Part shown: piece after piece, positions 1-64,000 of the stretch
Position numbering within the stretch: the first letter of the stretch is position 1
Layout: each line of letters opens with the position of its first letter
Assembly (NCBI GenBank): GCA_012295275.1
Contig: CM022669.1
Span: 2,294,001-2,358,000 of the forward strand
DNA length: 64,000 nucleotides
Direction: 5' to 3'
DNA from: Chrysomallon squamiferum
Lineage: Eukaryota > Animalia > Mollusca
The notes under the pieces: model-generated
Seen by the model: only the letters and a program-made list of their open reading frames with translations
Database searches by the model: none
Told to the model about the DNA's origin: nothing
Made by a program: the position numbers and the translations under genes

Positions 1-177
1 AATCTGAATAATAATGGCAGATTTGGAATCCTTGTCGTATTTCCTTTTCAACAATACCAATTTTATGAATATTGGCCCAGTGGTGCTGTGGGATCCCAAT
101 CAACAATATACCAAGTTTCATAAAAAATCTGAGATGGTCGGGTTTAATACATTGGGTCATTTGACATAGAATGATCC
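1..177. mobile_element. Right end of a non-autonomous TIR-type interspersed repeat, same family as 63725..64000
   Basis: Shares blocks TCAACAATACCAATTTTATGAA and TGGTGCTGTGGGATCCCAATCAACAA with 63781-63950. Bases 153-177 (TGGGTCATTTGACATAGAATGATCC) approximate the reverse complement of 63725-63749. Confidence 0.65.
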
Positions 178-290
178 AAATACAAAAACAATGAAACAAA
201 ACATTTCAAAGAATATTTACTCATCACCTGTTACTTTATGACTCGGTGTCAGAGTGATTTATAAACTATTTGATGACTGCAGAAACGTAC

Positions 291-1570
291 CTCTAAATCA
301 GCCTCTGCTGATTTTGGACCAAAGCCACCAAAATAATAGATACGTTTATCAATAACAGCACACTGCAGTTTGTCTCTCGAACTGGGCTTTTGACCTTCAC
401 AATTCAATACTGTCCATATTCTGGTATCTGCAGTGTGATATTTAACTTTATGATATAACTATTTTTTTGAGATAAAATAAATATATCCTTTGAAAAAATA
501 TATTTACCACCTGCATCAATATTAATCAAATTTATGCTTGACACTTAATGAAATAGATAGAACAGTTACTATTCATAGAGCAAAATGTAAGATACATATT
601 TTCCCATTTTGTCCCTGGAGTGGAAAACTGCTTATCTTTTACTTTCAATAATAATTAATATATTAATGATTTTTTCTCTTGCTCATTTAATCATAAAATA
701 AACTGTTAAAACTAATAATTAATTCGTGACTTACAGTTACAGTGACTTTAAAATTTAAAAGACATATTGTTTGATTACAATAAAATCAAATAGTAATATA
801 CAAAATAATAAATTTGATTTTAAGAATTCCCAGATGCAGTGCCGATATCACTTATTTAGTTAATAATATTTTTAAATCAAACAATTTAGTATATTCTGTA
901 ATTTGCTGGTTTGAACAGATAACAAACAAATGCTACCTGCATAGTTCAGTACCATTCATTGATTCAATAAAACTCAGATTTAATAGTTCATTATTATTTT
1001 TAATTTTTTTTTAAATTCATTAAACTTAAAGTAACCAATTTTCGTATCTTTTTTCATCGATCATGTGACTAATCTTTATGTATTTAATCACTAAATTACC
1101 TATGTCAAAAACATAGAGATCATCAAACCATCCAAAAGCTTGACTTAATCCTCCAAAAAGGTAAAGTTTGTTTCCTACTGCAGCTAATGCAGCCGCACAT
1201 CGAGGAGGTGGAAGACTTCCCTTCACGGACAATTTTGTCCAAATCTGATTGCTGGCAGCTGTAAAGGGAATTAACAAAAATAATAATAATGTAGAAAATG
1301 AATGCAGTACTGCTAACTTATTAACAAGTTATTATTAATTATTTAATTTCACAGCCTATAGTAATTACCTGGGTCAAACTCAAACAAATCATTTGATTCT
1401 CGCAGATCTTTTCCGTCTTGAGAAACACCGCCGAACACGTAACTTTTGTTATTTAAAGCACAGCTAATGTGCCCCTCGCCACAAGGAAAATCGCAAGAAA
1501 TCTTTTTCCATGTTACGGAAATGTCATTTGGCAGTGATTCTGCAACACTGCTTCTGCTTGCTCCTGCCAT
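291..1570 (-). CDS. Kelch-repeat protein, KLHDC1/KLHDC2-like; first three exons (1570-1369, 1258-1100, 427-291), continues beyond the left edge
   Basis: GT-AG exons join in phase. Three kelch repeats: GEGHISCALNNKSYVFGG, PPPRCAAALAAVGNKLYLFGG...WFDDLYVFD, PSSRDKLQCAVIDKRIYYFGGFGP. Confidence 0.88.
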
Positions 1571-2447
1571 CTTCAGATGAGTATTTTTCCTTGTTTGGAA
1601 TTAATAAACTTTCCCGCAATTTTTCTTTCCTGAAATCTGAAAGGAACGGTGTTTAGATTTTTCTGTTGTTGTAATTTCCTTTGTTTTTGAAGAAGAACAA
1701 AATAAATTCCTTTTCTTTGTTTGAAATTAATTATTATGTGTAAAAATATACAGTTCTAAAGAAACATTATTTACTTAATAATAAATAAAGAAGGCTTTAT
1801 ATCAACAAAGGAATAATATCAAGTTAATGTTTCAACTGAGAATCAAAGGAGGAAATTACATTTTGATATCAATATTTATAGCCTCAATTGCATTTATTTT
1901 CTATATTTTGAAACCGAGACATGTCATGTTAAAAGTGTATTTTAAACCAGACTGAAGACATAAATATATTTAAGAATCACTACTATCGTTTTATCTTCGT
2001 TTTTATAATTCAGATTACGATGTTGGTTTAATTATTGTTTTTATGTTTTATTTATATATTTATTTTCAGTTATTTATATTAACTCATTCTTTTTGTTCAG
2101 TTTATTTTAAACAGTTACTAACTCATAACTGAGTTAGTAGTTACCGAGTTAGTTTTAATATCGTATTTATTAATATTACTGTTGCTCATTTATTGTTAGT
2201 GTTAATTAAAAGCACATGTTTGTATAAAATTAATTTGAAGATTTCTTGGTTATAGACATATTGTTCGACATCGACAAATTGAAAAGAAAAAAACACCCCA
2301 CTTAAAATGACTTATATTAATCATATTGTTTATGATTTATGAATGTTTAGATTATACATGAAGTACTGTGGTAATACTTATGAAGATGTAAAATCCTTAT
2401 GATATATTATATTAATATATTTAATATTTTCATTTTTGTAGATTGTA

Positions 2448-5400
2448 ATGCCGACTGTAATTGCATTAGATGTTTCTCTCTCTATGAGTCGACCAGTTTT
2501 TATTCCAGATTGTTCTGAAGAATATGAACGAAGACACCTAGCTGTGAATGGAATAAATTCATTATTAGATTTTATGACACAGAACTGCAAACTAGAATTT
2601 TTTTCACTGGTAATAATCTTCTGTTATATTTGTTGAAAGGAAATTTTATTGCAAATTCAAAAAGTCAGTAAATAATTTTATCATTTTATGAGTAAATGAA
2701 ATAATGTGTGTGGAATAAATTGTGAATGTTTATCTGCCATATAAGTTAGTGTTGTGAATTATAATTATGTAAGGCTTGTGTGTTTCAAAATTAACATCAG
2801 CATCTAAATAAATTTTATGATGTATTTACCAGCATAAAATTCAGCAGATGCCAAAATGATGCATGTTTTATATTCCTTTTCTGTAGAATCTCCTTGTGTT
2901 ATATAACAGAAATCTTTTTAAAGACAAATTTAAATTTTATCCTAGGAATGTTATTTGTTGTTCTGAAAAAAACATAATTAGACTTGTAGTTGTTGGTGTT
3001 TTTTTCAGGTTGTATTTTCTTATCTTTGGGATCAGCTTGTAACCTTTACAAGAGATTTTGACACAATCAAAGCAGCATTAAATAAAGTTGAAATTTACAA
3101 CAAAACATGTATAGAGTCTGTGTTAGCTGGGATTAAAACTCTGATAGCAGATGAGTGGAGCACTATTACACCAAGCCAGGTATTTTTTGTTTGTATGGCA
3201 TATTATCCCATACTACTACACTGCTAACAAGCATTAATTGTATTAGTCAAATAATAAAATATTGTTTCATACCTCCAAGTAATCATTTGTTTCATTTTAA
3301 AATTTGTCTTTCTGATTATGAATAAAGAACCTAAATAAAGACTTTAAACAGTTAGTTTTTGAAATAATATTTTAAAGTTATTAATAAAATGTGTGCAGGA
3401 CTGAGACTGGCAAAGATATAGTATATTATATGTTGTTTGTTAATAATAATTTTTTTTTTTTATTTAATCTTAATGAGTAACAGTTTTATGTTACAGATTA
3501 TTTTAATAACTGATGGTAATCCAGGTACAGGGGCAGGTTCTTTAAAACAGTCACTAGAGAGAGCAGGAAAATCACCTGAAGAGAAGTTTCCTCTTCCATT
3601 TGCCTTTCCATGCATCCTGAATATTGTGTGTTTAGCAAACCCCAATGATGTTGATCTACAGAATTCGCTCCCCTTGTATCATAAACTTGTTGAACTGAGT
3701 GGTTTTGGTGGAGAGGTTTTTGTTCCTGAGGCATCACTTACTATGAAGTCTGTGCAAGAGATGTTTCTTCGACTTGCAAACAAATATTACACACCTTTTT
3801 ATGGAAACCTAATATGTGGAAATATGAAATGTTCTGTGCAGTTATATCCTTCACCTAACTCTTGTTTACAGTAACTATCATTTTATACAATTTTACTGTT
3901 ACAGAATGTTGTTTTTAAAATAAATAAAAAATGATAAAAATAAACTTTGAAGTAAGACATTTTAAATTATAACTGGATAGTATTTAGGGCCAGATCTTTG
4001 GTTTCAAAAAGAAAGGTTTTCTGTTTCTTGTTTTGAAAGTAATGAGTTTTATGGGCCTCTTATGTAAGATTTGTAGTGAATAAATGAAGTAAGAAAAAAA
4101 GAAAAATGTTAATTTTATAAAACTATTTACTTTTATTTTTTAATATTTAATTTTCCATACAGAAATCCCACAGGGAGTAAACCACTTCTTTCAAACACTT
4201 TGAAAATTTGTGGATTTCTGGATATTGCAGATGTATCTAGCCCACCAACAATATCACGACACCTTGTGCTACCTGTTGGAACAAAGGAAAAAGAAAATGG
4301 TCAGTTTTAATAATTATTTACTTTATTTTTAGCAATATATTTGTCTAACATCATAGAATGTTTGATCAGCATTGTGTTTACACAATACTGAAATTAAGTT
4401 ATTTTTTAATTTATTTTTTTCTAAATGTAAGCTAAAATTCACATTATATACAAATATATTTCTTGTAAAATGTGGGGGAAAATGTGTAAAACTATTTCTA
4501 TTTGTAGAAAATGAACAGAAAGGAATGAAAAATGATGATGCTGATGTAACAGATGATGGTCGTATTCCAGCATTCACAGTGCTTCTACATGGAAGTCTCA
4601 AGGTTGAGAGTATGGTTGCACTTACACAAGTTGGGTGTGTTCTCAATTTGTACAACTGCTTAGTTTCTTCTTCATTAATCAACTTTATAGTCAGTCACTG
4701 TCTTACTCTAATCTTGAAAAATGAAAAAATATTCCCTTTGACTATAAGATGAACATGCTTATAAATATCAGCTGAAAGTTCAAACATTTCCCTTTTGGAC
4801 AAATAATTCAGAAATCTGGGACTTTACTGGATTAGCTTCAGGGAATGGAGGGTGTTGTGGCATAACTTCTCCAAGTTAGCTCTAAGGATGCTACTGTAAT
4901 CTCTGTATCTGTCAGTTTTAAAATCAGTGGTTAACAATATTTATCAGTATCTGTTTATTTCAGAGAAGACTGGTATGGTATTATGTATTCATGGGCTGAC
5001 AGCAAGAAGAAATCTAACCTAATACTCGCTCTGTTTGAGCAAGGTAATTTGTTGTGATATCTGTATCAAATTGACTACTTATTCGTAATCTCATACTTCT
5101 TTTTATTTTTGGTTACCATTCTTAAAAAACAAGTGTTTTTAATAACACTTCTGGAATAAATTCGGGATAAGTCGCAGAAGTTTAGACATTTCTCAAATGT
5201 AGGACATAAGCCTCCCAGGACAAAAGCACCCACAGTCCAAATAACAGCCAGGTGTGGTTTTGTCTACATTTTTGGTTTACATCCATATTTGTTCTGCCTC
5301 TTCACAGTGTAAACGTTTTATAAAATAATTTACTTTAATAAAAGTATCCATTTCCAGTCCTGCCAATAATTACAAAAATGAAATAATATATTTATTGTTT

Positions 5401-7497
5401 GTAGTATACAAACAGCACTAACCTGTTGAAAATAAATTACTTCTTAGGTCTTGATACTTTATCCTGGCTTGGAAATTTTGATAACCTGGCATCCATGTCT
5501 GAATTTAATGAATCGCCATATGGAGAAGATGACAGCAAAACTCCATTTCCAGTAAGACCAGCAGAAAAACACAGTTATGCGCAGAGTTGTGTAGTCTGGA
5601 TAAAACCATCTGGGCTTCAGGTTTGTTTCTAAAGATTTTTTCTGTATTTCACACTCCTTGACATGATTCAGATCAAATCAAACATATTTATTATTAAAAG
5701 TAAAAACTATAAAGATCCAAAAGAATATAGATGTATATATATATATAATTTTCAAATAGTTGATAAGATTATATATTATCAATAAAAAATGAAATAAAAA
5801 AGATATGAATTTAAGGTCATCTTTTCATTAAGTCGAATCTAGAGTTTTAAATTTTTCCTTAAAAGAAATGTTACAGAATACAGTGGTACCTTGACTTATG
5901 AGTTTAATTTGTTCTTTGACTGACATCTTAACTCAGTTTGCTCGTATATCAAACCAGCTTTCCCAACTGAAATTAATTGAAATACCATTAATCCGTTAAA
6001 ACCCATAAAAACCACCCCATTTCTATTTGTAACGTGTTTTTAAATTAAAAAAATGTATTCATAAACTATTGTATAAAAATCAAATAAAACAGAATGTAAA
6101 GAAATATAAAGTATATTTATCTTGGACATCAGACACATTATTTTAATGCCTTATTTTAGCTGGAGTTATAGCCTTTATCGATTCCTGCTTCAGTATGGGT
6201 ACATAACGTTTCAACTGCCTAGCCAAGTTGACTACATGCTCATTTCTTTCTGTAATTTCATGCTTTAATTCAATGGACATCACCCGCTTCTTCTTCTCAG
6301 CACTGTCCTTTGCACTCACTTTCTTAGGATCAATGGTCAGAAAAAAGAAATTTGGCAAAATATTGTACAAAACATGAGAACAACACAACAGAGATAGTCT
6401 GCGGCAAGGTAACCACATGAAGTAAACGAGTGAGACGTGGGATGCTGGGCAGATTTTCTTTTGTTCATTGCACCAACTAGTGGTGGCATATCTGAAGCTC
6501 GCTCATAACTTGGATTTTGGCTTGCAACTCAAAGCAAAAAATCAACCAGCTTTAACTCAGAAAACTCATAAGTTGGTGCACTCGTAAGTTGAGGTATCAC
6601 TGTATTTCAAATTCAATTTATGTTTAATTGTGTTAACTAATTACTTCCATCAAATTGACAATGTTCTTTAATTAAGGCCCTAATTATTCTTCTCTTTTGA
6701 ATTTCTATTACATAATATTGAGTACTTTTGAAAAAAAATTATTTTCTTTTTTTGTTTCTTTATTTATAAAAGTGTTCTTTAAAATGTCTGTTTGGAATAT
6801 TTTGTTGATGATTGTTTTTGTCTTTATGTTTCCTTCTCATGTTTTTGTTTTAGGCTGACTTGCAAAAAGTGCTAAGACATGCCAGAAAACTTCCTGATAA
6901 ACAGCAACAGTTTTACAAAGTATGGAGCATTGTTTCTTCTTTTAAATATTATTTCTGATATTCAAAAGAAAATATTGTTTTCACTAATAGTATGTACATA
7001 CACATACAGAGACTTAGTGGGAGAGAAAAACAGATATTATTATACATGAACAAATGCATTTATGAAAAAATTTAAATTATTTAGTTAGTCTTTATACATC
7101 TTTCTTCAAATATAATTAGTGTAAAATTACCTTGTGATAAATAATAGTTTTTTTCAAGTGTATATTCCAGATTAAATACAAATACAAATTAACAAAATTT
7201 CCTAGCATCCGTAATGAATTATAACATTAGATCATTCTTACTATCTTACTCCCAACATACTTTCCACAGGAATTGAATAGAATTCGCCGAGCAGCTCTTG
7301 CATTTGGATTCTATGAACTGTTGGAAGCTATGGCAGCCATGTTGGAAAGGGAGTGCACCATGTTACCAGGGACTGCACATCCTAGTGCTGCTATGCAACT
7401 CACTCATGCAGCTAATGCCCTGCGAAGTGACTCAGCCAAAGATGTCACTGTTACTGTCATGCCATTACAGACTAATTTTAGTGGTGAAGATGGTTGA
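2448..7497 (+). CDS. INTS14: Integrator complex subunit 14 (VWA9), about 505 aa; exons 2448-2609, 3009-3179, 3497-3870, 4163-4299, 4508-4634, 4964-5043, 5448-5620, 6854-6919, 7270-7497
   Basis: All nine exons join in frame with GT-AG boundaries. Recognised motifs: MPTVIALDVSLSMSRP, FTVLLHGSLKVE, WADSKKKSNL, SYAQSCVVWIKPSGLQ, FYKELNRIRRAALAFGF. Confidence 0.96.
5881..6602 (-). mobile_element. pogo/Tigger-like internally deleted DNA transposon, copy 1, in INTS14 intron 7
   Basis: TIRs CAGTGGTACCTTGACTTATGAG ... CTCGTAAGTTGAGGTATCACTG with TA on both sides. Remnant ORF PKKVSAKDSAEKKKRVMSIELKHEI resembles the Tigger/CENP-B N-terminal HTH. Confidence 0.9.
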
Positions 7498-8270
7498 ATT
7501 TTATTACTTAAATAGGAAAAAGAGGAAATATTTTCCAAAACCTGGAAATTGGTTCAGTTTTATATAGTAGCATTTTAAAATTGTTTTTCTAAGAAACATG
7601 GTGTGGTTTAACATTTATGTGACAGAATGAAAGACTGATGGGAGCATGATGAAATCTATCTCTTTTTACAAGAATATGATTACAAATTTTTACTTTATAA
7701 TAAATTCCCAATAAATGTTTGAAATTAATTTGTTGCTTAAGTCATAAAATGTTTCATAAGAACATATTCAGTGTTGAAATGTTTGTTTTAATAAAGTTTC
7801 AGATACTACAACAGAACCAAACTAAGAAAGAAAAAAGTAAGTAACTGATTCATAAGAGTTACAAAATAATCTGAGAATAGATTTTATATAGATTGTTATT
7901 CTCAGAGATAGCTGGTAGAAATCTTTTTTTTTTTTTAATTCATAAATTTTCCAGTGTGACAATTGGTTTTATTAATATTATGCTGTAACAATCTCCAGCA
8001 TACATCATTCATACAAGTCTTGAGAGAACTTATCTCATAGACAACAGGATTTGGAATATCATATCCACAGTAATATGCATGCAGTAGATTTAAAAAAACA
8101 TAACAAAAAGAAATGTTTCACTTGGATTTATTTAAAGCATCATATCAAATATTAATAAATGTAAACAATCTTTGTAAATATTCTAAAAATAAAAAATATC
8201 AGTCACAACTTCATAAATATTTGAAACTAAATTCTTATATAAAATTACTATATTAGTTTCACAGCAACAG

Positions 8271-8477
8271 AAAAACATGCATTGTTGAATGTCATTTGAT
8301 TATTAAGTAGCATAAATTTCTCTTATGATAATATCACAACACCTTAAATAAATATATAAAATAAACAGTTTCATTTTTGAAAAACATGCTTTGTGGAATG
8401 TTATTTGATTTTTAAGTAGTATAAATTTCTCAATACAATAATATCACATCTAAAATAATAAATATATAAAACAAACA
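8271..8477. repeat. Degenerate tandem duplication of about 109 bp
   Basis: AAAACATGC...GAATG...TAAGTAG.ATAAATTTCTC...ATAATATCAC...AAATATATAAAA occurs at both 8271-8367 and 8380-8477. Confidence 0.7.
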
Positions 8478-8951
8478 TTGTTTCTTTCACATCTCTGTCT
8501 TAACTGACCGTAACAAGAAAACTTTGAAAATAAATATAAAAAATATAATTCACTGTGCTAATCAAAACCACACTATTTAGTATTTACAATAAAAAAAATA
8601 TTGTAAAAAGTATATATGGCTAATATTTATTTGGAAAAAAGCTGTGGCTAATAATTTTATGACAGCAGAGATTGCTTTTTAGATGATTTGTGCTATTTTA
8701 AGGAGTACATTTCATCAGCAAAAGCATATCAGTATATATGTCTAAAATAATTTATTTGATATATCAAGATGTGACAAATTTAACTACTTGTATTTTTCAT
8801 ACTGACATTTCTATACATTTTTCTTGATGACTTTTATTTATATTTAAATTTTCAATGTCAAAGTTGTACTTCTTTTAATATCGGACAAGTTTCTTAATAG
8901 ACTGGTATCACCAAGAATACAATGATAGGCCATATTTGATATTTAAAATCA

Positions 8952-9314
8952 TCATCTTTTAATGTTCAGTTCTGACAAATCACCACAGCTCATAACCTTC
9001 CTGATGGCATATTCTGACTCATATGTATCACCAATTGTTTGCAATGTTTTTCCACAAGTATTGCAGAGATACTTGTCTCCCATCAGTCGCAAGAGTTGAC
9101 CACAAACTCTGTGAATGTGAGCACTGTGGGGTCTTTCTGCTAGTCTTATATGTGGAGTGCTTAAACTCAGCCTGGCTGACGGTTCTGGTGTTATGATCTT
9201 ATGGGCTGTTGACATGGATACTTCAGTTGCTGGTATGGTTTCAGTGGTAACAGATTGTTCGGCTGTACTGTCTTTTTTTACCTCATCTGATTTTGGATCT
9301 GTTTTGCACCCCAT
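8952..9314 (-). CDS. Putative BH3-only protein (120 aa) with two tandem NOXA-like BH3 motifs
   Basis: Uninterrupted ORF from ATG 9314 (MGCKTDPK) to TGA, richer in GC than its flanks. Disordered S/T/E/P N-half, then VCGQLLRLMGDKYL and TCGKTLQTIGDTYE. A donor GTGAGT at 9838 suggests a non-coding first exon. Confidence 0.68.
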   Translation of the reverse strand: MGCKTDPKSDEVKKDSTAEQSVTTETIPATEVSMSTAHKIITPEPSARLSLSTPHIRLAERPHSAHIHRVCGQLLRLMGDKYLCNTCGKTLQTIGDTYESEYAIRKVMSCGDLSELNIKR

Positions 9315-9839
9315 TATTATGAACCTTTTCAAAGTTTATAAATAATAATAATAATATTAATATACTATTAAAATATAATTATTACAACATGAAAATTATA
9401 TTAGAAGTAATAATTTATTAATTATTTATTACTATCAGTTCAAGTAGTAATTTAATAATTCAGTACTGATGTGTGGTAATATAGTTCCGCTTTCGTTTAG
9501 GATAACATATATATTAAAAAGTAAAAAATAAAAATAAAAATACTCATCTTTAAGAACTTGAAAGTTTTATAAATGTCAATTTTAATTAAATAATCTTGTA
9601 AACACTAAAACAGTAAACTGTAAAGCCCCCGTGTACGAGTATTACATATTATACATAATATAAACTGAATAATAAATCACCAATATGAATATCGGAATAA
9701 CTAACAGAATATGTATTACTAATAGTAATATTACTATTAGTATTACTATTTATACATAATATTGGAAAATTTAATGCTCATACAAATTAACTAATTAAAT
9801 CAGTAATCTCAAACAAAAATGGATAAACGTTTACTCACA

Positions 9840-10422
9840 ATTAATTTAATTATTAAAAATATTTTGTTCAGTTCTAAACTACTGGCTACTCTCATAAATG
9901 GGGAATCCTCTACGAGTATAATGTATCTATCATAATCTAAATATGGAACATACTAACCGACATCGGTAGCAATCTACGCTCGAGTAATTATGAATTTCAG
10001 GATATGATGGAGTACTAGTCGATATCGTTTGTCAATTAATATCTTGAGGGTTACACAACTAGATTTATATAAAGTTTCTAACGTAATACGTTAGGTAATT
10101 AGTCTATCTTTTTATTAACTTATAAAATTCCGCCTGTGAATTTTTTTTTTTTTTTTTCTGCTATGGAATTAATTCCGATGTAACTGGTTGACAACAATTA
10201 ATGTTTATTAAGATGTAGTATCGATCGAAATTTAGAGACTACAATATTAAAAAAAATAATTTTATGACGTTTAACATGTATAAAGAATTGGCCAATCCTG
10301 TTTCACATTTTGATCATGTGGTATGACGTGTACCGGGAACAAATAATGCTATCTTGTTGTCCTATTCGGCCATTTTGAATAAGTTTTGTGGGAGAGTTTG
10401 GGGGGTAATATATACTTTAAAT
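9840..10422. promoter_or_regulatory. Probable bidirectional promoter between the BH3-motif gene and the MCL1-like gene
   Basis: CpG-containing interval between divergent ORFs. kB-like GGGGAATCCT at 9900, CCAAT at about 10291, CRE half-sites TGACGT at about 10265 and 10324. Motif matches only. Confidence 0.5.
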
Positions 10423-12981
10423 ATGGCAGGAGAGCCACATATGATGATTGATTCTTCAACAAACTTATCTGTGAATTACCGTAACAATATTTTCAAAGAA
10501 TTTACGAATTTTCTGCCTGTTTCAAAAGGGTTAAACGATATCGCTGGGTTCACAAATGAATCGAATAATTCGACTAGTGTATCTGGATCTCCGCTTGAAG
10601 CAGTCGGACGAGAGGCTGAAATTATTGCTTCAGATGTTATTATAAGTTTTACAACGGAAGACAACAGAAAACCACCAAACAAATACTGCAAAACCATGAG
10701 AAGAACTGTAAAAGAATTATTAGAACGACACAACATAGTGTTCAAGGGAATGGTCATGAAATTGAATGTTGAAGAAAGCAATGCTTTCCAAACATTCGTG
10801 AATATCGCAGATGAAATTTTCGATGATGGACAGATAAACTGGGGTAGAATTGTTGCTGTGTATGCCTTTGCTGTTCGTTTAGCTAAGCACTGTCAAGATA
10901 AAGAAAAAACTAACTTTCCACAAAGAATCTCCTTGTATGTTGGAAAATATGTTGGAAATAAATTGGGAAGCTGGATCCTGGACAATGGAGGATGGGTATG
11001 TATCTTTGCATGTTTTATTATGTTTATATTAACTTTTTGTCATCTACATCTCATCATTGTTAAATTGCCAGAGATGACAGTGATACAATATACTAGTATA
11101 CTCATCATACTGTATCCAAGCTTAATACTGTTATGATTATACTGTATAAACATTTAATATTAGTTACCTGATTGTTTAATCAGTTGATCTCAACATAAAC
11201 TAAACAGTTTGTACTATAGAGACACAAATTGAAGATATATACATGTACTGGATACCTTGGCGCCTGAGGCATTCCGGATTTCTGGATTTTCCGGTTTTCT
11301 GGTTCACCAAGGCATCTAAATACGTAAATAATTAGGCATAAACATTTTAAAATTAAAAACAAAGAAAACTGATGAGATACAACTGTGGCGACTTGACATG
11401 TAAACAATGCGGCGAGTGAATGAATGCCACACGGCTTGAAAGAGTAATTCTGGTCTGGTGAGGACAACACCTCCACATGCAAACTATGAAAATAGCATCT
11501 GGGGAAAAACTTCCGGATTTCCAGATGATGGATAATTGGTCTGGTACCTGTACTACAGCTTTTATAGAGCAAAAAAAAAAAAAATACTCCATATACTCCA
11601 TATATTCATTGGGTGAAAAATAACAACAAAACTTGTTAACAAATTTGAGAGCTTACTTGATACTTAAGCAACGAATGATTGCCATGCTAAAGGTATGTTT
11701 AATACTAGAGGATCTGGAGAATGCAAATTAGAACTAATGTTAACCTGGAATATTTTTATATGCAGCTGCTTTGATGCCATTCTCCAAAAGCCATAAAACT
11801 GATTCGAAATCCTGATTTTCTAAAAGCTACCATCATCAGATATCGCTGCATTGCTGCAGCAATTACATCCCTACAAAAGTATTCTAAAGAAATCTGGTAT
11901 TGCTGTATGTGAAATGATAAAAGCCATCATGCAAAAGCCATTTATTTGGTCATACCTTATTAGACAAATGCTGCAAATGAACAGTTCTTAACACACATAT
12001 GAGTTGGGTGCAGAGAATATAAATGTGACCAGATGGGTTTTTTCATTCCAGCTTCTGGGAAAAGGAAAACCCTTGACAATCTTTGAAAAGATGCCACTTG
12101 TATTCAGTACACCATTTCTGTAGATTCTGTGGACTCCTATTTCAGAAATGGTTACATTGCCCAAATGCACAACTCCTACTGGTAACCAGGAAGATAACAT
12201 AACTATGTATAGCAAAAGAGGGTGTGTGTGTGTGTAAAACCTCTTAACAAAATCATGTGTAAATAAATTAACCTATATTGATTTATGTCATGACCAGCAA
12301 GTATACCTATTTGCTGTTTATTATTTTCTTTGGACCAGTGAATTTCCAGCCTCCCCAGTCAATAGTAAAGTCGGAAGGGCGAGAGAGAGAGAAATGCCTA
12401 ATGTATGATCAGAAAATCTTTATTAAAAAGAAAGAAAAAAGCAGCTATTCCTAACCTATCATTAAGTGTAAAATGATCAGAAGAGCTGATTGAATCTGCA
12501 TCCAGATGATATGTTTTCCAAGTTTGCTGTCATATAAAAAAGTATTTACATAGTAATTAAAATAGATTTGTTGCTTGATATAAACGTGTAACTTAATATC
12601 ACTTGAAATTCCCTAATTGTAGATTAAACCTACAGCATAGTCTCGAATAGTCAGATACTTTGCTTTTACTTAATTTATACTTACTTTTTGAACGTGCAGG
12701 CACAAATAAGTATGTGCAGGTTTCCAACTCATTTTTGTGACATAATTTATACTTTTGAATTTCAAAAATTATATTGTTGTTGTTTATACATCAAGGAATC
12801 AAAAAGAAAAGAAGAAAAACCCACTTATTTTTGTTCTTTATTTTATTTTTTTTATTTTTTTCAGGAGGCATTTGCTGAACATTTTCCTGATCAAGGTGAA
12901 TTTGAAGATAAGGTGTGGAAAGGACTTCTCTTCACAGCAGTTGGACTTGGTGCATTAGCTACAGTAGTAGCAGCAAGATAG
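10423..12981 (+). CDS. Bcl-2 family pro-survival protein, MCL1-like, about 229 aa; exons 10423-10995 and 12865-12981
   Basis: BH1 FDDGQINWGRIV and BH2 WILDNGGW|EAF split by the family-typical phase-0 intron. KTMRRTVKELLERHNIVFKGMVMKLNV resembles MCL1 helices 2-3. C-terminal TM GLLFTAVGLGALATVVAAR. Confidence 0.93.
11248..11550. mobile_element. Possible degenerate MITE in the MCL1-like intron
   Basis: GC-richer island flanked by TA, with repeated TTCCGGATTT motifs near both ends and only weak terminal complementarity. Confidence 0.35.
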
Positions 12982-15900
12982 TGCTATTATCTACTTTTAA
13001 CATTTCAGAAACATTCACTGATTTCTTCTTTGTAAGATACAAATATTTCATATCTCTAAAGAAAAGAAAATATATACAAAATTTTATTAAAGATTTACAG
13101 GTATAGTTTTTCCCATAATTTAATAATTTTATTAAAGCTAACAACTTTCACACGATAAAGTTTATATTAAAACTGTATATTGAAGACTGATCAGTGTCCA
13201 CAACTTTAAGTAATATATTCATTAAAAAACATCGCTCTTCTTTTCTTCCCAACTCCATTAAATTTCCTTATGTCACTAATGCTTTTTGTGGTTTAAAAAT
13301 CTGCCAGGAATGATTTTATACTTGGTATAAAAAATTGTGCTTGTCATATATCATTTTATTTTGAATGTTGTTAATAAAGATATAATTTGTAAAAAGTTTT
13401 ATATCCAGTGAAATTTGTTATTGTAAAACTTTTTTTATTTTTGTGTTTGGTGTAAGTAGAAAATAATAGCACGGCATAAATATAATACAAAATTATATGC
13501 CAGTAGTTAATGTGTACTTTTAATGTCAGATTGTTCTCATTTCAGTAAGTCTAATTCTTAAGTTCAAATTGTTAGTAACAGATCAATTGACATGTTGGAT
13601 ATTTTCTAGGTCCACTTCAGTAGGTGGTCAGCTGGTGTTTTTCTTCTACGATATATTTAATTATTACATTAATATCAAATGGGTTTTTTATTTTTTTCAT
13701 ATATTTTTTTATAATTTTAATTTTTGTATATTTACATAATGTATGAAAGAGAATGTTTTAAATGGAGGTATGTTTTTGTTATCTGTTGTCTTCAAGTGGA
13801 TCTTGTTAAATGTAGTTTTTAAAGTATTGTCTGATTTAATGTTCATCCAAACACTCCTGATGTTTCTAGTAGTTTTGATGTTAGATATCTTTATGTAAAC
13901 ATGGCATATATATATTTTTCAGTGCCATCTGTTGTTGTTTTTTTTTGTCTGACATCAGTATAACAAAAACAGAAACAGAGCTTTGTAATTGTTTTTATTT
14001 CTACTGGATGAAAAATGGTTAATCTTTAAAAACGTAGTATAGCACGCAAAAGTAAATGTTTTTCAGTTTTCAATATTGTGTAGCTGTAACTGTATATAAA
14101 GTATGTTGTAATTCGTTTTTTCTCTTTAATATATTTTTTTAATAAACATTTAAATATTAAACTATAACTGTAATATGTACATGTAGAAGGCTGTCAGTTT
14201 TTTCTGTGTGTAACTAATTTTGGCTAATTAAATTGTTATTATTTACATTATTTATAATTTTCAGGGTGAAAAAAAACAAATGTTTAAGAAATTAGTGATA
14301 CTTGTATAAGAAAGAGTATCCATTTTCTGTTTTAGACTGTCATAGCAGATTACACTAATGTTGTACTTTTTTTTTTTTTTCTTTTTGTTTCAGGTATAAA
14401 TCAAACACTTAACTTAATTTTTAATTTTAATAAAAAATAAATGACAAATGTTTTGTGTTATAATTGTTCAATATTAAAGTAAGGTGAATAGCAATTTATA
14501 GGCAGTTAAGAAATATTTGAATGTTGTCTACATTGTCTCTGTACATTTTTGTAAGATGTAATTACCATTGTGTCTAGTTGTTTCACTGTGATTTATTATT
14601 AGCTACCAAAACAGTTATGGTTAAATTACAGCTGAATTTATTTTTAAAAAATTGTACATTTCCTGTAACTTCTCTTTAAATATTAAATGTTGATTAGAAT
14701 ATGTTCTCTTTCAAAAGTGGAGTAACACATGTTCTTTTAATGGTTTTTAATATTCCATTTGAATAGATGTTTGTTTTTCTGCAGTAGACTTCAAACTAGA
14801 GCTAAGCTTAAATTGTAAAATTAAATAAAGCTCATTAAATATTAGCAGTATGTTTTATATTTTTAAAATACTTTTGTTTCAAGGCATTACACCAAAATAA
14901 TTTAATAGATCTGCCAGACAATGGGCTGCTGGTTGGTGACATTTCCATTCTAATGGTTGATTTTTTTCTTTGAACAGTAACAAAAATAACGCATTTAGGT
15001 TGTTTCATGGACAAATAATGTTTCATTTTATTAACAGATAGTGTAAAGGAAGTTTTAATACATACACATTGCTTTATTTGTGCAATAAATGTTTGAATTC
15101 ATTAAATTTTCCTGTTTTTTTAATTTAATTTTTATTTATTTACTTTTATTTTCATGTTATTTTTACAGAAAAACTGCATAATTATTCAGGATAATTCAGC
15201 GTACTCTATATTTGGATACTTTTCTTTTGACATTTATTACAAGTGCCAAAATCTGAAAATATTTTTGTTACCACAAGAATGCAATACAATTTTATTTCTA
15301 TTTTCATTTTAAAATTGATTTGAAGATAATGATTTGTAATTGCATATTACACAAAATGATCTATCTGCAAGCTGTTGATTTTTACACAAATATTTTGGAA
15401 TGAATCATCAGATGAATAACAAAACGAAGGAAACCTAGCCAGGAAAAGGTGCTGAACAGTTATCAAAAGAGCAAATTGAAATACAATTGTTTATGATGGC
15501 AGGTTTTCGTGTCATAATTCAGAATTATTAATGAAAATTTTGTTGAATTCCTGTTGTACACAGTATTAGCCTCATCTTTAATCCATCTTTTTCAAGTGAT
15601 CCATGTCTTAGTGTTACACATGATTACATGATTCCAGAATTAGGTCCACAGTAACATTTTACATCCATAGGCTAATTTTGACTTTTAACAGTTTACAATA
15701 ACTAATAATTAAATAATAAAAATGTTAATTTTGAATGCTGATGGGATGAATGATTTTACTTTTTAGAAATGAAAGATGGAATTAAAAAGGTTAAGAATAT
15801 AGTATATGTAGTCACTATTGTCATAATACCAGGTTACTGACTTGTCATTGTAAACTGGATGGCAGGTTGATGTAAGCAGCAAGTTCACTGAATAACTGAA

Positions 15901-16307
15901 GAAAGTTACGTTAATAGGTACAGTTATATAATATAACAATTACTAAATATAATACCAAGACAAAAATACTTTAATTTGTAAGAAGTAGCAAAATTCCAGT
16001 TAATGTACAATATTACACAGAATTCATTAACATAATAGTATTAAATTAAATGAACAAACCAGAATGAAATATTTTAAATTTTGATAAATTTTAAACTGGT
16101 CATATTTTATATTTCATCTATCACAACAGTGTGACTACCTTCTTTCAGTTTACTGCTCTTGTAAAAATCAGGATGACAAGGTGTGTTTTGATGTAAAGTC
16201 TCGACTACAAAAAAAAGTGAAAAATTCTGCAATAAGTGAAAAGTATAATAATGAGACAGATGCTGATATTAAAGCTAACACTTAAGAAAAAAAAAAAAAA
16301 AAAAAAT

Positions 16308-16389
16308 TGTGTATGTGTGTGTGTGTGTGTATATATATATATACGTACATATATATGTATATGTATATATATGTATGTATGTATGTATA

Positions 16390-16423
<34 letters not shown>

Positions 16424-16430
16424 CACATAT
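16308..16430. repeat. Compound (TG)n/(TA)n microsatellite; similar arrays at about 16910 (TTA), 20771 (TA), 32440, 33231, 38872, 41060, 47945, 52997 (TAA) and 56248 (TC)
   Basis: Simple repeats directly visible in the sequence. Confidence 0.95.
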
Positions 16431-16908
16431 AGTAATCACAGATATGTAGTATTATATAAAATAAATTTTTAATTTCTGGATGTATTAGTGTGTATAATTA
16501 TGTAATCTATAGTACTCCAATCAAAAGAAGAAAAGGAAAACGTCAGGTGGTATGTGCTATTCCATAATGATTACGTTTTATACATATGACCCATTTTATT
16601 TATCTTAAATCTCATAACAGTAGGTACCAGGTAAACAACTGTAAAATATCTGGTTAAAAGAAGAACTGAGATCATACAGCATTGCAACAGCTCACCGAGT
16701 TATCTCACAAATAAATAGTCGACTTACTCTTTGTTGTTATTCACCTATCGTATTTTATAAATATAATAACTGTGGCTTTTATTGTTTCACAATAGTATCA
16801 TAGAAAACAGGAGTGGTAAAATAACACCAACCTTGTTATACTGTAGTACAAGTAGTTGCACTAATACTCGGAAGGCATGTACCAGTTTTATTTTGTTTTA
16901 TTTATTTG

Positions 16909-16962
<54 letters not shown>

Positions 16963-18004
16963 TTGTAAGCTGTTTGCAATAATTTCATCTTGTAAGCTAA
17001 TAGAAGTATGTAAAATGAAAAATATTTATATTTTATTTATGATAGAAATCCATTTGTTTTAATGACACATCATATATAAATATTTTAGATTCTGACAAGC
17101 TTTTGGTTTTTATACATATATTGGGGAGTTTGGTACATACACTCATTCAGAAACTAAATCATTCTGCTGCTAATTATAGATATCGCTGTAGTCTGTTATA
17201 TGTTATAGATCTCTCTTTTATTGTGAACAGTGTTCAGACAGGCCTGAAAAGCCTGCGAAAGGTGAATGTGTTTTTTGTTTAATTAATGTTGTTGGCTTTG
17301 TGCATTCTTTTAAAAACTGTACATAATATTTAACAACGGTGTGGTTCCTGTACTGATCGTCTTTTTACCGTTTCGGTATGAGTAAGCTAAATGGATTTCC
17401 AGCCTAACACGGAAGTTTTTTTTTTCTTTTTCTTTCGTTTCCCCGGATTTAATTTTAAATGTACGAATAAAACAGAAAATTTGTTTCACTGGCGGTATTT
17501 TATGGAGCTATAAATATATAATAAACAATAACAAATTCAGAAACTAAATGTTTTCAAAGAACGGAAACTGGGAAATCAGTCTCAAAATTCATTGGTAAAG
17601 GAAAATATAAATAGACGATGTAAATAATTCTTATATCTATATATAAAGGGTTCATCAGTATAACATATATTCATTTTTATTTGAACAAATATTACATCAA
17701 GTGATTTACGACACGCAGGAATATAAGCGGCGTTTGTAATTCCAGTTGTTAACCTAATTTCTATGCTCTTACAGTAAAACATCAGTCGAGCGAAACACGT
17801 AAACAAATTACGTTCGGTTAAAGCCAGCATAAAAAAAAAATCAGTATGTTTTAATGTGAGCAGATTCAACGTTGTTACTCTTTTATTTACCTCTAACAGT
17901 ACAGATAATCAGTGACAGTCACGTCTATTGACCCTTACCACACGACTAACTTGCCAAACAAGAAATAGATACAGCCTGAAACTCCAGTATTGAATGAGAC
18001 CAAC

Positions 18005-19146
18005 ATGTCTGACAGGCAACGGATAAATTACGACTGGACGGTTCTTATTGCTGAAGATACCATAACCAGTTATGCTGATAGAACAAGTACCACAACGTCG
18101 ACTTTGAGATTTGCCAGATCGAGTAAATACTGCAGAGTGATGAGACAAAATGTCAAAAAATTGCTGGAAAGGCACAAAATTGTTTTTAATTCAATGGTAA
18201 GGAACCTGGACATCTGTGAAAAAAATGTGTGTGTGACTTTTGTCCAAGTAGCGGACGTTGTTTTTGAGGATGGGGTGACAAACTGGGGAAGGATTCTAAC
18301 AATATACGCATTTGCTACTCGTCTGGCAATGGCGTGTAATAGTAGTGAAAGTAAACTACTTGACACTATTGCCACTGACACAGGGAAATACATCTGGCAA
18401 AAACATGGAACATGGATTTTACAACACGGTGGATGGGTAAGCGATCAATTTAATTATTATTTTTATTGTTTACAACCTTGTGCTCAACCTTCATCTTTTA
18501 TTTTTTATCTTTTTTAAATATATATACAGGGTGTCCGTAAAGTTACTTGTAATAAAGAAATATGGTTAGATTAAAACAAATTTCAGAAAATATTTTAACA
18601 ATATAAGCAATCAATTTTATTTACTACAGTTTGGAATGAATATACCTATTTTATAGACTTGTTTTTAGTATGCGTATTTAATAGAGTTGTTTTCAGCTGA
18701 AATGTTTAGTAACTTTATGGACACCCTATAGGCCTATATATTACAATTACAGTTTAAATAATCTCAGGCCATCTGTTCAGTTCAGGTGAGCTAAAACCAA
18801 AACATTTCATTATTTCTAAAGCAAATAATGATAACTGAAGTACATATATCACACATTTTAGTATGAAGGTAATATTTCAGAAGTGATTAACCATTAAAAA
18901 GGAGTTCAAATATTTTTTACTTTACATGACATCTTTCTTGTACTCCATTCAAGTTAATAATATTATTTGTGTATGCGAGTAATTATATATATAAAAATGA
19001 TAATAATGAAAATAATATTTTATTTCCAGGATGCTTTTGTTGAAGCCTTTGATGACACAGATACAGTCGAAAAAGGTATCTGGAGAGGACTTCTTTTTAC
19101 TGCCATTGGTCTTGGAGCTATGGCAACTGTTTTGGCAGTCAGATGA
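18005..19146 (+). CDS. Second MCL1-like Bcl-2 family paralog, about 182 aa; exons 18005-18436 and 19030-19146
   Basis: BH1 VFEDGVTNWGRIL, BH2 WILQHGGW|DAF with the same intron position, and an exon 2 of the same coding length (117 nt). TM GLLFTAIGLGAMATVLAVR. The start Met is uncertain. Confidence 0.92.
18527..18728. mobile_element. Tc1/mariner-type MITE of about 200 bp in the paralog intron
   Basis: TIRs CAGGGTGTCCGTAAAGTTACT ... AGTAACTTTATGGACACCCTA, flanked by TA. Confidence 0.85.
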
Positions 19147-19619
19147 CTTCACTGAAAAAGATAGGTCTACTGGGTACATGACAGAATGAAACAGTTTCTT
19201 TCATGCTAAATGATGCTTAAACAATTCTCAAAATTTATCAAAGAATGCAAGTTTATTAAGAAAACCAAATCACTAGTGATATAGGCAATTATATGACTAC
19301 TTGATCTGTGATACAGCTGAACATTTTAAAATGATGTGTTACATTTATCTTTTCATATTTTAACAAATATTTTTAATAAACATTTGTTTTAATGTATAAC
19401 AGTACTGTTATTTATTTAGTTATTTATTTGGCTCTCTTCTTTTTCAGAGAAGCCAGTGTGGATTTTTAGTACAGAATACATAACAAAATAAATCAATTAA
19501 AACAGTGTCTGTTTGTGGTTGTGTGTGTGTGTGTGTTGCTGTCTTTTATTTTTGCACAAATAATATCATCCATAATTATAATCCATCAGTAACACATTAC
19601 ATTGTAATATTGTTTAAAT

Positions 19620-19960
19620 TTGACATCGCGATATACCATTTTGTTAGATGGCGGCCAACAATTGCCGACCCTTGAATTAGATATTACTATATATCATTTT
19701 ATACAAATACAATGGAAAGGGTGTAATGTTAGTGAGTCAATAAATGTGTATTACGTGTTCAATCTGAAATTGTTGGAATTCGTAAAGTGCTATTTTTAGA
19801 ACCGCCGACGTTAAGAGTCATCTGCCCGATTTCGAAATCCAGTCTTTACGATAACACAAATATGTTATGGGACCAATCAGAAATAAATCGATAACAATAA
19901 TCGTGGGAACGTTACCTTTGAATTATCAGGTTTTCTTAGGGTAGCTATCTGTACTGCGTG
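19620..19960. promoter_or_regulatory. CpG-rich promoter-like segment
   Basis: YY1-like AGATGGCGGC at about 19646, CCAAT box GGACCAATCAG at about 19870, and many CpGs against an AT-rich background. Target gene not established. Confidence 0.35.
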
Positions 19961-20682
19961 ACCTGACTGAATTTAAATGGTTATATTTGCGAGTTTTATT
20001 ATTTAATACACGATATCAAAAACGACTTAATGAAATATATAAATTATAATTATAAATGTTATTAAATAATATCTTTAAAAAACCCACAAAAAAATAAATA
20101 ACAATTATAATAAAAATAAAACTACTTAACAACAACAACAACAACAACAATAATAATAATTAGTGTAAACGGTAAACCCTCAAAAGTTACGTCCTCACCC
20201 GTAAGAATAGTTCTAGGTTCAGTTCGTTTTTATTTATAGATGATATAGACAAAGAAAGCGTAATTGTTGTTTTTCTTATTTTTAGAAAATAAATAAAATA
20301 CATGTAATAAATAAATAAATCACTAGACGTCTCCTCGTTACCAACTGATTTCTTCTTTTTTTATGCATCATGGAAGAAAAAATATTCTGTTTCCTTTAAT
20401 TCTTTATTATCAGTAATTTTAACAATTTGTGAATGTAACAGAATATCAAATAAATATTGAACATATTAATATAATAATAATAATAACAATAACAACAACA
20501 AAAACAATAGCAGCAGCAACAACAACTATCTGGCAACTCTGAAATCGTCTAAATAAGTATCTTCAATGATTTGCTTAGTGTAAATTCGTCAATTGTAATT
20601 CGTCAACAAACCGTATCGGAAACTAAACCAAATGGAATTATTTAATATTTTAAAAATAAATGAATTAAAGATAATTATTTTT

Positions 20683-20722
<40 letters not shown>

Positions 20723-20766
20723 TTCAGCATCACTTTATGTCACAGTTTATAACATTGTGGCGTTAC

Positions 20767-20824
<58 letters not shown>

Positions 20825-21666
20825 GTATTATAATTATTAAGAATTGTATTATAAAGTTAATAAAATACGAGCTATTTTTTGCACATGATTCTATTTAGGT
20901 TACAGAATTAGAATGATCTCTAATATTATTTTATGTTAACGTGAAAGATGTAATGGATGTTGCATAAATAAATTCATAAATAAAATAAATTTTGTTGTTT
21001 AATGTTGTTGCTTTGGGTTTTATTTTATTATTTTTATTTATTTATTTAGTATTATTTTTTGTTGTTGTTGTTAAAACAGACGCTCAATTGTATCATTTAT
21101 AATCATGCCGAATAATACTGGGTAATTTTAAAATATACATTTGCAAAACTGTATTTTGTACGCTCAGTTAATTTTTTCTTCTGATTTTTATTTTTCTATT
21201 TAATCTTTCTTTCTTTCTTTTCTTGAGAACATTACAAGAAAATATTATTCAAATTTTAATTTAATCTGTTAACAAGATTGTTGACATTCATTTTATGTAC
21301 AAAACCCACAAATGAATGCTGGGAACGTGCGTATGAACATTAAAACAAGCGTTGATCTAGTTGATTCAGTTTTGCTATCAGTACAATACGCCTCATTTGA
21401 AAGGACCCATAACTTCGGTTAAAAATAGAGTAAATTAATTTTATTTTTTATTATTCACATTATTTTTTTATTTTACATTTCCAGAACCTTTACGTTGGGT
21501 TTACATTTTACAAAACGACTAAATGTAGTTTTTAGTTCGACGGAAACGCTGAACAATCTGCCTCTCCCATCAGGCAATTATTATATTTACGGTTAAGCTA
21601 TGACTGAAACCCTGTAATTTTACGAGCTTCTACAAATATTTAACAGTCAGAAGAAATCTCGAGAAA

Positions 21667-24600
21667 ATGATGATAAACATGCAAGTGAATGAAATGACTT
21701 GGGCCAAAAAATGGAATTCTGAAATGTCAAACTCTAAGAATTGGACTATTGGTGAATCAGTCCCAAACTATCCACCAGTGAAAAGGACTCCGTCAAAAGT
21801 GAGAATAATTAAATATTTAATAATAAAAGACATATATTTGAAAGTATTTACAATGAATCGATTTATCCACCTAACATTCTAATTTTTATATTTTAAATTT
21901 ACTAACAATGTAATTACTGATTATTTAAACATAATTTAATGCTAACTTAATATTAACAGATACAGGCACAGTTTATTTTTGTGAATTATCGTCAGCCACT
22001 TAGTGACTTAACAAGTACAGATATTCATGCATTCACATAAATACAAAAACTTATTAATCATCCAAAGGTGATTTTCTACCAACAAGTAAATTTCTATTTA
22101 TCTTTCAATTTTATTTCAGTTTATGTAAATCATCAAATAATCAAAAATAGCTGAATGTTTTTATTTTGTAGAAATCTATGGATATGGAAACTGGATACAA
22201 GCTTATTAATATCATGGATCAAAATACAAAAGAAATAAAACAAAAACAACCAGAACCCAAGAGTAATAGAAATGTAATATAAATAACAAAATTTAGCATA
22301 TACTGAAAAATCAACACTTTAAGATTCAAATTAATATATGTAGATGCAGTTATATGCTGATTAAATAAGAAATTGTGATTTCTAAGTTTTCAGCATTTTG
22401 TTAGCAAGACATTAAAGGTTTGTTAATATTATTAAAGTTTGTAACTGAAAGCAGGATATATTTTATGCATGTGTAAATAAGTTCTAGGCCTAAATGTAGA
22501 TTAGTAATGAAATTAATATTTATATCTACATCTTGTGAAAATGGGATATATAATTAAGTGATTTAAATCAATTAATATGAGATACTGTTTTGTTTGATTG
22601 TTGTTTTTTTTTTTTTTTTTTTTTTTGTAAAGTTTTATTTTAATCTCCATTAAGTTGTTATTACTTGTAATTACTGTGCAGTCCTTTCTAAGTGAAGACA
22701 TTAGGAGAGGTCTGGAATTTCGTGAAGCTTATGACAAAGAATTCCAAGAGAGACGGGCATGGCTTGACCAAGTAAAGAAAGAGAATGACGTTATAATGGA
22801 AATAGTTCTCAAGTCAGTGTGAAAAAGAAATATATCATTGCGGTTAAATTAAATTTAATCATATCATAGAAGAAAAACTTAAGCTTAACTGATAACAAGA
22901 TGTAATTTAATCAAATAGTGACAAGTGTTGAAAATGCACCTTTTTTTAACCTGACATTCCATTTAAAATGGAACAATTTTTGAATCAATTATGAACCACA
23001 ATGACTTATTCCTCAACCCATTAGATAATTTCTTTAAACATGTAGTAATAGTCAAATTGGGGGTGTGAAAAGAAGTATTTTAATGTTGGCACTTGTTAGA
23101 GTAAATCACTGGTTCTACCTGGTGCAAAGAAAAGTATCTAAGGAGACAGTAAAGTTTTCTGATTCTCTTATTTTCATTCAGTGTGTATTGTAAATAAAAA
23201 AATATTTACTGTTTTATGAGATGGTTGGAATAATATTGTGGGTGGTGGAAATGAAAAAGGTAAATGTGCTGGTATCAAAATAACTGTCAAAACTTAGAAA
23301 TGTTATTTATGTTCTCACACTTGACACTATCACAATATCCTTTTATCATTCACATAAAATTTCATGACAAAAATCAGGAAAGTAACAAATAAAATTTAAA
23401 CTATAAATAAATGTAAACATTTTATATTTAAAAATGTGTGTTATATGTTTATGAAACCATCATCAAAAATAAATGTTTGATATATTTGTTAATTATTTAT
23501 TATTAACATTTTTCTTTTCTCTTCTTTATCTTCCTTCTTTTTTTTTTTCTTTTTTTTCTTTTTGACATTTTATAATAAAAAATAAAATTAAAATATTAAA
23601 AATTAAGCTCTCAAAAGGAAACTTTTAATGCAAAAGAAAGAACAAATTTCTATATAAATAGTCACAAATCAGACTCAGGGTCTGTCAAGCAGCTGAGTGA
23701 AACAAAAAGAAGTAATGACTCGGCTGATGTCAGAAATGCCAGTGACACCAACAGGAGCCAAGCCTCCTTTCTGGCTGATCGACTTAAGGAGCTCACTGAA
23801 GTAAAACTGAGCAAGGACACACCTGAAACCATATACAGCAAGGAGGCACTGGAAGACAGACACAAAGGCACATCTGACTGTAGCAGAAAGAGGAACAAAT
23901 CTGAACTAAATCGAAGAGAACATCCATATCATGGCAAACGAAATATGTCTGACTCTATGTTGAAACAGATTTCAATGCTTTTTGAACAACGACTTGCTAA
24001 TCTGCTGGCAGGAGGTATATTCATTTATGTTTATCAAGTTTTAGACTGTAAAAGTATTTGTTTTTTTAAATTCCATATAGTGAAAATTTATTGATTTTCC
24101 TGCAATTAGAGAGAGAGAAAAAAAGTTGTTTTCTAACTACATGAATTTGTTGGGTTTTGGGGGTTTTTTTTGTCATCAATTTAATTAAAATTCTATTTTC
24201 AGATCTTCTTATTTAAAATTTTTGTTTTACTTTAGACAATGAAGATGAATATCAGAAAGAAAATGAAGAGCCCAAACAAAACAAATGTGAAAACACTACA
24301 TCTTTAAAATGGAATTCACCAAATTTCAAAATTAAAGTGTGCTATTCAAATTAACATTGTTACCTCAACTGAATGACAAAATTTATTGTCATTATATTTT
24401 ACAGCTCTGTAGATACTTTCAGTTAATTCACATGCTAATAATATAGTTTCCTCTAATGACTGACTAGATTATCTACATATATCTGTTATTGGACAGAATG
24501 AAAATATTGATAGAAAAAAAAAAAAAAAAAAATGTATATACACACACATATACATATCAGTATATTTACATCATAAAAAGTTGGTGCTTTGAATAGAATA

Positions 24601-25043
24601 TTTAAATTAATTGATTTAATACATATTTTATGTATTTAAATATTTAGAATTATAGATTTTATTTATATCTACAAACTGATTTGGAGGCTACCCAAAACAT
24701 TTTATTTACAACATTATTTAAAGATTTTAGCACAGATTTCTTTTATTATTATGTTAAATAAATATAAGTATTTATTTATTGATAAAGAAAAACTTTTTTC
24801 TTATTTATTAAACTATATTACTTATTTTGATGTTTATATGGTATTATTAATAAAATTAACCTATATTTATATGAATAATTAGTTTGTTTTTATTTATATG
24901 AACAGTTTCTATAATAAATAATTTGATAATTAACACTCATCATAAAACTGTCCAAAATCAGGATGGGTTAAATAAATTATTGTTCCCAGCTATGCAGCAA
25001 TAGGATGATAATTAAAGAACATAGAACTTTTCCTCTGTCGTAA
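21667..25043 (+). CDS. Uncharacterised hydrophilic protein, about 290 aa; exons 21667-21798, 22172-22273, 22682-22812, 23662-24014, 24236-24336, 24990-25043 (alternatively ends at TAA 24354)
   Basis: Six GT-AG exons join in consistent phases with no stops, including an open 353-nt exon. No family recognised. Confidence 0.72.
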
Positions 25044-25265
25044 GAGAGAAAGACCGAAACAAATAAAAATAAAGAGAAAAAGCAGTGTGGATATCTGTAG
25101 ACAAATGCGGACTTGTAATATTTAAATGTCTGTTAAAAATCGGTCTCCTAATATTGGATGTAATACAATATTTAAAAAAATATATATTTTGTTTTAAATT
25201 TTATTTAGCCGATACTACCTTCGTTTTTCCTTGCATAAACTGGAAACAAACAAACAAACAAACAA

Positions 25266-25304
<39 letters not shown>

Positions 25305-25652
25305 ATTGACCAAGGATGCACATCTAATAATTATAACACTACGACACTTTTCATTCATATCAACTTTAGAAAAACATTGTTTTTGAATGTCTGATCAATA
25401 AACAGTTATTTTACTGAGTAAGTCCTCGTCTTAACAAAGAATTTTGAATACTTCAAAGCGGATCACAAATGATAAAGTTATCATTTCCTGTTATACGTAT
25501 AGCATTAACGTATTGTTTGCTTCTGGTCATTTAGTTAATCATATAACGCGTTGCGGTCTAAGGGAAATAACTCTAAATAATAAATATTTCGCACTTGACA
25601 ACAGAATTCATTAGACATGCAGATAATAAAACAGTTTTATTAAAACTTTGGA

Positions 25653-27616
25653 ATGGCAGAAGCCACAGGTAATTCAGTAAATAAAATAAAGTTTAAATGA
25701 TCTTCTAGCCCCACTCTTTTTATTTCTTTTCAGTTAACACTATTTGTTTTTAAATTGTGTCCTACTGTACGTAATACTATATGGCTACGTAGTAGCTATA
25801 GTACTAATATTGCAATCCCATTTCGTACAGAAATACTATGTCAGTGTGATGTAGGATGTCGTTCATTCATTACAGTTATATTGATTTTTTTTATCACCAG
25901 ATTAAAATGTAAAACAAATGTGACTAATCTCATTTTTGAAATACTACTGTTTCACTAATTCACATTTCAGTGGTATTACAGCTAATGCTTCTATGAGTAC
26001 TAATACTGCGGTGACTACTATTGCATATATTAACGTGTGTTTTTTTTCTGCAACGATTGCTTAACTATTATTTAAATTCTAAATACTGATTAACAAATAT
26101 ATGTAGATTTTACTTTTAACTTTTACTTAAAAAACAATAATAATAATAATAATAATAATAGTAATAATTATTTATGTTAAAAAGATTTATAATTTAAAGA
26201 TAGCATATTTTTAATTTCAGATGGGAAAATCAACAAACAGCTTCTGAAAACAAGAAGTGGCGAGTTTGATGTTGAGAGCATACATTCACTTTGTCTCCGC
26301 GAAGCTGGTATAACATTGTTTACTATATTATATATATTTGTATCACAGGTATTAGAGGACTTATATATGTTCAAATTATAGGTATATGCGCGCGCACACA
26401 CACACACCACACACACACACACACACAGTGGTAACTCAAGTTATGAGTACTCCAACTTATGAGTTTTCTGAGTTATGAGCAGTGCTGAGAAGAAGATGCA
26501 GATGATGTCCATTCAGTTAAAGTGTGAAATCATAGAAAAAAATGAGTGAGATGTGTGTATAGTCAACATGGCTAGGCAGTATGAGCGTAGTACTTTTACA
26601 ATATGTACCATATTGAAGCAGAAGGCGTCGATAAAGGCTTAACTCCAGTCAAAGGCATTAAAATAATTTCTAAGCTGTGGATCTCTGTCCATGAAAAGAT
26701 GGAGAAACCATAACCCTGTACACTTTACAAAACCAATTCAGTTCTTTACATTCTCTTTTATTTTGTTTTTATACAATATATATCATTTATACATATATTT
26801 TTCTTATTTAAAAACGCGTTACAAAAAATTGGGGTGGTTTTTTGGGGGCTCAAATGGATTAATTTTATTTCAATTAATTTCATTTGGAAAATTCATTTGA
26901 AATATAACCAAATTGAGTTACGAGCTGAGTCACAAAATGAATGAAACTCGTAAGTCAAGGTACCACTGTATATATATATATATATATATATATATTTAAA
27001 TTACAGGTATATATATTTAAATTACAGGTATAGATGACTTGGGCTGTATCAGTGAATGTCTGAGTTTAGAACGTCTTGATCTGTCTAGAAACAGGATTGC
27101 CAAACTTCACAAACTTGCAGGTCTCATCAATCTGCACACATTAAACCTTTCAGGAAATATACTCACCTCCCTAGGTTTGTAATACATATTTAGTGATTTC
27201 TTGAGGTTTGTAATAAATTTTTAGTGATTTTACAGGTTTGTAATATATTTAGTGATTTTACTAGGTTTGTAATATACATATGTAGTGAGCTGTTTTTTGG
27301 TTTGTGACATATATTTAGTTTTGTAATATACATTTACTGCTTTTTCTAGGTTTGTAATATACATGTAGTAATATATATTTAATGATTTTGTTTTCTTTTT
27401 TCAGTTTTTAACATTCATAGTGATTTTTCTAGGTTTTTAACATTTATAGTTATTTGTCTAAGTTTTTTACAGTGTTAAAATCCTATTCTAAGTTTGTAAC
27501 ATGTATTTATTGTTCCTTTTTCTTTCATATTTAGTTGATCTTGTAACAGTTTGTTAAAAATTCAAAAAACTTTAAACATAAACAATTCTTATGCAGGAAA
27601 AACATTACATGAAAAG

Positions 27617-27649
<33 letters not shown>

Positions 27650-28244
27650 AGATGATCGAAAAGAGAAACACTTTTTATATTTTGTAATAAATTTTATCTA
27701 CAGAGGGATTACAGGCTCTGGATAATCTGAGAATCTTAAATTTGGCAGGAAACATTATAGGAAGGTTTGTTATTTAATATAAATAAACAGTTAAAGTAAA
27801 TGAAAATTATTAATTTGAATAGATTTTGGGTTTTTTGTTATTGGGTATTTTTAATAAAAGGTTATGATTAAATAACATTTGTAATGCTATTTTATAAGAT
27901 ACTTGTATACATATTGGTATATTTCTTTTTAAAAGTAAAACTTTTAAACCATTTTTTTAAAACATAAAAACACTACATGTGAAGTTATTTTTCTTTTCAT
28001 CTTAATCTGTTTGATATGTACACTATGAGTGGAATGAGATGTTTGTTTTATTTCAGTTTTGACAGTCTGCTATGTCTGACCGGGTTGGAGTATTTGAAGG
28101 ATCTGCGACTTAAAGATACAATTCACAACTTGTCAAATCCAGTCTGTCATAATCTCAACTACCAAACTGAAATTCTTGACATGTTTCCACATCTTCATAT
28201 TCTAGATGGTAAAACTCTTAAGCTTTTAAAAAAAAAGAACTTCC

Positions 28245-28289
<45 letters not shown>

Positions 28290-29837
28290 CAGTTATCAGG
28301 AACATGTACAAAAGAATTAAACTGGTATTTTGTCTTCTCTAACTGCAGATGTATGTCATCTTCAACAAGTACAATGCTGCAGAATTCTTGCAGCATTTTT
28401 TTATTTATTAAGAACCTATGCATTATACATAGTTATTGCCATCTTTTCTTGATTATACTATTAATAACCAATAATTAGTTGTAATTAATTAATCCCTTTC
28501 AGATGCATCTTCATAAATGTGAATATTTTTTAAATTATTATTTTTTTTTTAAAGGGGAGAGGTTAAGAGGAAAGGGCAGTGAACTCTATGAAATGTGTCG
28601 GGAACTGGACAGAGCTCTAGAAGGTTAGCAGTTCTGTGTGAAAACACTGACAATCTCCAGGAACAGTAAACAGTTTTAGTTGCTGAATTTATGTCCAGTA
28701 ACAGTAAATAATTTTTAACAACTGAAATTACGTAAACTAACTGTAAGTCATTATGACCGTCAATGTATTTAAATATATTTTTGTATTTTGTTACAAAAAA
28801 TATTTTTATTGACAACTCCTCTAGATGATTTTTTCTTGTCAGTGTATATAAATATATGTGTTTGTTTGTTATACAATATTTTCATTGACAGCTCCTCTTG
28901 ATGATATCTGCTGTCAGTGTATATAAATATATGTGTTTGTTTGTTATACAATATTTTCATTGACAGCTCCTCTTGATGATATCTGCTGTCAGTGTATATA
29001 AATATATGTGTTTGTTATAGAAACTATTTTCATTGACAGCTCCTCTTGATGATTCACCTGCTATTGCTCCAGCCACACAATGGTTTTCATCTCAAGTTTT
29101 GTCTCTTCACACACCAAGAAAATTTCAGGAATCAAATCTCTCTGATGCTGAAGATCAACTGAGAAGTAATTGGGTTTTGGGGTTGTTTTTTTTAAAGAAT
29201 AAATCAATTTATTTATAATTTGATAAAACTAAGTAAGATAAATGTTGAGAAAAATTAATAAACTATGTTTAATTATAACTGCATATAGCTACATAAAAAT
29301 AACCAAGCATTATCTTGAACTTGAAATAAAAGCATAGTATATATTTTCCTTAAAATATTTGATAAATGTACTATTTGAAATTCATATGTGACAAACAGCT
29401 TAAAATGCTGCATAAAATTCAATTATATTTTCTGAAGTCTATTTGAGTAAAAACTTTTCATTTCATTCATGACATAGCATTTAGTAAAAATTGTCAAAAA
29501 ATTTCCATTTTCAACAGTTGTCTTTACTATAAATGATGTTATCAATCAAAACTATTATTATTTACAAGGAGGTTTCTTGTTTTGTATTTTGAGCTAAAAT
29601 TTCACTGAAATGGCTAAATCTAGAACTGCTTCTCAGTTTCATATGTTTAGCATCTGATTTAAATTTGGAAAGCAAATATGGTTTTCTAATCTACAAAATG
29701 GATTTTACATTGTATTTGTATGTATATTTACCAAGAGGATTTGTTTTGTGATTGCAGGTCTGCTTGCTGGATGTAAAAGAGTTAGTGCTGAGGCAGATGT
29801 CAAACTGGCACAGTTACAGAAACAGCTTGATTCCTGA
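25653..29837 (+). CDS. LRRC61: Leucine-rich repeat-containing protein 61, about 245 aa; exons 25653-25668, 26221-26307, 27028-27174, 27704-27764, 28057-28208, 28555-28623, 29040-29165, 29758-29837
   Basis: In-frame exons give INKQLLKTRSGEFDVESIHSLCLREAGIDDLGCISECLSLERLDLSRN, further LRRs, and an LRRcap (NPVC...Y...FPHLHILDGERL), matching the LRRC61 pattern. Confidence 0.9.
26426..26968 (+). mobile_element. pogo/Tigger-like element, copy 2, in LRRC61 intron 2
   Basis: TIRs CAGTGGTAACTCAAGTTATGAG ... CTCGTAAGTCAAGGTACCACTG. Internal sequence is homologous to the other copies. Confidence 0.88.
27171..27500 (+). repeat. Degenerate minisatellite of about 30 bp built from the LRRC61 exon 3 donor site
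   Basis: Repeated (CT)AGGTTTGTAATA(C)ATATTTAGTGATTTT units begin at the true donor. Confidence 0.75.
28801..29053 (+). repeat. Tandem repeat of about 75 bp (3+ copies) containing the LRRC61 exon 7 acceptor
   Basis: TTTTCATTGACAGCTCCTCTTGATGAT recurs at about 28880, 28955 and 29027, with a variant lacking AG at about 28803. Confidence 0.9.
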
Positions 29838-30766
29838 CATCTAATGTACAATGGGACCTGAGCAAAATATGTCCTAAAATCATTTTATAGGTAAATTGTA
29901 TACTGTAAAGTAGTACAAGTACAAATCTTAAATATTTTTATATACTTCCAAATTATGTTTTATTTGAACTTATTTCATTTATTCTATCTTATTACTTTGT
30001 TCAGTTAAAGATACACACCTTCACTAACAGTAAAAATAACACATGACTATAAAATTAAGGTTTGAAGAGATCACAAGTTTGACTTTTCCAATTTTTGATT
30101 GACTTTATTTTATTTTTAAAAAAAAGGTGTTAAAAACAGCATTAGTGAATCACTGGAAAGGTAGAAATTGTCAGTCTGTGAGGGCTTTTGCAATTACATA
30201 TAATATGACATCACAAATCTGGCTCCACAGATCCTCCAGTACTTGTTATTATTGTTAAACAGTCAAACACTCTGGTGAAACGATTGTATGAGGTTTCCAG
30301 TTACTGACTTCAAAATGATATTGTAATATCTACAGTTTCTACAGTTACCGAATTCAGAATGACTCTTAAATTTTGTCTGAAGTTGTTGCAGTTATAGAAT
30401 TTAAAATGATACTGAAATGTCGTGTGAAGTTATTATACTTAGAGAATTCACAATGATGGTCTTGTATAATTAAAAACAGTAGGAAAGTTTACAAAGTTCT
30501 TAATTACGTAATTCAAAATTATATTGAAGTATTTTGTGAAGTTCCTAATTACAAAACTCAAAATTATAAAGAGCTCAAAATACCAGTATTACAAATAAAA
30601 ATAATAAAAATGCTAAATTCAGCTCTGATAATAACTGAAAAGTAGTTATCAGTCCTTTTTGGTTTTAACTAAATTTGATAGTTTATATCCAAAATAAATT
30701 CCAGTAATAGACTGTCTGAAAAATAAGCATTCAGTATTTACTCTTTTTTTGCTATTTTTCTAAGTA

Positions 30767-31621
30767 CCGTATATACTTGTGTACAAGGCAACCTTATGTA
30801 TAAGTCGATGTGTATTTTAAGACCAGAAATTGCGTCATTTTAGGTATTACTTGTGTATAAGTCGACTGTAGATTCCAGGCACCGTCACTATTTTTAGACC
30901 AGTGTGACAGTGCCATGAAGGCCTACATTGTATGCCTACTGTAACATAACTTGCACGTGCAATTCAAAGTAAGATAATTTCGGAACCTCAGCAATATTTT
31001 TTTCTATCGAAACTCTGCTACAAGACACACCCCCGATCCTATTCCTAGCGCGCTAATTGGCCGAGGCTTCGCACACTTGGCAACCGACTAGAATAACAAA
31101 TATGGCGAGAAGTTGATTTTTGTTGCAGAACGTTTATAGAAATTTAGTTTGTTTTCGATTTGTCGGTAGTGGATATTAATGACGACTGCAATATTATTTC
31201 ACCAAATTCTTTACAATTACACAAGTGAGTTTTGTTTATGAAATTAGGACCGATATTTAGTGCAATTTGGCAGAGAAGTCTGCATTCCTAGATCATTGCA
31301 AGACACCGTAAGGCATAACGCCGTACTGACGGTTTTCTCGTTTGAAAATGTATTTTTATGTCGTTAAACGGAAGAATATCATGTTTTACATTCATATTTG
31401 GTTTTGTTATTTAATTTTTCAAAATTATTTATACGATAAAATTATATTTTTGAAAAGCTGAAAGACCACGATTATTTTAGATGCATCCCGTAGTAAAAAA
31501 TTGTCAAAATGGCGACTCTTCAGCAACAGCTACAAAAGCATTACCTATGTATAAGTCGACCCCCAAAATATTACCTTAATATAGTCTCCCAAAAATTTGA
31601 CTTATACACAAGTATATACGG
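30767..31621. mobile_element. Non-autonomous pogo-like DNA transposon with CCGTA termini
   Basis: TIRs CCGTATATACTTGTGTACAAG ... CTTATACACAAGTATATACGG with TA on both sides, internal repeats of TGTATAAGTCGA, no ORF. Confidence 0.88.
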
Positions 31622-32431
31622 TATTTATTTATTTTATTTTTTATTATTATTATTTTTTTTTTGATATCTTTGTAAACTCAACATACAAATAAGTTTCATC
31701 TTTTCACAGTTAAATGTACAACAGTAATCACTGTAATAACATTACTTGTTCCCAGGGGTAACAAATTCAGTTTTCATAAGCAAAAAAAAAAAAATACCCT
31801 GATTATTTTAATAAAAGTATTTTATTGTAATTTTTGTTTATATTTTGGTGAATTGGCTTGTTTTCCCAGAGCAAATTAATTTGAAACAAATGTATTTTTT
31901 ATGAACAATTAAAATATTTCTATATAATATATCTGTTTTTAAAAACTGTTTATATTTGGAAACCTTTGTATGTAAAATATTTCAGATTTCACCAAAAAAC
32001 AAAAAACAATTCCTAATAAAAAATTAAGTAATGCATTCTAAGCTTTTATCAGATAAATATAAAAAAATTAATTTGATAAATATCTTAATATTTTTTCAGT
32101 TTGTATATTGAACACTGTACAAATAATGTTAAATGAAAGACACAGACAAACATCAGTGATAAATTTAATAACATTCTTCACAAACAGGTTCACACTGACA
32201 CATGCTGAGATCACAGTGAACATTACATTTGAATTCAGAGTTTTTAATTTTTCTATACATTTACTGTATTTTAAGCTTTTTCTTACTCAAAATAGGATCA
32301 TACACTATTTTTCTGTATGCATGCATGTGTGTATGTCAAAAGAGAGATAGAGAGAGAATATAATGGTTAAAAAGTAACCACAACAAGAAGACAAAATTTC
32401 ACATAAATAACAAATGTCCTTAAAATGATAC

Positions 32432-32472
<41 letters not shown>

Positions 32473-32481
32473 TACATATAT

Positions 32482-32512
<31 letters not shown>

Positions 32513-33228
32513 CACACACACACACACATACACACATATATATATTGGTATATAAATGTTTTATGAACATCTCAACTATTTTTAATTCCCTAAAGATGAA
32601 TAGAAACACACAGTACATAAATAATTAAATATTATTAAATTGTAAAAATTTTAAACAAAATTGAACAGATAAAAATGTCAAAATAATGCTAGTCTGTGTT
32701 TTGTAACATGAATACATTTGTTAAGTAAATGGTCAAAACAGAAATTTGGTTAAAATCATGCTTTTCAGTGTATCTTTGGAACTTACTTTAGTTTTTTAAA
32801 TAACATAACCATGAAACAATGCAAATTTTAAAAATAAAAGTGTGGATTAAATATTATAAAGCTCAATTTATCTAATGAGCATAAAACTCCCTTGCAGTAG
32901 AAAAATAATAGAATAGTGACATGTAATGAGTAAATAAAGCAACTAATTAATGTGAGAATATATAGAATTTTATGTGATAAAAAAAATATTACAATATTTC
33001 ATGTTACTGTAGATCAGACTATTTGTAACATAAAACCGAGATCATTAATAGCAAATAATTCGGATACAATAGAACTGACATCTCTACACAAGGCAGTATA
33101 AAGTACTTGTTTGTCAGGCAAGAAAAACTGTCATTAAAGAATTTCTTTATTTTCAAACCATGATGTGTAATTATTATTATGTGTTCTCATTTAATAATAA
33201 AATTAATAATAATAACAACAATAATAAT

Positions 33229-33283
<55 letters not shown>

Positions 33284-33499
33284 AGATAAGTACAAGTATT
33301 ACAGGTAGATTATACTTAATTTTATCAGCCAAGAATTAATAATAATAATAAAAAATCAACAACAACAATAAGAACCCAGAAATAGATTTCAAGTAGGAAA
33401 AGCTAAGGCATCCACAAATCAACAGAGCACCAAACATTAAAGATTATGAAATGTTCACATTCTGTCTCCTTTCAAAAAAAAAAAAATTTGTCACAAAAC

Positions 33500-35886
33500 T
33501 CATTTCCTTTGGCTGAAGAAAATTCCTAGTCCAACTGCAGTTGCTATGACAACAATGCCAGCTATAACAAGAACAACTGTTTGAAGAAGTCTGAATTTGT
33601 TTTGATGTGTTGTTGATGTTGTCGACATCTCTGTGACAGATGACATGTGAACAATGTCGTTGCAACTACAGATCTGTTTAAAAATAAAACAGTTAAAGTA
33701 TCTTTCTGAGCAGAACTTTTTATGTTTTATTTGATGAGGATTATTATTATTATTGTTCTTCTTCTTATTATTATTTATTTATGTATGTATTTATTTATTT
33801 TAAGGAAAGGTTTAAAAAAGTATTTGGTGTCTGATGCAATATTCTGTTGAAAAAAGCTTTTTAAAGATTTTTAAGGATCTACATAAAAATGCATAAGTAT
33901 AGACAACATATTAAACAAAATAACTAACGTGAAACTAGATGCTTTCATTTGTTTATTTCTTATTACTAATGTATGTTTGTGTGTGTTCACATGGCCTTCG
34001 TAATTTATTTATTGTTATTTTAACTTAACTAAAATTTATTTACTTTATTTTAATGTTTTTTTTCTTGGTTGTTGCTTATTTTTCATAATGTTCTGATTAG
34101 ACTAACTGATGACTGGAACTAAACTCACCTGTCTTTCATCTACATTGACACTGACTTCTGAATTTTCATTTTTCTTTGTCTGTGCAGACTGAGTGAGATA
34201 TTTCTTCATATATGCAGGTGTGTTCAAGTCTTGAAGATTCTTAAAACCCCAAAAATTTCAGAAATATGATTCAACTTTATCTTTTTATTATCTGCTGTAG
34301 TTTACATTTTTGTTTCTTTGTGGTTACTGTTGTTTTCTGTGAGTTTTTTGTTTTTGTCTAAATATTAATCTGATACAGGCTTAAATTAACATGTGGTCAA
34401 AATATATCTACTGAATGATTTCTTTTAATTTTTAAAAATTTAGAAATAATTTATAAACAGAAAAACAAAAAAGGCTGCCTTATGATATTAATTTAGTTCA
34501 AGGTCAGTAAATATTTTATTAATATGTATGGGAAAAATTGAGAAGTATATGATAAGGTGTTTATGAAAATTAGAAATGAATTAGTTATCAGTGTAATTTT
34601 GAAATGGTACACACTTTACACACTTTATCAAATTCTTTTGTATACACCTATGAATAACCATACAAATAAATTAATGTTTTACTAATATGAACAGATTTTT
34701 CTATAAGGATTATTCTGCGTTAAATACATAAACATTAGATTAGATGATGACAATGACATTGATGGTGTGAGTGGTTAGAAAGCTAAGTCAACACAAATTA
34801 AAATGAAATTTATTCTAAAAGCAGCATATATTTGTTTACCTTTTTTAAATAAGATAATAAAATGTTAATTTAACTTTCTAAGGTTACCAAAATATGACAA
34901 CAGTAATTTTTGAAATACTGAAATGTTTAAAAAACATCAAAATAATAGTATTTGTCTTTGAAGAGGTTTCATTGTTAAAAACAATGTTTTGAGAAGCAGT
35001 TTGTAAACAAATATGAATACAGTGGTACATTGACTTATGAGTGACCCAACTTACGAGACTTCTGAGTTACAAGCAGTCACTTGGTTGATTTTTTTGCTTT
35101 GTTTTCTGTGCCAAAATCAGAGTTATCAGCAAGCTTCAGATACACCACCGCTAATTGGCACAACGAACAACACAACATCCAGCCAGCATCCCGCGTCTCA
35201 CTTGTTTACGTCATGTGGTTACCTGGCTGTAGATGCATCTCTGCATGTAGTAGACTTGGCTAGTCAGTATGAGTGTAGAGCTTCTACAATATGTACCATA
35301 CTGAAGCTGAAGGAGTCGATAAAGGCTGTAACTCCAGCTAAGGGCATTAAAATACTTTGTCTGATCTCCAAGATAAATACACTTTACAAAACCAATTTAT
35401 TTCTTTATATTCTCTTTTGTTTTGTTCTTTTATACAATATTTGTCATTTATAAATGCATTTTTCTTATTTAAAAACATGTTGTGACGTTAGAAAAAATAG
35501 CATGTTTTGGGGGGCTGGAACTGATTAATGGTATTTCATTTAATTTCAGTTGGGAAAATTGATTTGATATATGAGCAAATTGAGTTACAAGCTTGGTCAT
35601 GGAATGAATTAAACTTATAAGTCAAGGTCCCACTGTATTCTGTACTGAGCAGACAACCTTCACATTGCTTGATAGAGCAGATGTCCAGAAAATCTAACTT
35701 AAAACTTGTTTTTTCAAAGAAATTATTTCTAGTTCATTATTAGACTTTCATTGATCATATGTTTTATTTGTTTGTTTCCTTTTGTTTTGTTACTGCACGA
35801 GTAAAGCAAAGTCTGTATAATTATGAATAACAATAATGGAAACAGTAATGCTGATGTATTAAATAAAAATAAAAGATAAGGATAAT

Positions 35887-35923
<37 letters not shown>

Positions 35924-38900
35924 TTAATAATAATAATAATATAATGATGATGATGATGAAGATAAAAATAATTATTACACAATGAAAAATAAATAAATAA
36001 TATTAATGTTTCAATAATAATAAATAAAAATGTTTCTCACATTTTTATGGATGAGGTATTTTCAGTACAAGATTATTATCTTTACAGTTAGTAATTTTGT
36101 AAACAGAAATGAAAAGAAAAAGATGAATCAAAAAGACAGAAATTAGCATCAAGAAAATATCCTAGTAAATGACAGTTTGACATGAACTGCATCTAGCATC
36201 ATCTTTGTTAATTAACCACATCTTCTTTAATCATTTATTTCATTTAATTAAAATGAATGGTTAAGAAATGAAGTTTTGATTAAGAAACATGTAGGAACAG
36301 AAAGAAAATGAAAAATGATTAAAACAAAGAATTTCTAATTATGATTAAAAGAAAAAATACACTTTGATTATCTTTATAAAGTAAGTATTAAACACTTTCT
36401 TAATGCATAAAGGAAGTCATAGAAACATTTTTCATGTATGAGTACAAGTAATTACATTAATATATATATATATATATCTTATTTATAGAATGACTCTAAA
36501 ATAATAATTATTTAAAAAATTAAATCTTGGTAAAGAAAATGATTGAGAAAAAACAATATAACTTGAAAGTAACGGGAACATCTGTGATAGGAAACACATT
36601 ATGGTACAGAAATAACATACCTTATTAATGGTAGGACTTGAGCCATCTGAATTTATTGATGAAGTGTCAAGTACAGAGGGAGATGCATTTACAAGGTTGA
36701 TTCGAAATGAATTTCTTTTCACTTTCTCATCATCAGTCAAACCTTCATTTTCAGAATCTTCGTCACTGAGTACAAACACTGGGTTAATCAAACCAAGACC
36801 TGGCTTGCCACAGATCCTGTCCCTGTACAGTTCTCGTAGGTCAATTTTTTCCTTTTGATAACATTTTTGTTTGTCCTCGTTAAACACAGTGCCATCTGCA
36901 AAAGTCACAGTTTTTATTTCACTGGGTGATGATTCTGATATTTTGGCACAGCTAGAGTTATTACAATCCTCTGAAAGTAAAATAGGTTTCAGTGGCTTTG
37001 TTCTACAAGAATTCATTGAGCTTGAAATGCATGGAGAAGGATTAGAATTGTTTGATAACAAGCTAGAGTTATCTTCTTTATTGTAATGGCAGCAGAACTT
37101 TCTGTCCATTACATCTGTGATGCCATCTTGTTTAGTGACAACAGGGTCATCATTAGTTAATGCTGTACTATAAATATCTGACTTACTGTCTGTAATGACA
37201 TCTTGTGTTGTGTCATCATAAGGTAAAGCTATAATATCTATATCTGGCCAGTCTGAGTCTGTGTCAGTAGTAACAGTCTCACTGGGTGCGGCCATTAGGT
37301 CTCCATTAGGACTGCTGTCAGCATCACTGCTGTATACTAACACATTCTCCAGAATAATATCATAATGGATGTCTCCATCAGTGTGCTGAATATCATGGTA
37401 CTGACAACTTTCTGATTTCTGCTCTGTTGATTTGAGATATTTACTGTTTTCTTCACAGCAGACATCTTCTAGTACATCTGAAAGGTTGGCCGAAGCTGTC
37501 CATTCAGCATTGGTGTTTGTAAGCTGCTGATCACTGTATTTTTCTGTTATCACCTCCAAACCAGCCAAAGATGCTTCAAGTGATTTACTGCAGGAATCTT
37601 TCTCATGATCTTCTTTTATTTCAGAGATAGACTCCAGTCTTTGACACTTACCATCATCTTCATCCATCATTTCAGAATTGTCTACACTGTAGTTCCTGGG
37701 TTCACTTTTACCACCTTCAGTACATTCCAGACTGTTTCTATGTATGGGATTCAAAGTTCTGTCATCAGTGATTACACTGTTATCACTCTGATCAGTGTTG
37801 ACTAATCCAGATGTCTGAGTCTGATTCAGAGACACAACATTTTGATTTAAAATCTGTGACACTTTCACAGTGGATGACTTTCTACTTCTGCTGTACAGAT
37901 AACTGGTTCTAGGAAAGGAATGAGAAATGTAATTATCAAAATTGAGATGTGATGGATGTTGATCATGTGACAGGAAGTCAGATTGATGTCTGATAAGTCT
38001 GGCATGCTGGCCATCTCGTGGAAGACACTGATAAACATCAGCGTGGATGGGAACATCGATGTGGAATGGACCGAGGAGCTGCTGTGGTCGGTCTGTCAGT
38101 GACGTCTGCTCTGTTTCTGTTTCATCACTGCTGCTGTCCTGCTCATGGAATATAGGATTTATTTTCACACCTTGTAATCGCCTGCCAGATATGTGACCTC
38201 CAGTTATAGCCTAAAATTTAAAAAGACAGAACTGAATAAACAGAATGTTGCCATTCTAGACTTGGAACATGGGATTAAATGTTCAGATGATGAATTTCAT
38301 TTTATGTGTTTTTTCTTCTAAATCTGAATACATAGATAAAATACTAAATTGCATCCAAATGAAAACAAAACAACTACAAAATAACTCCAAATTAGACCAT
38401 TACCATTATTTCATCATTTTTATTTTAATGTTCAAAAAACATATTTTAATTACATACTTACTCCAGAAATAAATGTCCACTATTTATAAAATATCCATCA
38501 TTGTTGAACTGACCACGGTCAGTTTTGTCTCAGCCAACAACTGTAGTAAGTAATACATAATTTTCTTTGGCCTACAGCTCATATTTTAGCTATTCATTCC
38601 AAACAATATTTTAGACCCAGCCAAATATCTAATTGTATTAACAGATGGGAGAGAAATGCCTGTGACAAGATTACTCGTGATAAATCAACAGCGATGTTGG
38701 AAGAGCACTGTAGCATCAAAGCAAATACAGAATGTTGTCTTAGTGAACTCACAAAATGTTGTTTATTCTTGCATACACAAGTTGCTTCATTTCAGCAATT
38801 TTCTGTTTGATGAGCTTTCATTATGATCTGAAAGCAGCTCAAGAACAAACAGTGATAACTCTTTCAACAAAGTGTGTGTGTGTGTGTGTGTGTGTTTGTG

Positions 38901-41066
38901 TATGTATGTGTGTATGGGTGTGCATATGTGTGTGTGTGTGTGGATATATATATATGTATATATATGTGTGTGTGTGTTTCTGTGTATGCATATGCATGTA
39001 TATGTATGTGTATATGTATGTGTACACACACATGAAAGAAATGGCACTGCACATCTGGAAAAAAGGCACCCTGTTTATTTTGTATATATAGTTGCTTAAA
39101 AAAAACACAGCTTAAAAGTACTTTTGAAAACAAATTTATTCATATATGTATCACATTATTATCACATCTAAAAATATAATAGACATAGCATTGTTTAACT
39201 TCTTGGTTTTGGTTGCCATGAGGTTTCCAGCAGATGTTGTGACCAGATCCTTGAAGGAACTCTTCAACAGTCTTGCTCCCATCTCGTCTGTCCACACATA
39301 ACTGATGAAGATGAAGGTGTGCACACATTTGACTCGCATGTCGGGAGGCTCGCCACGAGCAGCATTGAGGAGAGTTGTACTGACTTGGGCAGCATCTGCT
39401 TGAAGCCAGTGAATTAATTTCCACATAGAAGAATGGGAAACATCACACAAATGTTCAATTCTGTGATTCCATGACTCACAGAGATTGTTAGTGCACTGCT
39501 AGCCATCAAGGGTGACCTGGTGAATATTCCATGTCTGTGGAGGGAAGAGTGGAAGGATATGGCAGAGCATGATGACATCTTGTCCTTCACCATCTGGAGC
39601 ATGCCTGTACGTACCAATACAGTAGCTGGTGTCAAAGTAGTTGAGAAGAGGTTCCATCTGTTTTGGTGTAAAGGAACTGAAGGCCTGCAGGCAGATCATT
39701 GACTGAACAGTTTAATGTCTTCAGAGTCCTTGGACTGCCAAATAAGACCCAAGTCCTGCACCTTCTGCCATGTGGACTGGGTAAGATGGAAGAAACAGCC
39801 ATGTATTAGCACAGAAGTCACAGCACCATTGCCATCTCAAAGTCTATTACTACAGTGGAAGGATCAGGGTCTTGATGCAGTTCAGAACACTTGTCAACAA
39901 TAGCATTTAATTTCCTTTGGAGTAGAGAAAGAGCATTCCCAGGGGACAGTGTATAACATACAGCTGGCAGAAGCCGGGAGGAGCAACAGCATGGTTCCCA
40001 TCCATGAACCAGTCTCAGCAGTTGACAGATGTTGCAGAGCGTCACTCGCACTAAATAGGATGATTATACATTATTATCTGGACGTTTGTCATAGATGAGG
40101 AACTGTTGATGATGAGATCTCGAAGAGTTTCAGGTTGAAAAGGGACGTGGCCAAGTCTCTGGTTATGTAAGGTTATTTCATTGACTCTTCCCTGGCAGTG
40201 ACATCAGTTTGACTCATGGCTTCAGTTACTATCTGGCTTGGCTTGTCGAAACTTTGCTTGGCCTGCTGCTTCATCTCAGAACAGCACTTGAAAACCAAGG
40301 TTGTGGTTAGTGCTGCTTTTCAATCAGTAGTGCTTTGTACACATTGCCACCTTATGTTATGAGGCTTTGTTATCTGTTTAGTGTAGATGAATATAAACTT
40401 CTGACCACCTTTGTTGCTAGTTATGACTTACATTGTGAACAGAGTCAAACTTTCTGATGAAAATTAATGGTTTTTCATTGGTATTTATAAGAAATACATC
40501 TGCTTGTAATAGAAGTGCTCATTGGGAACCCAGAGGTGCAATTATGAATTGTTTTTGTAAACAGCACTTAACTGGTTATGTTACTGTGATGGACTGAACT
40601 AAAAACACCAAACATAATGTAAAGATAAATAAACACCATTAATGTATCTGAGATTCCTTTCTCTTTGTTTACACTTAAAGTACTTGCACAATTTCTCCAA
40701 ATCAGTTGGGACATTAATAAATGTTAAATACTGTCACTGGGGCTATCTTAAGAAACCCAGGACAGTAATGGTCTGGAAGTATTGTTCAGAGATGTGAGAT
40801 GCTATCAGTGTGATTGGAGTAAAAGAGAGATCACGAGCTTCAGAAATTATCTGGCAAGGGAGAAACACATTTGAGTCAATTCTCTGAAATGTTATTACAA
40901 TAATATCATCTACAACACTTGTGCTATAACTGTCTACCATGTTGTACATTGATACAGAGGAATTAAAGATATAATCATGATTGAACTTGTGTATTTTTTG
41001 TGTGAGGGTGCAGTTATGAATTTACTATCAATAACTATATGTCAGTCACCCATAACACATACATAT

Positions 41067-41122
<56 letters not shown>

Positions 41123-41152
41123 TCATACATATGTATACATAGATGCATGAGT

Positions 41153-41184
<32 letters not shown>

Positions 41185-41504
41185 TGTGTGTGTGCATACA
41201 TACATACATACATATATGTATATATACTACCAATAACTAATGTTTTTCAGGTGCCATTTTTTCCAAATCTGCACAGTCCCATTTCTTCTGGGTGCCATTT
41301 TTTTTCCTACACACATTTAGAATACACTGTAAGTGTACTTGAGTTCAGTGTTACTCTGTCAACATTTACACATTTTAGTTTCTATAAATGCACATGGTTT
41401 ATAATATTTCATCATTAGGTAGTTAGGTATGTACATATGTACATATGTATAATCTGTGTATGTATGCTTATAATATATACATACATCTTTCTTTCTCTCT
41501 CTAC

Positions 41505-41552
<48 letters not shown>

Positions 41553-41973
41553 AAACATAAGGAAAAAAAGAAATTCTAATGTATGCAAATATCCACTAAG
41601 AATGCTGGTATTATTTCTTTCAAAATTAGCTCAGATAAAAAAAAGAAAGTTAAACAAATATTTAAATAGAAGTGATACTTGAAGCAATGTTGTAGATGTA
41701 AGTAAACATTATAATCTGATGAAAACTGGAAACATCAATGAACAATGTGTGCAGATTTCCTACTGTATTGATGTTACACAACTGGTACAGATGTTAATAT
41801 TCAAATATTCACAATCACAGAAAAATAAAATTCAAGTGCAAATCCAGACCAGTTTCACACAGGGTTTAGTAACAACGTGAAGGACTTTGTTTGCTTGTTT
41901 CTTTATTTATGTTTTGTGTTAGTTTTCAGGAAAATTATTTACTGTTTCTCCTAAGCATCCATATATCTATTCA

Positions 41974-42021
<48 letters not shown>

Positions 42022-44976
42022 ATAAGTGCAAGTATTACAGGTAGATTACAAGCATAATTATACTTAATTTTATCAGCGAAAAATTAATAATAATAATAAT
42101 AACTAATTAAATACATAAAATTTTATCATATTCCTCCAAATTTTTTTAAACCTTTAACTAAGAAAAATGCAGTCATTTTTTTGTTGACAACATCAATGGA
42201 AATGGTATAACATTAATGTTATGCCGTACCCCATCATGCAGTATCATATTATACAACCTTACCAGCATGCTTTCATCCTGTTTCACTGAAGTTCTTGCCA
42301 ACTCTAAAGTTTGAGTAGCAACCAAAGAGAGATCAAAATAAAGGTGAAATAAATGTGTATGTAAGTATTAGCTAGCTATCACAATTAGGAAGGGCTGCTT
42401 GTTCTGTGTTTTTATAACTCACAGACATAACACTTTTTAAAGATAAACCTCAAATTACTGACCCTGATTTTTGTTTTTCTTCTAATGAAGTCCATCAAGC
42501 CACCCCTCACTGTTTCAGGAACAATTTAGAATTCTATTAACTTAGTCTTACATGTAGTAACTACAGTATTAGTTTATGAACAATCAAAAACAGAATTAAC
42601 TTAGTGTAACAGTCTGTAAAGAATTTTAACTAGTTATCATGTACAACAATGACAATGTAATTAATTAATATGGCAAGAATACTTGAAATAAGAATAATAT
42701 ATTTGACTGTTGTTTTTCATGTGAAATCCAATACATGTCACCATCATTGTCAATAATAAAAACAAGAATTTCCACTTATTCCTTCTTTTGTCCAGCAAAG
42801 TTTTAACGTTAGCAACCAAAACATAGAAAATATTTGCTAAAAATAAAAATTTACTTTTCACCAGTCATTTATTTCAGAAATCCAATTCTATTTTTTTTTT
42901 TTAATTCTTTTTCTTTATTTTTTAAAAATATAACACAAACTAATAAATTAATTTAACAAGAAATCTGTTTAGGACTATTCATCCATCAGCTAGCAGCCAG
43001 ATTGATAAATACCTATAAGATCAAAGCTTTTTTCTATATATCAAAAAATATTAGCCTGTAAATATCACCTTGAAATATTTTTTTCTTCAACCATTCAATA
43101 TATTTTACTTACATATGATTACAAGCCTTTCAATATAGTGTTTTTAGCATATGAAATAAGCCACTAAACACATTGTTTTTAACTTACAGTTATAATGATT
43201 ATAAACCATAAACATATTGTTTTTAATATATGATTAAAAGCCAAGGACACTGCTGTAATATATAATCCATTCAATGCATTTTTTTTTAACATGATACGAC
43301 TAATTAAACACAATGCTTTTATATATGACATAAATATTCAAAAATCTATATTAATGTATTTTTATATTTATCTATGGAACTGTATTCTGGTCTGTTGGTT
43401 CTCCAGGGTGCAGAAAATCAATACTTTTTGTGTCATTGAGAAAGATGAACTTGTTTGTCATATTTTCTGTTACATGAATCCAGATATGTGAATGTGTTGA
43501 TCTGGGAGCAGGGCTCTGTGTGCTAATGGCTTTAGGATCATTCTTCATCATCACGTCTGCTGGGCTATTTTCAGTTCAGCCAGCTTGTTTATTAAACACT
43601 ATGAAATATACTTTCCAATGACAGGAAGGTGCTTATAATATTTCACTTGCTGCTAAATACAAAAGAAGAACCCATTTTGAGACACAAATGCTCGAAGTAT
43701 TGACATACAGTTTTGATTCCTTTATTAAATAAATCAGTTCTTCCTTCTAATATGTGACCACAAATATTTTATATACAAGACCAACCTTTTTTTAATTATC
43801 TACTAATCTATTTCAATTTCCAGCTGTTACCCATAATTCATTTATTAAAGTCTGTAGTGTCAAGTCTATGACAAGAGTATAATAAAAGATATTTGCTGTT
43901 GATATGTAAAAGTAATCTATGTGACATCACTGGGTTTCCTCTCTCTTATGATATATGATTTCTTAATTTATTTAAAATCTATCCGTGAAAAAGTAATGTA
44001 AAAGCAAGAAACAGTAATCTAAAACAACAAACTGACTGTTAAGACCTTTCTATTTACTCACTAAAGATAATGTAAAACACTTCTGGAAATAGGTAGATTA
44101 CTGGTAGACTTTCAGGAATAATCATGAATTACATAACAACTGTGCCCTGAGGCTTTTTGCCCAATATTGTTAGAGCTCTACACTTTGTTATCACAGGCTG
44201 TCATATGTTTATTACTTATTACTAAAAGAAAAATATTTATTGGGTTGCTCTGCATGTTTAATATATACAATAGCTGATTGTTGTTAATCAATGAGTGTTA
44301 AATGGTAGTGTTATTAAACAAATAGTAAACACACACACTCACACACACACTCTCACACAAACACTCTCACACACACACGCACACACTCGCACACATACAT
44401 GCACACCCAAACACTCATCAAATCACATTCAAAGACAAAATTAATATTTTTACATTTAAATGAAGATTGTTTATGAAAATAATAAAGTTCACAAAAAGTA
44501 TTATATTATAATAATAAAAATGTCCTTTATGTCTGTTCTCAAAATAAATCAGAAAAGAACTGGAAAAAAAAGGTTATCATTAAAATGAAACAAGGATTAA
44601 TAAAGATTATGTAAGTTTCTAATAAAGATTATGAAAATTTCTAACACAGAATATGTAAATTCACAGAAGAACACATTTTGTGTTTTTTATCTCCAGCAAA
44701 AGAAGTGAACCTTTTAATTTCAAAAATATTTAAACAAAAATAAAATAATGTTACTATTAGTCTGAAGTTTATCTTAGTCAATATATAGGAATTCTGGAGA
44801 CAACTTCTTAACAATGACCAATCTACTGATTTGGAAAATAACTGTTTTACATAAAACAGAAAAAACTGTAGAAATAATTTTCTGAAAAAAATGAAGTTTA
44901 AAACGACTTATATAAAATAACTATTTCTAATGTACAGTTTTTAAAATTGTTAATACTGATATTATTATTACAACAG

Positions 44977-45016
<40 letters not shown>

Positions 45017-45197
45017 TGATATCATCGTCATCATCATCATAATCATTATTACTAGTAGTACTACCACTTTATAAAATTTATATGTTTTATATATTTATTT
45101 ATTGTTGTTGTTTGTTTATCATTTCCTGTTACATCTGTCATATAAAATAAATTTAATGTTTTCAGAACAAACCTATAGCCTGTCTCTGTGTTTCCAT
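33500..45197 (-). CDS. Uncharacterised, largely disordered tail-anchored protein, about 646 aa; exons 38210-36621, 34239-34129, 33673-33500, with tentative 5' exons 45197-45173 and 42303-42263
   Basis: A 1590-nt open exon rich in S/D/E/T. Phase-0 joins lead to a last exon ending LLQTVVLVIAGIVVIATAVGLGIFFSQRK*. The two small 5' exons fit in phase but are speculative. Confidence 0.75.
35020..35635 (+). mobile_element. pogo/Tigger-like element, copy 3
   Basis: TA|CAGTGGTACATTGACTTATGAG ... CTTATAAGTCAAGGTCCCACTG|TA, with remnant STICTILKLKESIKAVTPAKG. Confidence 0.9.
39030..41310 (-). mobile_element. Decayed Mutator-like (MULE) transposon; transposase pseudogene at about 39190-40433
   Basis: Broken frames give FLYWCH-like SNKGGQK...IRWQC and MULE-type DPSTVVIDFEMA, HGCFFHLTQSTWQKVQDLGL and TNNLCESWNH. 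Degenerate inverted repeats at about 39034-39073 and 41248-41288. Confidence 0.82.
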
Positions 45198-45729
45198 GGT
45201 TAAGTATGTCTCTTTATGACTGGCAGGTTTCTGGCTCAAACCCCATAATCTCAACATGTACTTAGAACTAATTGGTTACATAAAACAAATCGTACATTCT
45301 CATACTAACTTCATGATATATTCTCTGTGTTAACTCAAACAAATCTTCTAACACATTAACATCACCTTTCTAGACAATCAAGACTCCTGAAATATGTCCA
45401 CAACAGACATGTTTGAACCATCGTGTATGTTTCACACGTTCCCGTGGCTGGTTAAACAATAAGACTCTTTAGTCTCTCCAGGATGGGCAGTGCAAAGATA
45501 TTCTGGGATAGGCTTGTCTGATTTTTATTTTTATTTTTTGTTATTTAATTTATTATATATATTTTTTATTTATTTATTTTTATAATTTATTATGTTTTTG
45601 TATTTTTTATAAATCTCTCTGTGAGTCAAACAGGTTTTATAACACTTTATGTGCTCAGATACAGTCGGTTTTCCTGAAGTGTCATTAATAAATAATAACA
45701 TAGCTTTATATACATAAAACATACGCAAC

Positions 45730-46265
45730 ACCACTAACATTTAACTACTCAAAAACACATTAATTTAACTATTCAGATTCACTAACATTTAAATACTCAA
45801 AACAACTTATGATTAACTACTCAAAAACTCCTTACATTTTAATACTCAAAGATATTTACATTTAATTTTTCCAAACCACTTACAATTAACTTCTTAAAAC
45901 CACTTAACTATTAAAAAATCACAACTCAAAAACTCATTACATTAACTTTAAATAAACATTTGTATTTAAATACTTAAAACCATATTTTTTTTAATTACAC
46001 AAAAGCAGTTAACTGCTGAAAACAGTTTACACTCAACAACTCAAAAACTCATTACATTTTAACTTACTAAAATTAAAAACACTTAATTATTCAGAATACT
46101 TAAACTTTACTACTCAAAATCACCCATATTAAACTCCTCAAAATCACTTCTATCTAATTACTCAAAACCACTTTTATATATCTACTCAAAACTACTTCCA
46201 TTTAACACCTCAAAACCCCATACATTTAACTACTCAAATGAACCTTTTTACCTACTCAAAATAAA
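45730..46265. repeat. Highly degenerate minisatellite of about 26 bp
   Basis: Recurring CATTTAACTACTCAAAA-like units. Confidence 0.7.
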
Positions 46266-46634
46266 CTAAATATACTTTATAACACTTACCTCTGGAGACT
46301 GACTTTACCTGTAACGACTAAACACACACACCTGTCTTTTATTACACAAGTGAGAACTCTTTCACAATCCACAGTTACCTACATGTTAATTTTCTACCTG
46401 TTTTCACCTGCTGTCAAATCATTTCATCTTCCCCATGATTCAACATGTGGGTAGATAAAACAGAATATAAATGACATAAGAAAGATTTATTACATCTGGC
46501 AGGTAATAATTGGGTAACTGAAACCTTCACTTTGTCATTACAGATGTCAGTGTAAAGTTTGATGAAAGGATAACAGTATGCCAGCACTGGTAAATATTAG
46601 TTTAGATGTGTGTCAAAAGATTATATTTAATTTG

Positions 46635-46675
<41 letters not shown>

Positions 46676-47849
46676 GACAAAATAAATGTTATAAATAAAT
46701 ACATAAATAAAGAATAAATAAATAAATAAATAAACAAATAAACAAAATTTTAAACACATGCAATAACAAATTACCATTCAATGAATATTTTGGCTGTTTT
46801 GAAAAATATATGCCTGTGGTTTGATACAAGACTAGATCCAATGTCTTTGTTCTTTCCTATTCCACCCATTCCCTGTATTATTTATAAGACACACTTTCCT
46901 GTCTGTGAAAATGTCTTCTGCTGTTTGATAGTCATTTCACAAAACAGATTCCTCATATAAAACACCATATAATTATTACACCTGCTCTCAGTATCAAACA
47001 GATGTTCAATGAATATACTAAGAGAATGATAGAGCTTAACTTGAAATAACAAAAACCTTTTTCTCAATAGTACAGTTTAATAATAATTATATGTTAACAC
47101 TTCAGTACAATTTACCATGCATTTGTGTATTATGATAACATTTTACACAATCAAAATTTTATGTGTACATATAATAATTTATCCACATTATATATAACTT
47201 TTTACTAAAATTATTAGTAGCTGAAATAAATTAAATGATCAGTATTATCTTGAAACATCTTAACTATCAATATAAATAAAATTCTGCTATTGCTGCCACG
47301 CCCTTTTACAAAAATTAAGAGATATAAATGTAAAAATAAATTCAGTGAGACAAACAGTTAGTGCAAAACAATAGGATTTACAAATTACCCAATTCCTAGG
47401 TGAACTGTCAGATGTAAAATTCCTTTTCTCCATTGTCTGAAATTTGCACAATAAGAGTCATGTTGTATTACGTATCACTAATTACAGGTGAACATTTACC
47501 TGGCTGTGTGATGTTCTCACATCAATAGTCTGTCACTAAATGAACAGTCACACTTGTTGCTTGAACATTGATTTACACTCAGATTTAGAATCTCATACAG
47601 ATGGGTGCCATTGTAAAGATGAGTATCCAGAGATATAACATGGTAAATGCAGAATTGCATTAAGGCTGATCCAGATTTTGAAGGATCTGACAAGCATAAA
47701 TCTAGTTTTAAACGATGAGTCCATGTTTTTATAAAGGCAGTTATGTATCTATGTAGCTAAGCATGATAATTGTTAGAGATGAGTTCAAAGAAACTATAAC
47801 TAGTGTGGTAAAAAAATGTAGTTGTCTTATTATCAATCAAACGTGTGTG

Positions 47850-47880
<31 letters not shown>

Positions 47881-48241
47881 ACATAGATGCTTGCAAATGT
47901 ATATTTGTTTTAACACATAATATTTTCTAACAAAAGGTCAAATGCACACACACACACACACACACACAGACACACTCAGACACACACAAACACATACACA
48001 CAGACACACACACACACACAAACAATCACACACACAGACACACAGACACACACACACACAAACACACACACACAGACACATACACCTATCCATAGCAGGG
48101 AGTGTGTAAAATAGACTTTTCAACTTTTGAAACTTAACAAAATAAAATAAAAATTATTTTCAAGATTGAAATGAAACAGGAAAAATATCCTTAACTCAGT
48201 GTGCTTCAGAATATCAACATAACACATCTGTCATTTATGAG

Positions 48242-48393
48242 ACTGCTGTGATGTAAAACACACACATATATTTATATATAAAGATGCTGTTACTGCTGTG
48301 ATGTAAAACACATATTTATATATAAAGATGCTGTTATTGCGGTGATGTAAAACACACACATATTTATATATAAAGATGCTGTTACTGCTGTGA
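48242..48393. repeat. Tandem repeat of about 50 bp, 3 copies
   Basis: ACTGCTGTGATGTAAAACACA...TATTTATATATAAAGATGCTGTT repeated. Confidence 0.85.
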
Positions 48394-50857
48394 TGGTAGA
48401 TGGTATATGTCAGAATAATGTCACATTTCTTTTGATCAGACAACAACAACATATTTGTAATTACCCACTCTGTGAACTCATCAATTTAAATTACCATTTC
48501 ACACAACTACATATATTCATAAAGCTGTTAGAGATTAAACAAACTGAACTGACAAAAACATACCCTCACACACACACACACACACACACATTTATGTGTA
48601 TCTCTCACTGTGTATGGCTGAGTTAATGTCAGTATATTCAAGATAAGTGCATGTGTATGTATGTGTTTGTCCACAGAAAAAGAATGAACTAATTAACCCG
48701 TTCCTTTAATGGAGGTATTTAGAAAGTGTCATGCAATGTAAAAACATAAGTGAGTTATTAGCTTTGTGGAGTTGGCATGGACTGGTAATTTATCACGTGT
48801 ATTAATATCTTACTTCATGCATTTAACTCTCCAGGGCATTTTGTCTACGCTGTTCATGTACTATTAGATACACACACTTTATTTTCTTCTGAGATATTGA
48901 TTCACAATATGAAATCATTTTAGTTTGAGGTTACATCCAGTGATTTTATTGTTATTCTTGTCTCTATTATAATATAAACATTTGAACATGAATTGTTTTT
49001 TTGTTTTTTTTAAACATTTATAAAAACAATGTAATTAAACATGGTATTTTATTCTGCATATTTTAAATTCACAAGTGCACTTTTGTATTTCTTTTTTTCT
49101 TTTGCATATGTATGGATTTTTATTTATTTATTTCTTTTATTTATGTATTTTTTTATTTATGTATTTTTTATTTATTTATTTATTATTATTATTATTTTGT
49201 TTTTTTGGTTACTTGGTTTTTATTATTGTTCCTTTTTTTTTTAAATATTTCAAAAGAATTTATGTATAATACCTATTTGAGAATATATTTCATCTTCATT
49301 ATTGATTTCTTTTTAAAATGTTTAATTTGGATACATAGAGCCCCTACTTTTGACATAAACAAATATATATGTTGAAGTCTTGCACTCACACAGACACATA
49401 CCTACATGTGTGTGTATGTGAGTGTATGTGTGTGTTTCTGTAAATTAGATGGAAGGATATATATATAGAGAGAGACAGAGACAGAGAGACAGGCAAAACA
49501 ATGATAGCTGAAACATTTTGTTTGTTATAAACATTGAAATAATAAATAAATAAATATATATATATACATACACACACACACATATACATACAAACACATT
49601 CTTACATACCTATTTTCATAAACTAATAATGTATATATATATATTTATATATATATATTTATTTATTATTTCAATGTTTATAAATATTATATATATCAAA
49701 TATGATACACACACATACACAACAAATAAGTACAGACTATAAAGTCACCTACCTCCAAATCCAGATGTGTTGTTGCTAGGGTCTGAAATTGATCAAGATC
49801 TTCCAAACTTATGGTATAACAGAGATTCCTTGAACAATAACATCAACCAGAACATCACAATATCACAATTCAGTGATCTCCATTGAGCGTCATCACACTG
49901 TAACATCAGTAGTTCCTGAGATTTCGTGATATTGGTTCATTCCAGAAACCTGACATCATAACTTTAATTAAATTTTATCAGTGTAGTCACATGTTGTCAA
50001 AGAGATTTTAAGTTATTATCATTACTTTAATAAAAGGCTCCACTGGATTTTTGTTTGTTTGTTTATCTTCAGCTTCCTATCATAGAAATAATACAGAGTT
50101 TATTTTCATTGTCACAGAAGAACTCACTTTTTCATTTTTCTCTTCTGTAAAACTCAGAATCAATATTTTCATTCTACTTTAATAGTCAAAAGTAATATTT
50201 TCAGATTTATATTTCAGTATGAAATTCGAAATACAGATTTTTTATTCATTTCAAAAGCCAAAGTTCAGGTTTTTAAATTATTTCAACAGTAAAAATGCAG
50301 CCTTTTATTTCACATGGTAAAAATATATGTTGTAATTTCACATCAACAGCAAAAATACATGGTCTCTGTTCATTATAAAAGTCAAAATATAGCTTTCCTT
50401 TCCGATTCAACAGTCAAAATAATGTTTCCCCTTTATTACAATTGTCAAAAATACATATTATTGATTCAATATACATTCAATATCAAAATATTATGATATA
50501 TGAACAATAAAATATTGATTTTCCTTTCACATCAAACTACAGATTTTCTGAATACTCAGCTCATAGTCAAAATACAGCTTTTCATTTCACATAAGTGTCA
50601 AACTGGATAAAAAAAATAATTAAAAAAATTTAAATTACCATTCATGAAGTAATTCTTATAAATTGCTACTGCTATCAAACTCAATATACAAAGTTATATT
50701 CATCAATTATTATTTTTTTATTTTAGAAAACCTTTTTAAATTTCCAAAACAAATGAATGAGATATTTCTTACAACCAGTCTTTCTGAAAAATCCTGCTGT
50801 CATGAAACTGCTGATGAAAAAATATATCAGGTTTGTATTTTTATCTTTTTTTAATTA

Positions 50858-51532
50858 CAGTGGAACCTTGACATTACGAGTTAACCAAGTTATGAGAGAG
50901 CTTCAGATACGCCGTCGCAAGTTGGCGCAACGAACAACACAACATCCGACCAGCATCCCATGTCTCACTCGTTTACTTCACATGGTTATCTCGCCATGGA
51001 TGTATCTCTGGTGTGTTGTGCTTGTGTTTTGTGCAGTATTTTGCCAAATTTCTTTTTTCTGACAGTGGACATTAAGAAAGTGAGTGCAAAGGACTGTGCT
51101 GAGAAGGAGAACTGGATGATGTCCATTGAAGCATGAAACTATAGAAAGACATGAACGAGGTGTGCGTATAGTCGACTTGACTAGGCAGTACGAGCGTAGT
51201 ACTTCTACGATATGTTGCAAACAAACTCCTCCACACCCGCCAGCATTTTCATTTAGGCCACGTCTAATCTCCATGATAAATACACTTTACAAAACCAATT
51301 TGTTTCTTTACATTCACTTTCATTTTATTTTTATACAATATTTGTCATTTACAAACACATTTTTCTTATTTAAAGACACGTTACAAAAAACTGGGGTGGA
51401 ATTTTGGGGAGCTGGAACGGATTACAGGTATTTCAATTAATTTCATTTGGGAAAATTGATTTATAATACAAGCAAATTGAGTTGCAAGTTCTGTCACGGA
51501 AAGGATTAAACTTGTAAATCATGGTACCACTG
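50858..51532 (+). mobile_element. pogo/Tigger-like element, copy 4
   Basis: TA|CAGTGGAACCTTGACATTACGAG ... CTTGTAAATCATGGTACCACTG|TA, with HTH remnant KHETIERHERGVRIVDLTRQYERSTSTIC. Confidence 0.9.
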
Positions 51533-52995
51533 TATTTAATTTTTGGTTATTATTATTATCATTAATTTTTTATTATTATTTTTTTAAATTTGTTTTTTAT
51601 TTGTCATATTTTTTATTATTTATAAGAAAAATATTTTCAGGATTTCTTTTCTTTATGCAGCTGTAATTTGTCATGTGTAAGGAAATTAATCATATATAAA
51701 TATTCTCCAAGTCATAAAGTCTAATCAATATTTGGGCTGTAAAACAATCTGAAAATTTAAGCAAAAATTAATTATATAAAACATAAGACAGAGGATGTTA
51801 TTAAAACTGACTGATAGAAGATGCATGTAGCGAGAAAACTGTATGACAGTACAGCCTGACTGGAAAATGTGAAAGTTGTATGAATATTTAATGAATAATC
51901 AATAGATCTATTCTAACCTCATTACTGCAGCTGCTGCTGCTACTACTACTACTACTGCTGCTACTACTACTATTACTATTATAATTATTATTATATTACT
52001 ACTAGTAGTGCTACTACTATTGGTATTATTACTATTATTATATTATTATTGCAACTACTATAACTATTACTAGTGCTACTGTTACTACTACCACTACTAT
52101 TACTACTACTATCATTGTTTTGCTTAATGAAAGACGAACCACTGACAAATTTGTGTTATTTGTATTAATTAATAGCATGAAAATATTTCTAATATTCACC
52201 TTCCCACAAACAGTATCAAAAAGTCTAGGTTTTTGTTTCAAGCAATTCGGTTTAAAAACCTGTAACTCAAAACTTTAAAAAGCTAAACGCCCTTTGCAAT
52301 TAATTCTGATGTCAGACATGTACTGTTTTCTGTAACTAAATAACTAAGTAAATAATAAACAGAAAATAATTGTAAATAGTACTTCTATTTCGAGTAAATA
52401 TGCAACCACGCATTTTAGACAGCGTTGTTAATAATATTGACAAAACTGAAACGTGACTTATAGGCTATGATGCTTTAAACAGCTTACAACAGCTGTGACT
52501 TATAAGATATTTCTAAATTAGCTCCAACAGACTCAATGTTAATACCAGCACCGAAAACCAGGTAACCTTATTCTAATCCTCCACAGTGTGTTTTTGGTGA
52601 TATATTCCATGCGAATTTTGCATACACCAAATATAATGGATAACAAGAATTAGCTTTCATAAGATCAGACAATCTTCGGGTATATTCTAAGCCTTCCAGC
52701 ACCATCTAGGTAAACTGCATGCTAAAAACTGCATGCAATAACGTAACAGCAATGACACTCGATCATTTTTTTTTTTTTTTCTGGCGGGGTTTTGTATGTT
52801 TGCGTGTGCGAGTGCGTGTATGCTTTTTTAATTAACAAAAAAGAGATACAAACGTGAAAACAAACGTGAAAAGATAGTATGAAACTGGGGTATTTTAATA
52901 CAGCAGCTTAACTCATTTACTTAGATGCTAATTTTCAATTCTAATATTTATCATTACTAAACATGCAGTGCTTAACCAAAATGTAAGATATTTAG

Positions 52996-53042
<47 letters not shown>

Positions 53043-53094
53043 GACTGAAGGCAATTTTACACAAGTTACGAAGAAGAGAACAATTTACAGCTGT

Positions 53095-54208
53095 TAATGA
53101 TCAGACCTAGACAGTAACAAGCAACCAGCCATAACGACATGGTAACAACTATTAATTATTATATCTAGACAGCAACAAGCAACCAGCCTTAACAACATGG
53201 TAACAACTGTTAATTATCAGACCTAGACAGCAACAAGCAACCAGCCTTAACAACATGGTAACAACTGTTAATTATCAGACCTAGACAGCAACAAGCAGCC
53301 AGCCTTAACGACATGGTAACAACTGTTAATTATGAGATCTAGACAGCAACAAGCAGCCAGCCTTAACGACATGGTAACAACTGTTAATTATCAGACCTAG
53401 ACAGCAACAAGCAACCAGCCTTAACAACATGGTAAAAACTGTTAATTATCAGACCTAGACAGCAACAAGCAACCAGCCTTAACGACATGGTAACAACTGT
53501 TAATTATTAGACCTAGACAGCAACAAGCAACCAGCCTTAACAACATGGTAACAACTGTTAATTATCAGATCTAGACAGCAACAAGCAACCAGCCTTAACA
53601 ACATGGTAAAAACTGTTAATTATCAGACCTAGACAGCAACAAGCAACCAGCCTTAACGACATGGTAACAACTGTTAATTATCAGACCTAGACAGCAACAA
53701 GCAGCCAGCCTTAACGACATGGTAACAACTGTTAATTATCAGATCAAGACAGCAACAAGCAGCCAGCCTTAACAACATGGTAAAAACTGTTAATTATCAG
53801 ATCTAGACAGCAACAAGCAGCCAGCCTTACGCGACATGGTAAAACTGTTAATTATCAGATCTAGACAGCAACAAGCAGCCAGCCTTAACGACATGGTAAC
53901 AACTGTTAATTATCAGATCTAGACAGCAACAAGCAACCAGCCTTAACGACATGGTAACAACTGTTAATTATCAGATCTAGACAACAACAAGCAGCCAGCC
54001 TTAACGACATGGTAACAACTGTTAATTATCAGACCTAGACAGCAACAAGCAGCCAGCCTTAACGACATGGTAACAACTGTTAATTATCAGATCTAGAAAA
54101 CAACAAGCAACCAGCCTTAACAACATGGTAACAACTGTTAATTATCAGATCTAGACAGCAACTAAGCTAACCTTCACGACATGGTTACGATTGTTAATTA
54201 TTAGATCT
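53095..54208. repeat. 58-bp tandem satellite, about 19 near-identical copies
   Basis: Unit CTAGACAGCAACAAGCAACCAGCCTTAACAACATGGTAACAACTGTTAATTATCAGAC starts at 53107, 53165, 53223 ... 54151, with no spacers. Confidence 0.97.
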
Positions 54209-54223
54209 TTACAATCAAAATCT

Positions 54224-54366
54224 GTGAGAATCGTTTATTCAAGTATTGATGGTTTTTGTTATTTTACAATTAAATAGCAAAAGACATCCGATTCTAAACA
54301 ACAATATGACAGCCATTTAATTGTAAGATAGCAAAAACCATCAATACTTAATTAAAAGTATCTCAC
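54224..54366. repeat. Inverted repeat with arms of about 55 bp (foldback or MITE-like)
   Basis: TGAGAAT...AAGTATTGATGGTTTTTGTTATTTTACAATTAAATAGC pairs with GCCATTTAATTGTAAGATAGCAAAAACCATCAATACTT...ATTCTCA. Confidence 0.8.
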
Positions 54367-54619
54367 AGCTCTTAATTATAAAGTAGCAACAAGTAACCAA
54401 AGCTTATCGCTACGGTTACAAGGATATCGTTTTAAAAGGCAAAGGCGCGACCCGCTGCTTGTTTACAAGTCCTGTTCATCTTCAGACGACGCTAATTCGA
54501 TGTTTGTTTTTAATCATGTGAGAAGATGACTAAACCTGGCACACGTTCCAGATAAAGATCTTCTTTACGATAAATCTCGTTTTTCTAACCTTCACTGCCA
54601 GTTACTGTTCTTTGTAAAA

Positions 54620-54735
54620 ATGAAGGTCCTTTGTGTAATTGTGTCCATCTGTCTGTTGCTGTCTGTACGTATTTCTTACATTTTTACATGATTACATGAT
54701 TTATATATTTATTTAATTTTTTTTTTTTTTATTGG

Positions 54736-54771
<36 letters not shown>

Positions 54772-55800
54772 TAATACAAATACCCTTTACTTTTTTTTTC
54801 TTCTTTTTTTTTCTGGTTGCCCATGCACGCACACGCACCCAGTATTTTTAAATGTGTATTGACTAAATTATTAATTATTTCGCTCCCAGCATGAATGAAG
54901 ACAGAAAAGAGATAATGTTAATTGATTTTACAATCATAATAACGTGAAAGAAAAATAAATAAATAAATAAATATATGAATGAATGAATAAATAATCATAG
55001 AAAATTCCTATTTTTTTTGTATCTATACATATAGAACTTTAAGGGAGATTTGAATTCAAATAGAGTTCAGATATTTTACATTAATTATAATAATACGAAA
55101 AATAATAATAATGATTATTATTATACAACTCTAAAAAAGAAATAAAGAATCTTTTTTTTTGTTAGAATAGCATTAATACAAAAATAAAGTTAAAAAGAAG
55201 TAATATATGTAAATAAGTAAGTAAATAAATAATAAAAGTTAAAATAGAACGTAGGTAAATAAATAAAACAAAAGAAGTAAAAACACTTGCTATATAATTA
55301 CATATGATGCTTAAGCGACAACTTATAATCTAATCCTGTGAAAGTAAAGAATTATCTGATTTCATGTCACCCAGAGTTTTAATCACGAATATTTATATAT
55401 CTGTATCTCTACATCCCTATCACAGTGACCTTATAATTACCTCAGTTATGAGAAGTGATCCATAAAACAGAACTTTTCCTTGTTACATCATTTGCCACTA
55501 CGACCAGGCAATATCACTTCATTCTTCGATATGTTGACCCACACACCCTTTGAAACCATCTTTCATACACCTGTATATTCACAGAACAGTCCCAACGCGA
55601 ACGCCTTCTTGGGAGCCGGCGAATATAAGTGATTACGCCCAGTACGACTGTCCGGAATCCAACAGGCAAATATTCACTATTGACAAAATTCGTATTATCT
55701 TCACACTTGTAGCAAAACTTGCCTCACCCTGACTCGTCGCCAGTCAGATCAATGGAGAGAAAGGAGAGCAGAGAAAATAGTGTTAAAGTTGTCCGCGTAG
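54620..55800 (+). CDS. Two-exon secreted peptide precursor (54620-54664 + 55585-55800) with two in-frame TGA codons: candidate selenopeptide or pseudogene
   Basis: AAAATG start. MKVLCVIVSICLLLS|GTACGT joins in phase 0 to CACAG|NSPNANA-FLG, giving a signal peptide with an AxA site. TGA at 55630 and 55681, CSKTC motif, TAG at 55798, AATAAA at 55994. Confidence 0.55.
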
Positions 55801-56246
55801 ATACAGTTTAAAGTAACCCCGTGTTAAGTACACTGTAAATATGAGTTTGACTGGACAGGAATCCTTGCGTACCAGTGATGGACCTCACACATTTTTCTTC
55901 ATACTGTTTGTATGTTTTGTTAATGTTGTTCTGTAATGATATGTTAATACTTCATTTTGTTGGTATGTTAAAACAGCATTTCAGAGCCTTGTTAATAAAA
56001 CATCATTTCTGTAATTCATTAGTTTGTTAACATTGTACACTTGTTTGTTAGTAATCACTTTCATGCTTTATTAATAGTTTTGCATTGGTTTGCTATGTAA
56101 GGACACATTTGTAATAGAAAGTTGTCAAAAAAATAAATAAATGCTCTGTCAAATTCAGAAAATGTCAGGAATGACAAGTTCGAACAGAATTTAGAACCAA
56201 ACCATAAATTCTATCGATAGTGCTATAGGAAATCTTAAAGATTATG

Positions 56247-56334
<88 letters not shown>

Positions 56335-56759
56335 GCAAAATATATTGTTCTTTTCTTTCTTGACATGCAGGAGCAGATCAGTTGATTTGTTTTAACGTCA
56401 TAAATGAATATAGGTATATATATATATATATCTGTAATGTTTTTTTTTTACTAATTTACAACATTATCACGGACAACTCGTTTAATTTACCGACGTAATA
56501 GATAAATTATGATAGTAATAGGTTCCCGTTAACCGAGAGTTGAATTTAGGTTTTAAATTATGTATGTAAAAAAAACGAAATCGATAGAACATTTTTACCC
56601 ATCAATCTATTTTTCCTGTGGCTTAGAAATATATACAGTTTTACATTATTTAATGTGGCTGTCAACAAGAAAACAGACACATCTAGTTTATTGTCTTTAC
56701 TAATGAATGGTGACCAGGACACAGCATCGGCATTATTTCAATATTGCTGCTATAATTTC

Positions 56760-57790
56760 ATTAGCGACAGTAATAGCAGACAGATCGCTGGTATTCGTGG
56801 ACATGGTACTGATAGTACTACTGACGGTAATGGCTGCGGTATCGGTGATGTTAATGCACATGATAGTGCTTGTAGTAGTGAGAGTAGTAACACACTTACC
56901 AGTGGTATTAATACATATGGGATTGGTAGACATGGTAGTACTCGTAGTAGTGATCGTAAAGTGAGAAGTAATGGTGGTAAGGCTGCTATTACCATCACTA
57001 CTATCAGAACTATAATGTGTATTAATACCACCGATACCTCTGCCATTGTCATCACTATTACTGGCACTGCCATGTCTAGGGATACCACCAGTAAGGCTGC
57101 TATTACCATCACTACTGCTAGCACTGTCACGTGTATTAATATCACTGGTAGGTTTCCTATTACTATCAGGACTACGAGCACTATCATGTTTATTAATACA
57201 ACCGTTACCACTGCCATTACCATCACTGCTACCAGTACTATCATGTGTATTAATTCCACTGGTGATTTTCCTATTACCATCACTTCTATCAGCACTATCA
57301 TGTTTGATAATAATACCGATACCTCTGCTATTACGATCACTACTACCAGCACTACAATGTTTACAAATACCACCGATCTGGCTGCTTTCATCAGCACTAC
57401 CACCATTACAGTCATTTGCATTAATAGCCCTGGTAAGTCTCCTATTACCGTCACTACCACAAGCACTACCATGTGTATTAATACCACAAATGCAGCTGCC
57501 AGCACAGACATGTTTATTAATACAAACGTTTCCGCTGCTATTGCTATCATTACTATAAGCACTACTATCTGCACGAATATCACCGACCTGTCTGGTAATA
57601 CTATCACTACTACCAGGACTACCATGTCTACAAATACTAGCAGTAAGGCGGCTATTACCATCAGTACTACCAGCAGTATCGTGTATTAATACCACTGGTA
57701 AGTATCACTACTACCAGCTCTATCGTGTGTTAACAGCACCGATATAAGGCTGCCATTACATCACTACTACCACAGTATTGTTTATTATTA
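56760..57790. repeat. Degenerate 57-bp minisatellite with an orientation switch near 56975
   Basis: CTATTACCATCACTACT... recurs at 56986, 57043, 57100, 57157, 57214, 57271 and 57328. Bases 56760-56960 read as the reverse complement of the unit. Confidence 0.85.
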
Positions 57791-59887
57791 CAACCATAAA
57801 ATATCCTCCAGAATGATATCATTCTGTCGATTCAAACATAGCGTAAGATATGTATATTCCCAGCAACCTTGCCATGGTGTAGGGGTGAATATTCTCAGAA
57901 TGGCCAATAACTGTAGTAATCCACTAAAACACTAACAGATCAAAAGAGTAAAAATCTGTCAGGCGGAAATGGGATGCTGAAAACTTAAAATAAAGAACCA
58001 CTGCTTTATGCTGCATACTGTTTACTGAAATATTTTGCAAATAGCTAGTTTTCCATAGCATTATTATTATTATTATTAGGGTTAGCTTCATATTTTGTGA
58101 AATGTTAATGCCCCAAAATTATATTAAACAAACACGTCTGTGCGTAATATTTGCCAATTCATATTGTGTACATTATCCAAATGGACATTCCAAAGTTAAT
58201 AACTCAAATATTGTTTTTCTTTCATTCTTTCTTGAAAAGGCTGTCACAGATGAAACAGATTTTGCACAAGAATCTCAACAAACTTACAAACATTATTTTG
58301 CTTTAGTTGGCAGATAGAAAGGAAGAAGAAAAAATATATTTAAATCTCTCCTCTTCATTACCAGCAGGTAATAAAACGTAACCTGACTCACAGCAACAGG
58401 CGTAACAGCATCTCACTGGGCTCGATTCCAGCGATGTACAACAAAGACGTGATACATGCTGGCGTTGTATAACTGGCCCAACCACTGCATGTCGCTTTGT
58501 ATGACGAGTCAAACCAATTAAATCCATCCGACATAATGCGAAATAATTTTAATAAATTTATTTTCCTTAACTTCCCAATTTTTGCATGGTTTTTCACATT
58601 TTGACGTAAAAGAGCAAAGATGAAGAATTATTTTGTAACAGAAAACTTTGGCAGTTCAAAATTGACTAGTGAAGCGTTAGAATAGGAAGACAAAAAGAAA
58701 CCAAATAAATTATCATGTTTTATTCTGAACAATGCCACAGTCAAGGAGGATATTAACTAAGTAGTTTATAGGTAATTATTATTATAACATTTCCGACTTA
58801 ACTTTCAAAACACATGATCACAAATGTTACAATTTAAAGTACAATCCTGTAAATATTTAAGGTAATTGAAATCTGCCTTGTGAAACTTTAGTTATTTTAA
58901 GTATATTTCATATGAAAATGTGTAATTATTCAGTCTTATAAATTAAAAGACTGGATAATTATTTTGGAAATATCCTCTTTATTTTATATTGTGTACATCA
59001 TCTGAATGGACATTCCAAAGTTAGAATATTATTAATTCTTGTATATATAATTATCATTAATAACTCAAATATTGTTTTGCCTTCATTCTTGTTTCTTGAA
59101 AAGGCTGTCACAGAGTAAACAGATTTTGCTTCGATTCAATACATTTTATTATTTTCAACAAACACATGTCTGTGGGTAATGTTTACCATTTCAACTTCTA
59201 CAATAAAACAAAAAACAACTGGAATGATGTAGAGAATAACAAAAACTGTACAGTTTTAAAGTGAGAAAAAACAATTACAGGGAACTATTAAATTTTTAAA
59301 ACTTTCTCCTAATTTACAGAGAGTAAACTGCAGACTATTAAAATAAAAAAATAATGAAATTCTAAGCAGTAATTCTGTGTTAATATTATAAAAAAACTTC
59401 ACTGAATGCAAGCCAAATTCTTGTGAAAATTTGTTTTAGTTAAATTTAAATTTCATACCACAACCCAAACATAAAAACAAACCACCCACAAAATAACAAA
59501 TATCCCCACCCTTCCCACCAAACATCATGCCCAAACTCCATCCCAGCACCAAATAGCAATAACTGTTTTGTTTTACAATGGATATTCTGTATGAGTAAAA
59601 CTAGTATTTAAGTATTATTACTGTATCATTATTGAGCAGACAAAAATATGTTGTGTTTTGAGTTTTCTTAAATATTTACAAAAGTAAATGTCAGTAACAG
59701 CACAGAATACTAATAAAGCAGCAATTCAAACTAAATGCCTTCAGCAATTGAGCAGACAACAATTTCTTTTTACATTTGTACAAACTATCATCATATACAT
59801 TAGAGATTATTTGTATTTAGAGAGAATGTTTTGGCAGATTCCAGTAACACGCAAAATATACATTATATATTATGAACTGTTACTAAC

Positions 59888-59923
<36 letters not shown>

Positions 59924-62375
59924 TACACGTAAAACTTCTAGTGACGTATTATATAGATATCTGTAATTATATGTCTAATCATCAAAGATGAAATATATGT
60001 AATACTGTGGTAGATTGAACACAAGTCTTTGCGCAACGAAGAGACATGTTTTAACAAAAAGACCCCAAAGACCATGGAATGAAATCCTAACACTGACAAA
60101 AGAATTTAGCATAATGTTATTTTGTTCAAACAAATACTTTTTAAAATACACTTCACATATGGGAAAGTGCTTTCTTGTAATCCATACTGTAAGTTAAATA
60201 AATGTCAACAAAGTCACCTTGCCAGAAACTTTGAAAAAAAAATCTTACTTAAATAATACTGTTCATTAAATGAAAAGATTATTATTGTTAAAAACATTCT
60301 GTCTCATTTAAGTCAAATGAAGAGAAGATTTTAACCTTTATAAATTTTTTTTATAAAAATGTCTGTTATCAGAACTAAACAATGTTTAAATATTATTAAA
60401 AAATATATTTAAACTTCCCCATTATGCTCTCATTTTTCTATACTAGTAATTAATTTAAGTTCTTAATCTTTTTTCTGCAAGTAATGTCACTGCAAAATGT
60501 GTAATCTGGTTTAACAAAATAGTCTGTAGTATTGCAAGAAAATTAAGAAGGCACAAAGTCCTATGTACATGGTTAGGAAATCCAGCAGCTTCCATACAAA
60601 TAAGACGACGCATGAAATGAAAAAGATACAAACACTATAGAAAAAACAAAACATAGTACATGTCAGTATTAGTATGGCAACAACAAAGTTACAGGACAAA
60701 ACAATTTCAAAGTAATATCTCAGCATTATTTAAATACCATGCAACTTACCAAAATCATACAAAATTATATTTAAAAAAGAAAGGAAGCAATTCATATAAA
60801 ATCATCACCTTATATAACAACCTGAAAACAAATGAAGGGGGTTAAAGAAAACCCTAACAGTTCAAACCAAATATTATTGCACTGATAAATCTAAAACAAT
60901 TTAACACCTACAAGAACAAAATGTCATATTTTTACAGGTAATGGAAAATAATGTCAAGTTAAACTTCACAAATGTTTCAATTGCAACAATAACATAAATA
61001 TTAATGGCATTTAAAGAAAGGAATAAATATGTTAAAATTATATGGATGTCAGATATGGTGAGAGAAAAAAAAAAGTTTGTATATATGTAATAATAATAAT
61101 AAATTAGAAAATAATAGTATATAATTATATTATTAAAATTTTAAAATTTTATAACTGGGCCAGACATTAGTTACATTTACCTTTTCTGAATCTAAGTAGT
61201 GTTTTTCTTCTATGTACAGATATACATAAATCTTTCAAAACAAGAACAAAAATAAAAATGTAAATATATATTAAAAAAAGAAAATTCCTTTCCAAATTGA
61301 AATTGAAGAAATTTATACTTATTATGGTATTAAGAAAACAAAACTGATATTTATTACACATTAACATATATGTAAGTATTTAGTAATAGTAACACATGAA
61401 AATAATAAGACATACAGACTAGATGGAAATAATGAAATTTAAACCCCCCACAAAAAAGGTAGAGTATTAACATGTGAGCAGATGAGTAGGCTGACCAAAA
61501 GCAAGCATTCACAGTCACTTTGTCATCACCACTGTATTTACAAAAAATTTAACAGAGAACAACAAAAAAGGATCCTCATTGTATAAACTACAGCAATAAA
61601 AACAACAACTAACTATACTTCAAGTCTGTTTTTGTTTTTTTACACACAGAAGAGACAAACATGTTTAAACTCATTGTTAACACATTTAAAGAGGTTCACA
61701 TTTTCAATTGGCAATGCAATCTTTACAAACTTCAGTAAATTTTTAAAATGTATTACAAATATATTTCATTAATGTTATCTTAGGGAATTTACTTTACAAA
61801 ATATACTCCATCTCTCAAGACCACATGTATTAACAATCCTTTTTTCACAAACATTGTCTTATTTAGATCATATGCATTAATACAGGAAATTCGTTTTCAA
61901 AGAATAATGTCCAATTTAAATCTTATTTAGTAACACAACTGCAATAATGACCAATGATCAGTTAATATCATTATTTTTGTACAGTAATTATTGTTAACCA
62001 TGTACCATCTTAGGCTACATTCACAAAGTAATGAACTGCATATCTGACCTAGAGAAATGTTGTTATTTGCTATCACTAACTTTACTTTAACCTACATGAA
62101 TATCAATACAGTATCCCTGGTGAGGTTACTGATAGATATAATATTTTAAAAGATGGCCTGATAATGATTTATGTTAGTTTAAAGAAACTGCAATGAAGAT
62201 CAGTAAAGTACTTATAACTTCATATAAATTGTCTTCTAAGTTATTAATGTAGGTTCAGTTAAATGTTTTACATTTTGTTTCAAAACAAATAAACAAAAAT
62301 GTCATGAAAAGCAGTTGATTAATTCCCAAATAACTTCGTTTACAACATGGCAAACTCTACTGGCTGGAAGAGGTC

Positions 62376-63530
62376 TCAGATTTCAAGGTCCACAAACACA
62401 CGTCTGCAGTGAATGATGTGATCATTTCTTGGTTTATCATTGGCTTGCAGACGTTTCTCCTCTCCTGCTGTTAGTTTGGCAAATGCCAGAGCAAATTCTC
62501 TGTCAAATGCATCTGAAATAAAAACAATGTTCAAAAAATTAATTTTTTAAAAACTGTAAAACCAAAGAACCAAATCCACAACCTCATAAAAACCTACTAG
62601 ATCAGTGATATTTTCTTTAAGTTTAACAGCACAGAAATAGACTTACAACATATTGTAGTCTTTTATATCTGTAGATATTTATTTTTTTATTATTATTATT
62701 GTAATGTGTATTTGTAATTTGTAATTTCATTTATTAGAGATTGAGTAATATACTAATAATTTTAAAATATCAGGCTAGCACTATTCCTAATATTATTATT
62801 ACTTTTTTCTTTTTATTTCAGTTGTGTGATTTAAGACAAGTAAAAGTTTTTACCATGGTCAATATTTTCGCGACCACAAGCACTGAAGGCAAGGAAGAGT
62901 ATTTCACGGTACAGACTACGGAACTGGAGTTTCTTTCTCCGCATTCGCCGTCGACTGTTAATAATCAGCTTGATGGGAGAAAGAACATCGTTACACTGTA
63001 TGTTGGAGATTATCTGATGCATGACACTGAAAAAACACCAACAATACAGCACTTTCAGTTTTTTCCTTATTATATAAAAAAGTGAAATTGAAAGTAACCA
63101 AACTGGTACAGTGGTAATAACTAATTTTTAAAAATGTCTGGAACCTATGGTGATAGAAATTAAAACAATCTGCCACTAATATATGTCAGCTCTGACTACA
63201 AACCAGCATAGTATAAAATCTATCAATTTAGCTTGGTTTATGCTAGTGGTAAATCCGTATCACTAGATCTTTAATCCTCCTTCATAATGCTTTATATACA
63301 TCAGATCACTACTCATTTATTGCACCTAAAATAACTTAATCTAGACATTTAAAGATATGCAATTATTAAATGAAATCAGAACTCAAAAATGCAAACATAA
63401 AAGAAAAATAATAAAGTTTAAGTTATACTGAACAAACAACACCAATGTATCTGAAAACAGCAGCGTACTTACGGTGTACTAACATGCTGTGTTTCAGTTA
63501 TCAAGGCATCTAAAGTAGATGAATGATGAC
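62376..63530 (-). CDS. Last three coding exons (63530-63473, 63026-62854, 62512-62376) of an unidentified gene entering from the right edge
   Basis: In-phase GT-AG joins give ...[14 protein letters not shown]...[66 protein letters not shown]. It looks like a conserved globular C-terminus, but I cannot name it. Confidence 0.85.
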
Positions 63531-63724
63531 CTGGAATGGAAGAAAAACTAAAATTACATTTTTACTTAATTATTGCTAACAATATATATTTGGAAATTAT
63601 TAATCTTAAGTATACTTGAAAGAAGTAAATCTGCTGGTATGCTATTTGAGACAAATAATAACAGAGTACACAACAATCAATCTTTATCATTTAGCTGTTG
63701 TAAAGATAATCAAATTAAGTATAA

Positions 63725-64000
63725 GGGTCATTCTGTATCAAATCACCCAATGGGTTAAACCCGACCATCTCAGATTTTTATCAACAATACCAATTTTATG
63801 AAGATTGGATCAGTAGTTCCTGAGATATGAGGGTTCAAAGGTCACATTTTTGTCAAAAATCTCAAAATTTGGTAGGCCATATTTCCCACACCACTGGTCC
63901 GACTGGGCTAAAATTTCAGATTTGGTGCTGTGGGATCCCAATCAACAAGTATACCAAGTTTTATAAAAGTCTGAGACGGTTGGGTTTAAATTTCTTTTTT
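63725..64000. mobile_element. Left part of a TIR-type repeat, same family as 1..177
   Basis: Terminal GGGTCATTCTGTATCAAATCACCCA, an internal inverted repeat (63755-63780 against 63963-63988), and blocks shared with 47-147. Confidence 0.65.

Follow-up and report, generated by a model that had tools for sequence, protein, structure and literature searches.

The window analysed here, a 64,000-nucleotide stretch of Chrysomallon squamiferum DNA, contains on its minus strand a real, transcribed and unannotated mollusc gene that carries two conserved BH3 motifs and lies head-to-head with a gene of the Bcl-2 family. The product of this gene, P0001, is 120 amino acids (aa) long and the surrounding genes and intervals are as follows.

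7270 to 7644, plus strand: last exon of INTS14, tail-to-tail with the open reading frame (ORF)
8952 to 9314, minus strand: coding sequence of P0001, 120 aa in a single exon, residues 1-60 predicted to be disordered
9501 to 10500, either strand: CpG-retaining interval between the divergent genes (CpG o/e 1.28 and 1.17), a putative shared promoter
10423 to 10995, plus strand: coding exon 1 of a Bcl-2 gene, probably of the MCL1/NR13 class (Pfam Bcl-2, E 2.6e-28), head-to-head with the ORF
12865 to 12981, plus strand: coding exon 2 of the same Bcl-2 gene, with a hydrophobic C-terminal tail (whole protein 229 aa)
18005 to 19146, plus strand: second, tandem Bcl-2 paralog (exons 18005-18436 and 19030-19146)

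The original prediction had described a 120-aa ORF with a disordered N-terminal half followed by two BH3-pattern motifs 16 residues apart, and both the translation of P0001 and a six-frame scan of the window agree with the motifs and their spacing. The elements within the protein are listed from the N-terminal side.

9120 to 9134, minus strand: R-P-x-S-A motif directly N-terminal of the first BH3 motif, a candidate phosphorylation site
9069 to 9104, minus strand: BH3 motif 1, CGQLLRLMGDKY, residues 71-82 of the translation
9054 to 9065, minus strand: C84-x-x-C87, the predicted hinge between the two BH3 helices
9021 to 9056, minus strand: BH3 motif 2, CGKTLQTIGDTY, residues 87-98, the more canonical of the two

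The two L-x-x-hydrophobic-G-D-x-hydrophobic cores of P0001 are the only ones in the six frames of the 64 kb. Markov-resampled windows (n = 150) contained a mean of 0.81 cores each with a maximum of 5, none of them had a same-frame pair of cores within 30 codons, and two cores appeared in 0 of 200,000 residue shuffles of P0001. The core pattern used for these counts was chosen after the motifs had been seen, and for this reason family conservation is the stronger test. At the DNA level motif 1 and motif 2 of P0001 are identical at 22 of 36 nt, which fits an old internal duplication, but the amino acids that they share account for it equally. The exact P0001 sequence was absent from the protein collection searched, no Pfam family is assigned to it and no usable ESM Atlas match was obtained; these three results, together with the shortness of the ORF, are what speaks for a chance ORF or a non-coding transcript of a bidirectional promoter. 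Metagenome contigs searched for related loci gave 218 pattern matches and no confirmed relatives, and no second copy of the gene was found in the window.

Five sequencing runs contain the region, four of which are recorded as RNA and come from one study, and contigs from four of the five, the DNA-like run X5 among them, were aligned to 7000-9501. Transcripts are present in all four RNA runs listed, and the following transcript features were assigned.

8163 to 8951, minus strand: 3' UTR, covered by RNA contigs to 8618/8620 in two runs and to 8163 in a third
9324 to 9326, minus strand: splice acceptor defined by RNA contigs, with its AG at 9326-9325 and the exon starting at 9324
9833 to 9838, minus strand: candidate donor GTGAGT of an upstream non-coding exon, proposed from the sequence only

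A 707-nt contig from run X1 covers 8618-9324 and with it the entire ORF. Three RNA contigs, two from X1 and one from X2, cease matching the genome at 9324/9325 and carry 84-188 extra letters unlike the genomic DNA next to the break; a fourth starts at 9324. The break coincides with an AAG| acceptor 10 nt upstream of the ATG, and the repeat mask starts at 9332, 8 nt past it. As a control, the last exon of INTS14 shows a like break at 7270, and over the intron of that gene the DNA-like run alone gives cover. X5 had no cover over the ORF, which carries no weight either way since the records are filtered. Contigs of run X4 are confined to the 3' UTR (8163-8938). An AATAAA at 8631-8626 lies near the contig ends at 8618/8620 and 11 ATTTA pentamers occur in 8100-8951. 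The original prediction had proposed a spliced minus-strand transcript with its donor at 9838 as the first thing to look for in RNA; the ORF is present in the RNA contigs of this one study, so a lack of transcription was not seen, and the contigs establish the acceptor while the donor at 9838 stays a candidate.

In run X1 two distinct RNA contigs of 139 and 219 nt share one acceptor (9295-9325), and distinct contigs at one acceptor together with a main contig that starts there suggest alternative first exons or donors. If the candidate donor at 9838 is used, exon 1 (9839-9947, minus strand) would contain a short upstream ORF with its ATG at 9933 as well as an out-of-frame ORF, ATG at 9895, that overlaps the main ATG. 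These candidate upstream ORFs are arranged like those of ATF4 stress-gated translation.

Word-seeded searches yielded P0002 and P0004, and a two-sequence seed profile that included P0002 served as the query for a HMMER search of 1.84 billion representatives. This returned 28 representatives at E ≤ 0.001, P0002 itself among them, which with P0001 make up a family alignment of 29 rows with sequence identities of 21-52% and protein lengths of 77-211 aa. The N-terminal halves are unalignable across the family and conservation is confined to the C-terminal half. Both BH3 motifs are found in 29/29 members, 16 residues apart in 28 and 15 apart in one. Eight columns and no others are invariant in all 29, namely G72, L75, R76, G79, D80, G88, G95 and D96, and they are BH3 positions (the small residue that follows h1, the Leu at h2 and the G-D); in addition L91 is kept in 27. 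The h4 position of motif 2 is L, I, M or Y throughout, and that of motif 1 is polar (Q/H) in 6/29. RPxSA precedes motif 1 in 18 members.

The conservation check attached to the original prediction set Leu and Gly-Asp against the Cys and His residues, and in the 29 rows it is LxxxGD that the homologs retain. C84 is present in 21 members, C87 in 25, the complete CxxC in 21 and C71, which differed already within the seed, in 14, while H66, H68 and C110, all of them in the seed, are found in 11, 7 and 3 members respectively. The decay of these other seed-shared residues (H66, H68, C84 and C110) indicates that the invariance of the BH3 positions is not mere search bias. A chance ORF is refuted by the HMMER family and its invariant columns, and the spliced transcript and the conserved adjacency to a Bcl-2 gene described below count against it likewise; its probability is very small.

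None of the 29 members contains a Pfam Bcl-2 domain and none a transmembrane segment (maximum 19-residue hydropathy 1.19). The family has these sequence and predicted structural features of BH3-only proteins: BH3 motifs, no Bcl-2 fold, BH1, BH2 or BH4 (the model has two or three helices and nothing else), and predicted disorder outside the BH3 region. We looked up 18 of the 28 family clusters and four of these carry a species name, all of them gastropods (Lottia gigantea, Patella caerulea, Elysia crispata and Lymnaea stagnalis). The named members are annotated as 'hypothetical' or 'unnamed', and the automatic UniRef label of the Lymnaea member reads 'Yippee domain-containing'.

That label raises the question as to whether the gene might instead encode a small zinc-binding protein, in which H68-x2-C71-G and C84-x2-C87-G would form a zinc ribbon or a C2H2-like knuckle and the likeness to BH3 would be incidental. 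Single-sequence PDB and Pfam matches of the ORF are indeed zinc fingers and ribbons (ZBTB17, E 0.0079) and the CxxC is fairly widespread in the family. Each of the four presumed ligands varies, however, as the counts above show; the four members without both C84 and C87 retain both G-D motifs, the His pair of a C2H2 finger is absent after the CxxC, and AlphaFold gives helices and no ribbon. On the non-conserved ligands and the predicted helices we reject the idea that the protein acts primarily as a zinc finger and hold this explanation to be very improbable, and zinc or redox control may be a lineage-specific add-on.

The AlphaFold model built on the 29-row alignment consists of coil over residues 1-62 and of helices at 63-81 and 85-109, with a helix break at the CxxC (82-84). 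Its pLDDT is about 95 over residues 71-100 and 37-61 over residues 1-60, and the disordered N-terminal half anticipated by the original prediction is without secondary structure in both AlphaFold models, each of which has low confidence there. Foldseek gave no matches to the model at E ≤ 0.001, and a fold search found generic helical matches only (best Z 7.0). Complex predictions run without alignments on residues 50-191 of the Bcl-2 neighbour and residues 58-120 of the ORF scored 0.07 and 0.03 against a mark of 0.34, and are read as giving no verdict. On a straight helix 16 residues correspond to 24 A and 160 degrees, a geometry that would permit two bound proteins and is only suggestive because of the predicted break at 82-84.

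The ATG of the BH3 gene lies 1,109 nt from that of the divergent Bcl-2 gene at 10423. CpG o/e over the ORF body is 0.25-0.36, close to the window median of 0.27, and 8.6% of 500-bp bins reach 1.0, as do those between the two genes; this suggests a single promoter region free of methylation next to a gene body that is methylated. The interval contains overlapping CCAAT boxes on both strands at about 10287-10296 and TGACGT at 10265 and 10324. A simple scan for p53 consensus elements (≤3 mismatches) found none in 8901-11100 vs 12 in the window.

For the neighbour, 90 homologs were listed, as cluster representatives out of 162 candidates; every species named among them is a mollusc, and the closest cluster (77%) includes a Gigantopelta protein. 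The NCBI names of the homologs include NR13-like, MCL1-like and A1-like, with many 'bcl-2-like 1/2'. The groove region of the neighbour matches MCL1 (E 0.03-0.13) slightly better than BCL-XL (E ≥ 0.34), and an MCL1 clade exists in molluscs according to the available text of a published survey (PMC11463336). We consider the neighbour to be probably of the MCL1/A1/NR13 class, an assignment that is not firm because Hydra Bcl-2-like 4 and BCL-XL/BCL-2 rank first when the whole domain is searched, with no MCL1 among the 60 matches listed. The two Bcl-2 paralogs of the window are 45% identical over 133 aa. Their own BH3 segments (10654-10720 and 18060-18160, plus strand) are degenerate and have no G-D (KTMRRTVKEL and RVMRQNVKKL), and for this reason they cannot serve as BH3 donors. 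Upstream of the second paralog lies a separate CpG-retaining region at 17001-18000 (o/e 0.97-1.14), and no copy of the BH3 gene precedes this paralog; the Bcl-2 duplication left the BH3 partner behind.

The same two genes are found next to each other in two other gastropods. In Lottia gigantea LOTGIDRAFT_234736 (Bcl-2) and LOTGIDRAFT_234737 (the BH3 gene) are both on a scaffold of 1,755,219 nt, and in Patella caerulea the pair is formed by SNE40_012162 and SNE40_012163 on a sequence of 48,777,860 nt. The synteny with an MCL1-like gene that had been proposed for relatives is therefore seen in both of the two species in which it could be tested, as an adjacency read from locus-tag number and scaffold and not covering orientation.

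Elsewhere in the window a kelch-repeat gene (1026-1600, minus strand) and INTS14 (2982-7644, plus strand) form another divergent pair around the CpG-retaining bin 2001-2500. Human INTS14 presumably lies on chromosome 15 between BCL2L10 and BCL2A1, which points to a possible ancient linkage. A leucine-rich-repeat gene has its exons in 21604-28342 on the plus strand (LRR_9, E 1.7e-4 at 27983-28342). On the minus strand an acidic low-complexity frame is open for 575 codons (36483-38210) and is followed downstream by an exon with a hydrophobic segment (33500-33778), with no Pfam match in 33500-38210. Imperfect tandem repeats at 56550-57704, likewise without a Pfam match, leave several frames open on both strands and are Thr/Ile-rich on the plus strand. 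Fragments at 6143-6502, 35034-35453, 39151-39498 and 51120-51440 have similar short peptide stretches in common and are probably decayed copies of a DNA transposon.

The original prediction went further and called the gene NOXA-like. Much of this stands, namely an unannotated gene with two conserved BH3 motifs and an MCL1-class neighbour, and the part that does not is the NOXA-specific likeness of motif 1, which had been seen in its Cys and in 'GDK'. C71 is the residue kept in 14/29 and K81 occurs in 1/29, so that 'GDK' is a peculiarity of this species, and we rejected both as evidence for NOXA on the grounds that neither is conserved in the family. It is motif 2 that has NOXA-type residues in most members: its h1 is Cys in 25/29 and its Leu is followed by Arg in 22/29, while its G-D is followed by Lys in 0/29. 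The BH3 of human NOXA is CATQLRRFGDKL, with the same Cys and L-R, and MCL1 is its selective target in the available text of PMC9171138.

These residues, and the linkage to a gene of the class which NOXA selectively targets, would fit a true NOXA (PMAIP1) ortholog, descended from an ancestral head-to-head mcl1-noxa pair that was kept in molluscs and split in vertebrates. To our knowledge human PMAIP1 and MCL1 are unlinked. Three of the 29 members match Pfam PMAIP1, always on motif 2 (11.6-16.9 bits, best E 0.0057), P0001 not being one of them, and PMAIP1 thereby ties as the commonest Pfam family. Against this, the cut-off of the model is 27 bits, the unrelated DUF7129 matches as many members, and Bcl-2_BAD matches one (E 0.13). 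The PMAIP1 model is built on vertebrates, and distant orthologs could therefore miss its cut-off. In the PDB the family profile found six sequences at E ≤ 10, of which two are unrelated and four are BH3 segments of BAX or BAK; the top matches, peptides of BAX (E 0.25) and BAK (E 0.34), align on motif 2 and there is no NOXA among the six. Neither a four-sequence profile nor P0116 alone retrieved a BH3 from the PDB, and every match of the family to a known BH3 falls below significance. A 2022 survey, as far as its available text goes, has Noxa-like sequences only from fish (PMC8998228), and all four named homologs of our gene are gastropods. A cnidarian BH3-only gene called 'peji' is reportedly located beside mcl-1 and has been proposed as a relative of NOXA, which would favour the ancestry; it was not found in the literature searched, which largely lacks subscription journals. 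Were that report true the present finding would be less novel, and NOXA ancestry would become likelier if it also covered molluscs. On balance we think descent from NOXA possible and somewhat less probable than a separate origin. The question concerns ancestry only and is compatible with a BH3-only sensitiser.

As a protein the product resembles NOXA in being small, disordered and without a transmembrane helix, in the h1 Cys and L-R of motif 2 with its weak PMAIP1 matches, and in a tie to the MCL1 class that is functional for NOXA and genomic here. It differs in length, at 120 aa (77-211 in the family) vs a 54-position Pfam model, in its two BH3 motifs 16 residues apart, and in that no p53 element was found in the scanned interval. 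Mouse Noxa also has two BH3 motifs, more widely spaced and due to a rodent duplication. Motif 2 shares with the BH3 of BAX and BAK (2xa0_C, 4d2l_B) the G after h1, the L, the I-G-D-hydrophobic and a downstream R, although the family has no Bcl-2 fold, BH1/BH2 or membrane anchor and these matches reach only E 0.25-1.6. BAD, which has phospho-regulated sites near its BH3, has an R-x-x-S-type motif shortly before it as does our family (RPxSA), and differs in its single BH3. BAD does not bind MCL1 in the available text of PMC9171138. C. elegans EGL-1 and CED-13, schistosome sjC, the Hydra BH3-only proteins and the echinoderm candidates are, by their description in the accessible part of PMC8998228, likewise disordered, with a BH3 in one exon, and missed by homology search; in that comparison by description none of them is molluscan, tandem-BH3 or mcl1-linked.

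Taken together, we predict that the gene probably encodes a conserved molluscan pro-apoptotic BH3-only protein acting as a death sensitiser, and with a good deal more assurance that it encodes a BH3 ligand of one sign or the other, pro- or anti-death. BH3 patterns are degenerate and poor predictors when taken alone (PMC9171138, available text). The likeliest target would be the head-to-head MCL1-class protein, making the two a candidate ligand-receptor pair. The protostome BCL-2-class proteins tested in PMC8282340 did not bind human NOXA, in so far as its available text covers them; the receptor of a NOXA-type motif would then have to come from the MCL1 class, and if that class is the target it is plausible that the protein acts on it as NOXA does on MCL1. 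Both divergent genes would be driven from the shared CpG-retaining interval. The disordered protein would fold upon binding, and its BH3 helix would use h1-h4 and the Asp to dock in the MCL1-class groove. Motif 2, whose h1-h4 positions are hydrophobic in almost every member, would be the main ligand, and motif 1 would either bind as a second one or confer specificity. Occupation of the groove would free effectors of the BAK/BAX type and lead to mitochondrial permeabilisation, a step documented in oyster, and the RPxSA site and CxxC hinge may tune this activity.

BH3 ligands can also stabilise MCL1 or have roles outside cell death. The protein could accordingly be a pro-survival or turnover adaptor that binds the MCL1-like protein or BAK and stabilises or bridges them in place of killing. 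A shared promoter would co-produce killer and guard, as would be fitting for a buffer or stabiliser, every RNA run listed contains transcripts, and the fixed 16-residue spacing suits bridging. Disordered proteins that carry a canonical BH3 are for the most part pro-apoptotic, and motif 2 most resembles the death motifs of BAX and BAK, both of which count against an adaptor. Non-death uses of BH3 are known, such as that of HUWE1 (PMC9171138, available text), and we regard an adaptor as unlikely. Somewhat less doubtful, and still well short of probable, is a bivalent ligand of new architecture, in which two BH3 helices 16 residues apart around the cysteine hinge would grip two Bcl-2 proteins, for example an MCL1-like guard and BAK, the killer and guard being paired on a bidirectional promoter and the ancestral mcl1-noxa locus kept.

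The death-sensitiser reading bears on a stated gap in molluscan apoptosis. In its available text a 2017 oyster study reported no BH3-only protein in C. gigas or Mollusca and took this as divergence of molluscan apoptosis (PMC5550854), and later surveys, in the parts available, omitted BH3-only proteins or missed them by homology (PMC11463336, PMC8998228). The literature searched, which did not extend to supplementary gene tables that could list them, contained no later report of a molluscan BH3-only protein or of this family. The gene is a candidate for the missing molluscan BH3-only trigger, with its probable target adjacent, and it makes the upstream trigger of molluscan mitochondrial apoptosis testable with two short peptides. 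A double BH3 of fixed spacing, if true, would be a new binding mode. Synteny anchored on mcl1 offers a route to BH3-only genes, and to the origin of NOXA, where sequence search fails.

Follow-up and report, generated by a model that had tools for sequence, protein, structure and literature searches.

A candidate BH3-only gene with two BH3-like motifs adjoins a Bcl-2-family gene in Chrysomallon squamiferum and other molluscs

In the 64,000 nucleotides of Chrysomallon squamiferum DNA analyzed here (the window), a minus-strand gene for a protein with two BH3-like motifs lies head-to-head with a Bcl-2-family gene (gene 1), followed by a second one (gene 2). With moderate confidence, we take the double-BH3 gene for a likely BH3-only trigger and its neighbour for the predicted pro-survival target, one bidirectional promoter probably serving both. 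Its splicing, its conservation in snails and clams and its position next to the same Bcl-2-family gene make it the likely death trigger thought to be absent from molluscs. According to the consulted portions of three papers dated 2013 to 2022 (PMC3634015, PMC5550854, PMC8917759), bivalves or molluscs have no known BH3-only protein, and one of them infers a simpler apoptotic network from that absence. The unannotated family described below, found in gastropods and bivalves, is real and probably undescribed; neither a BH3-only gene head-to-head with its probable target nor a back-to-back double BH3 was found in the literature searched. As its members already stand as 'hypothetical protein' beside a Bcl-2 gene in public genomes, the family is a concrete candidate for the missing molluscan BH3-only protein, which makes the question directly testable with peptides and cell assays. 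The same search, scanning beside MCL1/NR13-like genes, could be applied to other invertebrate phyla, and the gene may bear on stress and infection responses of farmed shellfish.

The double-BH3 gene and its protein family

The gene and the motifs of its product are listed from the 5' end of the minus strand:

9958..10146, minus strand: alternative first exon 1b, GTTAGT donor at 9957 (RNA contig)
9839..9947, minus strand: first exon 1a, non-coding, 5' end a minimum (RNA contigs)
9325..9838, minus strand: intron in the 5' UTR, main isoform, 514 bp, GTGAGT...AG
9315..9324, minus strand: exon 2 portion of the 5' UTR, following the splice acceptor (RNA contigs)
8952..9314, minus strand: double-BH3 protein coding exon, single, 120 aa (RNA contigs, homologs)
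9123..9134, minus strand: RxxS motif before motif A, R61-S64, no proline in the window protein
9069..9104, minus strand: BH3-like motif A, residues C71-Y82
9021..9056, minus strand: BH3-like motif B, residues C87-Y98, 16 residues after motif A
8976..9005, minus strand: C-terminal hydrophobic-x-R/K-x-x-S-x-x-x-L motif, I104-L113, AMPK/MARK-type consensus

RNA contigs, all from one study, show that the minus-strand ORF belongs to a gene that is transcribed and spliced and has two alternative 5' exons. Exon 1a is drawn from loose contig ends of 84 and 109 letters (runs X2 and X4) and carries an upstream ATG in a different frame, which runs across the main start. Exon 1b comes from one contig of depth 4 in run X4, its extent presuming that 188 loose letters are collinear; since these end in a T17 run, its true start may lie nearer gene 1. 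The ORF is uncovered in run X5 and the 3' UTR alone is covered in run X1, neither of which is evidence of absence. The 5' UTR intron contains an AT-rich inverted repeat (9708-9750), and the 3' UTR holds 11 ATTTA in 952 nt, to which no weight was given in such AT-rich DNA. The lack of any Pfam match above cut-off would agree with an ORF arising by chance on an antisense transcript from upstream; this is contradicted by homologs in nine named species, belonging to two classes, whose motifs are invariant, and by canonical GT-AG splicing on the minus strand (runs X2 and X4), with the junction 10 nt before the ATG. We give it next to no credence, and the ORF is almost certainly a real gene.

The family was gathered via the BH3-like region: a word search with a single sequence returned one homolog, a profile-free HMMER scan returned 25, of which 22 were kept, and another search gave 32. 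A total of 46 sequences were examined; P0112 (2059 aa, seven repeats) as well as P0117 and P0119 (repeat proteins without BH3-like motifs) were left out of the family count. A metagenome scan using the bivalve BH3 alignment gave no locus. One database label reads 'Yippee domain'.

The L, R, G and D of motif A are invariant in 46/46, Gly-Asp is kept in both motifs in 46/46 and the motifs are 16 residues apart in 44/46, a conservation that is partly by construction because the family was collected through that region; unlike the motifs, the N-terminal half is free to vary. The excerpts consulted of PMC9171138 and PMC10107002 define a BH3 by four hydrophobic positions, small residues, and a conserved Leu and Gly-Asp, and both motifs of the window protein fill all four hydrophobic positions and the Asp of the former's definition; the same review, in that portion, grants BH3 consensus patterns little predictive value. 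Motif A has a polar residue (Q or H) at its fourth hydrophobic position in 17/46, and Cys occupies the first in 27/46 for motif A and 34/46 for motif B. Motif A of the window protein combines this Cys with a Lys after the Asp (Lys in only 2/46), and a CxxC (C84-C87), present in 23/46 members, joins it to motif B.

The 120-aa protein has no transmembrane segment (highest 19-residue hydropathy 0.35). Its predicted structure has coil at residues 1-60 (pLDDT 49-59), a low-confidence and probably disordered N-terminal half, and a pair of helices separated by a short break; on a continuous helix, the 16-residue spacing corresponds to 160 degrees and 24 Å. Neither a Bcl-2 fold nor a further BH domain was detected by Pfam or fold matching, the fold search with the predicted model giving nothing at E 0.001 or better. 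An origin by inverted duplication of the Bcl-2 gene found no support (hhalign probability 0.2%). Judged on these sequence features, a BH3-only function is very probable.

The flanking serine motifs, which look more like BAD than NOXA, are absent in several bivalve members. RxxSxP, of 14-3-3 type, was counted in 22/46 relatives against 1.7 expected, and the C-terminal motif in 14/46 against 0.8 expected by shuffling; the kinase and 14-3-3 reading of the former and the AMPK/MARK reading of the latter are presumed from consensus motifs.

The protein could also be a non-lethal regulator or adaptor of its neighbour (in turnover, autophagy or as a metal/redox switch), using BH3-like helices and the CxxC linker. 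The CxxC itself, the 'Yippee domain' label and the presence of the transcript in bulk RNA would suit such a role, and so would HUWE1, which, in the section consulted of PMC9171138, uses a BH3 for MCL1 turnover and whose BH3 peptide is among the weak PDB matches of the family profile. However, the CxxC is gone in half of the family while the G-D cores are invariant, and the small size and disordered remainder fit classic BH3-only proteins as described in PMC8998228; we consider this role improbable.

Bcl-2-family neighbours, linkage and the shared interval

The two Bcl-2-family genes and the elements upstream of gene 1 are as follows:

9900..9910, no strand assigned: kB-like site, 513-523 bp before the gene 1 ATG (444-454 in L008, 416-425 in L003)
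10265..10376, plus strand: candidate elements of the proximal promoter of gene 1, TGACGT (10265, 10324), CCAAT (about 10290, both strands), YY1-like GCCATTTT (10369)
10423..10995, plus strand: gene 1 exon 1, Bcl-2 domain, NWGR intact, own BH3 without the Gly-Asp pair
12865..12981, plus strand: gene 1 exon 2, C-terminal membrane anchor and stop, predicted splice, fits the tails of full-length homologs
18005..18436, plus strand: gene 2 exon 1, shortened tandem paralog, NWGR intact, start codon inferred
19030..19146, plus strand: gene 2 exon 2, membrane anchor and stop, predicted from sequence

Both genes have the traits of multi-domain Bcl-2 genes, i.e., the domain, NWGR in BH1, a GGW codon followed by a GT-AG intron, and a last exon with a hydrophobic tail anchor, the GGW-then-intron rule being that of PMC8998228 in its consulted part. 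Gene 1 encodes 229 aa and gene 2 182 aa, with Pfam Bcl-2 matches at E 1.6e-28 and 1.7e-24, which bears out the second Bcl-2-family gene noted downstream by the sequence-only reading. Gene 1 is 77-79% identical to a Gigantopelta protein and grouped with gastropod and bivalve members in trees built without vertebrate sequences. Profile scores were 88 bits for 'Bcl-2-like 4' (an entry we take to be from Hydra), 82.5 for MCL1, approximately 80 for BCL-xL and 79 for BCL2L10, values that do not separate the groups. Membership in the MCL1/A1/BCL-B(NR13) group and a pro-survival product are both probable.

The ATGs of the double-BH3 gene (9314, minus strand) and gene 1 (10423, plus strand) diverge over 1108 bp, in agreement with the 1.1 kb first noticed, and the layout, whose conservation across species had been put forward as a check, recurs in other molluscs. 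In 4/4 named species where both genes were retrieved (the gastropods Lottia, Patella caerulea and Nucella, and the bivalve Mactra), they carry consecutive locus tags on equally long contigs, and two further pairs lie on equal-sized contigs (4660 and 1798677); the closest homolog pair gives no linkage because its contigs differ in size (230623 and 279382 vs. 226176). Head-to-head orientation is established in two loci, the window and one relative, the bivalve contig L008, where the genes are 965 bp apart. Among 16 Bcl-2 loci inspected, most with less than 1 kb upstream, a BH3-family ORF was present in one (L008). Locus L003 contains, 809 bp upstream, an acidic ORF truncated by the end of the contig, whose similarity to the family is non-significant (best E 0.5) and suggestive only, and L009 and L011 (about 2.9 kb upstream, distant Bcl-2 genes) gave no BH3-family match.

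The interval has a CpG observed/expected ratio of 1.32 vs. a median of 0.30 (63 one-kb bins, five of them at or above 1.0), consistent with the CpG-containing interval described before. The kB-like, CCAAT and CRE-like motifs reported from the sequence were all present; kB-like (five overlapping matches at two sites, 0/300 shuffles) and TGACGT (p 0.027, 300 shuffles) proved enriched, CCAAT did not (p 0.16, 300 shuffles). Motifs of the kB-like, TGACGT and YY1-like kinds are placed similarly in three loci (window, L008 and L003), with TGACGT 140-159 bp and GCCATNTT 54-112 bp before the ATG, and these shared motifs are absent upstream of gene 2. They were picked after viewing the sequences, most are individually non-significant, and the factor names attached to them are presumptive. 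The kB-like site falls inside the RNA-covered exon 1a (9839 to at least 9947). As RNA-covered exons reach 9947 and approximately 10146, less than 480 bp remain before the gene 1 ATG, and the start sites therefore lie less than 1 kb apart, as in head-to-head pairs. One short bidirectional promoter shared by both genes is a fairly probable reading of the sequence.

Gene 2, 45% identical to gene 1 over 132 aa, is a fast-evolving, long-branch tandem paralog that may have arisen as a local duplicate; it probably does not explain the double motif. The sequence-only reading had proposed a NOXA equivalent in which each BH3 prefers one of the tandem paralogs, in a toxin-antidote-like cassette. Two intact paralogs and a motif A with Cys first and Lys after the Asp, as in NOXA according to the portion of the literature consulted, agree with this; the Lys, however, is confined to the two members counted above, the double motif is family-wide, and gene 2 has a branch of 3.0-4.6 changes per column vs. 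0.3 for gene 1; grouping gene 2 with gene 1 and the nearest relative of gene 1 was not rejected (p-AU 0.61). Moreover, gene 2 has none of the shared promoter motifs and the exact p53 half-site RRRCWWGYYY is absent from three intergenic regions, the interval included. The genes around the window pair are ordinary (INTS14 and a Kelch gene), with no sign of a selfish or addiction module, which leaves toxin-antidote as an analogy, and a selfish element is disfavoured because the distribution is ancient, stable and vertically consistent. We regard the NOXA-equivalent scheme as very improbable.

Proposed action of the pair

In the favoured reading, a BH3-only trigger beside its own target, each motif would fold into a helix in the groove of a Bcl-2 protein. 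The double-BH3 protein would likely bind the gene 1 product, neutralise it and so free BAK/BAX. Basal transcription would be safe because linkage would tie the production of trigger and buffer together, and death would be decided by trigger-specific inputs, among them the kB-like site in the first exon and upstream ORFs. A further input of this kind would act through the serines flanking the two motifs, whose phosphorylation would lead to BAD-style sequestration by 14-3-3. The fixed 16-residue spacing would let one molecule engage two Bcl-2-fold proteins, a bivalent binding that we hold possible, leaning against it.

Alternatively, this may be a true BH3-only protein whose main target is not the neighbour, acting on a BCL-xL-like protein or activating BAK/BAX directly, with linkage persisting only through a compact promoter that is hard to break. 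The BAD-like flanking motifs speak for this, given that vertebrate BAD does not bind MCL1 (consulted part of PMC9171138), as do motif B, whose best PDB matches are the BAK and BAX BH3 peptides, and the commonness of head-to-head pairs, which make up about 10% of eukaryotic genes in the portion consulted of PMC4089025. Yet an apoptosis partner is improbable as a random neighbour, and the pair has stayed linked in both gastropods and bivalves, whereas INTS14 is missing from the 5 kb that flank the gene in L008. Searches of L008, L003 and L009 for INTS14, Kelch and LRR exons found none. The frequent first-position Cys also occurs in the MCL1-selective NOXA motif (PMC9171138, same portion). On balance, we rate a different main target as unlikely.

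In its fullest form, the favoured reading would describe a phylum-wide, overlooked bivalent BH3-only protein that engages two Bcl-2-fold proteins simultaneously (a pair of guardians, or one guardian together with BAK/BAX). A single bidirectional promoter would have tied it to an MCL1-type inhibitor of its own ever since gastropods and bivalves diverged. Receiving NF-kB input and gated by BAD-like phosphorylation, the pair would form a life-death switch of about 1 kb that carries its own buffer. This full combination is speculative and rather doubtful; if true, it possibly reflects how BH3-only genes first became wired to their targets.

Comparison with known BH3-only and Bcl-2 proteins

No Pfam BH3-only family reaches its cut-off for the double-BH3 family. 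The NOXA-like identity suggested from the sequence is disfavoured: PF15150 (PMAIP1) matched 3/45 members weakly (E 0.034-0.27, best 14.4 bits vs. a cut-off of 27) and did not match the window protein, and PF10514 (Bcl-2_BAD) matched 2/45 equally weakly (best 14.5 bits vs. 28.2). The family profile against PDB gave as top three the BH3 peptides of BAK (E 0.11), BAX (E 0.29) and BCL2L2, all matches being at E 0.11 or weaker, and PDB searches from two single relatives matched no BH3 peptide. In a language-model search with relative P0131, every named cluster among the matches listed was a BH3-type family, and BMF, PXT1, PUMA, BIM and BIK ranked above PMAIP1, with scores of 0.76-0.83, below the tool's reliable range; the Atlas search with the window protein gave no usable match. 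These five, at 0.77-0.83 and so below 0.9, are the nearest named clusters by language-model features, a lead without alignment, and to our knowledge they have only single BH3 motifs.

The molluscan family shares with NOXA (PMAIP1) the small BH3-only-type protein and the Cys at the first hydrophobic position, and the proposed target in the MCL1/A1/BCL-B group recalls NOXA with MCL1/BFL1. Mouse Noxa also carries two BH3 motifs, and the vertebrate NOXA and MCL1 genes are unlinked. In contrast, the molluscan motifs stand back to back (16 aa) throughout the family, and the gene has one coding exon after a 5' UTR intron and is head-to-head with a Bcl-2 gene. With BAD, which is held by 14-3-3 once Ser112/Ser136 are phosphorylated (PMC3750306), it shares the lack of a transmembrane segment, the weak Bcl-2_BAD match in 2/45 members and, in a part of the family, an RxxSxP-type serine approximately 11-19 residues before the BH3 leucine; it differs in its two motifs with G-D cores, in the lack of significant homology and, in the window protein, of the +2 proline.

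Gene 1 resembles the molluscan MCL1 clade of PMC11463336 and the NCBI entries 'NR13-like', 'MCL1-like' and 'A1-like', which may be the same proteins as that clade. The searches made with the family gave no sequence link to other invertebrate BH3-only proteins, and the parts of the sources consulted describe target linkage for none of EGL-1/CED-13, the schistosome and Hydra BH3-only proteins and Drosophila Sayonara. Like all of these, the molluscan family is lineage-restricted and recognised from a short motif alone, whereas Sayonara differs in being a coiled-coil protein with one motif.

Structure, transcription and relatives of the double-BH3 gene

All three open reading frames that the sequence-only reading had combined into a cassette (a candidate BH3-only killer, its likely MCL1-like inhibitor and a tandem paralog) were present where it had placed them:

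9314..8952, minus strand: 120-aa ORF of the double-BH3 gene, with BH3-like motifs A and B
10423 (ATG), plus strand: gene 1, Bcl-2 family
18005-19146, plus strand: gene 2, second Bcl-2 gene

The region was present in five sequencing runs from two studies, four of them being RNA runs from a single study. When the contigs of four runs were aligned with the BH3 ORF, those of X2 and X4 covered it, those of X1 covered only its 3′ end, and those of X5 did not cover it. Contigs ending at 9324 resume with letters from 9839 (X2, X4), and a single low-depth contig of X4 also jumps from 9324 to 9958; these two joins define minus-strand introns of 514 and 633 bp with GT-AG ends, so an intron interrupts the 5′ UTR and there are two alternative first exons. 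The first exons extend to at least 9947 and approximately 10146, leaving < 480 bp before the gene 1 ATG, as judged from assembled contigs, which give no true transcript starts or expression levels. Each 5′ UTR also contains an ATG in another frame, and the reading frame that it opens runs across the main start. Donor/acceptor candidates predicted on the minus strand of both bivalve loci compared (L008 and L003) suggest a similar 5′ UTR intron there. In the window, an AT-rich palindrome lies within the intron (9708-9750), and downstream of the stop (8270-8487) a 109-bp stretch is directly duplicated with 82% identity.

Scanning 1.84 billion representatives yielded 25 matches (22 retained) and a profile search 32 (22 new), which together with the window and L008 sequences formed a family of 46 members. 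Two motifs ending in G-D were found in 46/46, at a spacing of 16 in 44 (15 and 20 in the others), with the consensus C/S-G-x-I/L-L-R-x-M/I/V-G-D for motif A and C/Y-G-R/K-x-L-R-x-M/I/L-G-D-E/Q-I/L/M for motif B. As the family was collected via the motif region, conservation there is partly built in; that the spacing is fixed and both G-D cores are invariant remains informative despite this bias. The structure prediction gives the motifs as two helices (64-81 and 85-109, pLDDT ~95), briefly interrupted at the CxxC linker; the N-terminal part is unalignable across the family and predicted as coil. The ORF is a real gene, and a chance reading frame is almost certainly not the explanation.

Named members belong to nine species (Lottia, Patella caerulea, Littorina, Nucella, Lymnaea, Elysia crispata, Mactra, Mizuhopecten, and Solemya with two copies), all labelled hypothetical or unnamed at NCBI; among the 7996 best candidates scored, none of the named members was a cephalopod or came from outside the molluscs. 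The Solemya velum copies (P0135 and P0158) are near-identical and lie on the same chromosome, separated by ~100 locus tags, reflecting either duplication or an assembly artefact.

No account of a double-BH3 family or of a BH3-only gene linked to its target was found in the titles and abstract beginnings of a mostly open-access body of papers, a search that could miss a mention in a table. In the accessible portions of earlier work, BH3-only proteins are stated to be unidentified in bivalves or molluscs (PMC3634015, PMC5550854, PMC8917759), are 'potentially present in Lophotrochozoa' with no molluscan example in that text (PMC8998228), or are explicitly excluded from analysis (10.1101/2021.12.21.473695), and a molluscan MCL1 clade is reported with only multi-motif members analysed (PMC11463336).

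Linkage and the shared interval

For four of the nine named species, sequences of both genes were obtained; their locus tags were consecutive in 4/4, on equally long contigs, which shows adjacency and not orientation.

Locus tags of adjacent BH3 and Bcl-2 genes
Lottia: 234736/234737
Patella caerulea: 012162/012163
Nucella: 057145/057146
Mactra: 013486/013485

Two further homolog pairs also lie on equally long contigs (4660; 1798677), but the closest homologs of both genes, on contigs of differing length, may speak against linkage in that case. The head-to-head layout, whose conservation had been proposed as a check, recurs in L008, a bivalve by tree placement (BH3 ORF 5351..5025, minus strand, E 2e-18; Bcl-2 ATG 6317, plus strand; 965 bp between). 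In L003, an opposite-strand open frame of unproven family membership lies 809 bp upstream and runs off the contig.

On the other side of the BH3 gene lie:

2442-7497, plus strand: INTS14 (Integrator subunit 14) exons, ending tail-to-tail with the BH3 gene
1026-1580, minus strand: Kelch-repeat gene, left of INTS14 and divergent from it across < 1 kb

The latter two form a second head-to-head pair, showing that this arrangement is not unusual here. In L008, no INTS14 was found next to the BH3 gene, and from this one example the BH3/Bcl-2 pair therefore seems better conserved than its surroundings. Human INTS14, BCL2A1, BCL2L10 and BMF are all located on chromosome 15q, a possible trace of old macrosynteny. 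Elsewhere in the window we recorded:

19500-22000: further CpG-rich stretch directly after gene 2, likely the next gene's promoter
27983-28342: LRR exon (28 kb)
36483-38210, minus strand: 575-codon acidic low-complexity exon, no Pfam match
56550-57704: degenerate tandem repeat, long open frames on both strands, Thr/Ile-rich on plus
5880-6610, 35034-35453, 50757-51440: fragments with similar translated text (e.g., 'ESIKAITPAK' vs 'ESIKAVTPAK'), probably all from one degenerate family of DNA transposons

The 1108-bp interval between the two genes is CpG-rich for the window (o/e 1.32 vs. a median bin of 0.30). A kB-like site (416-523 bp), TGACGT (140-159 bp) and GCCATNTT (54-112 bp) precede the Bcl-2 ATG in the window, L008 and L003, and none of them occurs in the 1.1 kb before gene 2. 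The motif list was picked after the sequences were viewed, and, taken singly, only the window kB-like cluster, the exact kB match of L008 and TGACGT in two loci reached p < 0.05. Among the motifs proposed from sequence, the kB-like site and TGACGT recur at similar positions, CCAAT was not enriched, and the promoter motif scan found no exact p53 half-site or heat-shock element. A linkage maintained by this promoter alone, with the BH3 protein having a different main target, is an unlikely reading.

The two Bcl-2 genes

Genes 1 and 2 match Pfam Bcl-2 and retain NWGR, and in each, GGW is followed by an intron and then a tail-anchor exon, the layout of pro-survival Bcl-2 genes according to the available part of PMC8998228. 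In the whole gene 1 family, the gene's own BH3 is without the Gly-Asp pair. Gene 1, a candidate MCL1 ortholog, shares 77% identity with a protein whose cluster includes a record from Gigantopelta aegis, and 66% with Haliotis; in trees the Gigantopelta protein is its sister, with starred support, which identifies the window as gastropod DNA. Gene 2 is intact, has a shortened N-terminus and shares 45% identity with gene 1; its branch is at least ten times longer and its tree position unstable. A clade uniting it with gene 1 and the Gigantopelta protein lay 0.84 log units above the free tree; the AU test did not reject this grouping (p-AU 0.61), but that is no proof of it. Heterobranch gastropods have their own fast-evolving second Bcl-2 copies (P0087, P0088, P0085, P0090), and repeated guardian duplication may be a theme.

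Because gastropods and bivalves alike have the double motif fixed, it is unlikely to have arisen in the service of genes 1 and 2. The earlier idea of a NOXA model with one paralog per motif is very improbable.

Putative mechanism and comparison with known BH3-only proteins

Most likely, the small protein would act as a BH3-only trigger, occupying the groove of the gene 1 product and releasing BAK/BAX, the downstream pathway being shown in oyster in the accessible part of PMC5550854. A shared promoter would couple the production of trigger and buffer, and trigger-specific inputs (the kB-like site, upstream ORFs, serine phosphorylation) may tip the balance. Sixteen residues correspond to a computed 160 degrees on a helix, so the binding faces would point apart, permitting two partners. 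Binding, killing, co-regulation and bivalency are what we infer here, and a non-lethal adaptor is a distinctly improbable alternative.

No significant resemblance to any known BH3-only protein was found with Pfam, a PDB profile search or Atlas, a language-model protein search. Pfam PMAIP1 was matched by 3/45 members (best E 0.034) and Bcl-2_BAD by 2/45 (best E 0.048), all below the cut-off, and the best PDB matches of the family profile were BH3 peptides of BAK, BAX and BCL2L2 (E 0.11-0.42). The window protein had no usable Atlas match; for the homolog P0131, the named clusters shown were BMF, PXT1, PUMA, BIM, BIK and lastly PMAIP1 (0.83-0.76), a lead only. An unnamed, mostly arthropod cluster (247 aa, 119 members, no Pfam) ties with the BMF cluster score at rank 2 against the double-BH3 protein and is a possible BH3-only lead.

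NOXA, in the part of PMC9171138 available, has a Cys at the first hydrophobic BH3 position, a feature also seen in the family, whereas the Lys after Asp seen in the window protein occurs in just 2/46 members. Serine patterns, set after viewing the alignment and following general consensus motifs, were more frequent than expected from shuffling: RxxSxP directly ahead of motif A in 22/46 members (1.7 expected) and an AMPK/MARK-type motif after motif B in 14/46 (0.8 expected), with some C-terminal motif of this kind in 26/46. Their position flanking the BH3 region would recall BAD. The latter is held by 14-3-3 once serine-phosphorylated, according to the accessible text of PMC3750306. The tests run place the double-BH3 gene outside both the NOXA and the BAD family; the observation made from sequence alone was confirmed and its interpretation supported in part, in that the gene pair would work like a BH3-only/pro-survival pair.
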